NCBI GenBank assembly: GCA_977020255.1
Contig: CDROCS010003779.1
Coordinates: forward strand, 248,001-312,000
Direction of reading: 5' to 3'
Length of the DNA stretch: 64,000 nucleotides
Source of the DNA: Obrimoposthia wandeli
Lineage: Eukaryota
Positions within the stretch are counted from its first letter, which is position 1, and every line of letters starts with the position of its first letter. Of the stretch, positions 1 through 64,000 are shown piece after piece. A model generated the notes under the pieces. It did not search any database. It worked only from the letters and a program-made list of their open reading frames with translations, and was not told where the DNA came from. The translations under genes were made by a program, and so were the position numbers.

Positions 1-959
1 GATGAAAGTCGACGGGTGATGGGTGAAAGTCGATGGGTGATGGGTGAAAGTCGACGGGTGTTGGATGGAAACACCCTACGACCACAACCCGCCCCTTAGG
101 GGCGGGCTCTATTCTCACGAAAATAACTACGATGGGTTTTGGGTGAAAGTCGATTGGCGATGGATGAAAGTCGACGGGTGATGGGTGAAAGTCGACGGGT
201 GATGGGTGAAAGTCGATGGGTGATGGGTGAAAGTCGACGGGTGTTGGATGGAAACACCCTACGACCACCACCCGCCCCTTTGGGGCGGGCTCTATTCTCA
301 CGAAAATAACTACAAATACACGCGTTACAGTATCACTTTACCTCTCACAACTACAAATGTAAACGACCCGTGTCATACTCAAGACCCTAACATACACCAC
401 CCTTAATTCTTGATCTACAGGCACGAAAAACATTGGTCAGATCTATATAATTTAGAGGAGCAAATACAAAATACGAGACAAAATTATTTTTCAAAATATT
501 TATTAAACATAAAACAACATATTGGCTTCACTCAAAGTCCAAAGAGGCTGCATTTTCCCGTCATCACCAAAATATCCATTGAGACGTATTGAGATATTCC
601 ATAGTTCTTCATCTAGAATTGGAGCAATCAAATATCCTAGATCATCTTTAAAATCCAGACTGGGATCAGTTTCAAGCTCGAAACAATTTCCTTCATATAC
701 ATAATCAGGAATGTAAAATCCCACAATATTTTTCAATTTATCAAAATCAGATGTTGTTAAAATTTCGATGAGATATTTTTTCTCCACTTTTGATATTTTC
801 ACAGGATTCATAACTCGTATAATTTGATGCCTCTTTAATATATTACATAGTTTTCCTTTTGAAATTCTTTCTGGATAATAAAAATTTGCTACACATCTCT
901 TATCCATTCTAAAATAAGGAAACTGATTAAAAACAATGTTTATAAAAAATACACATAAG
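1..959. repeat. Left terminal inverted repeat of element 1 (21-bp tandem units, GC hairpin modules, one gene)
   Basis: Units GATGGGTGAAAGTCGA(C/T)GGGT; CCCGCCCC-loop-GGGGCGGG hairpins near 88-107 and 270-289; near-identical to the reverse complement of 16518-17470. Confidence 0.9.
503..907 (-). CDS. Conserved viral protein, possibly OB-fold ssDNA-binding (copy 1, inside left TIR)
   Basis: ORF 503-976; likely start MDKRC at 907. Protein is identical to the 16570-16974 copy and paralogous to 1052-1534 (shared NPV.I and W.I.IRL.GY...P.W.L motifs). The SSB call is inference only. Confidence 0.6.
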   Translation of the reverse strand: MDKRCVANFYYPERISKGKLCNILKRHQIIRVMNPVKISKVEKKYLIEILTTSDFDKLKNIVGFYIPDYVYEGNCFELETDPSLDFKDDLGYLIAPILDEELWNISIRLNGYFGDDGKMQPLWTLSEANMLFYV

Positions 960-1051
960 ATACATATAAGATACAAATATTTAAAAAATAAAACTGATTA
1001 TTAAATGAAAGAAACATAGTAAAACCGATTACAATTTATTACACGCAAAAG

Positions 1052-1534
1052 TTAAAACATATAAATATGAACTCGTTCAATTTCCCACATAGGCAACTTT
1101 GTTCCCATTTCATCTTTCTTGTAACCATAAAGTCGAATTGTTACAGTCCATTGCTTCTTTTTCGGAAACGCATCAATATCAACATATCTTCCATAGTCAT
1201 CTAGAAATGCTTCATCGGGTCCTCGGATATAAAATTGGTTCTTATTGAAAGTAAAATTCGGAACTGCCTTTTCTATTTTCTGTTTAAGATATTGAAAATC
1301 TGGTTTTTGAATATTTGATAGATAGTAGCTGAACTTTCTTCTTTCAATTGTCACAGGATTTACTAAAGCAATCAGTTGAGCCTTCTTCAAGAATCTGACT
1401 TTGTATTTGAAATATTGTTTCACTTCTTCATACATATCCTTATCCGATTCTTCAAATATTTCCGACTCTTCGTCACCGCTTAATACCCGTTGGCTATCCT
1501 CCATCGTTGATAATTGTCTTTGATATGAATGCAT
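1052..1534 (-). CDS. Paralog of the TIR gene (putative SSB-like), 160 aa
   Basis: LVNPVTI...WTVTIRLYGY...LPMWEI aligns by eye with VMNPVKI...WNISIRLNGY...QPLWTL. Confidence 0.6.
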   Translation of the reverse strand: MHSYQRQLSTMEDSQRVLSGDEESEIFEESDKDMYEEVKQYFKYKVRFLKKAQLIALVNPVTIERRKFSYYLSNIQKPDFQYLKQKIEKAVPNFTFNKNQFYIRGPDEAFLDDYGRYVDIDAFPKKKQWTVTIRLYGYKKDEMGTKLPMWEIERVHIYMF

Positions 1535-1539
1535 TTACT

Positions 1540-1750
1540 ATGATTTGTCCTCCAACGACGCATTCTTTTATACTAATTTTTAACAAAAACATGAATCTCA
1601 TTGGTTACTATAACAAAAGCATTGAATTTGATTGGACAAAATATATCATCCAATTATAATAGGTTTGCAAGATAATTACAAGAAACGTGCAATAAAAAAG
1701 CAGGTTCAGACATATATAAAGAAGATTTTATAGAATACAATTTTAGTCTA
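1540..1750. promoter_or_regulatory. Putative bidirectional promoter between divergent genes
   Basis: Several CCAAT/ATTGG boxes (about 1600-1655) and TATATAAA at about 1713, ~35 nt before the ATG at 1751. Confidence 0.45.
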
Positions 1751-2251
1751 ATGAAACTCGTAAATATAAATTATAAAGGTAGAACAGAAGATGATGTTTC
1801 TTACTTACCATTCAATGAATGGAAGCCGAGACAATATGTGGAAAGGTTTGACAATTTCACAGTTGTTATTTTTACTACAGGTTAATTTTTTATTTTATTT
1901 TCATATTGAATTCTTTTAGGAAATTGTCGTGTTATGGGATGCAAAATACCAATGCTTGGGTTCAATTTACCATTTGGAATTCAAATCACTGCAATACAAT
2001 CAATCACGATTTCAGCTAATCTTGGGAAACAGATAAATCTTTTTAAAACTGCAGAGAAAATGAAAGAAGAATGCATGTTTGAACCAGAAATATTTCCTGC
2101 TCTCAGTTATTTGAAGTTTAAACCGCTATGTGTGAATATATTTTTCAGTGGTAAAGTTATGATATTGGGATTGAAAAATTTTGATTATCCAAACATTGTT
2201 GATTTGATTTTAGAAAATATATCTTATTACATCTTGTTATCTTTTCTATAA
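1751..2251 (+). CDS. TATA-binding-protein-like protein, 2 exons (1751-1880, 1920-2251), 153 aa
   Basis: IFTTG-NCRVMG, and NLGKQINL...FEPEIFPALSY...VNIFFSGKVMILG match the TBP repeats (YEPELFPGL, IFxSGKV). A 39-nt GT-AG intron at 1881-1919 restores the frame. Confidence 0.8.
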
Positions 2252-2270
2252 ACAAACCCGTTTAAACTTA

Positions 2271-2552
2271 TTGTTTCAAATGAATAATACAATAAATAGA
2301 GACAATGAAGTGGATCGGCTTGCCGACGAAATATTTTCTGGAAAAATTAGGGGTAAAGAAATTTTATCAGAATTAAAAAATAATGATATAACAAGAGATA
2401 ACATTGAAATATTGGTTAGATCACACGTTATTCGAGAATTTAGAAATCGTACACAAATAAATAAAATTATAGCCAAATATTCATTAATTAATTTTTGTAT
2501 TTCATCTACAATAGCTCTAACATTGTACATTTCAATAAGGAAACTTCTATGA
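2271..2552 (+). CDS. Small protein with C-terminal hydrophobic helix (tail-anchored-like)
   Basis: Hydrophobic C-terminus followed by basic residues; homolog at 32890-33156. Confidence 0.6.
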   Translation: MFQMNNTINRDNEVDRLADEIFSGKIRGKEILSELKNNDITRDNIEILVRSHVIREFRNRTQINKIIAKYSLINFCISSTIALTLYISIRKLL

Positions 2553-2590
2553 TAATATAAACAATATTAAAAAATGAAAGAGTATATGCA

Positions 2591-3238
2591 ATGGAGCTAA
2601 ATAATAATACTGTATTTCAAATAGTTGGTCCCAGTGGAAGTGGAAAGACACATTTCGTATGTAAATTGTTGCAAAATGAATCTCTTTTCCAATCTAGTTT
2701 CAAAAATATTTATTGGCATCATGGTGGAGGAGGGGAAAGCGGATTAACCAAAACAGAAGTTTGCACGTTGAAGGGTATAAAATTTATTGAAGGATTTGAT
2801 GCTAATTGGTGTGAAAGATTGAAAAAAGAAGATGTAATAATAATTGATGATTTGTATGAGGAGGCTAACAAGGAATCGGACTTTAATAATTTATTTACAA
2901 AGATTGCAAGACATCGTGAAGTAACAGATATATTTATCACTCAAAATCTGTTTCACCAAGGAGGTCACCATAGAACAAGAAATCTTAATGTACATTACTT
3001 AGTTTTATTTAAAAATCCTAGAGATTAAACATTTGTTGATTTTGTGGCCAGACAGGCATTTCCTCAAAATAAGAACTTTCTAGTTGATTCATTCCACGAT
3101 GCTGCTAAAGAAGCACATGGGTATATATTTATTGACTTTACACAAGCTTGCCCAGATGATTTACGTGTTTTAACAGACATATTTAATTCTAAGGGAGTAA
3201 CTGTTTATAAACAAAAAGAGAACAATTATAAAAAATAA
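2591..3238 (+). pseudogene. FtsK/A32-like packaging ATPase with a premature TAA
   Basis: Walker A GPSGSGKT, Walker B IIIDD, ARH and ITQNLF motifs; the frame continues after the stop at 3026-3028. Confidence 0.9.
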
Positions 3239-3245
3239 ATTCGCA

Positions 3246-3386
3246 ATGCCTTTTACAAAGTTGATAGTAAAACGTAAAGTAAAATCTAAGAAATCAAAAA
3301 AAAGAATCATTAAGAAAAAAGAAGTGAAAAAATTAATCAAATCTGTAGTTAAAAATAAAAAAAAACTTAAATGGCTTCGAATATAA
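3246..3386 (+). CDS. Small Lys-rich basic protein (core-like)
   Basis: MPFTKLIVKRKVKSKKSKKRIIKKKEVKKLIKSVV...; the LIKSV motif is shared with 31968-32210. Confidence 0.45.
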   Translation: MPFTKLIVKRKVKSKKSKKRIIKKKEVKKLIKSVVKNKKKLKWLRI

Positions 3387-3417
3387 ACAATATTTAAATT
3401 GAACCTTTTTTATTAAA

Positions 3418-3747
3418 ATGAAGAAAATACAAAGAAGCATACCCTATTTTAAAGCTTTAGTCAAAGCCTCTTCTAATAAGAGAATGATTATTCTTAAAGC
3501 ATTTCCATCTTTTGTTGTAGATGATTTATTGTAAGTTTTGTATAATATAGTTTTGGGTCGAGTAAATGTTGGAAATCGGAAAAATATATTAAAGAAATAT
3601 AGAAAAACTCTTCTAGATATTGCTAATGTAAATAGTAAAAAAAGGAAACGAAATATTATTCTTAAACAGAATGGTGGTTTCATAGGGGCTGTTATTCCAG
3701 TTGTTGCTTCAATTATCAGTAGTATTATAGCTGCGACACGTTCATAA
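3418..3747 (+). pseudogene. Conserved small Polinton protein with QxGGF motif and amphipathic C-terminus; one internal stop
   Basis: MKKIQRSIPYFKALVKA...LKQNGGFIGAVIPVVAS; intact homolog at 31552-31881. Confidence 0.65.
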
Positions 3748-3779
3748 ACAATTATTTATAAAATCAGTTAAAGATATGG

Positions 3780-4862
3780 GTGCTAACCCTTATTTACCTA
3801 AATTTAAATTATCTTTTTATTCAAATTGTTGTAATGAAGAAGATATGGTTCAACCCAAAAGATCCAATTGGCTACACTGGAGTTTCAAAATTAGCAAAAA
3901 GAACAAAACAAAAATACAAGAAAACGCAGAAATGGCTGAGCGATCAGTTAGCCTACAGTCTGAACAAGCCGATGAGAAGAAGGTTTCCAACTAGAGCTTA
4001 CAAAACCAGCGGTCCTAATAATTTATGGCAAATGGATTTGATGGAGATGATCCCATATTCTTCCATTAATAAAGGATATCGATATATTTTAACATGTATT
4101 GATGTATTTAGCAGGTGTGCTCGTGCAATTCCAGTTAAAGCAAAGTCTTCAATAGCTATGCTTGAAGCCATTAAAGAAATATTAAAAGAGGACATTCCAC
4201 AAAATGTGCAAACTGATTTAGGAAAAGAATTTTATAATAAGCAAGTTCAATCATTATTTAAACAAAATAATATAAATCATTACTCTGTGTTTTCACAATA
4301 CAAAGCAGCAGTAGTAGAAAGATTTAATCGTACTCTAAGAGAACGAATAAAAAAGTATTTCACAAAAGAAGGAAATAAAAAATGGATCCAAGTTTTACCT
4401 AAAATAATACATGCATATAATCACTCTGAACATAGAGGTCTCAAGGGAATGAGACCTGTTGATGTTACTAATAAAAACTCTATGGACATTTGGATGAACA
4501 GGAATAAAAAAGATAAAATTAAAAAAGCTAAATATAAGAAAAACGAATATGTTCGAATTTCGAAAATTAGCTCTACTCCATTTATTAAAAACTTTGATCA
4601 GAATTGGAGCGATGAAATATTTTGTATAAGTAAAATTGATCAAAAGAGTAATCCAATAATGTATACTATTAAAGATGCTGACAATAATATCGTTCACGGT
4701 AAATTTTACGAGCAAGAACTACAAGTAATATCAAATAAACCTAGCGTTTTCCGTATTCAACAAATATTAAAATCTAAGGGTACAGGTAAACAAAAACAAT
4801 ACTTTGTTAAATGGCATGGTTATTCAGATCCAACTTGGATATCAACATCTAATATAATATGA
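3780..4862 (+). CDS. int: Retroviral-like (rve) DDE integrase with C-terminal chromodomain-like region; open frame
   Basis: WQMDL, VQTDLGKEF, VVERFNRTL; C-terminal IQQILKSK...YFVKWHGY. Likely start MKKIWFNP near 3834. Confidence 0.93.
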   Translation: MLTLIYLNLNYLFIQIVVMKKIWFNPKDPIGYTGVSKLAKRTKQKYKKTQKWLSDQLAYSLNKPMRRRFPTRAYKTSGPNNLWQMDLMEMIPYSSINKGYRYILTCIDVFSRCARAIPVKAKSSIAMLEAIKEILKEDIPQNVQTDLGKEFYNKQVQSLFKQNNINHYSVFSQYKAAVVERFNRTLRERIKKYFTKEGNKKWIQVLPKIIHAYNHSEHRGLKGMRPVDVTNKNSMDIWMNRNKKDKIKKAKYKKNEYVRISKISSTPFIKNFDQNWSDEIFCISKIDQKSNPIMYTIKDADNNIVHGKFYEQELQVISNKPSVFRIQQILKSKGTGKQKQYFVKWHGYSDPTWISTSNII

Positions 4863-5917
4863 AGTCTATGTATATGGTTTTACCTAGTAACGGATGTCCG
4901 AAGACTCAACCAGATAATTACGCTAGTAGCTTTATTATCGATTGGGAAAATTCTATAAATCTCCAAGGAGAATGGGAAGCGGCTTTAACCGAATTTTCTT
5001 TTTATTATTCTCCAATTACTATCAGAAAAAACTCACATATTTCGTTTACAAAATAAGTTGATCATGAAAAAACAACTGAAGTTGTGATCGGGTTTGATAG
5101 TAAAGGACAATTATATTACAATTGTATAGATAAAGAAGTGAAAGTAATATTTGAAAATAACAAATTCAGATTTAAAAATCGATTAAAATATCTTCAAGTT
5201 ATTAAAATTAACTTTGAATCTAAAAAAGAAGCTCTTCAATTCAGTTTTGATAGTGAACAAACAGTAGCTCGTAATAAACGGGATATAGTCTCATCTAAAT
5301 CGGTTAGAAATGTTCCTGGTATAGTAGCAAAAGTGTTGTTACTTGAAACGAGACCAAAGACTGTAGTGGAACTGAAAAGGTTTTCAAAAGATTATAAAAT
5401 AGATAGTGAAGTGGATTTATGTAAATTAATACAGAAGGAATGTAGTGAATATTTGGATAAATGTGTAAAATTAAATGGTAAATTAACGTTTACGGTAAAA
5501 AGCAGCATACAAAAGGTTTCCTTTGATGATAAACTCACTAAAAACCTTGATTTAAACGGAAATACCTTTGAAACCCATACAATAAAAACCATAAAAGCTA
5601 AAAATAAGGCAAAACTTTTAAATTTTGGTAATAATTTATATATTTATACTTATTTAATAGAACCAACGCTTGTTGGAGGACAACGAGTTCCACTTTTGAG
5701 AACAATATGGATATCTAAAAATGAAACTAAAGATGGCGACGCTGTCGGTATGTGTATAGACCAACCAATGTATCTTCCAGTTGCTCTCTTTTCTATATAC
5801 AATATTGAAGTAAATATTAGAGATGATTCTGGACAACTAATAGATTTCACGTACGGGGCCAAGACAAGTTTAACAATACATTTAAGAAAACAAAATGACG
5901 AATCCAACAATAATTGA
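4859..5917 (+). pseudogene. Minor capsid (penton) protein with one in-frame stop at 5054-5056
   Basis: N-terminal LPSN...GEWEAALTEF; C-terminal YIYTYLIEPTLVGGQRVPLLRTI...PMYLPV...IEVNIRDDSG. Confidence 0.85.
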
Positions 5918-6272
5918 GGCTTATAGTCAAAGCCAACAAGGTGGAAAATTACCATATTTTGTTAGTAAACAATATGGATCTGGCTGGCTTAAAACATTAG
6001 GTAGATTTGCCTTTCCTCTTTTAGAGAGACTCGGGCAATTTATATCAAAATTAGGAAATTATTACCTTTCATCTAAGGACAATAAACTAATATCAACTTT
6101 TAAGAAGCAAGCACTTAATGAACTTGATAATGTTTTACCTGACGTTGCTAATTTGATTAGAAAACGTAAATCAAATAAAAGCCAAGGAGGTAGTGGATTT
6201 AAACGTAAAAAGAAGCAAAAAATCAATATAAACAAACGTAAGAAAGTTGAAGGAACAATATTTGCAAAATGA
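5895..6272 (+). CDS. Small virion-type protein (QQGGKLPYF...GSGW amphipathic helix, basic tail)
   Basis: Motif typical of the small gene preceding Polinton MCP; homolog at about 28920-29300. Confidence 0.65.
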   Translation: MTNPTIIEAYSQSQQGGKLPYFVSKQYGSGWLKTLGRFAFPLLERLGQFISKLGNYYLSSKDNKLISTFKKQALNELDNVLPDVANLIRKRKSNKSQGGSGFKRKKKQKININKRKKVEGTIFAK

Positions 6273-7381
6273 GTTGCGCCAAAACCGAATTGTGTATTTT
6301 TGATAAACCACTTCCACAAGTAGTTGTAGATAATGCTTCCTTTGAAGAAATATTTCTAGTTAACTCAGTTTCAGGAACCACATTAACCGATTTAGAATTT
6401 ACTTATCATAGTTCCAATAGTAAGTATTGAGATTTGAATGATACTTTGCTTTATGTTCAAATAAAAGTATTAAATCGGGATGGTACTAATTTAGAGGAAG
6501 ATGCCGATGTAAAATCTGTAAATTATCTCTTTAATTCTTTATTTAGTAATGCCATTGTTACTCTTAATAATGTCAAAATTGAAGGTGGAAATTCTTCCTA
6601 TGCTCATAAAGCTTTGATTGAAAGTCTTTTGAGATTGAATTTCTTTGAACAACTGAAATATTTAATTCCCGGTGTTAATGTACATCTTCGTTTGAAACGT
6701 AATAAATGGAATTTTTCTTTGATAAGCACAGACGTTCTAAAACCTATACTTGATATTTTGGATGCAAAATTGTATGTCCGAAGAGTTAAAACGGAGCAAT
6801 CAGTTTTAATGGCACATAATATAGGAATGGAAAAAAACAATGCTTGTTATCCTATAAGAGAAACTAAACTTATATCCTACTCTTTAGGTACGGGTACACA
6901 AGCTTTTAATAAGGATCACATTTTTGGTGATGTAAAATTACCGAAATTCATTTTAATTTCTTTTCCAAAAACTGCAAAGTTTCTAGGAAATTATACGACA
7001 GATGCAACTCAATGTGACAATCTTAATGTAGGTGCAGTGACACTTTCAAGAAATACAGATTATCGTGAAACATATAAAACAGATTTCGAAGGTAACAATT
7101 ATGCTTTGGCTTATACGCAATCTATTATTCGGAATTTGGGCCAACTAGATAAAAATATAAACAATGGTAATTTTTTCACTGAGTTTCAAAACAGCTGCCA
7201 GTTCTTCACATTTGTTTTGGCACCAGACTTTGATATAAACCAATGCCAACTACCAAAGGATGAAAATTTACGTCTAGAAATTAAGTTCAATGCTGCTTTA
7301 ACACATCCTATTACGGTGCTTATTTACGGAGTATTTGAATCGGAAATACAAATCAATAGAAACAGAACTGTCATATTATAG
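6269..7381 (+). pseudogene. Double jelly-roll major capsid protein; premature stop and probable internal deletion
   Basis: MSCAKTELCIFDKPLPQ...LEF...Y*DLNDTLLYV, NYLFNSLFS, LKYLIPGVNVHLRLKR, LRLEIKFNAAL. Only about 370 codons long. Confidence 0.85.
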
Positions 7382-7489
7382 AATGAAGTAAGACATTTTT
7401 TAAATTTATATTTATTAATTTTTATTTAGTTCAGTACAAGTACAAGAATCAGCAGAGAAGGTTCTGGGTGATAAATTCAATGGAGTTAG

Positions 7490-8815
7490 TTTTCCTACAG
7501 GTTAGTTTTTTTTTATTTTCATATGGAATTATTTTAAGAAATTGTCGTGTTATGGGATGCAAAATACCAATGCTCGGGTTCAATTTACCATTTGGAATTC
7601 GAATCACTGCAATACAATCAATTGAAGTTGTGATTGGGTTTGATAGTAAAGGAAAATTCTTTTACAATTGTATAGATAAAGAAGTGAAAGTAATATATGA
7701 AAAAAACAAAGTCAGATTTAAAAATCGATCAAAACATTTTCAACCTATTCAAATTATATTCGAATCTGGAAAAGAAGCTCTTTAATTCGGTTTTGATAGT
7801 GGACATGTAGTAGGTATGAAGAGATCTGATATTGTCTCATCTAAAATGTTTAAAAATGTTCCTAGTAGAGTAGTTGTGTTGTTAGTTGAAACGAGACCAA
7901 AGACTGTAGTGGAACTGAAAATGTTTTCAAAAGATTATAAAATAGATAGTGAAGTGAATTTCTGTAAATTAATACAGAAGGAATGTAGTGAATATTTGGA
8001 TAAATGTGAAACATTAAAAAATGGTAAAATAACGTTTACAGTAATGAGCAATATAAAACGAGTTTCATTTGATGATAAACTCGCTAAAAACCTTGGTTTA
8101 AACAGAAATACCTTTGAAACCAATACAATAAAAACCATAAAAGCTAAAAATATGGCAAAACTTTTAAATGCTGTTAATCATTTATATATTTATACTAATT
8201 TAATAGAACCAACGCTTGTAGGAAGACAGCGTGTTCCACTTTTGAGAACAATATGGATATCTAAAAATGAAACTAGAGATGGGGACGCTGTCGGTATGTG
8301 TATAGATCAACCAATGTATCTTCCAGTTTCTCTCTTTTCTATAAACAATATTGAAGTAAATATTAGAGATGATTCCGGACAACTAATAGATTTCACGTAC
8401 GGGGCCAAGACAAGTTTAACAATACATTTAAGAAAACAAAATGGCGAATCCAGCAATAATTGAAGCTTATAGTCAAAGCCAACAAGGTGGAGAATTACCA
8501 TATTTTGTTGGTAAGCAATATGGATCTGGCTGGCTTAGAACATTAGGTAGATTTGCCTTTCCTCTTTTAAAGAGACTCGGGTGATTTATATCAAAATTAG
8601 GAAAGGATTAGCTTTCATCTAAGGACAACAAACTAATACCAACTTTTAAGAAGCATGCGCTTGATGAACTTGATAATGTTTTACCTGAAGTTTCTAATTT
8701 GATTAGAAAACGTAAATCAAATAAAAGCCAAGGAGGTAGTGAATTTAAAAGTAAAAAGAAGCAAAAAATTAATATAAACAAACGTAAGAAAGTTGAAGGA
8801 ACAATATTTAATATC
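7490..8815 (+). pseudogene. Chimeric diverged duplicate: TBP fragment fused to penton C-terminal part, plus small virion gene
   Basis: 7490-7622 matches about 1873-2003; 7623-8815 matches about 5074-6266 with many substitutions. Confidence 0.85.
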
Positions 8816-8816
8816 T

Positions 8817-10790
8817 AACCCATCTTCTGCTAAAGACTTTACACGAAAGGACTCAAAAACATCAGCTAAAAGATAAATGTCTAATTTCATATAATAAAGC
8901 ATATATTCAAGAAGATTTCGACAATTATTCACCCAAAATGTACGGGCCTCATTATAGTCTTGAAGACTTACACTTTCAAATTCAGTTATGGGTGGGATTT
9001 CTGTAGTATTTTCTAAATCAGCAAAGGTTTTCGCAAATTTATACGGAAAAATCCCCGTATCGTTAACCGAAGCTGGGAACACTAACTGTGTAATTGGCCA
9101 TGCATTTAAAGATGCCGTTAAATTTTTTAAAGACCCGCTCAAAAACTGCAGAGAATCTATGAATCTTAAACTGCAGAATTCAGTATATGCAGTTAAAGAT
9201 AAATATTTCTCTGAAGTTTGAGGTATACATGAAATTTCCCAAGAGCTTAATGTACCCAACGCGTATTTAAGTATATGATGCAAATCATATCCTTTGAGGT
9301 TATGAAACACGATGGGAATGCGTGGTTTTTAGGGAGACGACGGCCAAGGTTACAAAGGTTGCACGCCGCTCCCAAGTATCGCCCCGTAACATGATCGTGA
9401 TCTCTGACTAACTTAGACTGGGTTTCACACAAATAACATAATCTACAAGATTTAAAATTAACCCAGTCTATGCCTGTCATGATCATTGCTTGATGAGCAT
9501 TGAGATCATACCACGGTTTGACAATTGTTGTTCCTAATTCTTCTAATTTTAACATAAAATCTAAAATACAATTTGGACCGGAAAATTTATGATACTGGGT
9601 AATATTGGGGCCTAAGAATAGTAGTCCTGCCGAAGCCGGTAGGTGAATACTCTCATACTGGTCGTGCAATGCTAAAATTGAATCAAAATCTGCATACACC
9701 CTGAATTCCACGGGTATGCATTTTGCCCAATCCCTGAATTTTAAATCCTTATCCTTAGGCATGGTGTAAAACGTATTGTCATCAGGATTCAGTGAACATA
9801 ATGTCAGATGTTTGCTGTCAGAGAGCTCGGATCGGAACCCATGCAAACATCTATGACACCACTTACACCTTATCCTAACCGGTAAGGCTCCATTATCTAA
9901 ATTTAGAAGACGATCTAAATTGGGAATTGCAGCATAATGGAATTTTTTATTATGTTCGAGCAAAATTAAGTTGACCTGAGTCCCCTCATTTTTGCTCCTA
10001 TAAATGACATCTACAAAAGGATTTTTAAAAATTTCTTCATCTTTTACATTAACTGGGATATCAGTATTATATTTGAATACATTAATACTCAAGTTATTAA
10101 GATGTTCAAATCTTGATATCGCAGTTAATTTAACTGGAAAATCTATTCCATGATACTGCAATTCATTTAAAAAAGGGGTATATTTACTGACACGCTCTCT
10201 ATGCTCAGTAATTACATCCCTTTTGAGGATGGCCAACACGCTATACAGAAAGCAAAGGTTATCACTGTTTTGTACGTTAACAATGGAACGTGAAAGTTGA
10301 AGAGATCTAGGTGAAGGAATGTATGAACTCCCCGAAAGATATATCATGTCAGTGAACTTTGTTAGAACAAAGCTAACATCGTGAATTCTAACTAGAGTCC
10401 ATCCACTACTTAACTCGCTATAATTAGCAATTTTTTCAGTTACAAAATTATCATAAAAAACAGTTGCTTTATGTGAAATTACCCAAGTTTAGTTTCCTCA
10501 TTGACATTTTTAAACTGCACTGTTGCGCAAAATTGAACCTTAGCCTGTCCTAATTTAGTCACTTCTGATTTTAAAAGATTTTCAATATTTGAATCTACAC
10601 CTACGTTTAATAAAATTTCATTTCCTAATGGCACCTTAACTATAACATATTTATTATTTAGGTGATACTCTATAGTAGCACCGTTTTTTCTACGTTTTTT
10701 TGGGTGGGACCTTATTAAGAAATTTGCCTCGCCTCTTTCTTCCGTTTGTCGCTGACAAACCTCCCCCTAATTGAACGGGAAGACAACTAT
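8817..10790 (-). pseudogene. polB: Protein-primed PolB, N-terminal and exonuclease part only; frameshifted and truncated
   Basis: SGWTL...GSSYIP, NLCFLYSVL, VYADFDS (Exo I), RDHDHVTG...ACNLCN (EndoVII-like), FHNLKGYD (Exo II), KLDIYLLADVFE (Exo III). No polymerase motifs A-C in this element. Confidence 0.9.
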
Positions 10791-11215
10791 TTATATTAAT
10801 AGTTGAGACAATCGCAGCTGAGTTGAAGGTGCTGCTATTGTTGATGCTGCCGATGTTGAGACAATCGTAGCTGATGTTGAAGGGGCTATTGTAGCAGGTG
10901 CTGCCGATGTTGAGGCAATTACAGCTCGTGTTGTAGGTGAGGCAACTAATGTTGGTTTCGCAGATGATGCGCTTGTAGACGCAATGGTCACTCGATCATC
11001 AGTAGCTGATGTCATTGAAGCGACTGTTGTGGACGTCGATGATGCATGTGCTGAAATTAATATATTAAAAAATAAATATATTTTAAAAAATTACCTCTAA
11101 GGCGTGCTAACATCGATGTAGGCACTCGAGATGGGGGAGGTATAGCTGTCCTATCGGATGACGGCTGTATCATGGTACTTCCTGAATAAAAAATAAAAAA
11201 TATAATTACAATTTA

Positions 11216-11847
11216 CTAAAATAAAAATAAACCTAATGATGGCAATCCAAGTTGAGCTGGAATGAAGTCCTCTTCATTGACGAAATCCATCCAGCTGTCA
11301 TCCGTTGACTCGACGAAATCCATCCAGCTGTCGTCCGTTGACTCGACGAAATCGGATTCCTCGATGGTCTCCAACCAGCTGTTGTCGCTCCATTGCTCTA
11401 TCTCGAAATCTGACTGGGATATGTCATTCATCCACTCATTGTTAGTCATTTGAGTGGATGGGTCAGAATCAGGAGCCGGGAGACCAATCGCAGGACCGTA
11501 AAAGGGTTGATCGACTGCAACTGGAATTGGAGCAGGAGCTGCCTGCGAATCGCGCACCAATTGCACGATATCCCTCTTCTTGTAGTTGGCTGTGAAACAC
11601 GATAGATGAGCTCGATGTTCACCGAAGAAGTCTCGAAACTCCTTCTCCTCCATTGTTCTGCAGAATGGGCAGACGAAGAAGTGAAGCCCGCGAGACTTTG
11701 TCCGATAGTAGGCGGACATTATCTCCATGCAGGTCTCTCCTCCATGCGGAGCCGAAGCACCACAATATGCTGGAAACAGGATACAAGTAATCTGAAATAA
11801 TAAATATTAATAAGGAAATAATAAATATAGATTCTTACCATAGTCAT
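11216..11847 (-). CDS. Spliced Cys/His-rich (Zn-finger-like) protein with acidic, Trp-rich repeats
   Basis: Exon 1 ATGACTATG at 11847-11839; 47-nt GT-AG intron at 11792-11838 is in frame with ORF 11216-11728; CPFC...H...C; repeated ESTDDSWMDFV. Further introns at 11182-11232 and 11051-11094. Confidence 0.6.
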
Positions 11848-12211
11848 TATTTTAAATAGTCGGGGATTTAAATGAAGAAAGTGTTTGCTTATATACTAAA
11901 ATTTATGCACACATGCTCTTTTCCTATTGGATTAAAAAAATTGAGAAGGATTTTTTATCTGTTAAATGGTCGAAAAAAATATCTTTTTATTCCTCCAATC
12001 AAAAGATTTAATTGTAATTGAATGAAAATAATGAATTAGAAGAATTGTTTATCTGTTATCTGTTATTGGTTGATAATATTATTTTTAATATTTTTTATTC
12101 CTCCAATTAAAAAGCTTATTTGTAATTGGATGAAAAAATGAGTTTTTAAATAATGAATTTCTCCAATTAGAAGAATTGTTTATCTACATGTCAAGTAATA
12201 ATAAGATAGAC

Positions 12212-12667
12212 TTAAACATTTTTATATGCGCAATGGTCACCATGATTACGATATGGACAGCAAATATTTTGTGGAATTTTTAATAGATGATCACGTGAAA
12301 TATTTAAAGTATTCAACCTCAATTTAGGAAAATATTTTTTTAAAGTCTTATATTTTTTGCCATTCATATCATCTAAAACATAAAAAATTCCATTTTCAAT
12401 ATCAAGATTAGATGTTATTGTATCGAAAATACATATTTCACAAAAAGCCTTATGTCCTTCTTTCCATTTCAATAAATGAAAGTAATTAGTTAGATATAAA
12501 TTAGTAAATTTTTTCTTATAATCTGAACTTTTAAACGGGATATATATTTGAAATATGAAATGCAATGGATGAAAAAGGTCGCATACATCCATAATACATA
12601 TTTCTTTTATAATATAATCCCCATTTTTGTTAATGAAAGCCTCAAAATCTATGATATATTCCTGCAT
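12212..12667 (-). CDS. Putative DEDD/DnaQ-like exonuclease of the type seen in Polinton-like viruses
   Basis: IIDFEAF...YIIKEI, TNLYL...HLLKWKEG, C-terminal CPYRNHGDHCA. Confidence 0.55.
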   Translation of the reverse strand: MQEYIIDFEAFINKNGDYIIKEICIMDVCDLFHPLHFIFQIYIPFKSSDYKKKFTNLYLTNYFHLLKWKEGHKAFCEICIFDTITSNLDIENGIFYVLDDMNGKKYKTLKKYFPKLRLNTLNISRDHLLKIPQNICCPYRNHGDHCAYKNV

Positions 12668-12742
12668 AATTATCTAAATTTGCAGCAAATCCCGTTGTTT
12701 ATAACGAAGTATAACGGAAGTCATCCGCATACTGGTCTCTAT

Positions 12743-13555
12743 CTATGATGTCATCAGCTGTGTGCCACTTTTTTTGCTGATGCTGACCTCTTGTTTCTGT
12801 ATGTCAATGATCATACCGCAATATTCAATCCTGGAGGTTGGCTAAAGTTGGGACTTTTTCCAATTTATCTGGAGACCCCATTTCTCAAAGAAATTCGTTA
12901 CTTCTTTCCAGATTGTTGCCTTTGGTTTTGCCACTATGAGAATGTCGTCTATGTGGACGTGGGCAAAATCAACTTGCCAGTTGGCTTGTAGCTGTCCGAG
13001 AATTCTGGTGATGGTCCACTGCAAATTTGCTGGACTTTGGCGGAGTCCCATGGGCAGTCTCGTGAATCTGTAATAGCATTCGTTGTTCCAAAAATTTGTG
13101 AGATGCCTTGCTGCTTGTCGTATCTTGATCTGATAGAATGCTCCTTTCAAGTCGATTCTAATAGACAATCTATCTTTTGGGATTCTCTGTAACCTGTTGG
13201 CTAGATTTGGGATTTTCATGAAGAGTTGAGGCAAGTGCGGCGTAAGATGCTTGAAATCTACGATAAGCCGTCTGAGATTTGAATTGGCCTTTGGTATCAT
13301 ACGAACTTGCGAGCAAAAGGGGCCTTTTGTCGATTTTTCTATAATCCCGGCTTGCAACAGAGCTCGAACACATGCATCGATGTGTTGCTTCTCTTCGTTT
13401 TGAATCTTAGTTCTCTTCCTTTGTCTGGAAGCTTTAACTGAGGCAAAAGGCGCATAGCCCTTAGTTGCCAACATATGCATCCTGCCGTCCAGGTCGACGT
13501 CACTAAATCTTCTGGCATGAGAAGAGTTTGAGAGGGCATACTTTCGAAATATTAT
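12743..13555 (-). CDS. Reverse transcriptase (DIRS/hepadna-like) with HIDD motif; in-frame TAG at 12842-12844
   Basis: KGY.PF, RRLIVDF, RIDLKGAFYQI, RLPMGLRQSP, HIDDILI, GLQINWKKSQL*PTSRIEYCGMIID. The frame is open back to an AG acceptor at 13556-13557. Confidence 0.9.
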
Positions 13556-13752
13556 CTAAATTTAAAACAAATAAGACTGGCAAAATTTATATTTTCATGC
13601 CAGCTTATATATGCCACCCAATCACATCACGCCTGGAACCCGAAGGTGGTAGGCAAGAAGTGATGTGACTGAGTGAGCGAAAGATACCAAACAACAAAAG
13701 GTTTCAGCCATAAAAACTTAAAGACATAAAAAGGGACACAAATGATAAGTGA

Positions 13753-14268
13753 TCACGTTACTGCTTGGTGCATTGTTAGCGATAGCAGCACTCCCCAGTC
13801 TTCTGTTTGTCTGGTTCTTGTTTCCTCCGATCTTGTTGGCGCATCGGCAGGGTTGTGCTCCGTTCGCACAAATTGCACTGTGATCTGTTTGATCACTGCC
13901 ACCATTTGGACTGCAATAAGCGTCCACCAGTGCTTTACCTTTGTGGGAATTCTTCTGTTTTTAATACTCCAAACGAGAGCCAGATTATCGCACAGGATGG
14001 TGTCTCCTCGTGCTGCCTTCCACATGGCCATTAACACTGCCCTTGCTTCTTGGAGGTAAATATTCTCTTCTTTAAAATTCCACTCCACGATTCGACGGCG
14101 TTCTGCTAGCCTCTTATCCTGTATCTCCACCCGATGATTCCACTCTGTCGCGACAGCAGTATACAAATTTTGATTGAGGACCCTCTTTCTTAAGTCCTCT
14201 TTCTTCTCATTTATTCTGATGTTTGCTTCAATCTTCGTCACCAGACTCTTCATTTTAATGAATTCCAT
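13753..14268 (-). CDS. Retroelement-type RNase H domain protein (DIRS-like), located upstream of the RT
   Basis: LYTAVATEW (first Asp absent), ENIYLQEARAV, LCDNLALV, VRTEHNPADAPTR; TATA box at about 14303-14311. Confidence 0.75.
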   Translation of the reverse strand: MEFIKMKSLVTKIEANIRINEKKEDLRKRVLNQNLYTAVATEWNHRVEIQDKRLAERRRIVEWNFKEENIYLQEARAVLMAMWKAARGDTILCDNLALVWSIKNRRIPTKVKHWWTLIAVQMVAVIKQITVQFVRTEHNPADAPTRSEETRTRQTEDWGVLLSLTMHQAVT

Positions 14269-14463
14269 TTTTTAATTATGAAGAGGTTAATAAATTTGAA
14301 CCTATATATATAAATTTAAGATATTTTTTAATCCAATTAAATGATATATTTTTATTTATCAAATGAGAGTTTAATAAATCTATAACTTATCATTGCAAAT
14401 AAACTTAAAGATAGCATTTCTAAATTTTTAAAAAAATAAATATTAAGAAGAAAACATATGAAA

Positions 14464-16278
14464 TTAATTTTTATAAATTATATTCTTAAACATTTTTACG
14501 AAGTCATCATTGGGATCATCCGGATCGAAATCCCTTCGACTAAGTATTATAGGAGAAAGCGGTACTGGTTCCTTCTTTGGCCGGCCCGGTTTCTTTTTCG
14601 GCTTCACCGGTTGCTTTGTAGCAATTGTCCTTCCCTCGGGTTTTGGCAATAGTTGCCGCAACTTTTTGGGAGGAGGTGCAGCCGATGTTGATGGCCCTGA
14701 CATAGAAGTCCTCTTCCTCTTCCGCGGAGCTTTCTTCTGTTTCTCCTCCTTCTCACGTTGAAGCTGTCGTGAGACGACATCCTGTTGCCCTCACGAATCT
14801 GGAAGCATTGCTGGTGTATCCAGTTCCGCCAGGAATTCATCCAATCCAGCTTCATCCCAGGCCCTCTTTAAGTTCTGGCTGGTTGTTGGACGAGGAGAAG
14901 CAGTATACTGCAGGCGTCGTTGACTTGATGGCGGACTAATCTCAATCGGTGAGACTGGGATACTCTCATATAAAATTGGCCCGTCGTCCACTGGAGATGG
15001 GAGAATATCCTGCCGTCCAATCACCGCCTCAGAATAATGGCCAATTGAGGTGCTACATTTTCTCGAGCGCCTCGTCTTCTTCACCTCTGCCCTCTTCGTC
15101 CGTTTCCGCGAGAAAGGAGTAATTTCTCCTCAAGTCTCCTCAAATATCTGAAAGGGTTCCTGCAAAATATTAATAAAATTTAAACATATAAATAATTTAC
15201 CTCAATGATGGGCAGGTTAGCCTGTTTCACCAACTTGACCTTCTTCCGAGTGAGGGTTTTGACCCGATGGCGTTGCGGTTTCTTAACTGCCGCTTGCTTC
15301 ATATCCACCGGTTGAATAGGCGTCGCCTCTTCGTGGATGTTCTCCATCTATGTGAATTATTAAATTTAATATCTAAATAATTTACCTTAAAATTATCTGG
15401 AGACACTAGGTATCGGAGCTGACTCCTTGGCAGCTCCTGGCTGCATTGACTCGCCAAGTACTGCGGTTCAATCAGCCTCTCCGTCATGGTCACTGACGGT
15501 GCCAAATCCAGTTGAAGTTTCTGAAAATGAAATTAAAAAACATTTAAAATAAATGATGTCTAACCTCATTCGTCGCTTTTATTCTCCTAACAGGAGATTT
15601 CGGCCTTTTGAATGGTTCAGGCGTTGTATTATCTGCTTTCAGAGTAGCAGAGGGAGTGAGACCATCCCAATCGTCGGTGAACAGGTGCCACTCGTCCTCG
15701 TTCAATTCTGCTACCATCGATTCGTTGGCTCCTGATGCTCCGATACTTGGCTGTATCCATTCGTCGGCGAATAGAGTCAAGTCCTCCTCTCCATCCGAAG
15801 GTACATCATCGATGAACAGCTCCTCGTCTGAGTCTGGTGCGAGGACTTTCTCCGGCTGAGACAGTGGGATCAATTTCCAGGGGCATTTGATTGCCGCCTC
15901 AAAATTCTGGAAGAGATTGGATCTCCCTGCTGCTACTGCTGAAGTTGTCGGACGATTGGGTTTTGTGTTTTGTCTGGGAGTACATTCTTCTTAATTCTCA
16001 ATCGAATCCTGACTAGTCAGGTCAATATATTGGGATCTCTGTACCCCGCCTCTCACGTCCATTGGTTTTTCTCTTGGAGTTGAGCTGACCAATGAGGCTT
16101 CTTCTTCCAACAGGTTCGCTCTTGCTGCTGCTTCTCCTTCGCTCACCACCGATGAGTCTTGACTATCTAAGTCAATGTATTGCGACGGTGGTGGCGTTCG
16201 CTGCTGCACTGGAGAGAGATCCCCATATAGTTGAACCTCCATCTCTTCGTCTAGGTCAACGTTGTTGAAATTAGGCAT
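14464..16278 (-). pseudogene. Large 4-exon low-complexity regulator-like gene (about 563 aa) with three point stops
   Basis: GT-AG introns at 15521-15564, 15348-15385 and 15160-15200 join the four track ORFs into one frame (1692 nt). Motifs: YIDLDS and YIDLTS, PPPKKLR, KKPGRPKK. Confidence 0.7.
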
Positions 16279-16517
16279 TCTTGATTTTGATTAATGAAAA
16301 ATAATGAAATGAGGTCTCCATTATATATATAGCGGTTGGTGTATGTTAGGGTCTTGGGTATGACACGGGTCGTTTACATTTGTAGTTGTGAGAGGTAAAG
16401 TGATACTGTAACGCGTGTATTTGTAGTTATTTTCATGAGAATAGAGCCCGCCCAGAAGGGGCGGGTGGTGGTCGTAGGGTGTTTCCATCCAACACCCGTC
16501 GACTTTCACCCAACACC

Positions 16518-17688
16518 CTTATGTGTATTTTTTATAAACATTGTTTTTAATCAGTTTCCTTATTTTAGAATGGATAAGAGATGTGTAGCAAATTTTTATT
16601 ATCCAGAAAGAATTTCAAAAGGAAAACTATGTAATATATTAAAGAGGCATCAAATTATACGAGTTATGAATCCTGTGAAAATATCAAAAGTGGAGAAAAA
16701 ATATCTCATCGAAATTTTAACAACATCTGATTTTGATAAATTGAAAAATATTGTGGGATTTTACATTCCTGATTATGTATATGAAGGAAATTGTTTCGAG
16801 CTTGAAACTGATCCCAGTCTGGATTTTAAAGATGATCTAGGATATTTGATTGCTCCAATTCTAGATGAAGAACTATGGAATATCTCAATACGTCTCAATG
16901 GATATTTTGGTGATGACGGGAAAATGCAGCCTCTTTGGACTTTGAGTGAAGCCAATATGTTGTTTTATGTTTAATAAATATTTTGAAAAATAATTTTGTC
17001 TCGTATTTTGTTTTTGCTCCTCTAAATTATATAGATCTGACCAATGTTTTTCGTGCCTGTAAATCAAGAATTAAGGGTGGTGTATGTTAGGGTCTTGGGT
17101 ATGACACGGGTCGTTTACATTTGTAGTTGTGAGAGGTAAAGTGATACTGTAACGCGTGTATTTGTAGTTATTTTCGTGAGAATAGAGCCCGCCCCTAAGG
17201 GGCGGGTGGTGGTCGTAGGGTGTTTCCATCCAACACCCGTCGACTTTCACCCATCACCCATCGACTTTCACCCATCACCCGTCGACTTTCACCCATCACC
17301 CATCGACTTTCACCCATCACCCGTCGACTTTCATCCATCGCCAATCGACTTTCACCCAAAACCCATCGTAGTTATTTTCGTGAGAATAGAGCCCGCCCCG
17401 ATGGGGCGGGTGGTGGTCGGTGGGTGTTTCCATCCAACACCCGTCGACTTTCACCCATCACCCGAGGTAGTTAGTGATATACAAGAGAGCGAGACATTCG
17501 CCCATCACCCGAGGTAGTTAGTGACATATACGAGAGCGAGACATTCGCCCATCACCCGAGGTAGTTAGTGACATATACGAGAGCGAGACATTCGCCCATC
17601 ACCCAAGCTAGTCTGTGACCTATATCAGTCCCGAGCCCTTCGCGCCAATAGACGCGAAAATTTTTTAGAGAGGGGGACCCCCCCACCT
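16518..17688. repeat. Right terminal inverted repeat of element 1
   Basis: Reverse complement of 1-959, followed by three 47-bp units (about 17452-17600), a TTCGCG/CGCGAA hairpin and terminal GGGGGACCCCCCCACCT. Confidence 0.9.
16570..16974 (+). CDS. Copy 2 of the TIR-borne putative SSB-like gene
   Basis: Protein identical to 503-907. Confidence 0.6.
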   Translation: MDKRCVANFYYPERISKGKLCNILKRHQIIRVMNPVKISKVEKKYLIEILTTSDFDKLKNIVGFYIPDYVYEGNCFELETDPSLDFKDDLGYLIAPILDEELWNISIRLNGYFGDDGKMQPLWTLSEANMLFYV

Positions 17689-18690
17689 AAAGAACAAAAT
17701 CTTGGTTATGAAAAACATTTAACATAGCACAACCAATAGAAATAAACATAAGAGCCTTAAAAACAGCATGGGTTAACAAATTTAAAAAAAATTAAAAACC
17801 AGTACTAAAAATTAAAAGCCTAAAACTTCGTTGGCTCAAAGTAGAATAAGCTACAACCTTCTTTGAATCAAATTCAAAAAACCCACAAATACCGGCATAG
17901 AACATAGTTATAAAAGCTAATAAAGACAAAAATCACCCAAACCCTTCCACCAAATAATTTAAACGAAATAAAACAAATAAGCCAGCAGTTACAAGTGTAG
18001 AAAAATGAACTAAAGAAGATACTGGGGTAGGAGCTGCCATGCCAAAGGCAGCCACCTCCTAAAAGGAAAAAATAGCACTCTTAGTAAACCTGGAAAAAAT
18101 GAACAAAACCCTAACAATAAACAAGTAATATATAGTCAAAAATTTCAAAGAACCTTTTTTAAACCACAAACCCAAGTAAAAACAAAGCATCTCCAAAACG
18201 ATTAACTAAAAAAGTTTTCATACCAGAAAAAAAGATCTTTTTCTCCTATATCAAACAACTAAAATGAACCTGCTAAAACATAAGCCATCCCAACCAACTA
18301 TAAAACTGAAAAAATCAGGAAAAACAATCAAAAAAACCATAGAAATTACAAAAAAAATTAAGAACAACACTTTGTTTTTATCCCTATTTATATAATAATA
18401 AACAAACAAAAAAACACTGGAAACAATTTAAAACAAAATCTAAAGAAAAAAAATCCTGAAAAATTCAAAAAACAACCAAACCTTAAAAAATTTAGTTTAA
18501 ATACAGGAGAAAACTCAAAAGACCTAAAAAACCACCAAAAACCCTAAAATAATAGACAAAAAAAAGAAAAGAAAAAATAAGTTTAGCAAATAAAGAAAGC
18601 CCCAAAAATCCCACAACTTTAATTTAAGCTTCTAATCTTTAATTTTTAAATAAAACTTTTAAAACTTTAAAGGGCGTAAAACACCTTTAG
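17689..18690 (-). pseudogene. nad5: NADH dehydrogenase subunit 5, N-terminal part (NUMT); upstream boundary approximate
   Basis: GWDGL, FTKSA, WLPLAMAAPTP, DSKKVVAYSTLSQ, THAVFKALMF, HNQD. Confidence 0.9.
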
Positions 18691-18699
18691 TGCTAGATA

Positions 18700-19190
18700 A
18701 TAAAATTTTTATAAAAAATAAAATAAAAAGTACATAAAAACCTAAAAATACCAAAAGTTTTGACTCTTCCAAACAACTAAAAAATTTAATCGAAAACGAA
18801 GACTCCCAGAAAAAGAAAGAAAATTTTAAATAAAGTCCTAAAAAAAAATAGAACCCACAAAGAACTCAAAAACCCAAAATAAGTGGTAGTTTTGTTCAAA
18901 AATAATGAAGGTTTAGAATTAAGGCCCAAAAAATATAAAAAAAGAACTAATAAACCACCAACATAAAGAAGGAAAAAACAATTCTAACCAGAAGTTTTTA
19001 TATAGTAGCATAACAAAAAACCAAATAAAGATAAACAAAAAAATTAAAGCCTAAAAAAAGTTTTTAAATTTTTTAGAAAGAAAAAGTAGCATAACAAAAA
19101 AACAAATAAAGATAAACATAAAAAATAAAGCCTAAAAAGAGTTTTTTAATTTTTTAGAAAGAAAAAAATTAAACCTAAAAAAATAAAATA
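18700..19190 (-). pseudogene. nad6: NADH dehydrogenase subunit 6 (NUMT), with an ~80-bp tandem duplication; boundaries approximate
   Basis: FLLYVGGL motif at about 18950-18975; duplicated unit at about 19004-19165. Confidence 0.6.
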
Positions 19191-19213
19191 TGGAAGTATA
19201 CTCAATTAGAATT

Positions 19214-19760
19214 TTAATTTACATATTGGTCAACAAGCATACTAAAAACAATTGCTTGTAAAAAACCCACAGCTAATTCAAATAAATAATAAAATATTTA
19301 AAAAAATACTAAAGAGCTTTATATAAAAAAATACACCAACCCTTATTAGAGACAAAAAAACATGACCTGCAGCAATTTTAACGGTAAAACGCAAAGCAAG
19401 AGTAAAAAACACTTATAACCTCAATATAATTTAAATATTTAACTAAGGCAAAAGGAGAACCCATTGTTTTAAAATGCCCAATTATATTATTAAAATCTGT
19501 TTCTAAAAAATAAGCAATATAAGACACCCAAAAAAAACTCCCACCAAAAAAAAAATTAACGTAAAATTGTAAAAAATAAAAAAACAAAACAAAAAAAACA
19601 AGCCGTTTTGTAGTAAGTAATTTCTAAAAACCCTACTACAAAATTTAAAAAAACATTTAAAGGTTAAAAATATAATAAACTATAAAGTAAAAATAAAACC
19701 AAAAAAAAACTACAAACCATGAAACAAACATACTAGAAAAAAATAAAACATAAGAATTAT
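19214..19760 (-). pseudogene. atp6: ATP synthase subunit 6 (NUMT); start approximate
   Basis: LRFTV[AAA]IAAGH and FELAVGFLQAIVF. Confidence 0.85.
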
Positions 19761-20089
19761 AATCAAACATAGAAACAAATCTAATAAAATTTTATAAAGA
19801 TGGTAAATAAGACTTTTTACCGCACTATAAGTTATAAGCTTATACTCAAATCTTTACTAAAAACTTCCACGAACACAGAGAATCGAAGATCCCCAAAACC
19901 CACATTCTTAATTAAAATATTTCTTGAGAACAGGTATATAAGTTTTTCAAGAAATTTTTAAAAAAATTATATTAGAATCGTAAATTCTAAACATTTATCT
20001 GACACATGAAAAATACATGTATGGGGGTTATTATTATTATAAAAACTATGAGTAAGCCCCACATCTATTGAAAGACAAACAATTATTTT

Positions 20090-20330
20090 ATTATAAACTA
20101 AGATTTTCTAACAAAATAAAATAAAAATATTCGAGAAAATAAATATTAAAATAAATTCTCAAACTAACCCCATAAACAAATCATAACGGTAACGTGGAAA
20201 AGCACAACGAACTACAATGAAAAATAATGCAAAAAAACAGATAAACAAATTTTAAAAAATAAGAAAAAAATTTAGTAGTATATGAATTTAAACCTCTCTC
20301 AGAAACTAACACTCAAAAAGAATTATAGTA
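20090..20330 (-). pseudogene. nad1: nad1 C-terminal fragment (NUMT)
   Basis: FIVVRCAFPRYRYDLFMGLVW. Confidence 0.8.
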
Positions 20331-20509
20331 AATTTTGAGAATTTACGGTTTTTTAACTTAAGTTCCCAATTACCCTTTTTTTCAAAAAAAATATTTTCAA
20401 CGCAAATGAAGAAGTTTAAAAAATTTTAACTTAAAAAGAGATAATATAAAAAAGAAAAACCTTTTAAAATTTACTATATCGGAGTAACCTACAACTCGCA
20501 GTCCTCATA

Positions 20510-21760
20510 TTTTATTAAATAACTGAAGGGGAAAAATATACAAAACAACAGAATGAAGCAATAATTTTAAACTAAAATAATAAAGACCTAAGCCACTAAC
20601 TCAAAATTTATATTTTAAAACCTTCTTTCTAAAAGAAATCAAACAATACAAAAAATACAAAAAAAAACAGAAAAAAAAACTTTAAATACAAAATAACTCA
20701 AGAAAATGGAATATTATTTACAGAAACCCCCATCAAAAGAATTTCAGAAATAAGATTAAACCTAAAAGGAGCTGAACAATTACCGACACAAAGTAAAAAC
20801 CAAAAAAAACACAATAGAGGTATAACTCAATAAAACCCATGGTTTAATCAAATTTTACGAGATCCTGAAATTTCATAAAAACATTTAACATCTAAGAATA
20901 AAGCAGAAGAACAAAAAGCATGAGAAAAACAATTTAAATTTGAACCAAAAAAGATAAGTAACCCGAAATCAAATAGAAATAGAAATAAGACTCATGTGTA
21001 CTACTGAAGAGTAAGCAACAAAAGACTTTAAATCATATTGGCGACTACAAACCAAATTAAGAACAATAACACCGAGTAAAAAAAAACAAATTCAAATTTT
21101 AACTAGAATATTTCTACCTAAATATCTAAAACTAAAAAAAGTAAATGAAAAATTGAATAAGACCAAACACACCTAATTTTAAAATATACCTGCTAAAATC
21201 ATAGAGCCAAAAACAGGAGCTTCAACATGAGGCTTTGGCAACCACAGGTGAAAACCAAAAATCGGTAACTTAATTAACCAAGAAAATTTAACAGGGTTTT
21301 AGTATGAAAAAAAAATTATAACAAAAAATCTGAAAAAAACATCATAATACAAAATAAAAGAGGGACAGAACCTAGTAAAGTATAAACCAAAAAATAATTA
21401 GATGCTAAAATACGCTCAGGGTTAGACCCCCAGAACAGTATAAACAAAAGAATAATAACAAACCTAAATTCAAAAAATATATATAAACGTATCATAGTGC
21501 AAGAAGAGTTAAAGTAAAAAAAACTGTCAACATATAAACAAAAAATACATTAAATACAACAAAAAAATAAACAAATAGCAATATAAAAAGACAAAAGAAA
21601 AAGACAAAAGTAAAAAATATCTTGGAAATTATTAACAGTCTTTAAAGAAAAAAAATAGAAATATATATTATTAGCTTAAAAATATTCTCTAAAAGCACTA
21701 ATAACAAATAAAAAGAACATATAAAAAAAAAACTAAAAACCAAAAAAAAACAGACTTCAC
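20510..21760 (-). pseudogene. nad4: NADH dehydrogenase subunit 4 (NUMT); boundaries approximate
   Basis: [56 protein letters not shown]. Confidence 0.9.
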
Positions 21761-21990
21761 ATTTTTCCTATCAAAAAAACGAACAACATAGATTAAAACA
21801 GAAAGAGCAACAGCACCTTCACAAACAACAGCTCCTAAAAAAATAAATAGATACAAAATGTCACCAGCTCAATTACACTGAAACAACAAAAAAATAACTA
21901 TATACGCTATTTCAATACTAACAAAGAATTTTAATAAACGAATTTTAAAAATAATATATAAAAAAATTAAAAAATTAAAAAACAAAAACT
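21740..21990 (-). pseudogene. nad4L: nad4L (NUMT); boundaries approximate
   Basis: AVVCEGAVAL motif at about 21803-21835, immediately upstream of nad4. Confidence 0.65.
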
Positions 21991-22049
21991 AAAAACCCCG
22001 AATTAAATAACAAAACTTAAATATATTTTTTTCTTTAGAAGAATATAAA

Positions 22050-22440
22050 AACCCTTTAACTATTAGACTACAAAACTAAAATTCAACAATTGTAAAGAAA
22101 TCTTAAAAAATTAAAAATCCTTACGTACTGCTTAACTAATATTTTAAACAAAAACCAACCTGGTTTGCACCGGTTTAAACTCAAATCATGTAAACTTTTA
22201 ATAGCCGAACAGGCTAAGAACAAAAACTACTGCACCTTTTTCCAAATTTAATTCAACATCGAGGTAAAATAATAAAATATGGTCTTTAAAATCTTATTTT
22301 CCGGTTAACCCTAGGGAAATTTTTCAAATCCAAAAACTTATGAAAAATAAATTAACGCCCCATCAAAAAATAAAAATTAAAAAATCCATTAGGGTCTTTT
22401 GGTATTAAAATAATATGTAGAATTTTTTTTATTTCTAAAT
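22050..22440 (-). rRNA. rrnL: Mitochondrial 16S rRNA 3' fragment (NUMT)
   Basis: Minus strand has CCTCGATGTTGAATT and AAAGTTTACATGATTTGAGTTTAAACCGG. Confidence 0.85.
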
Positions 22441-22444
22441 AAAA

Positions 22445-22625
22445 TTAACAAAATATAATTTTAAAATAATCTACTTCCTAAACCCATTCAAACAATTCCA
22501 ACGGATAACACCTACATCCATCAGTTCTGCATGGGAGATTGTATTAGGTTAAATAAATATATGACGAACAACTTCGAGGATATCTAGAGTAGTGTGTACT
22601 GGCCAATTATTCATAATTAGAAGCT
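22445..22625 (-). mobile_element. pogo/Tigger-like DDE transposase relic
   Basis: LLIMNNWPVH...FI*PNTISHAELMDVGVI resembles LLxxDNxxxH...PPNTTSxxQPMDxGVI. Confidence 0.65.
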
Positions 22626-24084
22626 CGTTTCGATTTTAAATTTTCATTTATTAAAATATTTATAAATTTAAAGCTGAACTCGCGTTTTCACGGTAAAAAT
22701 GTTTAGTCAATATTATAAACACATGAATAAATAAGTAACACTGCAAATAAACAAGTTTCATAAAATTTAAGAAACGTTTTGCAACAGAGCAGAGGATTCT
22801 AATAAAAATATTAATATACCTCATACTACTGTTTATCTAAATAAATTTTTATGTCCAAGTTTTAGGGTTTCTAATTGAAACTCTTAGATCCTCGTATGGG
22901 TTCTGAAGCGATAGGGCTTACAGATGTTTGTGGCCTACCTATTATTATCTTTCTTAATTCGAGTCTCAAATCTGAAGGTTTTCTTTTTCTGTTTGTGTTT
23001 GGTGTGGTGTATAGAGAGTTGTGTGCAATGTAACTGAGAAGGTCATAAAACTAATGTAGTGTGATGTAGGTCTATAGTAGTTTAGATTTTATTTTATAGA
23101 AAGTCTGGTTAAAAACCTAGACTTGTTGAATAATGAAAAGCCGGAGCCAAACGACGATAACGATGTTCCTCCGGTAATATTGGGATACAACAATCCTCAA
23201 ATACCCCAGTGCTTGAAATACCGTCACGTGGTTGTCCCTCGGCTGGCCTATAGCTTAGTGGGTTCGTAAATACCGCGAGTTTAATAATGTGAAGCAAGCT
23301 TTGTTAGTCTGTTCTAATTACTAAACTTTATTTCCTAAAACACAACACGTAAGGGTTCTTAAACACGATGACACAATTTCGCAGAGAAGGGGGACACTCT
23401 AAGTCTTTTTCTAGTTATTTACTTTGTTATTTATTCAGTCTTTTAATACTAGTATGATCTCTCTATTTGAACCTGTCGAACAACTCTTACTGTTAAGTAT
23501 AAACTTGTCTTATACTTTACTGAAAATACGGACGATCGAATACGTATAATTATTCTAATATTGTCTAGGGGACTGCCAACGATACAAGCACCGTACGACT
23601 ACTATAATTCGTACTGAAAATGATATATGTCAAACTACTCAAATTCGTACTGAGAAATAACGATAATGACAATGTAAACTACTTAAATTCGTACTGAGAC
23701 TTAATGTTGTTCCTCACCAATTTTTCCGTTCCTCATCTCTCGTGGTCGATTCGTTTCACTTCCCGTTATCAGTCACTGAATAAGTCGAATTATTGATCCG
23801 ATGTCGGCTTTCCTTTTATTTTCTTGCTAGTGGCGTCGGTTTCGAAACGTATTTTCCGCTCCGCACTGTGGGTGGTCTCGCTCAATCTGTTTGTTCGCAC
23901 TGCGATTCCTCGATCTGCTCCTATGATGCCGTTTGATGTTTAGTTTATGCGTTTTATAAATAATATTTACCCATAATTGGTTTTGTTTAAGAGTTCGCCG
24001 ATTCAATATTTCTAATTTCTTTATTTCCAAAATTCTGTATCTCGGGATATCTGATTTCCAATTTTTGTGCACACAGAAGTGTAA

Positions 24085-24292
24085 AGTGTCGATTCTAAAA
24101 CAATAGCACACAAAGAACTACCCCTACTCCTCCCTCTCCCCCCGAACAAGGAACGAAGAACAAATCACATCTGGAATTCGCTTAGTCATTCATATGTGCT
24201 TTGTTCTTCGTTCCTTGTTCGGGGGTGGAGGGGGGAGGGGGGAGGGGGAGGGTGGAGGGGTAGTTCTTTGTGTGCTATTGATTTTGAACCGA
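24085..24292. repeat. Left TIR of element 2: imperfect ~200-bp palindrome with poly-C/poly-G arms
   Basis: Arm ...GAACAAGGAACGAAGAACAAATCACAT, loop CTGGAATTCGCTTAGTCATTCAT, then the complementary arm. Confidence 0.9.
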
Positions 24293-25338
24293 TTTTATAC
24301 ACCTATCTTAGACTATAGTGTCCATATGCGACGGATTTGTTTTTCTCAATCCAAACCCTTTCATCATCATAACATCTTAACGCAATTTTATCATTATACA
24401 TTGTAAATAATTGATGATTACGAGATGAAATACGTGTCTAACCGGCAGTTATAATTTCATCATCGACATAACATTTGATGTAATGCTCATGTATGATTTC
24501 GGTTTGTTTAAGGGAGATACCCTTAGCCCTCATACTCGTTTTCAATGAGTAGCATTTAGGTTTCAGAAATACCCATTCATCATAAAGCACTGTCCCTTGC
24601 TTTCATCTTTAAACTTTCCAATCACATTTCGATGATAATCGTTAAATAACTCATGTATGTGCGGGTAATTACTAGTATCTAACATCTGATCTTTAATCAT
24701 TTGTTTTAAGAGGAAATCTTTATCTACATGCTTACACTCTAAAAAAACGAGTCTGTATCCTTTGCAACTATGTTGATATCACAATGATATTGCTTACGAT
24801 ACCGGTTAAGCTCACTGTACTGTAGTTAGTACATACGTGGTTTATATAAGTTCAACACAGCTTGACCAATATATGAGGGTCGATCCAGACAAATTTCTTT
24901 ATTTTGCATAAATAAAAGATTGAGATTGTCGGTTATTTGGGTATGCTTCTTAAACCAAGGGCTTGAAACAAGTTTAGTAAACTGCCGATCATTCTTGGTA
25001 AGACGGATATCTTTACGTTTTTTAAGATTTTCCACCGTCTTACCATATATTGAGTTATTTTTGAGTTTATAAAACTCTTTATAATATCTAGTAGTACCCT
25101 CTGCCCGTTTCCAGCTATTGATATCAATATATGTTTTAAATATAGGAGCTTGATGAAACTTTATTGCTCTATGCACTGGTTTAATTTCTGCTCCCAGAAA
25201 CAAGTAAAATTGTAGTAGTTGTGAGTGTATGATGTAATTATTTTTATCCTTATGGGTCATCAACAGCTTTGAAGCTTTTTCTCTATTAGGCGCAGTCGGA
25301 AAGTCATCAAGTTTATCATGAATACTGATGGGTATGTG

Positions 25339-25561
25339 TAAATCAATTTTCAACAAGTATCCATGTTCTTTAAGACTTCAGTCCTGCATATTACTGTGAA
25401 TATACCTCTCAGTTATAAGCTCAATTGTCACTTCAAAACTGTCATATACGGTATATGACAGTTTTGAAGTGACAATTGAGCTTATAACTGAGAGGTATAT
25501 TCACAGTAATATGCAGGACTGAAGTCTTAAAGAACATGGATACTTGTTGAAAATTGATTTA
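25339..25561. repeat. Perfect fold-back palindrome (about 111-bp arms, 1-nt centre at 25450)
   Basis: ...CTGTCATATAC-G-GTATATGACAG...; the arms match base for base on reading. Confidence 0.95.
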
Positions 25562-26160
25562 TTGGGACACCTGTATCGCTTCTAATATTAATTGCAATGT
25601 TTGAGATTACATTTGATGCTAAAGGGATATACATGGGTCTGTATATTGCATTATTAACCGTGTCTCCTGGTGCTTTATTTTTATCTAACCATATAGATGT
25701 TAATAAGGGTATCATTTGACCTCCCACGTTTACAGGTTCATACAGACTACCATACAAGTACATGTGATCAAACTCGTAATTTAATCGAGGTTTACCTGAC
25801 CCATTGACTGTAAATCGTGATTTATCTAACCCTAATACGTACATTAAACGTTGATCAAATGCAATATGCTCAATTTCATTCTTTAATACAAATTTTATTA
25901 GCTTATCATTATCATTCAAATAAAATCTTTTAAATAATACATCGCATTTAGATTTAATGTATGCTACTAATGCATTTACATTATTATTATTTAAATCTTC
26001 TGTAAATACAATTTTCTTGTTGTATGAACCGGCTTTATAATGCATATATTGTAAATTATGTGCACCACAATCAGGTCTGATAGATGTTGATCCTTGTAAA
26101 ACTCCTTTATCATCAGACTCGAAACCATCTGAAGTTAATGAATTGAAAAGGAGTCTTAAT
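25561..26160 (-). repeat. Duplicate of penton segment 29400-30000
   Basis: Identical MHYKAGSY...SDTGVPI translation; followed at 26161-26712 by a second copy of 24906-25456. Confidence 0.92.
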
Positions 26161-28919
26161 GCATAAATAAAAGATTGAGATTGTCGGTTATTTGGGTATG
26201 CTTCTTAAACCAAGGGCTTGAAACAAGTTTAGTAAACTGCCGATCATTCTTGGTAAGACGGATATCTTTACGTTTTTTAAGATTTTCCACCGTCTTACCA
26301 TATATTGAGTTATTTTTGAGTTTATAAAACTCTTTATAATATCTAGTAGTACCCTCTGCCCGTTTCCAGCTATTGATATCAATATATGTTTTAAATATAG
26401 GAGCTTGATGAAACTTTATTGCTCTATGCACTGGTTTAATTTCTGCTCCCAGAAACAAGTAAAATTGTAGTAGTTGTGAGTGTATGATGTAATTATTTTT
26501 ATCCTTATGGGTCATCAACAGCTTTGAAGCTTTTTCTCTATTAGGCGCAGTCGGAAAGTCATCAAGTTTATCATGAATACTGATGGGTATGTGTAAATCA
26601 ATTTTCAACAAGTATCCATGTTCTTTAAGACTTCAGTCCTGCATATTACTGTGAATATACCTCTCAGTTATAAGCTCAATTGTCACTTCAAAACTGTCAT
26701 ATACGGTATATATATATACCTAGTATATGATATACCCATGTAAAATATGTATGTGGTAACGGTTGACTCAAGGTCCAGCCATATAGGTTATTTATGTCAA
26801 TGTATATGAGGAATGTTTCATCTGTTGTTTTAACGTAATGTTTATTGATGAAAGTCATCCCTCCCCGTATCCCTGCCTCAAATATGTTCTACATTTCGGG
26901 ATCATGCAATAAATCCACGTCATACTCTAACGTTTTTAATGCGCTAGCCCAACTAAAACTGGGGATACTAAAGAAATTGAGCGCCTCTAGATTATCATCA
27001 TCCCTTACTTTCTGTCTAAAGGCCTCAAAAACATCACATAACAGATACACGTCAAGTTTCATATACTCAACCATGTAGTCTTTAATAGTATTACACCCTA
27101 ATACGGTTCACATCCTTATGTCTTCATTATATTGTTGATCAGTGACTCAAGAAGGAAACTCAGATTTAGCGGGTAACTGACTCTCCATAAGCCTATCAAC
27201 ACCACTAATATATTCATATGGAAATACCGCCTTACTTGTTCCAATATTAGGGTTTGGGTATTGTGTAGTATAAGGACAACTTGACAAGTATGAAACTAAG
27301 GATTCAAGACTTGACGTTCTAAAAAGGTATGAATCAATGAATTTCAATGTCCCCCTCTTCATCTCTATACGGAAGGACATGAACTTACCTTTTGATTTAG
27401 GGATAATTGAAAAGGATTTACCTTTCAAGTCAGAATATTTTATAAGGTTATGAAACACCACAGATAAAACTGGTCTCTTTGCAAACTTGCGACATAAATT
27501 GCATTTGTTGCATGCTGCACCCAAGTATTTACCCATGATATGATCATGATCTCTAACCATACGATCGTTTAATTTTTACAAAGATAGCAATTAGTGCAAT
27601 CTCTAAAGTTCAACATGTCATTATTAGTAAAAACCATAGGAACATAATTACTATTTATCCAAAAATCTGCCAATTGATCATTTATCAACTCAGTTAATTT
27701 ATCTACAAATTTTTTAGCACACTGCAGACCGTAATAACTGAAATATTGTATTGAATTATTAGTGTTGTTTTTCAAATTCAACCCTATAGATATTGGTTTA
27801 TGAATGTATTTGAAAGTAATATGCGGATCGAGTATTGACTCAAAGTCGGCATAGACAACAAATGGTAGCGCAACAGATTTAGACCAGTCAGAAAACTGAC
27901 AATTGGTCTCTTTAGGCATCGTAAACAAGGTTGTTAAATCTGTATTAATATTACAATGTGCCCTGTGTTTGTCATATGAAATCGTGGTTCGAAAACAGCA
28001 AAGATATTTCTCACACCAAAAGAGACGCACATTATATTTTTGAGTATTTAAAAGTATATTCAGGTTTGTAATCCCTGTATAATGATAATTACCAATCTGT
28101 TCCAACAGCAACAAGTTTACTACTTTTCGCACTGCTTAAGACTTGTTATATAAATAACGTTAACATCTAGGTTTTTAAACACTAGATGACTACTATGAGG
28201 CTCTACCTTTGTAGTTTTATAGGAGAATACTGTTATCGCAATATTATTGAGTTTTTCAAATGCCTTGATGCAGTCTATCCTCATAGGACCAGGCTCGCAT
28301 ATTAGTTCATTTAAATAATCATTATAGTTTTCAACTCTATGTCTGTTTCGATTGTGATCTTTATAATGTAGGATGCTGAGAACAGCGTATTTAAAACACT
28401 GATCATCAGTATTATTTACGTTCACTATAAACAGTGTTTTAGCAAGCGCAACTGGGGTTTTTATAAATGATGATCCTGCTACGCTTGAAAGTGCAATAAA
28501 TTTAAAGGATATCAACAGAATATTAAATACTGACCATTCCGAACTCTTATCCGTATATAAATATCAATTTTATTGTTGAGCTCAACTGCTCTTGAAGTGA
28601 TAAAATCTTGTTCAAAAATATTTGCTTAACAGCTTACATGCCATGTTTTATGTTGACCCTCATTATTGACAAATTCGGTTTCAACACCAAACTGTATTTT
28701 ACAGGGCCAAACATATCTATACTGCTAGTAAGTTCAGTTAGCATAGTATCGTTAATATATAGGTTAAGCATGTTTAACCCACTAACATCAAAAACAAGGT
28801 TTGATTGAATTGCACCTCCTATTTGATTGTTAAAAGTTAATGTATTATCTGAAGTAATTAACAATACATAATTCAGATTTACCACAAGCCATTATTAAAC
28901 AAATATTGTACCTGGTTTT

Positions 28920-29302
28920 CTTCATTTGTTTATACTAGATGCTTTCTTTCTACCCCTACTCTCTTGCTTTTTAGCTTCGGGTTCAGTCGCCTCCGCTGCT
29001 TCCCTTGCTTTACGTTTACGTCGATTTTTAATAACTTTAACAACTGTACCAAAAGCTTCCTTAGCCTCTGGTATGGCTCCGGCAACTTCGCATATTGCAT
29101 GTTGTTTAAGCATTGGTAACACAGATTTGTTGTTCATTATTACATCTTGAACTGTTTTAACTCCAACACGTCCTAATCTTTTCAATATAGGGAATGCTAA
29201 CCGCCCTAATGTTCTCAACTATCCCAAACCGTACTGTTTACCTACAAAATATGGTAATTCACCACTTTGTTGAGGCCCACAAAATGTCTCAATTATATTC
29301 AT
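28920..29302 (-). pseudogene. Small virion-type gene (QQSGELPYFVGKQYGLG*LRTLGR)
   Basis: Homolog of 5895-6272; conserved Trp codon changed to TAG. Confidence 0.7.
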
Positions 29303-29347
29303 AACGGTAATGGACAACTATTTTAATACAGATTGTTTATAACTGAT

Positions 29348-30506
29348 CTATACAGCGACATGTATGGTAAGGGATACTTTTGCATTGTTGGAAAAACTTA
29401 TTGGGACACCTGTATCGCTTCTAATATTAATTGCAATGTTTGAGATTACATTTGATGCTAAAGGGATATACATGGGTCTGTATATTGCATTATTAACCGT
29501 GTCTCCTGGTGCTTTATTTTTATCTAACCATATAGATGTTAATAAGGGTATCATTTGACCTCCCACGTTTACAGGTTCATACAGACTACCATACAAGTAC
29601 ATGTGATCAAACTCGTAATTTAATCGAGGTTTACCTGACCCATTGACTGTAAATCGTGATTTATCTAACCCTAATACGTACATTAAACGTTGATCAAATG
29701 CAATATGCTCAATTTCATTCTTTAATACAAATTTTATTAGCTTATCATTATCATTCAAATAAAATCTTTTAAATAATACATCGCATTTAGATTTAATGTA
29801 TGCTACTAATGCATTTACATTATTATTATTTAAATCTTCTGTAAATACAATTTTCTTGTTGTATGAACCGGCTTTATAATGCATATATTGTAAATTATGT
29901 GCACCACAATCAGGTCTGATAGATGTTGATCCTTGTAAAACTCCTTTATCATCAGACTCGAAACCATCTGAAGTTAATGAATTGAAAAGGAGTCTTAATT
30001 CATTTTTAGTGTCAGCATCCATCTTGATATAGAATTTTTTGTTGTTGACGGATTTTATTAGTATAACATTATCCTTTTTATCAATACCTACAACAACTGT
30101 GATTAGGGAAATAGAAAGCTTTGCAATCTTATCTTTAGACGTGACGATGAGTTTTGAAATATTATTAATTGTCTTTTTAATAACTTTTGGTTCTGATTTA
30201 TCACCATGCAATTGCGGTTCTTTCTTTTTCTATTTCTACTTGAGTACGAATTACTGATAAAGATATTTGATCAGTCTGTTGATTGAATAATTTAATATAA
30301 TAATTAATTTCACTGCCCTTATTTAAAATAACAGAAGTTTTTGTATACGTAAATTCAGTTAATGCCGCCTCCCATTTACCATTTAACGTAATTGGATTCT
30401 TCCTATCTACAGTGAATAATGAAGCCATATTATTAAGTTGAGTTCTCGGACAACTATTACTCGGTAAAATCATATAGAAGTCTCTATCTGGCTTGCTTTG
30501 ATCCAT
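29348..30506 (-). pseudogene. Minor capsid (penton), frameshifted
   Basis: FYMILPSNSCP...GKWEAALTEF and YLYGSLYEPVNVGGQMIPLL...PMYIPL. Confidence 0.85.
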
Positions 30507-30529
30507 GTTGATTCAGAATATCCATGCCA

Positions 30530-31500
30530 CTTTACGAGATATTGTTTATTCTTACTGCAGCCTTTACATTTTACGACTTCTTAGATACGGAAAAGTGTAA
30601 GTTTATCAATTACTTGTAATTCAGGTTCATAAAATTTCCATGTTATTACATTACAATCATCATCAACTATAGAGTACATTACAGGATTTGCACATTTGTC
30701 TATTTTATCTATCCTAAACACCTCATCACTCCAATACTGATCAAAGTTTTTAAAAGGCTACCACTAAACTTTGATATTCGAACATAATCACCAGTCTTAT
30801 GTTTAGGCTTAATAACTTTATCGACTTGATTACGACTCAACCAAATTTCCATTGCATTTTTATCATTAATATCAACAGGTCTCATCCGTCTAAACCTTTA
30901 TTCTTACTGTGATTGTATGAAGTGATTACTTTTGGTAAAACGTCAACCCATCTTTTATTGCCTTGTGCAATAAAATTTATTTTCAATCAATCTCTCAATG
31001 TTCTATTAAACCTTTCAACTACTGCAGTTTTGAATTGTGAAACTACAGAGTATTGTTCAATATTTAATTTTTTAAATAAACTACCTACATTTTTGTTGTA
31101 AAACTCTTTACCCTTATCGGTTTGCACATGTATGGGGATAGTTTTATCAATCATTGTACTTAGAGCAGCCTCTATATCCTTACCTGATTTAGTTTTTTAC
31201 AGGTAATGCACGCGCATACCTTGTAAACACGTCAATACATGTTAAAATATACTTGTTACCATCATTGATACTTGCATATGGTATCAATTCCATCAAATCG
31301 GCCTGCCATAAATCGTTAGGACCACTTGTTCTGTATGCTTGAGTCGGGAACTTCCGTTTCATTGGCTTGTTTAGACTGTATGCTAGCTGATTGCTCAGCC
31401 ATTTCTGAGTTTTCTTTTGACTCGTTTGACTTTTTGATGATAGTTTGCCAATGCTGCTGTACCCAGCTGAGTTTTCGGGATCGTACCATATCGTTTCCAT
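30530..31500 (-). pseudogene. int: rve integrase, fragmented
   Basis: WQADLMEL, LTCIDVFTR, VQTDKGKEF, AVVERFNRTL, WSDEVF. Confidence 0.88.
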
Positions 31501-31551
31501 TACAACAAGTGAATTTCAAATCGATGTTTGATATGGTATTACCCATTTTGT

Positions 31552-31881
31552 TTATGGGTGTATCAATTTTGCAATCAAAGGAGATACTAAAGTAGCAATT
31601 ATAGATATTAATGCACAGATAAAACCACCTTTTTGTTTTAGAATTACTCTACGTTTACCAGTTTTGCCTTTAGTATTCACTAAATCAAGTAAAACTTTTT
31701 GATGTTTTCTTAGGTTATGTTTATGATTACCGATTTTTACAGTATCTTTTGTAATATTAAACAACACTTCAACCAACTTATCAATAACAAAGGGTGGAAA
31801 TGACTTGAGAATACGTGATCTATATATGCTTGGAGCCTTGATTAAAACCTGAAAATTGGGAAGTTTAGATTTTGATATCAT
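31552..31881 (-). CDS. Conserved small Polinton protein (LKQKGGF)
   Basis: Homolog of 3418-3747. Confidence 0.65.
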   Translation of the reverse strand: MISKSKLPNFQVLIKAPSIYRSRILKSFPPFVIDKLVEVLFNITKDTVKIGNHKHNLRKHQKVLLDLVNTKGKTGKRRVILKQKGGFICALISIIATLVSPLIAKLIHP

Positions 31882-31967
31882 ATTTAATTAATTAAACTAT
31901 TTGCAATATTGTTTATAGTTTAATCCATTTACCAACTAATTTATTTACACGCTTTATATCTGACTTC

Positions 31968-32210
31968 TTAACCGACGGGTTTCTTCTTTTTCTTTAATGG
32001 TTTCCCTTTTACAGGTTTTCTCTTTACTGTCTTGACCGATTTCTTTAATGATTCATCAACTACTTTACGTTGATGAAGCACTGATTTAATAAGATTTTTA
32101 ATATGAGCATTCTTCTTTAGCATCAACTTGTTATCATTAACGTGTAATTTATCACCCAGTCTCCATTTATGTCCAACTCCACTAGGCATTATTTCTTTCA
32201 TAAATGACAT
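31968..32210 (-). CDS. Small basic protein
   Basis: Lys-rich C-terminus; same position as 3246-3386 in element 1. Confidence 0.5.
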   Translation of the reverse strand: MSFMKEIMPSGVGHKWRLGDKLHVNDNKLMLKKNAHIKNLIKSVLHQRKVVDESLKKSVKTVKRKPVKGKPLKKKKKPVG

Positions 32211-32215
32211 GATTA

Positions 32216-32859
32216 ACAGGTAGATATGTTTTTCTTTTGTTTATATATAAAATCATTATAGAAAATATCGGTTCTCACGCGTAAATCATCTGGATATTCC
32301 TGTGTAAAATCTAAAAACAAATATCAATGAGGGTTAGTTGTAACATCTTGAAATGCGTCAATCAAATATTGCTTATTACAAGGGAAGGTTTGACGGCAAC
32401 AAAGTCGACAACCGCTTGATCTTGTGAATTTTTAAATAATACCAGATAATGTACATTTAAATTCTGAGTACGGTGTTGATTGCCTTGATGAAAGAGATTT
32501 TGAGTGATAAAAATCACTGTTACATTCCTATGTCTAGCTATTTTGGTAAACAGGTTATTAAAACCCGACTCTTTATTTGCTTCATCATACAAGTCATCAA
32601 TTACAATGACATTTCCTGAATTTTACCTCTCAGACCATTTATTATCAAAACCATTAATAAAATGAATACCCTTCAAATTACCTAATTCTGTTCGTGTTAG
32701 ACCAGATTCCCCTACACCTCCGTAATGTCAGTATATTCTACCAAACTTTTGATTAAACATGTTTTTATTTTGAAGTAATTTAGTTACAAAATGTGTTTTC
32801 CCACTCCCACTAGGGCCTACTATTTAGTAAACCACGTAATTTTTAAGTTTTGTCATCAT
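32216..32859 (-). pseudogene. Packaging ATPase, fragmented
   Basis: GPSGSGKTHF, VIVIDDLY, ARHRNVTVIFITQNLF. Confidence 0.88.
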
Positions 32860-32889
32860 CAATAATAATAAATCAAAATAAACGATTGT

Positions 32890-33156
32890 TTATATACGTT
32901 TAATTAATATATACAACAACAGAGAATTAAAAATTGACACAGAAAAGGTTATATACATCATGTTTGAACGATTAATTTGAACAAAATTTTCAAAATCCTT
33001 ATTCCGTTTGAAATCTCTATAGACATTTGAGCGAACAATTTCCTTTACATTATCACAAGAAAGTCCATCAAAACTAAAAAAGTATTGAACTCCATTTATT
33101 GTTCCATTTATAATTTCCTCAACTGCCTCATCAACTAATTTATTGTTTTCATCCAT
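32890..33156 (-). CDS. Small tail-anchored-like protein
   Basis: Homolog of 2271-2552 (EI..G.I.G and DN...VRS.V.R.F). Confidence 0.6.
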   Translation of the reverse strand: MDENNKLVDEAVEEIINGTINGVQYFFSFDGLSCDNVKEIVRSNVYRDFKRNKDFENFVQINRSNMMYITFSVSIFNSLLLYILIKRI

Positions 33157-33174
33157 TTATATAAATCATAAATT

Positions 33175-33998
33175 TCAATTGTTTATACCATGAAATTTTA
33201 CATTTCTTACTCTCCGTTCGATCAGGCATTTGCATACTGGACATGAATGTACCATTCTAGAACATGATATACATGTATTTACATGTCTGCAAGGGAGAAA
33301 TACTACTTCAATATGATTATTTAAACATACTACACATTCGGGGTCGTTTAAAATGTATGAAAGTATATTTATATATTGTTTTTCAGGTTCCATTTCTAAA
33401 TAAGATAAATCACAAATCATTTCAAATAGTGATTTGTATTCTCCATATTGCATCATTTTATATTTTAAAACAGATTTTATTCTATCTTTTGCGAAAAACC
33501 TTTTCAAATATCTGATTTGGTTTGTATCCATCAACATATCAAATTTCTCTATAGTTAAAGGATATTCAATAATACAATCTGTTTCGATATTTTTAATTAC
33601 ATTAGCATCATTATAGGGTCTTAAACTATTTGAATAGCATAAATCAGGTAATTTTATATCAATATCTGATACATATACTTTTCCAATCAATGGTGATGTA
33701 TCAAAATCAATTTTTTTATTACTAGTTTCAATTATTGGTACATTTGAAGCATTTAACTTTAATAGAAATGGACATGTAGGAAAAAATTTCATATGTTGCT
33801 TCATTGGTTTAAGATACTATTCCCATTCGGATATTGCACCTTGACAGTATATACATTTTACTTTATCGATTGAATCATCATCATGTTTATAAAATCCGGC
33901 TTTAGCTAAATCATATACAGATTGTTTCCCTTTAAAATTTATAATTAGCGATATTAATCTTTCACTTTCACATCTATATTTCAATGTAAAACTTTCAT
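33175..33998 (-). pseudogene. Inhibitor of apoptosis (BIR + RING) with a stop inside the BIR domain
   Basis: ERLIS...LAKAGFY...DKVKCIYC...W...QHMKFFPTCPF; C-terminal CVVC...FLPCRH..CISC...CPVC. Confidence 0.88.
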
Positions 33999-34120
33999 TC
34001 TATAATAATATACTTTTCGCTTAACTAAAACATCATTAACAGTTTTATAATGAAGTATATAATCAACTAGCATTTTCAAATCATGTAAGAAAAAAAATTC
34101 AACTAAATAAAATTTATTGT

Positions 34121-34610
34121 TTATATCAAAAGTAAAATATCAGTTATTATCCAAGTCACATCAAAGTTATAATCCAAATCCTTGAGACCGAGTATGACCA
34201 CTTTCCCGCTTGCAAATATGTTGACACACAGAGGATTGTGTTTTGAAAACCTCAAAGCAGGAAACAACTCAGGTACGAACATGCATGCAGCTCCACACTT
34301 TTGAGACAACTTGTATAGGTTCAACTTCTTACCTAAATCGACAGTAACCATTACTGATTGAATACGTCCAATCTTTATTCTAACTGGATACTTGAGCATA
34401 GTTGTAGTAATAGGTTTCTTGCAACCCATTATCATGCATGATCCTAATAATAATAATAATTAACTAACATAAAAACATACCTGAATGGAAGATTATAAGG
34501 GTATAATCCTTACAACTGTGCACGTACTGACATGGTTTCCCTAATTTGAAAGGTAAGTGACTGATATCTCTTTTAATTTTACCTTTATAATTAATATTTG
34601 CAAGATTCAT
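34121..34610 (-). CDS. TBP-like protein, 2 exons (34610-34481, 34443-34121), 150 aa
   Basis: 130-nt first exon and 37-nt GT-AG intron in the same phase and position as 1751-2251; FVPELFPAL and IFASGKVVILG. Confidence 0.8.
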
Positions 34611-34732
34611 GATTGAATTAATGGAAATAACCCCATATATATATAATATTCATAAGCTAAAGATTAACTAATCAGAATCGAGTATGATAATATATAAGCT
34701 ACCACTTTTGATATAAAATTCATTATTTTGAT

Positions 34733-35393
34733 ATGAACTCTAAACAAACTAAAACTATCAAGTTTGAGAAGCCACCATCAAGGTTTGCGGATACAGATGA
34801 GGATACCGATGATGTAGTTTTCATATCAAAACCAAAGAAGCAAACTATTACAAGCAACAACAACAACAACAAACAATCCAAAAACTATCAAGATCGAGAA
34901 GCAAGCATCAAATGAGGATCTATTTATTGATTATATAATTTCTGTGCCAAAACACAAGAAACCAAGCAACAAAAACAACAATAGACCAGCAGCAGGTGTG
35001 ATATTTGAGTCTAATGATTTGAAGTACACCAAGTCGGTTCTGTTTTATAACTGGCAAATGAATTTCTTGAAGACTCCAATCATATATGGATTCATGTTTC
35101 CGGTGTCTCTGAATAAGTCAAAATAGAATTTCAAGATAGATAGATTAAATCCATCAGATATTGATGATCTCAACAAAACTTTCGCGTCGATGCATTTCAA
35201 CATCATAGTTGGGAATCATATAATAATTCGAGCTGATCCTAATCTCTTCAAGCGAGATCATGATTTTAATGTTGACAAGATGAGAACTGGACTCAAATGG
35301 ATGATCGTCATTTCAATACAGGGCTACAAAATCAACTGTACAGGTCTCCATAAACCAATCTGGAAAATTACTGATGGACAAGTTCGCTTATGA
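34733..35393 (+). pseudogene. Homolog of the SSB-like family of element 1, interrupted
   Basis: FMFPVSL...KWMIVISIQGY...KPIWKI parallels NPVTI...QWTVTIRLYGY...LPMWEI. Confidence 0.6.
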
Positions 35394-35799
35394 TTGTGCT
35401 AATATATATTCTATCGATGTTACTTTGCTTATAAACAATTTCTTTCTTCATCATATAATCATGTATAAACATAGACTCCTAATATAAACAATAATTTTTC
35501 AAGATTAAAACTGCGATAGATGTCCGGTTATGCGGGGCAGTCTAACTCCTGGCATGGGGTCGCAGTACTAAGTAAATTAAATAGTTGCAAATAAAAAACT
35601 TGGGACGGTCAATTGTGTTTAATTTCAAAATTTCAAAATTTAATAGTTAATTTTTGATTTCTAATTTTTAAATGTAACAAATTTAAAATCTTCGTAAAGT
35701 GTTATGTACATACAAAATGTCTAGGTTAATTTGAACTACAGAAAATTAACCTACATAATCGTAAATGACATATAAAACCAATCAGGATTGAAAACGTAA

Positions 35800-36002
35800 A
35801 GTGTCGGTTCAAAAACAATAGCACACAAAGAACTTCCCCTCCCCCCTCCCTCCTCCCCCCGAACAAGGAACGAAGAACAAAGCACATCTGAACGACTAAG
35901 CGAATTCCAGATGTGCTTTGTTCTTTGTTCCTTGTTCGGGGTGAGGGGTAGGAGGGGTGGTGGGGGTAGTTCTTTGTGTGCTATTGTTTTAGAACCGACA
36001 CT
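35800..36002. repeat. Right TIR of element 2: ~203-bp palindrome
   Basis: Loop CTGAACGACTAAGCGAATTCCAG is the reverse complement of the left loop, apart from two changes. Confidence 0.9.
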
Positions 36003-37817
36003 AAATCTAAAATTCCTTCTTTTATATGTTTTTCAATTATAGCTCTTAAATAGCTCTTAACGGTCCTTCGTCTATGGGAAGTCCGTCGGGTGATTTCTTC
36101 AACTGCATCTAAGTGCAGTAAATTAATTTTGTCTCAAATAATTTACCTGCTGTTAATTCCCACTTCGGCCAGAGTTGGAATTTTTTGATTTCTGCTTCGG
36201 AATATTTTGTTCGATTGAATCGAACATGTTTTGTTTTTCAGATTATTTCTAATTTATTCTACAGCCCTTTTGCAATAATTTTCTGCATTTATATACACAT
36301 TTCTTACGATTTTAATTTACACATTTTCTAATTTATTTTAAAATTTATTAATTTTTAATTTCCTTTCAACATTGAATATTTTAAGGTTAAATTCCTAGTA
36401 TAAATAATAATTATTTATTTTATTTCCATTTTCCTTAATTTAACACAAGTAATAAATGATCATAATTCAAATTTAATAATATAATTATTTGTCCAAAATT
36501 TTGTAAATATAGATGTACAGTTATCTTCTTAAGTAACCAGTACTAAATTACCAAATGTAAGAAACGTTTTGCAATAGAGCAGATTTTCAAAAAAATATTA
36601 CACTTAATAATATTGTAAATCTAAAGACATATTCTTGTCCAAGTAAGAAATTATGCTCAATTTGACCAATAATATATTTATTCATCCATTTTTTTTGTAA
36701 ATATATATTTAGAGTTATTTTGTTAAATAAAAAGTACTAAATTATAAAAATGCAAAAACCTTTTGCAACAGAACAGATGATTTAACAATCTAATATAACT
36801 TATATATTCAAAAGCGTTTTAAAGTATGCGCATCAACCAAATCATATAAAAGCAATAAAAATACTAAAAAATACTATAATAAACTATTACAACTTAAAAG
36901 AAAATTATTAGAGTTACGTAACGAATTCGTAAGTTAGAATAATAAATAAACAAAATTATTTGATTTAATACTTGTAACTGATGTGAAAATAAATTAAATT
37001 AATGATAAATTTAAAAAGGGGTGTCAAATCATCATTTTTGGAAGCACAAATAGAAATACAACCTTCAAGTTGTTAAGTTAACACTCGTAAAAATTAAAAT
37101 GAATGTAATGGCTAATTACACGAGTTACGAGGACAAGTTAAATACGATTACAAGTGAGAATTCAATTTATCTATGGAAACTGATAGTTCAGCACGATTGA
37201 CTACCAACTGAAGGCCACCATATATCTTCAGTACCTACTGACAAATGAATGGACACGCAAGTATCGAAAAAAATATTTACTGATATTTATGCAATTGAGC
37301 AGGTTTCACACATTAAAATATATCAATAGAGTACATCAATTCAATTACGATTATAAAACAGAAAAACTACCATAGTGCTGAAAGCAAGCAAAATGTAAAT
37401 GCAAATCTCCTCAATGGCACAACCAAAGGTCAATATACTAGTTGGCGTATAAGGATAATAGAAAACATGGATGCTGAGTAGAAATGAATTAATCACCGTT
37501 GCCGATTCTTTGCATCTGAAAAGTATTTATATGTTGCGGTGTGGTTCTCGGTTTTTCCAGATAAATTGCGAGACTTCACTCGACTTTCTTGATATATGCG
37601 TATTAAATTCGATTTACTTACTTCGATGCTATTTCTATATAAAAAACGTATATAACAAAAGAAGTTATTTAAAAATAAATATTCAAATACTTGCTCAGAT
37701 CAAATATAGCGACATTTACATAAAACATATATTTTTGTTTAATATAAAGTTTCATTTTAAGTTGTAATAACAACTCAAGTAAATCTCAAAAGGATTTTCA
37801 GTAAAACATCATGCTGT

Positions 37818-38168
37818 ATCAGTGGGTGGTGGTGCACGGCCGTTCTTAGTTGGTGGAGGGATTTCTCTGGTTAATTCCGATAACGAACGAGATTCTAACC
37901 TGCTAAATAGTATTTGTGTGATAAGTAGCACAAACTGACTTCTTAGAGGAATCAATGGCTTTTAGCCAAATGAGATAGGGCAATAACAGGTCTGTGATGC
38001 CCTTAGATGTCCAGGGCCGCACGCGCTACAATGGCAGTATCAGCGAGTATTCAATCCTAGCTAGAAATGGCCGGGTAACCTGCTGAAACACTTTCGTATC
38101 AAGAATTGTGGATTACAATTTTTCCACATGAACGAGGAATCCCTAGTAAGTGCAAGTCATTACGTAAT

Positions 38169-38214
<46 letters not shown>

Positions 38215-38217
38215 ACG
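37818..38217 (+). rRNA. 18S rRNA 3'-region fragment (pseudogene)
   Basis: GGTGGTGCA.GGCCGTTCTTAGTTGGTGGA, GCAATAACAGGTCTGTGATGCCC, TTTGTACACACCGCCCGTCGCT; contains substitutions and a deletion. Confidence 0.93.
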
Positions 38218-38573
38218 GTATCAGACAATATCTATAAATCTAATCTTACATTGAATCAAAAAATCATCTTTCAATAATTTTAGAAATGGCTTTTGTAGAC
38301 GTTTACATGTTATGAGCAATACAGTGTATTAATGTATGAATATATAGGAAAGTAACTATTCAGTTCAAAAATATATGTTTTTTTATATTTTTAAAGGTTA
38401 GATTAGATATTTAATGAGCTAATTAAATTAATAATATGTGCTAATATATGCAAAAGAATTTATTTAATTTTAAAAAAAAATTATTTTATTTTTAATAAAA
38501 GTTTGTTTAATTGCTTATTTGAATTTATTCTTTTTTATTATTTAAATCATACACATATTTTTGATTAACAATA

Positions 38574-39160
38574 CAGTAATACCCCGAACAAAGGGGGTAA
38601 TTCGTGCCTGAATTTTCCAACACTGTTTGGTGCATTATATAATGGGTTTAATAGTAATTCGTTCCGGACTGAATAAATATCGATACGTACATACGATAAA
38701 ATAATTAAAAGTTATTAAGTGCATTAAAATCGAGCATTAACAGAGATAATGAAACAAGATTATAATTAAATATATACTGAAAGAATGCTGAAAGGTTTTT
38801 ACTGTTTAGAAAAATATTTAAGCAAAGAAGTTTGCACTGATTTCTTCTTCGTTTTTGTGGCATGGAGTTCTCTGTAGCATCGAATAGTTTTTTCAACAGG
38901 GTTTCGCACTTGAATGCAGCGTCAGACATTTGGGTCTCCATTCATAATAATTTTGGAAGCTTCATCATAAAGTGAAAATAATTTTTCCATGTCAGCAAAA
39001 TATCAGATGAAAGAATAATTTCTAAAATGTGAGTTTTAAGAATATTATATATAGATCTTGAAATCAATATTGATATTTTTAAAGGGTTAAATATAGTTTT
39101 ATTCTATATTTTATTTATTTACTAATATCTTACGAAACCTGCACTGTTAGGGTATTACTG
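38574..39160. mobile_element. Non-autonomous Tc1/pogo-like DNA transposon
   Basis: TIRs CAGTAATACCC / GGGTATTACTG, flanked by TA on both sides. Confidence 0.7.
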
Positions 39161-40639
39161 TATTTACATTTGTATATTAAAATTTTAAATATTGTCAACT
39201 TTCTAAAAATGAATTAACATAATATTCATATTATAAAAAAAATTGTATTAATTTTAATATGACTGATCAAAATTTACAATAAACATAAATATCCAACGTT
39301 TTAGCTGATTTAGGGTCAGGTTTGACATTGAGAGTACTGTATTAGAAGAAGTCTGAATTGACACCAAGTCTTCTTTTTACTTTTATAAATCATATTTCCC
39401 CCGACATACATGTGTTTCTCCTTTAATGTTGTTTATGTTACTCATAGATTCTAGATAATGAAACGTGAAATATAAATAATTAATAAATAGATTATATTCT
39501 AACCATAACCAAAATTTATTTCAAAATAATATTAGGAATTTTTTTGAAAATACCCTTAAATTTTACTTTTAGGTTTATCGCAATTACTTTTTAATTTACA
39601 ACCGAAGTTACGGTAAATTCGTTGAAGGGAACTTCGGTGGAGATAGTTAGTTTAAAAATGACAGTACAAGCTTCAAAAATGCATTTATTTTGCAATGTTG
39701 AAATTTGAGAAAAGAATCTCACTCTGACAAGCGTGAGAATGAAATTAATCAGATAACACATCCTGATAAATTCAAAACTTTTTTGGTGATTAAGTATAAA
39801 TTAACTTTACCTGAGGGCAGGTTGTGTTTTTGAGATAATTGATATTTTATAAATTGTATGTTAATAATTACTTTAGATAAGTAGATATACTTCAACAAAA
39901 TAGCTATATTACGTCATAATGTCTAGTAAAAAATGTTTATGTTGAAAATATTTTCGTTTTAGTGACCTTCGTGAGTAGTCATGACCTGTACTATCTTCAT
40001 GTAAACACTAACAATAGATGACCATCATATTCGTGCTTCATCGACCGTCATATTTTGTCCCCATAATTTTAATATCGTAGTGGCACCTTTCCCCTTGTTC
40101 CTCACTAAAATTCTTACGATTTACACGGCAAATAGTTCGTTATATATATAATTTTTAAATATCTGAAATGTCTGCAATAATTAATTCCATCAAACAATTA
40201 ACATTATTACAAAATACAAAACTTTCTTGTTTTTCAAAATACTGTTCAATTTTATTTTCTGTGTCGCTAAGCAGAAATTTAGACTTTAAGTGCTAATAAA
40301 AGATTTATCCATTAATCTTGAAGCTAATATTTTCAGTTTACTTTGACCAATTTTGGATTGCTGAAATTTCTGTTAAAAATACTTCTACGAATTGATGTTC
40401 AAAATCTTCATCTCCATCATAATTTGATTCTGTGGAAAAAATAAAGATGTATCGCTGTAATTTAGTACCAAAATAATTTTTTTTATATTTGATATACCCG
40501 ATATTTTAGTATTGAAGACCCTACTAGAAGTGCACCACTAATTATTTCTTCCAGTTTTCTGCACCCTTCATGCCAACTATTAGAGAAGTTTTGAGGAAAT
40601 CGTGTTAGGTTTACATTACAAATAATAGTTGTTAACCTT

Positions 40640-40740
40640 CATCCGGCGCAAATATATGTTTTTGGACTCGGGTTGTCAATGAGTGGCTCTGTCTTGGCAA
40701 CATAGATATTGTAGCCACTGTAAATCTTTGACTCTTATTG
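40640..40740 (+). mobile_element. Possible LINE (CR1/L2-like) ORF2 C-terminal relic
   Basis: FWTRVVNEW...VATVN resembles FFSxRVVxxWNxLP. Confidence 0.35.
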
Positions 40741-43700
40741 TCATTAGGTGAATATGTATGTTTATTTAATTATATTGGCTGCAGATGTGGCGAAGACAAT
40801 TCCAAGTGTTTACCTGCACTGGACAAGGGTTAAATATCTGTTGTATTGACTAAGATATCAAGCAATGTTGAAACCAAATATCCACACCAATGAGCTGTCA
40901 AAGATGCACCAAACAATGAAGAAACATGATGAAAATCTAGTCAGAATACAGCAAGATGGGATAAAGGTATTTGGTCATGATCAAAGACAAGAGTTGTTTG
41001 AAGTGAATATATGTTCCTATATTTATCAATGTGTTTCATTTTTTGTCTCGGTTTAATACAGGATTGAGAAAAACTGGAAATACTAGTGTCTTTAAAAGGT
41101 GGGTTTTATAATTTTCAGAATACATTTTATAAAATTTACTTAAAATATGATTCTTTCCTTTACAATATTTTGCACAAAATTGATGCAGAAAAACCGTAAC
41201 TAGATTTGCAATTTGGCTGAACATTTTATTGGTGGATCCTTTAAATTCCAAACACTTTATCAACTCAACACTAATATTTTCGATTGTGCCTATATTAAAT
41301 GTAAAATAACTTAAGAAACTAAAAAAAAAAATTTTTAATTATTTTATTTTAAAAAATAATATATTAGCAGTCGACGAGTTAAGAAGTATTCAATACTATA
41401 TTAATGAATCCAATAATGTCAAAATAGTTACGAGTTAACCATTGTGACGAGTTATCCGTCTTTTACTGTATGATATATTTCATAATGTAGTTTTTAATGC
41501 TTAATTTCAGTACTATTCTTTGTTTGGCGATGTATATTCTAACAAACATTGAATTATGAAAAAGATACCCTAAAACTACACTTTCTGATTTCATTAACGA
41601 AATTGGATGGTCTACACCTTACTTTTTGACAAAATTTCTGCTCTATTTATCTATTCTGCTCGATAGAATGCGCGACATGCAAGTTGAGAGACTATGGTTC
41701 AATTCCCTGTCTCAGCAACTATTTATTTCGAATCTAACAAATATATTTGTGCAAAATATAGTCTAATTTAACTATTTTCTAACTGAATAAACTTTGTAGC
41801 AAACTCATTTTCAAATCTTCTTTTCCCCAAGATTGAAATGGAATAATTCTTTCATATATTCATTATAAAATAAAACTATTAAATTTGGTAACAAAGATGA
41901 TGGCCGGAATCAAAGAGAAACTTTGAAAAGTCAATTGATTCTGGCCATCATATTTGTTGCTATTTTCAAATCTTCTTCACTCAAACATTTCTTAATCCTT
42001 TGTATTACCTGAACAAGATGTACTTATTTTTCTCATAATTTTTTAATAAATATTTTCCATGTGAAATATATGTTGGTGCCTAATAAAGGGTACTGATAAA
42101 AAGTACTGAACACCTCAGGTTAGATGTTACTTATTTCGTTTAATTATCATAATAAATAGCTCCATAAGTTTATATTTTGAATTAACTTATATTCAATAAT
42201 TTATAAGCAAGTAAACACACTTATTTTTAACATGATTGAGTTCGTTTTTATATTATAATAAATATAGCACTACTAACAATTGCTCTTATTAAGTTACGTA
42301 TAATAATTTTTTATCGATTCCTAAATATTGATTCCTAACTAATTGATTAAAATTAAAATATGTTACTAGCTTCAGTATATTTTAAAAAAATTAAATAGTT
42401 ATTCTTTACTGTCAAGTGACCATCAAAAAAGCAATAACAGAATTTATGTTTGTACCAAATAGAAAAAGTTTAGAAAGAAGATGTATCACAAATTTCAAGG
42501 ACCATGCTCTGATAAAAGACGATTTGATTCAAAAAGTAATACATTGAACTAGAAAACTTCCTCAGCATTATATATCGCCATATAGAGTGACATATAATAT
42601 GAAAAAATTAAATTTGGTGTTGGTGCCATTTAGATTCAATGAACACAACAAGTGCTAAGGGTGAGTTTCGCACTGCTTTATTGAAATATGTGTAAGACTT
42701 TACTACAACAAAAATGTTACATATCATATCTCTATTGAAGAGACTTATGTAATGTTTGTTTCTTTACTTTGGCTATTAGAAACCAAGGTTTGGACTACAG
42801 CATATGAACCACGTCTGTGAGCTTGTAATAAGACAATACAAGTGTTAAGATCTAGAAATATACAAGTAAAATAAATTAAAATTAAATAAATTACTGATAA
42901 TTATAGTCCTCGTCATGGATATATGAAAAGTTACGAAATGGGTTTTAGATAAATAAATTGAAAACACAAACTTAGGAAAAACAAGTATAATTTACTGAAA
43001 ACAGACTTAATTAACCTTAGGTGGTCAGGATGACTATATTTGAGTCAAAATAGTAACTGATACTGAAAGTGAAGTGACACGATTAGTCACCAACAGCATG
43101 TACCAGTATTATAGTTGAGACAGAATTAGAACCATCAATGTAGCCTGTAACCAGCTGCAATCTATGGAGTCTTAAATTTCTGTATCGGTTTTAATAAGAT
43201 TAGTGAAGCAATAAACTCAATCAGCTTTTCTTCATCTATTCAACAAGATTATAAAACATTTGACATATCCCACATATACCGCGAAAGAATCGATAAATTT
43301 TTAAAAAACATATCGGAAAAGTTGCAATTTTATTTGTAATAATGAGTTAGCAACCTTGTAAATATTTCGTTAATCAAATCAAATAGTTCTATCACTGGTA
43401 CATTGTGATAAGGATAGAAAGAGAGATAGATAAGTAGATACAAAATGATAGAAGCAACACTGAGATTCATAGAAACACTTGTACAGACGAAGAATCTCCG
43501 CCATTGTTGCTCTTTTGGCTACTGCTACTTATTACTGAAATAAGAAGAGAGGGCGAGAAGAAATACGACAAGCAGTAGCAGTCTGAACATGGGAATCAGT
43601 ATAGACAATCATAAACGATGTGTACTGCTTGACCCCGTCCGTGAGAGCGCGATTATCCAGATCAAATTAGATACACAGTTGGAAGGGAATTGCAACACTG

Positions 43701-44654
43701 GTGAGGCTTTCAAGCGTTAAAGGGTTCAACCTAAAACGGTGTTTTGATTCTCAGTCACTCCAGTCTGCAATCCAATCTCATGTCAAAAGAATGTTCTTCT
43801 AATTACTGATTCACTACGTGGGCACTTGTCCACCACGAAGTTGTATGCAACACTATATATGCCTCCGCGAAAAAGCAAGTACAGAAAAAAGCTAATTACT
43901 TCCAGTATTGTTGAAATTTCTATTGTCAATTTGTATCAAGTTATAATCTGAGTAAGGGATATACATATTTAATTATAATGCACCAATATTTTAAATTAAA
44001 TTATTTTAAAAGAATCTATATTTTCTTGGAAACGTGAGCTTATTTTACCAAATGTATTTATACTTTTAACAGGTAATGAATTTTAAAATATATAGCTTAA
44101 ATACGATATTCAATTTACTACTATTCACAGAAAATATTTGCGATGCATGTGTGTTTAGGAAACCGTTTTCTACTACAAATAACAATTCCATAAATAAAGG
44201 TGGAATCTGGGATTAAGTCATTAAAGCCTTCATACTCTATAATTATATTAAAAGTAGTCAAGCACTGGTAGGAATATTTAATCAAAGTCCATTAACTTTC
44301 GATAGTTATTCACAATTGCTTCTCTATTATTTTCAGTGTTTGTCAGAAACTCTCGTTGAAAACAATTGCTTTTTAAATAGATATGAAATATAATAATAGA
44401 GATGAGATATAGTTATTTTAAATATTTTGCTGCTTTTATGTAATGTTTTATTAATGATCACTATTGTTTGATGTCTCAATTAAAAATAAAATGCAATATC
44501 AAAATAAGGAGTATTTGTTTAAATCTGGTAAATAGATCAACCCATTATAACAATTTGTTAAGAATTTAAAATTTTTTTTATAAACTTTTATTTTCTCATT
44601 TGATTCTAAATTAATCAATTTTATTTTTAGTATTCTGAAGAATTATTTGATTTT

Positions 44655-47600
44655 ATGAACGGGTCTAGTACCGTAATATTCAACATCACGAAGAATGTAA
44701 CCTGTGAATCTGAAATGAAATTCATTTGGAATGTTTTAGGAATATGTGTCATGGATAGTAAACTTTTGTTTTCTGTTATTTTTGGGCTTCTATCAATTGT
44801 TGCTTGGATGATTTATGGAATACCGCAAATGATATTAAATTGCAAAAAGGGCATTCCAGATGAAGCCATGTCGCCGTTTCTACTGATATTTTGGACAATT
44901 GGTGACACTTGTAATATGGTTGGAGCACTCCTCACGAATCAACTTGTTCTTCAAGTGGCAATGGCGGCATACGCTATCTTTTGTGATTTGATTCTAGATT
45001 TCCAGTACTTCTATGCAGTTATCCGACGATATTTGAAAAAGAGATGTTAGTTTAAAACCATGTTCATAAGATTTTAAAATTAAGCTGTAATTAAAAATCT
45101 TTGCGAGTTTTCTTTGAATGAAAGTATTTTGATAATTTTAATTTAATGGATACAAAATTATAATCATACTAATAAAAATAGCTACAATCCCAATAATAAG
45201 AAATTTATAAGTGAAATTCGTTTTAAAAAGAACTCAAATTTATTAACTATTGCTAGTTTTCCAGCTTTTGTATAATTAGTGTTCTATTTATAATGGTTGA
45301 TTTTATATACAGTCCAAAGTTGTCAACGCTTTTATCGAAAACTTTGTTATTTTGTCATAATTAAAAAACGGAAAAGTTATTTTAAATTCGTTGAAAAGTG
45401 TTTCCAGTCATATTTTGCCCCAATTTTAATTTCCATGATCAATTTTGCTGTGCCTGAATATCAAGACGCGTTCTCTTCGATTATATCAATTTAAATGACC
45501 GTCAACATATTCCTCCCATTCTTTTCAGCACGACAAGGTCCTCAAGACAGTCTATACAGCGACAACTCCAACTATATTGATTCAGTTAGTGTTGAAGCTT
45601 CACGGCCTAATGCCAAAAGAGCAAAACTTGCTGATCAGGATTTGTCAGAGACCTCCTCAATCCAGTCGAGTTATGGTCCGTCAAGAACCACCGGAGGAAC
45701 GGCTTTGTTTTGTCTTGGGATGTTCGCTTGCATGGGTCTTGTCGGTCGATATTCACCAATTGAGCAGACCCAGCTCGGAGGATCAAGAAAACTTTTTAGT
45801 CTAGAAGAAGCTTATGAGCCAGTGCGTTTACTAAAAGTGAGTTTTGTTTGTGTCATTCTTGGGTATATTTTGCAGAAGAAATTTAGATGTAATAAACTTC
45901 GATGTCATTTTAAAATGTAATTTATATATTTATTGAAAATCAACTATACACGTCATTATTAAATTCATCTTTCAAATGTAATTGTATTCATTTTAAACGT
46001 ACTAAAAAGAAATTTGGATGAAATTTCCGTCATGATTTCTCTAAGTGAATTATCGAATTTGTTGTGTGACAATTCACAGTCCAGCAGATCGGGCTTTGAT
46101 TATGTAATGTCCGCTTCATCAAAATCACGTCACTATTTGCCGACCATACGATGTGATTGGAGTGATATATTTCTTCATATCCTGTTCTACTTTGAAAATA
46201 CTTAATTATAATTATGTTTGTTAAATTGAAGTCTAAAAATAACTTTTGCTGATTTAGACATTGACCAATTTTGAAAATATTAACGAAATATTTATATTTC
46301 ATTATACTATATGGTCTAAATTAGTTTTCAGTTTAATTCATTAACCTGAGAACATCAAAACTCAACGGGTGAATCAGTAGAAATAGTCCGAATTTTGAGT
46401 TATTTTTTATAAATATAAAATAAATATCACCTTAAAGAATAAAGTATTTCGTTAGATATATTAGGTTTTAGGGTTTTTCAAATTTACCATCGAAAATTGA
46501 AAACAAAACCCCTATTTTTGCAAGTTCACGATTCTATTTAAAGTAAAATATATTAATAATCATATGAAAATATTTTAAAATATATAATTAATAAAACTTC
46601 TATTTAAATTTGCCTTTGATTTTTCTCGTATTTTTTTATATTTATATATTTTCCGTCTGTATGTATAATTATTCGTTTTTTAATATATTTTTTTGAAATA
46701 TTAAAACTGATTTTTTAAATTTTTGTGTGGAGATTATTTTTCTTTCAATTCAGAAATACATTACATATAAGCTTATATTTACCTGTAAAAGATTAATTTT
46801 TTATTCAAAAAAGTTTTAGAAATTGCAAAGTTCTTGGGTTAAGAAAAAACCCGAGACGCATATGCATTTCACCTAAATGGAAGGTCACATCATATTTGAA
46901 GGTCACTGACATTTCCAGTTCAGTATTTACAAGAAATTAATTATTTAAATTAGTTATTTAAGAAATTAAAGTTATCGAGAAATTTCAAAATTATCCCAAA
47001 AAAAGGACTAACGTTAAAAAATTATATAACTTTGAAATATCATGTGACCTTATCTGTCGGTAAAATGCATCTACACCCACAACTTTATTTTAGTTAAAAT
47101 TTTATTTATTGAGATATCATGTTATAGAAATCGTTTCCTTGATCAGGCTTGACCAACCCAGTGGTCTTGCGGGCCATTTTGGCGACACATTCATTTTGCG
47201 TAACAAATATAACCTTTTTAGTAGTATACATCTTAATATTAACAATAGTATTTTAATTAATGACATATTTGTTTTTAACAGCTTTTGCTTTTGTGTCCAT
47301 AAATTTTTTTTAATAGAAAATTAGACATTCTTTAAAAATTTATTTTATGTCTTTTTTGTAGTCAATTTTGTCTGCAAAATAAAAATCAAAAAAATTTAAT
47401 TTCTTGGTTAAAAAATGACAAAATAATTTTTAAAATTATCTTGTTGACCATAGATAAAAGTTGTTCTTACTTGTGGAACCCAAATGAATCAAAATCTAGC
47501 TGTCTATTTATTGCGACAGAATGGCAAAGAAGTCGTGGGCTACGTCCTCGGCTGCTTATCCAGTTTATTTTACTGTAGCGGTCGTATTCCTCAGATCTAC

Positions 47601-50600
47601 ATGAATGTAAGTAATCAGGCTTTTATTTTTATCATCAGGAGAAAAAAACTAAAACTTTTTTACAACTCTTTTTTTAATTTTACAGTGATAATTTTTACGC
47701 AGAAAATCATTTCAAATCGAAACAAAATTTCTTTGGCGTGGCATTAGGTATTATGAGTTTCTTAGAAACCGATATTTTGCGTATTCAATTTTTTTTGTAA
47801 AACATCCTTACAACTCTTTGTATTTTGATTATTTACAGCTCAGCATGCTGTTTCAAAGTCAAGTCATGTCGCTCTTCATAAAAGTATTTATATATAAAAA
47901 TTAAATAATTGTTATGAGTGATGTGACAATTATAACAAAAAATGTCGCTAAAATTCAGTACTGAAATACCGTTTTTTTTAAAATAATTTGCTAGACCCGG
48001 TATTTCGGTATTTAAAACCGAAAGGATGTTTTAAAAGAAACACTATTCCTAATGATGAAATCGTTAAATCTAATGAAAGGGTTGGGTAAATTAGAAAGTG
48101 CGGAAGTACCTGGAGGAGAAGAATTGGGAATTTCAAGTCACCTTCGTTACTAGTTATGGATTTTTCAAAGCACACATAACAAAGAAAGTCGGGAGTTATT
48201 CTAAACATTTCAGAATTTGTTTTAACTAAAGGAGGACTTACAAACAAAAATGGTAAGATTGGATGAAAAGTAGATGTCACGAATTCACCAAGACAGGAAG
48301 ATTAAATAGGCTAACATATGGTGAGATGTTTAGGTGGATTTGTGATATAATGATTATGTTGGTTTGGATTCCAATATTGAAATATATCCCAATCAATCAG
48401 TATCAGACATAGTCCGGGAAATTCAAGTCATCACTTTCAATCAAACAGAAGATGATTCAAACAGTGACGAGAGTGAAGAAATAACATAACCGCCTCCAAC
48501 TCTCCGTGAAGATGTTGTAGCGTTATCTACCTTACAACGATATGTCAGTTGATACATATAATGATGTTAGAGTTCTTGAATATCTTGGAAAATTCGATGT
48601 TTTTCTGTTGTTTCGAGCAACAGCTTCCAAATCGGTGCAGAAAATTTTTATCTAATTATGTTTTGAATTGAAGATAATATAATATCGTTTTCATTATATT
48701 CTTAATTGTTTTACTTATTATTTTTATGTACTATGTTTATAACGTATTTTGTAAGTCGGTGTTTAATTTTGAAATGCACCACTTAAACCTTACTATTATC
48801 ATTAACTTCTTTAAGACAATCGAAAGATAGAAAGAGTTGTTTCAATATTCTTTACTTAGAGGTAGAAAACTAATTTAAGAGGGAATAATATAGTTCTTTG
48901 AAAGTCAGAAAATACAATTTTAAAGTACTAAAAGGGTTAAACTGGATATTTCAACCACATTAGGTCACTTTCAAAATGAAGATTTCCAATGGAAAATAAA
49001 TCCTGAGTTTTAAAAAACTTTCAGAACATTATTTTACATTTGTGACTTTTCTCTAATTCATGAGCTTCTGCATTTTATTGTAGTTTTGCTAACCTACTTT
49101 TTGTTTAAACGAGGGGTGTTGAGAAAGTTCGTGTAGCACTTCATATAGCTGTAGTTTAGTCACCCTTCATTTCAGTTCGCTGTTTCGTCATACGACATGA
49201 AACAAACCGTCGGGACAAAAACCCAATATACCTGAAATCATTAATTGGGTTTTATTATTTTTAAAATGAACAAAGAGAAACAAAGAATATTTGTAAAGAG
49301 TCGTTCGAGTTCATGAATGATCTGAAGATTATTTCTCGGAGAGGACAATTTAAAATGGAGTCGGTAGTCCAGGAGTGACTCAACATGTTAATATTTCGTG
49401 CAGTGAAGGCGTTAGCATCTTTGGGAGATAATGCCGAAGTTGGGAAGAGTCTGATTGAAGATGATTCGAAGATAACTACCGGGGTAATCTCAGTTCCCAT
49501 GATTCTACACAAAATCTTGATTATGTCAAAGATTAGCTGCAGATGGGGTCTCGCCTTCTTACTGCTATTCACCGACAATCCATAATTGAGCTGTGCAACA
49601 GTCTGATCAACAAGTTCGAAGATGTCTTCAGTCATGGGATTATCAATTGATGAAACTCGGTTGTACGGCTTTGATCCCGAATCCAAGCAAAGAGAACATA
49701 TTCAATTAGAACTAAGGTGATGGCAATTGTTTTTTATGACAGTAAAGATATCATTCGCCTGATCAATTTGCGAATGCGACAATGCATGCTGAGGTACTTG
49801 ACAACTTGAAAGATACTATGCGAGTGAAACGATGTGAAACTCTTTCCTTCCTCGTCCACCTTAGAGGCTCGTCAAATAAATTGACAGTTAAAGGAAAGCC
49901 CCCTCATCCGCATCCGTCAGTTCAATTACACGTCAGAGACAGAAATCACTGACAAAGATCCAGATTTTATCGCCATGTCTTTCTCTGCTGGTACTAAAGA
50001 GCCGAAAAGTGTGCTAACAATAATGGTGATTATGTAGAAAGATAAAATATAAATACAAATTTATATCTTGATGATAACCCAGTCAACCATAATGGACTTC
50101 TAGTCAAAGGTGTCCATAGTAAGAGATTAATATTTTGTTACGAAAAATGTGTATATTAAACATACTAATTAGTTATTTTTATTGTTTAATTAGTTTAATC
50201 TGTGTTCAGAAAATTGTATTTTTTTGTTGAAGAAATAAATTAGTTTGTTAATTTAATATTTTGTTGAAATTTTACTGAGCTATATCATTAGATTTTCGTT
50301 TAAGTTTCGTTAATTGTTTAACATGACCAGGCTCTTGTATGTGTCCTGCAAAGAAATCGAAAAGATTAATTTTAAGAAATAATGGCTGCCGATATATTTT
50401 TTCGCAGTGGTAAAAGGGAAATTTTGCTGCCTCATTTGCAAATCTTGTGTTGATTTTGCCTATAAATCTAATCTGAGCAGGCATTTCCTGACACTTCACC
50501 GCAACTTTAATAAATCTACTTGTTCCTTGTTTGAATCATTTCACGACCAAAAATCGTTCATCACTAAATGATTCCCACTTGGGCGATTCTGTGAAACTGT

Positions 50601-53600
50601 TTTTGTTAGACTATGAAAAATTGATTCAAGAATATTTTTGAAACGGTCGATCTTATTTTGTTTGTTCGGAGTCGATTCATATCAATGTATCTTGGACGTT
50701 TGTGAGTTAATTCTTTAATGATATAATTAAATTGATAAGAAATTTGAACGAACTCAGCAATTGGTGTCGATTATTAAAGGTCTTAGAAAAATAAAATATC
50801 GATAAAATATTTTTTATTGCCTGTTCCTCTGTGTGTGTATTTAATATTGTTTATGGGAAATTCTGGGCTTCATTAGTGGGTGGGTTGTGGAGAATCAGGC
50901 ACCTTCTGTGTGGAAGGCTATTTCAAATCTGGGACAGTAATTTATTTGTTCACTGTGCTGTGCAGTTCAAACGTCGCTGTACAGATGGTCTGAGTCCCAG
51001 CCTGTTTTTGTTCGCGATGCTGGGAAATCTCTTCTACGGAGCTCAGATCCTTCTGATGTCTGTGGACAGGTTATTCATTCTGCATCATCTCCCATGGATT
51101 ATCGGGAGCTGGGGTGTCATGCTGCTCGATAGCGTGGTAAGTATCTGCAGTCAACAGTGTGCTCCATTTTATTTGCAGCTGTTTAATAGTCGATTATATA
51201 ATGGCTCATTCAATGAGAGTAACGGATTCGCATTTGACAATCATTTTGTTACTATTACGGAATAGAATAAAATTATCATGGTGGGCTGATGTATGACAAG
51301 TCGTGCTTGAGTAATTGAATGTCATATGTTGAGTAATTCAGTGGTTGGTCAGTTTCTGCTATTGGTATCGAAGCCATATTCTAACTAGCTTACTGCCACA
51401 AAATCATGTGCATATTAAAAATAACGGATTCACAGAATTGATATTGTATCTTTTTCTGTAAACAATTCAAACTCAAAAAAAGGACACAGAACAAGGACAG
51501 CTTTATTAGGTTGCATAATTAATATCAGTTTTCAATGTCAATAAATCTTTAAACTAGTTTAAATGAACCAAATTTTGTATTTACATTTTTTTAAAATTCA
51601 TATGGGATGTAGAACAATTTTATCATATTTTTGTCATAAAAGTGACTCAGAATTTAGTATGAGTCTGGACCAAAACCGGATTTTTTATATGGATATTAAT
51701 TTGATCCCATGGCAGTGGAAGCATTCAGAAGTATAAATATAGTGTGGGGGTTCTGCGAATGAAAGAACCACTCAAATATGGCTTGAAAAGTTACAATCAT
51801 TGATTTATGTCGTGGAGCATCTATTTCCATAGATAAGGATCACCAGGAACAAGCTTTCAAACCTAATCCTTTTTGTATATGTGGGGAACTCGCGATTATG
51901 TTTCAGATACTCCTTTCAACAATTTCCATGCATTTCTATATGGTTAACATAAATTCAAAAAATTAAGCTGCTTGAACTTTTCATAGTTATTTTAAATAGG
52001 AAAATTTTCAGTAAAATGCTTTATTATACAATTTTATATTAAAAATATTTAATGATCCGGTCTTGTTTTTAGTCAGGGATTTTACAATTAGCTTTTGCTA
52101 CTTTTTTTTTCACTGGTCCTTAAAAAATGTATGCTTTTCTCAAAAATAAATATCATTTTAATTGTAATTCTACTCGTTGAGAAAGAAAATGTTGTGATAA
52201 GCAGAGCCTGGGTTTGAAAAAGAATCTGTTCTACCCGGGACTTTCATAAGGTGGTAAATGGAGCATATGGGCGAATTCGGAACCCTGGAGAATCCTTGGT
52301 TCCCTTAAATTAAGCCTGAAAATAAGTTGGTCGATGCCAGGTTAGAACGCATAGTAAGTCTGTTTGACTAAGCTAACGAAGTCCATTAACGTACATTGAT
52401 TTTTACTAACAGCTTTCTAAATTAAATTTTAGGTACAAGCGACATTACTTTTCATTGTATGTATATTTTAGGATTATTTTAGATTTATTCGGAAACAACT
52501 CTAACTTTTATTGGTTGTCAATGCAATTCAATCAAATATTTCATCAGATTTTGTCTGTGTATTTTTACTTCTATTTTTTAAGCAGTAAACATTTTTTAGG
52601 GGAAATGATTTATTTTTATAAAAACATATTGTTTATTGATTCATTGATTAATCATGCTCGATGAATCAAAGGGCACTTTTACTGATGTTCATTGAAAGTC
52701 GCCTAACATGTGATCATGAAGTCGCTGCCACGTGCCTTAGAACCAGATAACTGTGGAGGCTGTCAGCCAATTGGTCACTGGTAAGTAAGTCATCGACTAA
52801 TACCGAAGTTCGTCACAATCTCGACTACAAACTTGCGGCAAATGCCAACGAATCAGCTGATGTATATTTTATCATCAGCATCTCCAACTTGACCGATTTG
52901 CATTAAAGAATACGCCACTCACTGTTTGATAGATTACCAGTACTCTGAAATTTCGTAGGAAATGCTCTCAATTGCTGCTTACAAATTCTCAGCAGTAGGA
53001 GAAATACCATAGGCTACAGTTGTACAAAAATAATGCACAAGAAAGTGAACGTAAAATGTATGTGAATATATTTGCCATTTCAATCTTTACATCGTTTTGC
53101 AGTCACATATCTGTTGACGAATTAATACATAGGTGTGACTGAACCCGGGCCCAAATAAACTCCAAATCACATAATTTTTTAACCTTGGATCTTATAACTT
53201 AAAGCGAAGAAACGGTTTGGGCTACATTTATATTTATCCCGTATGTTATCTTTTTTAGCCAATGACAATGTATCACATCACTTTTTCAAACCTCTATTCA
53301 TCGCGGTAGGGGGAATTTTTCAATGTCGTTATTATGTAAAAGAAAAACTGATATTTCCCCCATCATCACACCCCATTTTGCATCGTTATTCGTCACGTAC
53401 TTCGTCAACAAAGAATTCTTTCGAAAGTTATCGTCCATTTGAATGATAGGATTAGCTAACGCAGCTCTCTCGCATAGCAATGGTGTATTTCTACGACTTC
53501 TATTTGAGATTTTCTTTCACGACTTTCCTAACAGTTGACAAAGAACAGGCAAAATCCCCGTGAGCAATAATATTTCTCGATGGAAACTTTCCAGGCAGAC

Positions 53601-56600
53601 GGATATCCGGGTTGGAGTCGGATTTTCTTTGGATTGAGTTTCATGGGCAGAATTTATACAATTTTGTTGATATCGGGACAAACGGAAATCGCCTTTTTAT
53701 TACGGCAAGTCGTTGACGAGATTCGATAGCAAAAGAGACATACAACTGAAGTCCAGTCTGCAAGGTAGAATGTAGGAAAACCATTCAGATGTCTTTGTTT
53801 TCTCCCAAAATAGTGGATAATTTGTAATCGTGTTGTTACTTTTCCATATGTTGTGTTTCCACTCTGAACCTCATACTTTGTGATCCAACGAAACTTTCCA
53901 GGAAAGCGATGTCTACATCAGCAGGATTAATTTCAAATATTTAGTAGATATCTAAACCGAACTCGTATATCTCCATATAATTTTCCCTAATATTGAACAT
54001 ATACATCAAGGTTATCATCACGCATTTCGCTGTTCGTAAAGACAGGTGTGGAAACTGTTCCAACGCACTGATATTTTAGTACATTCATTTTTTCAAATAT
54101 GCCAGTTAAATAAAATTATCACATCTCGCGGCAAGCATTTTTTCGACCAGCTGTTTGTCAGCTAGAAATGACACACTAGAATCCGAGGTGCAACAAAGTT
54201 CGTGAAATAGACGACCATAAAGAGCATTAGATTGGAAGTTGACTGCTTCTATGACGACATTAAGGACATCATACAAACGTCCACCCATTTTCTTTGCAGC
54301 GGAATGCTGCTGCTGGACCAGAAAGTTTTAAAATAATACCATTACTTACATTTTTTTAGAAAAAGAAACTTATCTAGTTTTCGGTTTAAAATGATAACGT
54401 TTGATTAAACATATTGATAGAAATCCCAATAAACATTTGTTAATCAACTTGAAATTACTAATATCTCCAAAATATTTGTTATTATATTATTTCCTTAACT
54501 GTTTTACCGGGATTTATGTAAGGAAAGTTCATGAATCTGGCACTAAACTCACAATTTAGTACGTGCTACATAACTGTGTACCCGATTTACTTTCTCATAG
54601 CTCACATGAGCTACTTCACAATGACTTGATTATAGGTCAGTGTTGACTTTAGCACACAATGTTATCAGATCGGAGCAGCCTTATCGATATGAATGTCGGT
54701 CGCGAGAGTCAGGATCTAATTGGTGCACTACCTGGCCGCCTTGTGGCTAGTCGCAGATCAATGACTAAAACACAAGGACAGTTAGTGTCGTGTAATTAAC
54801 GTAATAAACCAAAGCAGTCTTCTAGCCTGGTATATCTGAAATTCACTGTATTGCAGAACGATTCTATGTAAGAAACATATATCAAGACGATTTATTTTAT
54901 ATTAATTATCCATTAATCACTGATGTTGCATGTATTTGTCTAACTATCTAAGACAGTGAAGAAAGTGAATATAAGCGGCGCATACAAATAGACTGATTCA
55001 TAATTTCAATTAATTAAAGCTCCGATCGTGAATTGGCACTTTTTTTGATTTGCCATTTATTATTATGTTTCTTGTATTAACAAGTGGGAATTGCAAGACG
55101 AAGATAGGTCATTCAATGACTTATTGACTGAACGATACTTCTTTGTCGAATTCAAGGGAGAGCCAATATTCATTATTCTACCGCCGGACTTTGCTTTGTG
55201 TCAATATACTACCAGTACCAGATATATCACCAAAATGGTTCTCCCTATTTTAAAATATTTTATGTAGCAGCGGTCAATGATAAAATGGCTGGCAGATCCC
55301 TTTTAAAAATCACCTGATTATGGTTAAAGTTTTTTTAAAACCATACACTTTTTTGCTTATTTTGTATTAGTATGAAAATGTTGTGGGAACTTATTTGTCA
55401 TTATAATAGCAATCAAACGCTAATTTCGTTGTACTTTTTGCGCAATAATTTTCGTATTGTAGTTAAGTCGTGTAGATATATCGAGGCTTATGAACGTTGA
55501 GGGTGATGCTAATACATAAAATAGATTCAAAATCTAAAACAACCGCTCTAGAAAATATATTTACATCCACCAAACCTTTTTATTGTATCGATGTTAACCT
55601 TCAATCATATATTTTCCCATTGAGAATAAATCTTCACGTTGTTGGAGTTTCTTCGTGAGAGAATTGTAAGAGAATAGATTTAGGCTTCAAAAATAAACTT
55701 TTCTGATCTTGCTTTTTCTTCCTTCAAAGTTTTTTATATACGGTTACATACAGGTTAAAGTTTATTTGAAAATATTTTTCAATGTGCTGACAGAGGGAGA
55801 TAAAACTTTTGAAATGTTTAGTCAAGTTTTTACCGTAGTAGAGTCGAGTTAACAAAATAGCCATTTCACAATTTTCGAATCAGTTTTTTTAAATCAAAAT
55901 TAGCAATTCAAACATACTGAGAGTACGGTCTGTAACCCTGTCCGATCGGGTATCTTTTGGGAAAAAACTGTTTTTGTTGGCTAAAGCAGCCGTTTGTAAC
56001 TAAAGTCAGTAAAACCTTGCTACCGTTACGAAAAAGACTTTTCTTTCGACATCTTTATCTCATCAATAAGAAAAGGTATTTGGCCCATTTGTAAACATTA
56101 ACATGTTAGAAAAATAATTAATCAAACGTGCACGAGCAATTTTCACAAAAACGCATTTTCATTGTCCCTACAACGCACTAAGTATCTATACATTATACAA
56201 TCTACAAATTAATATATAGACCAGGGCTGGGTAACCTATTTTAGGTGGCGTTCGATTGTCAAAAATAAATTAATCGCGAATATCTTGTAGAACATTTTAT
56301 ATTTATTAAATGTTGAAAACAGCAAATAATGAAATACTTCAGCGTCCGATTCTTAAATCATTTTTTTCATAAACTGACCAACACAGTCTTACGGAATCAT
56401 GCAAGTGAGAATCAGTTGGAGATGAACGATTTTTGATTTTGATATGATTCATACAAGAAAAAGCTTTTTTTATAGTTGCTTTGAAGTGTCAGTAATATAT
56501 TTTCCGATGTTTTTAATTGGCTAAATCAACATAAGAATCGCAAATGGGGCAGAAAAAATTTCACTTTTGCCACTGATACATAAGCTTGGATTATTCATTA

Positions 56601-57088
56601 AAATTATACTTGTCCGATTTATGTACAGCGACATACAAGAGCGTGTTATCTTGAACAGTTAAAGGAGAATAAATTATAACCTAGTTAGGATATATGGCAG
56701 TAAATTTTCAACAAAATTAGTAAACATGTTTATTTCTCTAAAAAATGCTGACAATTAAAATCACACATTTGTACCTATAAATATGATTAACTTCGTATTG
56801 TGAACGTGATCGACTGGTTGACCGCCCCTAATAGAGATGATCTACAAAATATGATAGGAGAATGTGATATAAATTTTCCAATGATTAATTTAAGTGTTTA
56901 ACGTTGTTGGAATTTGGAATCTGTCAGTAACAATTGGTTTCGTGCAGATTTTGCTCCAGTTCATCATCTTCCGCAGAAATGTACCCATGACGTACGAGGT
57001 GTTAAGCAGCGAGGATGAAGACGAACCAATGGAAAGCGAGCATCGACAAGCCAGTGATGTGCCAGATCGTCTGATTCTCGTTCCTTGA
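44655..57088 (+). CDS. PQLC2: PQ-loop lysosomal amino-acid transporter (PQLC2/SLC66A1/LAAT-1-like), 5 coding exons, about 365 aa
   Basis: Exons 44655-45045, 45529-45836, 47520-47606, 50966-51136 and 56948-57088, with GT-AG boundaries in consistent phase (1098 nt). Two PQ motifs (GIPQM, GRIPQI), GDTCN, LGNLFYG. The exon 2 donor could alternatively be at 45822. Confidence 0.88.
48390..48560 (+). mobile_element. Possible Tigger/pogo transposase C-terminal relic (intronic)
   Basis: DIVREI...EDDSNSDESEE..PPPTLRE..VALSTLQRY pattern. Confidence 0.4.
49109..49830 (+). mobile_element. Mariner transposase pseudogene (intronic)
   Basis: TIR-like CGAGGGGTGTTGAGAAAGT; ILHKILIMSKISCRW, DETRLYGFDPESKQ, KVMAIVFYDSKDII across frameshifts. 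Confidence 0.8.
52740..54330 (-). mobile_element. hAT (Charlie/ZBED-like) transposase relic (intronic)
   Basis: LYDVLNVVIEAVNFQSNALYGRLFHELC and a C..R.ALA remnant. Confidence 0.65.
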
Positions 57089-57659
57089 CCTCACTTTTAC
57101 CGGGAAGTTGAGCATTTAGCTTCTGGCTTTCGGGTCCTTCTGGTCTGTTTCTTTCCCTTTCCCATATCTGTGTTTTTTATCCGCGAATTTGTGATTCACA
57201 CACACTTACATACCTGTATTTGGATTTTCTACATTCTTCACCACCTTCTTTCGTTTTATCAATCGACAGGTCCGAGTCCAAGCTATACTTTTGATTCAAC
57301 AATTTTCTCGCTATTTTTCAATATCTACTTTTTCTGTTTTCTTTCAGATATCCAGATTGTATAACATCGATTTTATTTTGATTATTTGTGTAAATTATGA
57401 TAATTGTATTACAAGAATATAAGTAATAGGATTTTCACGTCACAGATTTATTGGGCGTGTTAAGATACTCTGCACTGGCATTCACAATTTAATTTCTGAT
57501 TGAATAAAGCTGTTTATATGGATTTCTCAATCTTGATAATAATTGTATAATATTTAAAATTTTTCATGGGATTACGGAATCAAATTCCTGACATTTCTTA
57601 TAATATTTCTTCATCAAGTCATTGTGGAATGATGTCAATTTATTATTCATTTATAACTG

Positions 57660-57745
57660 TTGAATAAAAGGGTAGAAGCTCACTTGGTTTTGATTTTCAG
57701 TATGAATACAGATCGTGAAAGCGCGGCCTATCGATCCTTTTGATT
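57660..57745 (+). rRNA. 28S rRNA short fragment
   Basis: GATTTTCAGTATGAATACAGATCGTGAAAGCGCGGCCTATCGATCC. Confidence 0.75.
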
Positions 57746-58333
57746 TAAAATTCAGACTTTCAACATTATCCGTATTTGACTGAATTAAAAATATAACACC
57801 ATATTAGTTTCATCAAAGTCCAGATATTTTTCATTTGCAGTCGCATAGTATCCATTAATCCGTATTTAAATATATTTTTAATGAATATCAAGGTCATAAA
57901 AAAACTGGGATTCGATCTTAAAAGAATTTCCTTCAATTAGATAGTCAAGTATGTAATATTCTAAAATATTATTGAACTTGTCAATATCAGATTATATTAA
58001 AATTTTAATCAAATATTCAATTTTGAAATTTTTAGAGCATTTGCAACACGTCTAACTTTATACCTTTATAATATAATAGAAGGTTTCCATTTGTATGGTC
58101 AATCAGGATAATAAAATTTTGTAAATAACTCAGAAAAAGATACAGTATACAAAAAATGTTTATTAATGAATATTGTTGAACAAAATATAAAAATTATTAA
58201 ACAAAATATATTTGCACTTGCAAATGTGTGCTTTCTCAAACAAGAAAACAAAATCACATCGTTCGGTTAACTTAATTGGTAAAATACTCACCTTTGCAGG
58301 GGGTATTGTTCTTTTGTTTTAAAAAGTACGTTT

Positions 58334-58440
58334 TACACTATTGTATCAACAGCAGGTGATGGTGTGAGTTCGTCCCAGTCATAAGTTAACAGCCACCACT
58401 CATTTTCATCTAACTCGTCGATGACTAAGTCACTTCTATT
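58334..58440 (-). pseudogene. Fragment homologous to the element-1 regulator gene
   Basis: DELDENEWWLLTYDWDELTPS versus AELNEDEWHLFTDDWDGLTPS (about 15650-15715). Confidence 0.6.
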
Positions 58441-61400
58441 GGAAAATTAGTGGCTTGTAAATAGAATTTGAGATATGCATATATAGAGTTTTTAAGGAAA
58501 AGAAAGCAAGAGAACTTAATTAAATTATAAACTTTAAAAAATAAATAATTCAAAAACTAATCAAAGTAATCGAAAAAGATATAGAAGACAAAGGAGACAA
58601 GAAAAGCAACTGGCGCTAGAAAATGTGAACTTGAGGTTTAAACAGAAATAAGTAGTGTGAAAAGATAAATAGGGCGTTTGGTGTCGCGATTGAAATGTTT
58701 GAATATAGCAAAAAATGTTGTGAAAGCTTGGGTGAAAACTCAGACCAGTCTTCAACTCACTAATGTCATTTAGAGCGGTAATAAATTAGTAGTTGGGTTT
58801 CTGAAATCTCGTGGATGACGTTTTCGGTTGCGAAGAATAGTTAAAAAGACTCCTATTAAAATTTACTAATAAAAAATAAAATCAATAGTGAATGACATTG
58901 GGAATGCTTGATTGAAAAAGATCATAGTGTTTAAGATGAGTTAGGAAAAGATAAAGAGTACCCTACTTTGTTTCAGGAATGAAAAATTTGATTAAAAAAA
59001 GAAAGATAATAAATAAATATAATCTGAAATGTAAAATAAATAAGATTTTCACAATAAACAACGAGAGAAAATAGATTAAAATATAATTAAGACATATCTA
59101 TTATCAAAAATTAAAAGATAACAATAAACTTAATGATTTTTTTGTTCCTTTGATATATGTTGTGAGGTTGAATTCCTTGACCAAATTTGAAAAGTTGGAC
59201 TTGCTGATATATATTTTTTCACTTGTAACTTTGATCAATGAAAAAAGGTCGACATTATACAATGTATAAATATAATTTTATACAGATAGAACCATCAAGA
59301 TCATACCCACATCTTTCTTAGATTCCTGTTTCCTTTATTCATTGAACAGAATTTACAATATAGACCAACTCAAATCTAGTCAGTAACCACAACCTGTTGG
59401 AGTTGTAAAAAATGAAAGAAAATTAATTGGAACAGAAATGCCTAAAATCGGTGCTGTATAATTAAACCACGACGGTAAGCATTTTGTTCCGTTTCACCCT
59501 GTTAATGGCTCGTCATGTGGTCGGCAGATTGCGGAGAAACTAATGTGTTACTCTGGAGTCGCTCAGAGCAAACTCCCCGGTCCTCTCTCTGCCTCTGATC
59601 TTTCTCCCTAGCAAGCATTCAGGAAGTACTAAACCACCATTTTTATATAGGATTGTCAAGAATGGAACACTTTTATTCCTACACTATTATACACTATTAT
59701 TTAAAAAGCGTTATACTTTAGTGTAAAATACATTAGATGGACACAGAAATATTTCTTCATAAGCAGTGGGAATATCTAAATTCTGAATTTATTGTCACTT
59801 CTACCTAAATTCCATGGAAACAATACCTTTTAAATTATCGATATCTGCTCTTCTGAATCAGAGGATTATTTGTGAAACTGCAAAGAATCTTTGCTGACAC
59901 GAAATGAAATAATATACATGATGGTTTATTTGCTAAAAAAAGTTCCACCTTGTTAACTTACAAGATTCCTATAATTTCTATAAATTGAATGAAAGTAAAT
60001 AATTGTGTTCTTTAATTTATTTTAAGTATTTCGTTAACATTTTCATATTTCATTTATTAATATCTCTATTTATACAAAATTTAATTGTACATGCCTCTAA
60101 ATTTTGATAACTACTCTAAAATTACTGTTTTTTAAAACAGTATTGTTGATGACTATATTCTGATTAAGCAAGTTTAGTTTAATCAACAATAAGTTTTAAA
60201 TTTGAGATGGGCTAATTAAGGTTGAATTTGATATGCTGCACTTTAAGATATTTTTAATTGCACAAAATTGCGTGTGTGATTGAATGTATGTGTCTAGTTA
60301 TATAATAGCCATACATGAGTGAATAGTATCAGTGTTGTTTCTAGAACCAGTCAGGGTTTTGATGAAGTTATAAATTGAACTTTGAGTGTCCAGTTTTTTT
60401 AAAAAATAATAAAAGTCATTGTGACTCATTGTTATATTAACAAAATAAGTATATAGAATGGTTAAATTAAAAAAATCTTTAATTTTACAAAAATCATCTA
60501 TAATATTTAATCAATGATAAATGTTAATTTATTAAAATAAGTTAACTAAATTAAATTTATCTTTTGTATATTGGTTCAAGTTATATAAATATTTTATATA
60601 ATTTGCTTCTATAATTTTTTTAAGAATATTTTTTCTATTTAATATACTAAAATTTTATTGAAGTACATAAAAGTTTAAAATATTGTCAATTCTGAAGTGA
60701 GAAAGTATGAAATTCAGTTTACGCTTTATAGTATACAAAGTATACATATCAAATAGTGATACATTGTTTAATTTTTTAATATTTTAGACAAATTTCAATA
60801 CAAATTTGTTAATGAGCCAAATTTATATAGTTTGTTTAAATTTGTCAAATATTAGTAAATTAAATTTAAATATAACAATAAATTTTAAAACTGAACATGT
60901 AATATCTTTTTAATTTATCTGTGTATCTAATTATATAATATTTTTTGATCATATGAAATTGATTATAGTAATGAAATTAACTTTTCATATTTAACATGAA
61001 TAAGGTAAAACCAAATGTTTAGTCATTAAGGACACAGTTATTCTTTTCGTATTTGCTAACGTTTTCAAAATTTAAAATATTTTTGTTAATAAATAAATTA
61101 TATTTGATTTTTTTTTAAATCACTATTTTATTGTTAAATTAACTTATAAAGATATATGAGAATTTTATAATTTATCTTAAAAGTAGAGATATTACCAGAT
61201 CTCTAGATAACGTAAAAATAATAATAGTTTACAAAATAATGTTTTAAAATATATTTTTAAATGATAAGAATATTAAAAGATTATTATCTAAATATTTTGC
61301 ACTACTTATTGAGTATTCGTCTCAAACAACGTGTCCTAAAAACGAAAGCAAGTCGAAAATGCAAAATGACATAAAGGCACAAAGGTGTAAATCCCTTGAA

Positions 61401-64000
61401 GTAATTTTATTTAAGTAACTAGTGTGAGTAGAAAGAGATCATAGGGGTTCTGGTTAACAAAACAACTAAATGCACACCAATGTAATGATATGAGCCATCA
61501 GCAATTTTTTTTAGGAAAACTATCCCAATTTTTTAGCTTAAATCTGAGATTACTCCTGCGTGCAACAACAGTCACTCGAATAAAAATACTCTTTGGCTTT
61601 TCAAATTAGCATCTTTATTGAGTGGATGTAGATAAGGAAATCTTAGGTTTCGTATACAAAAAGATTTATATATCTATAAAGAAAATGTAATTTCTCTCTA
61701 TAATCTAACTAAGGCTTATGATTGAGTACTTTGCATGGTAATCGTTGAGATTGATATTATTGAGAACACATACAAGCTTAACGTGTTTAATAAATAAAGC
61801 GAAACATAGTGGAAATCTGCCTTTATTCGTCTTGTGGAGTCAGTTTAGCAATCCCAACAGTAGGAAGATGGAACTCTACCAATGATTTTGGAAATTTTAC
61901 ATGTTTAAATGCTTTTTGGTAATGATCAAAACTGTGTCAAAACTTACCAAACAGTGAGTTAAAAAATATCTCTCGGATTTGTTGGAATAAGTTATTTATT
62001 ATTATAGAATTTGGTTTGCAGTTTTCATACTAACAATCTCAAATAAAAAAAAATGCTTAAGAATCTTTAGTAGATATTTTTGGAAATTTTATTTTTTAGG
62101 AAACCATGATATATCGGGAGTTATATTTCACTTGATATTTTGAACCCATATTTGAACATGAAAGTGAAGTTATCATAAAAGTTATTATTCACAACTGAAA
62201 TTATTCATTGTTTAATCTTACAAAAATCTTTAACATTTTAACAGAACCCTATGTCAACACCAAGTATAACGATTATTTTTAGATGCATAGATTAAAAGAA
62301 GATGAAGTTAATAATTGTGCTTTAAAATGGAGCAACATTTTTAAAAATAGTTTCAGTAAAAATATACCCGAAAATCTAAATGTTTTTATAAAATTAAACA
62401 AAATAGCTCAATGGGATGTCATGAGTCTTTTCGGTCAGCATAATTGCATTTTCTTCCTCACCATCAGATTGAATATCAGCGTCTGGTGGTAATTAACAAA
62501 ATCAGATTGGAAGTTACAATCAATAGCTTTACCAAGAGCACCTTTAGTATTATCAATTCATGGAAAATTGCCACTACCAAATCAATTAGTCTGAAGTAAT
62601 GTTATCAATGATATTCTAATAATTTCATGGTACTAATTTGGAATTAAAATTGCAGAATAGGCAATCAAATATTTACTAAAATTCATTTGATACCAAACTT
62701 ATATTGTGTATTAATATATAATATATAAACTTATACAAAATAAATATTATATTACATTCTAAGATTTCATGAAATAATTTACTTTAACTACCCGTAAACT
62801 AATCTTCTTTATATTTATTTATTAGAGAGTAAGTAATAAACATTTATACTTTAATATATGCTGACTAAAATGCTCTAAATGTTCTAGAAAATTTAAATCT
62901 CTATTCTAAAAGTTGATGTTTTGAAATCAAAATCTCCATCAACTTCAACTTTTACACATAAACAACATTTAAAACAAATCGTTTTAAATGCCATTTAAAA
63001 ATTAAGTTTCTAGATTTCTGATAATGAAAAATATTCTGTATTAAAATGAGTTTAGGATTTATTTTTCACCTATGTTTTATCTACAAATTCTTCTTGCCAA
63101 CGCTCTTACGTAGTTTCTGTTAATATTATTAATATGAACAACTGACAATTATAGATGCATAGTCCCAATTCGTAAATTTTTATTTGGTTATAAAGAAAGA
63201 TTACGAGCCTAAATATGACATAATACTTAATTTCATATAATAATTAATAATATTTGATTTCATCAATACTTGATTTAGATTCAGACATATTTGAACATGT
63301 GTCTTAATATAAATATGTCCCATACCTTTATCAGCATAGCACATATATTTAATACATTTAAATGTTCGATTTTGTTTTCTATATCACTTTAATATTTTCA
63401 AAGCAACCATAGCGAATCAGAATAACGAAAATTTAATATAGAAACATTAATTTTTATAAGATATTTTATACACTTAGAACTATTTGAAAATTCATCTGTA
63501 TGTTGGGTCTTTAATTAAGGTTAGTTAATTAAATTAAAGTCAATTTAAATTGACATTCTTTAAAATTATCTAAAGTGCCCACAATTAGGGAGGTTTATCA
63601 AATCTCAGCCTCCGACGGGTTGTTAGCCCGTTTCGCCCTGCCGGGCTCGTCAGGAAGGCGGCGGTAAAAAAAGCAGTTTGACAGCAGATTATTTTCCGCC
63701 CAGTCTACCAGCCTAGCAGCAGATCACCAGTCGACATTCGTCCAGTCGGCAACAGTCAGCGGATCCCGGCTACCCACTCTCTCAGTCTATGGATGTGGTC
63801 TACTGACTTCCCAATCCTGACAGACTGTGCCGTGATGTAACAATAACTATCTTCCGCTGACTGTCACCGCTCCTCTCCGCGACATCCTCTCTCACCTTCT
63901 CACAATCCCTCTCGTGCATCTACACACACACACCTATAACCTGTCCCAACTGCAAGTGTGACCAAAACAGCTACAAGTGACCACCATCTCTCCTGATCAT

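Follow-up and report, generated by a model that had tools for sequence, protein, structure and literature searches.

A TBP-like gene of Polintons, with a predicted intron in some lineages, and a TATAAAC box before the packaging and putative capsid genes of the same clade

Viral TATA-binding protein (TBP) mimics that have a late-promoter box of their own are a known kind of factor, and the closest described examples are those of the β- and γ-herpesviruses, namely KSHV ORF24, EBV BcRF1, and HCMV UL87, which are associated with TATT late promoters in the accessible text of PMC12529657. The TBP-like factor analyzed here, which is encoded by Polintons and which we call mini-TBP, resembles these mimics in its predicted, virus-encoded TBP fold, its more polar DNA face, a TATA-like but non-canonical box that precedes structural genes, and a presumed reliance on host RNA polymerase II. 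Nevertheless, KSHV ORF24 is a large, multidomain protein that belongs to a six-protein complex and binds the polymerase directly, whereas mini-TBP is a single domain of 144-153 aa, whose whole length corresponds to the TBP core and which has no extra polymerase-binding or C-terminal DNA-binding domains. According to the same portion of PMC12529657, the DNA face of ORF24 is polar and asparagine-rich, like that of mini-TBP, but ORF24 is devoid of the TFIIB-binding acidic residues that mini-TBP keeps (E184 and E188 in the numbering of that paper).

TBP homologs are also found in giant viruses (Nucleocytoviricota), and the TBP of Heterosigma akashiwo virus is among the best viral structural matches of mini-TBP (E 2e-08, TM 0.72), but most of the matched proteins are longer, and their identity to it is 9-22%. 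Giant viruses encode their own RNA polymerase; no RNA polymerase gene was seen in these Polinton elements.

Polintons/Mavericks (adintoviruses) share with the elements studied here terminal inverted repeats and the genes for protein-primed family B DNA polymerase (pPolB), integrase, packaging ATPase, and, as far as sister copies are concerned, protease. In the searchable open-access text, TBP in Polinton-like viruses appears as a single label, in the legend to Fig. 5 of Starrett et al. 2021 (PMC8502044), where "TBP" is marked in MELD viruses with adintovirus-like PolB; the figures and supplementary maps of that paper may carry further labels of this kind for animal adintoviruses. The label is a bare one, in the section on non-animal datasets, and comes with no analysis, promoter, or intron in the text available from that paper. 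One supplementary text file of the same study and the term-searched text of PMC11161782 contain neither TBP nor TATA, and vertebrate Mavericks are described with eight intronless ORFs, and with TBP and TATA unmentioned, in the accessible part of PMC8097293. The preliminary description of this locus had stated that TBP is not a standard Polinton gene, which agrees with this literature, although the mini-TBP gene marks one broad Polinton clade and is common there. The Polinton system is thus undescribed in searchable papers, and this window adds to the known kind a TBP form that is predicted to be spliced, five families in one genome, a codon test of the box, and a correspondence with the engineered yeast variant TBPm3. 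The open questions addressed are the timing of Polinton capsid-gene expression and the autonomy of animal Polintons as nuclear viruses.

The window, i.e. the whole stretch of 64,000 nucleotides that was analyzed (Obrimoposthia wandeli, contig CDROCS010003779.1, positions 248,001 to 312,000), carries two elements whose features are collected in Table 1. Element 1 combines pPolB, an rve integrase, a packaging ATPase, and terminal inverted repeats, which makes it a Polinton/Maverick. Its inverted repeats match over 830 nt at 98% and the repeat continues past the window edge; no 6-bp target-site duplication was evident at the element ends inspected. An adenovirus-like protease is absent from the window and present in sister copies, including those of family A (the query matches PF00770). 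Neither putative capsid gene has Pfam support for a jelly-roll capsid identity. The 160-aa ORF gives a weak Atlas lead, and a lead only, to poxvirus I3-like ssDNA-binding proteins (score 0.88), and the 151-aa ORF has a start motif that we take to be that of a DEDD-like exonuclease. Both window elements are defective copies: in element 1 the ATPase and the putative capsid gene are interrupted by stops, PolB is truncated, part of the sequence is duplicated internally, and a retroelement is nested, and element 2 is more decayed, with several genes of its cluster broken and each ATAAACA box preceding a same-strand ORF.

Table 1. Coordinates of the features of elements 1 and 2 within the window
Feature	Position	Strand	Remarks
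Left terminal inverted repeat, element 1	1..959	.	extends left beyond the window
160-aa ORF	1052..1572	-	head-to-head with TBP gene; canonical TATAAAAG box upstream
Canonical TATA box TATATAAAG	1713..1721	+	38 nt upstream of TBP-like ATG; early promoter by prediction
TBP-like gene, element 1, exon 1	1751..1880	+	ATG 1751, 130 nt; aligns with intronless homologs
Predicted phase-1 GT-AG intron, element 1	1881..1919	+	39 nt; within Gly codon, S/T-G-K turn of first repeat
TBP-like gene, element 1, exon 2	1920..2251	+	PF00352 E 3.7e-11
TATAAACA box	2247..2254	+	overlaps TBP stop codon; 32 nt before 90-aa ORF at 2280
TATAAACA box	2556..2563	+	34 nt upstream of packaging ATPase ATG (2591)
A32-like packaging ATPase	2591..3238	+	PF04665 E 4.8e-06; premature stop in element 1 copy
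ATAAACA boxes 3207, 3383, 3744	3206..3751	+	precede small ORFs 3246, 3418, 3777
Retroviral-type integrase with chromodomain	3834..4862	+	PF00665 E 2.3e-12
Putative minor capsid (penton) gene	4859..5917	+	named by position; no Pfam match
TATAAACA box	6227..6234	+	in upstream coding sequence; 41 nt before putative major capsid ATG
Putative major capsid gene	6269..7381	+	named by position and size; internal stop; no informative Pfam match
Duplicated piece of TBP intron and exon 2	7506..7622	+	opens internal rearrangement
Protein-primed family B DNA polymerase	8813..11785	-	PF03175 E 5.4e-11; fragmented, C-terminal part gone
151-aa ORF	12212..12702	-	TATAAACA box 35 nt upstream; no Pfam match
Right terminal inverted repeat, element 1	16518..17645	.	
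Element 2 gene cluster	29334..34124	-	ATAAACA boxes 34124, 33186, 32893, 31916, 31555, 30549, 29340
TBP-like gene, element 2, exon 2	34121..34443	-	stop 34121; PF00352 E 1.8e-12
Predicted phase-1 GT-AG intron, element 2	34444..34480	-	37 nt; codon shared with element 1 intron
TBP-like gene, element 2, exon 1	34481..34610	-	start 34610; 130 nt; TATATATA run 31-35 nt upstream

As the preliminary description had proposed, both elements encode a compact TBP-like protein, with a predicted spliced product of 153 aa in element 1 and 150 aa in element 2, and the TBP fold was recovered by profile search: the exon-2 products score 43.2 and 47.3 bits against Pfam PF00352, whose curated cut-off is 22.9, with scoring restricted to the second repeat in both elements. 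The phase-1 intron that it placed in both genes is likewise supported by predicted GT-AG ends at one and the same codon, and the element 1 intron, if left unspliced, would bring in two in-frame stops. Its "identical" first exon, however, is identical in length only, since 85/130 bases agree between the two elements, whose proteins share 74 identical residues. Exon 2 of element 1 has at least 150 matches with 97-100% identity in this 1.35 Gb genome.

Five TBP-bearing Polinton families are present in the genome: A and B, which are those of the window, C and E, which are intronless, and D, which has an intron. The searches gave TBP-bearing families alone, and no TBP-less Polinton family was found in this genome. 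More widely, a profile search assigned 593 proteins, out of 2945 candidates, to the TBP-like family, and the best 120 of these 593 are mostly 144-165 aa long and unnamed or automatically named. Among representatives at 50% identity, those that score below 1e-30 number 61; a further relaxation to 1e-10 brings the count to 791, with cellular TBPs among them. Of the 58 metagenome loci, 25 have Polinton core genes beside them, and the remainder are mostly on short contigs. IMG/VR returned one distant TBP and no relatives of the integrase or the ATPase.

The phylogeny against host TBP was run as a quick tree of 164 rows, which included zero archaeal TBPs and one viral-contig TBP and from which one mis-cut row (L125) was left out; on it, a long branch (SH-aLRT 100) divides the family from cellular TBPs, that of the host included. 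The short forms group together with support (99), to the exclusion of longer forms, L124 and L182 among them, which, as far as the alignment indicates, retain sequence for the N-lobe helices. Over about 90 codons, 11 of the 14 pairs compared have a dN/dS of 0.03-0.37; values of 0.75 and 0.83 came from two pairs of closely related genomic copies within a family, and the remaining pair was saturated (undefined). We also observed a second, more canonical TBP lineage on Polinton-like contigs in bacterial bins (L184:11568-12122 and L188:2446-2976), which falls on the cellular side of the tree and was not found in this genome. The host itself has four TBP-family loci, some of them divergent (contigs C238, C968, C60, and C1092 of assembly G000, loci L031-L040), where two genes on C238 are arranged head-to-head and a divergent paralog without introns occurs on two contigs. 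The best matches of the canonical host TBP include brachiopod, nemertean, and mollusc TBPs, below a few fused or duplicated entries. The assembly includes bacterial contigs, as indicated by bacterial GroEL loci (L278-L281 and similar).

The structure was predicted for an intronless paralog (L044, 119-row alignment) that is 52% identical to the window protein over exon 2. The model has a pLDDT of 95.2 and no helix in residues 1-81. In Foldseek against the PDB, all 44 matches below E 0.001 belong to the TBP block, with TM 0.66-0.77, and in VIA all 144 residues of the model align to TBP, with Z up to 13.9 and an rmsd of 2.4 Å. Mini-TBP is thus predicted to be a full two-repeat TBP saddle without both N-lobe helices, and the deletions in the alignment match the helices missing from the model. 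The contacts of TFIIA, TAF1, Brf1, and Mot1 lie on these helices.

Residues were counted in the 119 aligned homologs at yeast TBP positions, a numbering that we assume to carry over to mini-TBP through the alignment to cellular TBP. Like cellular TBP/TRF proteins (PF00352; host and archaeal), mini-TBP has the two-repeat saddle and keeps F116, F190, F207, P191, N69, and the predicted acidic TFIIB-binding stirrup, where E186 is Glu or Asp in 118/119 and E188 is present in 119/119. The F99 position is variable (Cys, Leu, Tyr, Phe, or Ile), so that three of the four intercalating Phe are retained. Mini-TBP differs from cellular TBP, to which it is about 25% identical, in that its model has neither N-lobe helix, Phe is not conserved at position 99, and the DNA face shows fixed changes: V71 to Asn (114/117), V122 to Arg (116/119), T124 to Met (119/119), N159 to Ser (116/119), I194 to Arg (118/119), V203 to Cys (119/119), and L205 to Asn (119/119). 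V161 to Thr is near-invariant as well, and in family A the near-invariant Arg of the I194 position is replaced by Ser. The specificity of yeast TBP was altered by mutating I194, V203, and L205, the TBPm3 positions, according to the available text of PMC1636458.

Two promoter classes are present, with a canonical TATA at the TBP gene and a non-canonical TATAAAC at packaging and structural genes. In both elements of the window, most same-strand ORFs of the structural cluster are preceded by ATAAACA at about 30-45 nt, and the TBP gene has a canonical TATA, which precedes the TBP-like ATG in 30/30 family-A copies; the TATAAACA box at the TBP stop codon is conserved in 26/30 of these. The preliminary description had seen clear TATA boxes at many genes, which is correct for the TBP gene, whereas most other boxes are TATAAACA, a non-standard sequence. 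The box consensus is (T/C)ATAAAC(A/G).

Promoters were counted over all loci after removal of near-duplicate upstream regions, with starts assigned by homology where the match reached the N-terminus. ATAAAC is found 28-56 nt before the ATG of the ATPase in 17/18, the capsid gene in 9/11, and the exonuclease in 13/15 cases (39/44 together), versus 1/37 TBP starts, which places the non-canonical box at structural and not at early genes, as in herpesviruses, with "early" and "late" classes assigned from the type of gene. In 200 shuffles, ATAAAC at ATPase, capsid, and exonuclease starts reached means of about 0.5 and maxima of 3, although the P values overstate independence, because the loci are related to one another and the range of 28-56 nt was chosen once the data had been inspected. 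Conversely, TATAWAWR precedes 15/37 TBP starts (shuffle mean 2.3, maximum 8), the other 22 being without it, versus 4/44 starts of the ATPase, capsid, and exonuclease genes. The ATAAAC box is less regular at penton (5/15), integrase (4/12), core (1/8), and SSB-like (3/12) starts.

Where the box falls inside coding DNA, it is conserved at the DNA level, judging from codon choice: Ile-Asn is written ATA AAC in 18/26 cases near the end of the upstream gene versus 10/81 elsewhere (near-duplicates kept). The distance from box to ATG is 31-56 nt, and that from box to upstream stop is scattered. We rejected a role as terminator or poly(A) signal, given that the box often lies inside the coding sequence upstream and follows the position of the ATG downstream. 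In seven Polinton-like contigs without this TBP lineage, which are distant and mostly partial and whose first-ATG starts were guessed, ATAAAC was found at box distance before the ATPase in none (0/7). L184, which has the second TBP lineage, shows TATAAGAA before 3/12 starts. At L181, this TBP lineage is present, yet there is no ATAAAC box before the ATPase. Box and TBP may also be two traits that occur in one clade independently of each other.

Putting together the gene anatomy, the Polinton context, the conservation across the clade, and the promoter classes with their spacing, we infer DNA binding by mini-TBP, the timing of expression, and the recruitment of TFIIB and polymerase. On balance we favor the hypothesis that the Polinton mini-TBP is a one-protein late-gene switch that reads the TATAAAC box of packaging and putative capsid genes. 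The mini-TBP gene itself would be transcribed early, from its canonical TATA box, by host TBP and RNA polymerase II, and the host spliceosome would excise the intron where present. Mini-TBP would then bind (T/C)ATAAAC(A/G) by its rewired DNA face and recruit host TFIIB through the retained acidic stirrup, which would bring polymerase II to the packaging and capsid genes. It might also escape TFIIA/TAF/Mot1-type control, because the helical surface used by those regulators is gone. The self-supplied TATA-dependent programme suggested by the preliminary description is plausible as a self-supplied one, but the evidence favors two promoter classes, the structural genes having TATAAAC and not TATA.

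A broader version of this hypothesis, to which we give slightly less than even chances, is that animal Polintons of one widespread clade have an early-to-late cascade that is nuclear and autonomous, run by a single minimal, rewired TBP of 150 residues that reads its own core promoter (TATAAAC), with host TFIIB and polymerase II and with the surfaces for host regulators shed. A one-gene TBP switch with a recognizable box can be tested with a single protein and a reporter. If true, no smaller way for a virus to take over initiation by polymerase II would be known, mini-TBP would be a TBP whose specificity was altered in nature at the three positions engineered in yeast TBPm3, and the second TBP lineage with TATAAGAA would point to natural orthogonal TBP-promoter pairs. 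The introns would, in that case, confirm host-nuclear expression without a giant-virus helper.

Alternatively, the TATAAAC box could be read by a host factor, either host TBP on a weak TATA variant or a Forkhead protein, with the element TBP having another role or adding TBP activity. ATAAACA fits the Forkhead consensus, and its resemblance to a Forkhead site speaks for such a reader. Cellular TBP can also tolerate C at -25, as suggested by PDB 1qn3, which by its title is TBP on a C(-25) TATA variant, and four host TBP-family loci, some divergent, could supply a reader. Nevertheless, GTAAAC, the form preferred by Forkhead proteins, occurs at box distance before 2/53 starts, and the reverse orientation before 0/53, whereas the box has a fixed spacing and is strand-specific. 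A host reader would also leave unexplained the sharp split between TBP gene and structural genes and the invariant changes of the DNA face, and we consider it unlikely.

Less likely again, in our estimation, is that mini-TBP acts as a decoy or repressor, binding TFIIB or TATA DNA unproductively and so dampening host or early transcription. Such a role would fit a protein that retains its acidic stirrup (E188 in 119/119) but has lost both N-lobe helices, one of the intercalating Phe, and all but one of the four central polar contacts. However, the changes of the DNA face are fixed new residues and not decay, and a matching box is present before the structural genes, both of which speak against such a role. 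A role outside transcription, in which mini-TBP would bind and bend element DNA for replication, integration, or packaging, is suggested by the frequent position of the TBP gene next to an ssDNA-binding-protein-like ORF, an exonuclease-like ORF, or PolB, but seems very improbable given that the stirrup is conserved and that the boxes follow start codons and not element ends.

The intron was followed in 30 family-A copies, picked by exon-2 score. It is 35-41 nt long, with GT-AG ends in 29/30 and GC-AG in 1/30, and its length is a multiple of three in 4/30 only; exon 1 is 130 nt in 26 of the 28 measurable copies among the 30 examined. Intronless homologs are collinear across the junction. The ends are GT-AG at the same codon in families A and B and in one metagenome locus (L118), with differing intron sequences, and family D has the intron at that codon with damaged splice sites, the donor being affected in both copies seen. 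Among the 58 metagenome relatives, 56 are readable at the junction, and the intron is absent from 55/56, L118 (41 nt) being the single locus to have it; intron-bearing loci are under-sampled in this set, because, of the two search patterns, one runs across the junction. Some representative proteins begin at profile position 49, like exon-2-only ORFs, which is a hint only. The intron was called conserved in the preliminary description, and it is indeed shared by families A and B, but it is missing in these 55 loci and in two of the five TBP-bearing families of this genome (C and E).

Four host introns measured 47, 48, 85, and 105 nt, and the short-intron peak of Schmidtea is at 45-85 nt in the available text of PMC13594981, which makes the Polinton TBP introns small even by the standard of a host with short introns. 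We rejected a derivation of the intron from host TBP, the observed host TBP introns being at different positions. Gain and loss on the quick tree require two changes, with weak support. The intron is very likely real, lineage-restricted, and incidental, the last because most relatives are without it. The best explanation, and in our view a probable one, is a host-style gain in a few lineages that is dispensable for function. An unspliced, AT-rich insertion in dead copies would agree with the absence of the intron from most relatives and with the damaged splice sites of both family-D copies seen, but it is highly improbable, as GT-AG ends persist at one codon in A, B, and L118 despite differing sequences, the intron varies between 35 and 41 nt (4/30 multiples of three) next to a constant 130-nt exon 1, and families A and B are both high-copy. 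In itself the intron is ordinary; it hides the TBP-like gene from ORF callers and matters as a sign of host-nuclear transcription. Short GT-AG intron-like stretches were also observed in further presumed early genes of related elements, upstream of the SSB-like ORF at five loci (L080, L083, L084, L087, and L098) and at the PolB start of L071.

Several other features of the elements were observed. A pair of paralogous ORFs (503-907 and 1052-1534, minus strand; also 16435-16974), to which the weak Atlas lead to poxvirus I3 ssDNA-binding proteins applies, has one member within the inverted repeat; one has a canonical TATA and the other a TATAAAC box. A small Met-Gly ORF with its own box, found in several families, overlaps the integrase start (from 3777 onward on the plus strand, and from 31545 downward on the minus strand). 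The reverse transcriptase in element 1 was rejected as a Polinton gene, as it is part of a separate retroelement family: the reverse transcriptase/RNase H element nested at 12720 to about 16300 (minus strand) has at least 150 matches. Ten of 29 other loci of this retroelement carry nearby family-A Polinton DNA, at varying places, which may reflect a preference for Polintons or merely their abundance. In element 2, an IAP-like RING gene (33175-34085, minus strand) with a TATAAACA box upstream lies directly 3' of the family B TBP gene. Duplicated PolB and penton fragments occupy 24826-26711 and include a perfect 111-nt inverted repeat at 25339-25561, and the two ends of the element (24079-24302 and 35796-35998) are near-palindromic hairpins of about 200 nt.

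Follow-up and report, generated by a model that had tools for sequence, protein, structure and literature searches.

Positions 24075..36002 of the window, the 64,000-nucleotide stretch of Obrimoposthia wandeli DNA analyzed here, hold a degraded member of a Polinton family with a high copy number. Reading from the left, this copy contains a pPolB polymerase gene region (24293..28866, minus strand), a fragmented candidate minor capsid (penton) gene (29348..30512, minus), a fragmented retroviral-type integrase with a chromodomain (30351..31515, minus), a fragmented A32-type packaging ATPase (32277..32825, minus), the RING portion of an accessory gene of the inhibitor-of-apoptosis-like type, which in other copies has both BIR and RING (33175..33816, minus), a TATA-binding-protein-like accessory gene (34121..34459, minus; Pfam TBP, E 1.1e-12) and, in two pieces, a predicted OB-fold single-stranded-DNA-binding protein (34818..35393, plus). 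This gene content, together with the TIRs and target duplications (TSDs) of the family, confirms a first-pass annotation of the element as a Polinton; its TIRs do begin with an unusually long palindrome.

The left end lies at 24075, 10 bases further out than the position of 24085 given by that annotation. Other copies match out to this base and then diverge into unrelated flanks, 27 short-read contigs break off with a loose end at the same position, and one 421-bp contig runs from host flank into the left end with zero differences. The six-base terminal motif of the 5′-AG type (24075..24080, plus strand) is followed by the left subterminal palindrome (24081..24292), which consists of a C-tract outer arm, a 17-nt loop (24174-24190) and a G-tract inner arm shortened by deletion. 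That deletion (junction 24291..24293, with 2-base microhomology in four of the five compared copies) begins within the inner arm at 24292/24293 and, relative to five copies, has taken ~790-880 bp out of the left TIR and its neighboring DNA. Another junction, at 28857..28866, marks the loss of ~3.5 kb where other copies carry protease and major capsid genes. The interval 24905..26711 is recently rearranged: 24905-25456 is duplicated at 26160-26711 (552 bp, 100% identity), a perfect 111-bp inverted copy occupies 25339-25561, and the sequence of 29385-30003 recurs there as a 621-bp copy (99%); no joint for this rearrangement is listed among the short-read contigs. On the right, an inner, non-palindromic TIR portion (35453..35795), which has counterparts at left-end as well as right-end loci elsewhere in the family, leads into the right subterminal palindrome (35796..36002, 17-nt loop at 35891-35907). 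The right tip is lost, such that the last 10 element bases and the target duplication are absent after 36002. The reported lack of a TSD is thus correct for this damaged copy, because its right tip is missing and its left boundary had been misplaced, and does not extend to the family, in which 31 of 37 paired copies have a perfect 6-bp TSD (8/9, 19/22 and 4/6 in three sets).

Several genes were confirmed by profile searches of both the window and other copies. The integrase matches Pfam rve with E 6.7e-5 in the window and 6.6e-13 in another copy, and the ATPase matches Pox_A32 with E 8.8e-4 and 3.6e-6, respectively. The protease and capsid genes of other copies have atlas scores of 0.95-0.98, and their Pfam matches to Peptidase_C5, DJR-like and Capsid_N are weak and below cut-off. 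We take the open reading frame at 29348-30512 to be a probable minor capsid (penton) gene on the basis of its position and a motif; it gave no library match in profile searches. The single-stranded-DNA-binding assignment is drawn from a family alignment and from a model of a homologue in a neighboring element, which matches T7 gp2.5 (Z 6.5, rmsd 3.4, 106 aligned) and giant-virus proteins (E 5e-5). Used as a single query, the SSB-like open reading frame returned no homologue.

The window pieces of the polymerase match Pfam DNA_pol_B_2 (E 2.7e-5), as does another copy above the cut-off, and there are 242 homologues, with E values reaching 1e-105, carrying PF03175/PF02945. A sequence comparison of a polymerase piece with solved structures gave no match; a model from another copy matches adintovirus and mavirus polymerases in structure. 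In a model of the N-terminus built from a natural in-frame stretch of one other copy, a predicted little-finger-like terminal-protein fold (Z 7.8, rmsd 2.5, 90 aligned) appears to precede an OTU domain (Z 8.2, rmsd 3.9, 104 aligned), both Z scores being middling. All 45 polymerase sequences compared share the same Ser, located after helix 2 and before the final strand, and the same Cys and His. This domain layout has been described for Polinton polymerases (10.1101/2024.03.18.585575). The polymerase also contains an endonuclease-VII-like insert, the only match obtained from PHROGs, which is common among homologues and has been ascribed to intein-like invasions.

The family terminus has 2,246 exact matches in the host genome, corresponding to more than 1,000 copies (at least about 1,100). 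Its long TIRs, 5′-AG motif and 6-bp TSD are all hallmarks of Polintons. TIRs are ~540-715 bp where intact (six of nine aligned pairs, the other three being broken by deletions), and therefore are not simply ~200-bp palindromes as originally described. The terminal six bases, which are invariant across the 2,246 exact ends, lie outside the palindrome, which begins at base 7, six bases from the TSD, and measures 123-223 bases across the family. At least four subfamilies differ in arms, loops and lengths, and the palindrome is retained through all of them. It is present at nearly all ends, as 2,174 inner arms run into the element interior, compared with 2,246 termini. No match outside the host genome was found when viral contigs were searched with the integrase, and a polymerase alignment search yielded one distant locus. 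Among 37 metagenome loci, most of which are a few kb and probably fall short of any end, there was no long hairpin and no match to the family hairpin.

As the first-pass annotation stated, both ends of the window copy can fold into long hairpins with C- and G-tracts in the stems. The left hairpin (24089-24292) has a predicted energy of −77.7 kcal/mol, versus −24.9±3.3 for 60 dinucleotide shuffles, and the right hairpin (~35796-36002) reaches −94.7 kcal/mol versus −25.7±2.8 (60 shuffles). In both, the first arm carries the C-tracts and the second the G-tracts. The two ends are inverted repeats ~85% identical over 214 columns, with loops that are indeed mutual reverse complements. The loops are not 23 nt long, however; 17 nt are unpaired, and the rest form three stem pairs on each side. 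Mirror-image loops do not indicate flip/flop, because any inverted repeat gives reverse-complement ends. A G-quadruplex motif occurs in the hairpins of the window copy; most young copies instead have one G-run of ~10-15. No short-read contig spans the hairpin, and contigs break inside it; the assembled contigs gave no sign of an extrachromosomal form.

The outermost bases take no part in this fold. The last six 3′ bases are unpaired in 77 of 78 predicted folds, and the hexamer facing the terminal motif agrees with it at three or fewer of six positions in all 139 true ends. At five of these six positions, the 5′ strand could form standard or G·T pairs. When the facing hexamer is compared with a perfect copy across four subfamily variants, 14 of 17 differences are transitions, which, like the overshoots at two loci described below, speaks for an origin by fold-back.

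A test of other copies for flip/flop loop orientation had been suggested. Among the 139 true ends, all from integrated copies, 135 are flip, two are flop and two lack the loop, such that a single orientation accounts for 135 of 137. Ends with swapped arms are flop in none of three cases, for comparison with 117 normal ends. Regular flip/flop was rejected after four tests, with inverted loops pooled at 2/137. In one flop copy the partner end is deleted, and in the other it was not found. A subfamily with an older loop gave 18 matches, eight of which are an unrelated repeat; the remainder include one flop and one solo hairpin.

The two arms of an end tend to share subfamily variants. They agree for one block in 108 of 127 ends (58.9 when shuffled) and for a 7-mer in 90 of 113 (37.7 when shuffled), and doubly changed arm cells number 47 against an expected 15.6±3.2. 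These counts include shared descent and reflect about five independent changes. Even so, 52 of 128 ends retain the same arm mismatch, and the tract lengths of the two arms do not correspond, which implies that homogenization is only episodic. At two loci the palindrome overshoots the terminus and takes in 140 and 210 bp of inverted flanking sequence, and three solo hairpins exist, two of them with perfect TSDs. Loop inversion and arm homogenization are known outcomes of template switching (PMC8604942), and co-changing arms, rare loop inversions, overshoots and solo hairpins together point to this process, which we consider the likely cause. The boundary at base 7 can persist without selection, since any switch has to rejoin its template within the stem. 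Arm deletions occur in eight of 142 young arms, and the deletion variants are private to single ends. An apparent excess of inner-arm deletions (five versus three of 71 young ends) is subject to anchor bias and was dropped.

A sister lineage provides a second view of these ends. A long hairpin is found in only eight of 35 unselected ends, where it starts 32-42 bases in rather than at base 7; it too has a C-tract and a G-tract, with arm sequence unrelated to that of the main family. Five of ten paired elements have a perfect TSD and no hairpin at either end, and the clade thus appears able to do without one. The lineage also includes many fully palindromic 180-bp mini-elements with 6-bp TSDs, about one thousand by extrapolation, with identities of 0.98 among minis, 0.96 among ends and 0.97 between minis and ends. 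A neighboring Polinton considered as a hairpin-less example was rejected, since that copy has lost its tips.

We favor a scheme, to which we give roughly even odds (a probability of about 0.5), in which the family replicates by terminal-protein priming and the palindrome, produced by fold-back copying and kept up by template switching, serves as an accessory origin rather than as a primer. The palindrome would have arisen when the element copied its own end by folding back, with occasional template switching keeping the arms symmetrical. A displaced single strand could then fold its end locally into ~80 bp of duplex with exactly six terminal 3′ bases frayed, where the terminal-protein/polymerase complex might load with no need to wait for distant ends to pair. 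Protein priming instead of hairpin priming is very probable given the domain content of the polymerase; the SSB-like gene and the canonical ends, with perfect TSDs and a 5′-AG hexamer like that of vertebrate Mavericks (PMC8097293), agree with it. The accessory-origin step is the weakest part. A function is favored by the retention of the hairpin at almost all ends, and in phi29 the strongest origins are those whose six end bases are unpaired, with a 17- to 30-fold effect (PMC4150772). The phi29 terminal protein is unrelated, so that this support is by analogy.

The chief competitor is that the hairpin is a neutral passenger, in which case a single fold-back origin, master-copy inheritance and template-switch repair would explain its presence, and replication would proceed through a TIR panhandle with protein priming. 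We regard this explanation as possible but the less probable of the two. The hairpin is dispensable in the sister lineage (eight of 35 ends; five TSD pairs without it), template switching homogenizes inverted repeats without selection (PMC8604942), and the hairpin is a site of breakage, as in the inner-arm deletion of the window copy and the eight damaged young arms. Conversely, a passenger so prone to deletion would not be expected at nearly all of ~2,200 ends and in at least four subfamilies, with deletion variants confined to single ends, nor to have a C-tract/G-tract counterpart with unrelated arms in a second lineage.

It is improbable that the palindrome acts instead in excision, integration or packaging, as a cruciform or as a signal bound by protein, with no part in initiation. 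Its position six bases from the integrase cut, the junction-resolvase-like domain encoded by the element, the fully palindromic minis with 6-bp TSDs and the palindromes of casposon TIRs (PMC4046053) would fit such a role. However, a cut at the base of a cruciform would presumably leave the terminal hexamer attached to host DNA, and sister elements without the hairpin integrate with perfect TSDs.

Slightly less probable still is the parvovirus- or poxvirus-like scheme that the first-pass annotation had in mind, in which the folded 3′ end primes synthesis and nicking or junction resolution regenerates the ends. The terminal hairpins are very stable, the hairpin appears to have served as a primer for chromosomal fold-back synthesis on at least two occasions, the polymerase has an endonuclease-VII-like domain, and the same model has been proposed for palindromic-ended virophages (10.64898/2026.07.28.741278). 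Fixed loop orientation alone is not fatal, since some parvoviral left ends are reported to have a single orientation (PMC1185569). Nonetheless, self-priming would overwrite the six bases outside the palindrome, yet these are invariant, and the 3′ end is unpaired in nearly every fold. Flop loops are rare and absent from swapped-arm ends, in contrast to the random orientation of AAV ends (PMC11575299). Predicted terminal-protein and OTU domains are present, the endonuclease domain is common in homologues, and 60 open reading frames (75 aa or longer, taken from two copies) gave no Pfam match to a Rep/HUH nickase or a tyrosine recombinase/protelomerase, several small frames being unmatched. Finally, an independent palindromic MITE or a long-read fold-back artefact, to which the solo hairpins and the broken short-read contigs might be ascribed, is already largely refuted, because inner arms continue into the element interior almost as often as termini occur (so that the refuting condition named in the first-pass annotation does not hold), none of the first 100 termini listed forms a short pair, and read fold-back could not produce the asymmetric loop, the variants that mark subfamilies or the fixed differences between arms.

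The family can be set against known systems. With a length of ~15 kb, TIRs of hundreds of bp, a 6-bp TSD, a 5′-AG motif, pPolB with terminal-protein and OTU domains, integrase, ATPase, protease and double-jelly-roll capsid, the family resembles Polintons/Mavericks (PMC8097293; 10.1101/2024.03.18.585575). Unlike vertebrate Mavericks, it has a 123-223-base palindrome directly behind the end motif (palindromes are not mentioned in PMC8097293) and IAP-like, TBP-like and SSB-like genes, and its at least about 1,100 copies compare with a median of eight and a maximum of 287 in vertebrate genomes (PMC8097293). Terminal palindromes are already published for protist virophages: endogenous virophages and PLV subtype 4 of Halocafeteria seosinensis, integrase-bearing members of the same supergroup, have palindromes in their TIRs next to the TSD (10.64898/2026.07.28.741278). 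Those palindromes are shorter (52 nt in subtype 5), occur preferentially with non-pPolB replication genes and have been proposed to prime as hairpins, whereas the present family has pPolB with a terminal-protein domain and leaves six bases free. Parvoviruses share long terminal palindromes with an asymmetric center (AAV2, PMC11575299; MVM/LuIII, PMC1185569), but their paired 3′ end primes, Rep/NS1 nicking is needed and AAV flips and flops at random, none of which was found here. Phi29 shares terminal-base initiation by a terminal-protein/polymerase complex, and its six unpaired bases match the predicted geometry of the fold-back; its natural ends lack a palindrome, its terminal protein has another fold, and the origins tested were two-stranded forks (PMC4150772). 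Casposons are likewise self-synthesizing, with pPolB and some internally palindromic TIRs, but are prokaryotic, use a Cas1 integrase and have short TIRs (PMC4046053).

A bolder and rather doubtful extension is that the fold-back is a pre-opened protein-priming origin, so that one palindromic end is a minimal replicon. Snap-back copying to the terminus might then yield minigenomes of 180 bp with two ends, for which replication and integration would be supplied in trans; the sister minis would be fossil copy-back defective genomes, and subterminal hairpins might be recurrent, overlooked origin elements.

For the copying and regeneration of Polinton ends, standing models invoke a panhandle with protein priming or, for palindromic ends in a 2026 preprint, hairpin priming (10.64898/2026.07.28.741278), and the more than 2,000 ends of this family offer a population test that separates them. 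Since the long palindrome occurs together with probable protein priming and does not behave as hairpin priming predicts, a TIR that is palindromic should not be taken for a rolling-hairpin origin. The hairpin with its six frayed bases is a small, precise substrate for tests of origin function. The same ends also show how deletions, inverted duplications and palindromic mini-elements arise in the host genome.

Both ends of the window's Polinton fold into long hairpins, as the first-pass annotation had claimed, with predicted energies of −77.7 and −94.7 kcal/mol compared with −24.9±3.3 and −25.7±2.8 kcal/mol for 60 dinucleotide shuffles per end. The loop has 17 unpaired nucleotides, and the left and right hairpins match as inverted repeats with an identity of about 85%. 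Because the loops are located in inverted repeats, their reverse complementarity is expected and offers no hint of flip and flop orientations.

A search of the same genome with the left hairpin as query gave 890 first-look candidates, of which 40 were scored and 30 loci fetched. The sequence common to copies begins at window position 24075, 10 bases further out than the boundary previously placed at 24085, and inward of the hairpin the fetched copies resemble the interior of the window's right end. The genome contains 2,246 exact matches to the terminal 26-mer, many as facing pairs ~15 kb apart, and 2,174 to the inner arm running on into element interior. Among facing pairs 5–28 kb apart, picked by eye from match listings, perfect target site duplications (TSDs) of 6 bp flank 8/9, 19/22 and 4/6 pairs in three sets; the six others comprise three with one mismatch, two with inverted flanks and one with a damaged end. 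Terminal inverted repeat (TIR) alignment extends ~540–715 bp in six of nine pairs, and deletions break the other three. Short-read contigs show loose ends at 24075 and a depth at the element thousands of times that of unique flank, although they may derive from the assembly's own sample and so are not independent. The terminal hairpin is a real, family-wide trait of a canonical Polinton. Judging from relatives of its genes, the host is an animal.

In two end pairs 15–21 kb apart (L237/L238 and L235/L236), the outer flanks likewise match as inverted copies (up to ~290 bp, 99.9%), reflecting either conversion between ends or assembly error. Loci L179, L180, L184 and L189–L193 represent an unrelated repeat family with a 25-base stretch resembling the loop of the older-subfamily hairpin.

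Other copies carry genes for a protein-primed polymerase (pPolB), integrase, A32 ATPase, protease, double-jelly-roll capsid, and IAP-like and TBP-like proteins, and five stretches of them are 88–94% identical to the window copy. The latter has a ~0.8-kb left TIR deletion that starts within the inner arm, has lost ~3.5 kb with the protease and capsid genes at 28857–28866, is locally rearranged at 24905–26711, and lacks its right tip. Because the copy is damaged and its left boundary was wrongly placed, the reported absence of a TSD holds for this copy and not for the family. The rearranged segment combines a direct duplication, a 111-bp inverted copy and a distant 621-bp insert, with 99–100% identity between copies; this complex templated rearrangement is due to either recent template switching or assembly error. 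Accessory genes at 33175–35393 encode an IAP-like protein (BIR and RING), a TBP-like protein and, adjoining the TIR, a predicted T7 gp2.5-type single-stranded DNA-binding protein (SSB). Elsewhere in the window, a host gene for a PQ-loop membrane protein has exons at 44631–51265 (Pfam PQ-loop, E = 2e-11 and 1e-7), and an old inverted repeat pair is present (50258–50633 and 56349–56717; 72.5% over 382 columns).

Subfamily variants occur in both arms of the palindrome (137 ends with loop). The arms agree in a 5-base block at 108/127 ends (58.9 shuffled), in a 7-mer at 90/113 (37.7 shuffled), and at two single sites at 116/117 and 104/113 (103.0 and 92.9 shuffled). In 32 representative ends, 47 cells changed on both sides, versus 15.6±3.2 shuffled and ≤5 in slid controls; such counts include shared descent and correspond to roughly five independent changes. 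One arm mismatch persists in 52/128 ends and the C and G tracts are unequal in length, which argues against correction of the arms in every cycle. Template switching is described as homogenising arms and, between strands, inverting the spacer (PMC8604942), and frequent arm symmetry with rare flops fits this process. At two loci (L081:3700–4296 and L082:3834–4293) the palindrome continues past the terminus into inverted flank for 210 and 140 bp, followed by interior. In addition, three hairpins occur solo, each with two termini, and perfect TSDs flank two of these. These overshoots and solos are direct traces of fold-back or template switching. The solos could be newly inserted snap-back products or deletions between the two element ends, which repeat each other in direct as well as inverted orientation. 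Compared with a perfect copy, the terminus-facing hexamer shows mostly transition differences (14/17 over four variants), as though the palindrome formerly extended to the tip. We infer that the palindrome arose by fold-back and is kept up by template switching.

A sister-lineage Polinton at window 1–17670 (ATPase and integrase ~70% identical at the nucleotide level) has lost both tips, encodes two SSB-like paralogues and contains a reverse-transcriptase fragment (12842–13480; Pfam RVT_1, E = 1e-17). It was rejected as an example of a hairpin-free element, since this copy merely lacks tips and copies of its subfamily have a hairpin. That hairpin spans 82–120 bases and begins 32–42 bases in (11 ends scored, 12 loci); its arms are unrelated in sequence to those of the window family and likewise run from C-tract to G-tract, with orientation fixed in 14/14 cases having an asymmetric centre. 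The sister terminal 27-mer has 15,282 exact matches in the genome (G000; L255–L304). A hairpin is present in 8/35 unselected non-mini ends, and 5/10 pairs have a perfect TSD and a hairpin at neither end; the clade thus does not need the hairpin. Sixteen of the first 100 sister termini listed form short two-ended elements of 175–297 bp, mostly fully palindromic, with perfect 6-bp TSDs in 7/9 examined; extrapolation suggests about a thousand genome-wide. The first 27 bases of the window-type end (24075–24101) match L255:1501–1527 without gaps at 17/27 positions, and at 13/21 beyond the hexamer (p about 3e-4), which makes this stretch a candidate for a core origin or for an integrase site common to otherwise unrelated TIRs. 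The palindrome as a neutral passenger is a possibility to be taken seriously, if not the one we favor; a signal for excision, integration or packaging seems unlikely.

Rolling-hairpin replication, as originally proposed, is quite improbable. From 182 short loci (L001–L071, L083–L193) we obtained 148 distinct read-outs spanning the terminus and far stem end, and set aside nine solo or fold-back structures. In the resulting mixed sample, which includes 14 loci chosen to enrich for inversions, the loop has the same orientation at 135 of 139 true ends, two being inverted and two loopless. Sixty termini picked blind to the loop gave 52 flip, one flop and seven unscored. The window's own subfamily, whose arms differ by one marker base, has 117 normal inner ends versus three swapped, none of these three being inverted. 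This near-fixed loop differs from AAV, where orientation is reported as random and independent between ends (PMC11575299), although one parvoviral left end is described as flip only, yet with NS1 nicking (PMC1185569). The palindrome begins at base 7, right after the 6-base end motif described as typical of Mavericks (PMC8097293), and in predicted folds of the strand ending in the element's 3′ terminus the last six bases are unpaired in 77/78 ends. Trimming and self-priming would overwrite this hexamer, yet it is constant. Rep/HUH and tyrosine-recombinase families gave no match among 60 ORFs of two copies, some small ones being unnamed.

Two domains predicted at the polymerase N-terminus also disfavor a rolling hairpin. 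Modeling of one copy, over a stretch that is naturally in frame and with 44 homologues included, gave a terminal-protein-like, little-finger-like domain (Z 7.8, rmsd 2.5, 90 aligned) followed by an OTU domain (Z 8.2, rmsd 3.9, 104 aligned). The catalytic Cys and His of the latter are invariant, as is a Ser in the loop that corresponds to the linking site described, together with catalytic residues, for Polinton polymerases (10.1101/2024.03.18.585575). The best viral structural matches are adintovirus polymerases; Foldseek against solved structures returned no match under E 0.001. The TIR-adjacent ORF family, with few database relatives (five matches), has a predicted OB-fold that best matches T7 gp2.5 (Z 6.5), and such a protein beside the TIR would suit strand displacement. 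That the hairpin is a MITE or an artefact is extremely improbable.

Palindromes within TIRs beside TSDs are described for Halocafeteria virophages and one PLV subtype, where they preferentially accompany non-pPolB genes and hairpin priming was proposed (10.64898/2026.07.28.741278); here, in contrast, the palindrome accompanies pPolB. TIR palindromes are also reported in some casposons (PMC4046053), and large Maverick expansions in animals are already published (10.64898/2025.12.11.693146). In passages from 10.1101/2022.07.28.501842 and PMC6431247 such hairpins go unmentioned, and we found no report of subterminal palindromes in animal pPolB Mavericks in a literature search covering mostly titles and abstracts, outside subscription journals and Repbase reports.

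Replication very probably proceeds by protein-primed strand displacement. A local fold-back duplex would leave the six 3′ bases frayed and might thereby aid loading of the priming complex. In phi29, an analogy only, leaving exactly six bases unpaired is reported to strengthen origins 17- to 30-fold (PMC4150772). Helping the priming complex to load is, in our view, the hairpin's most likely role, and we assign this explanation overall a probability of roughly 0.5.
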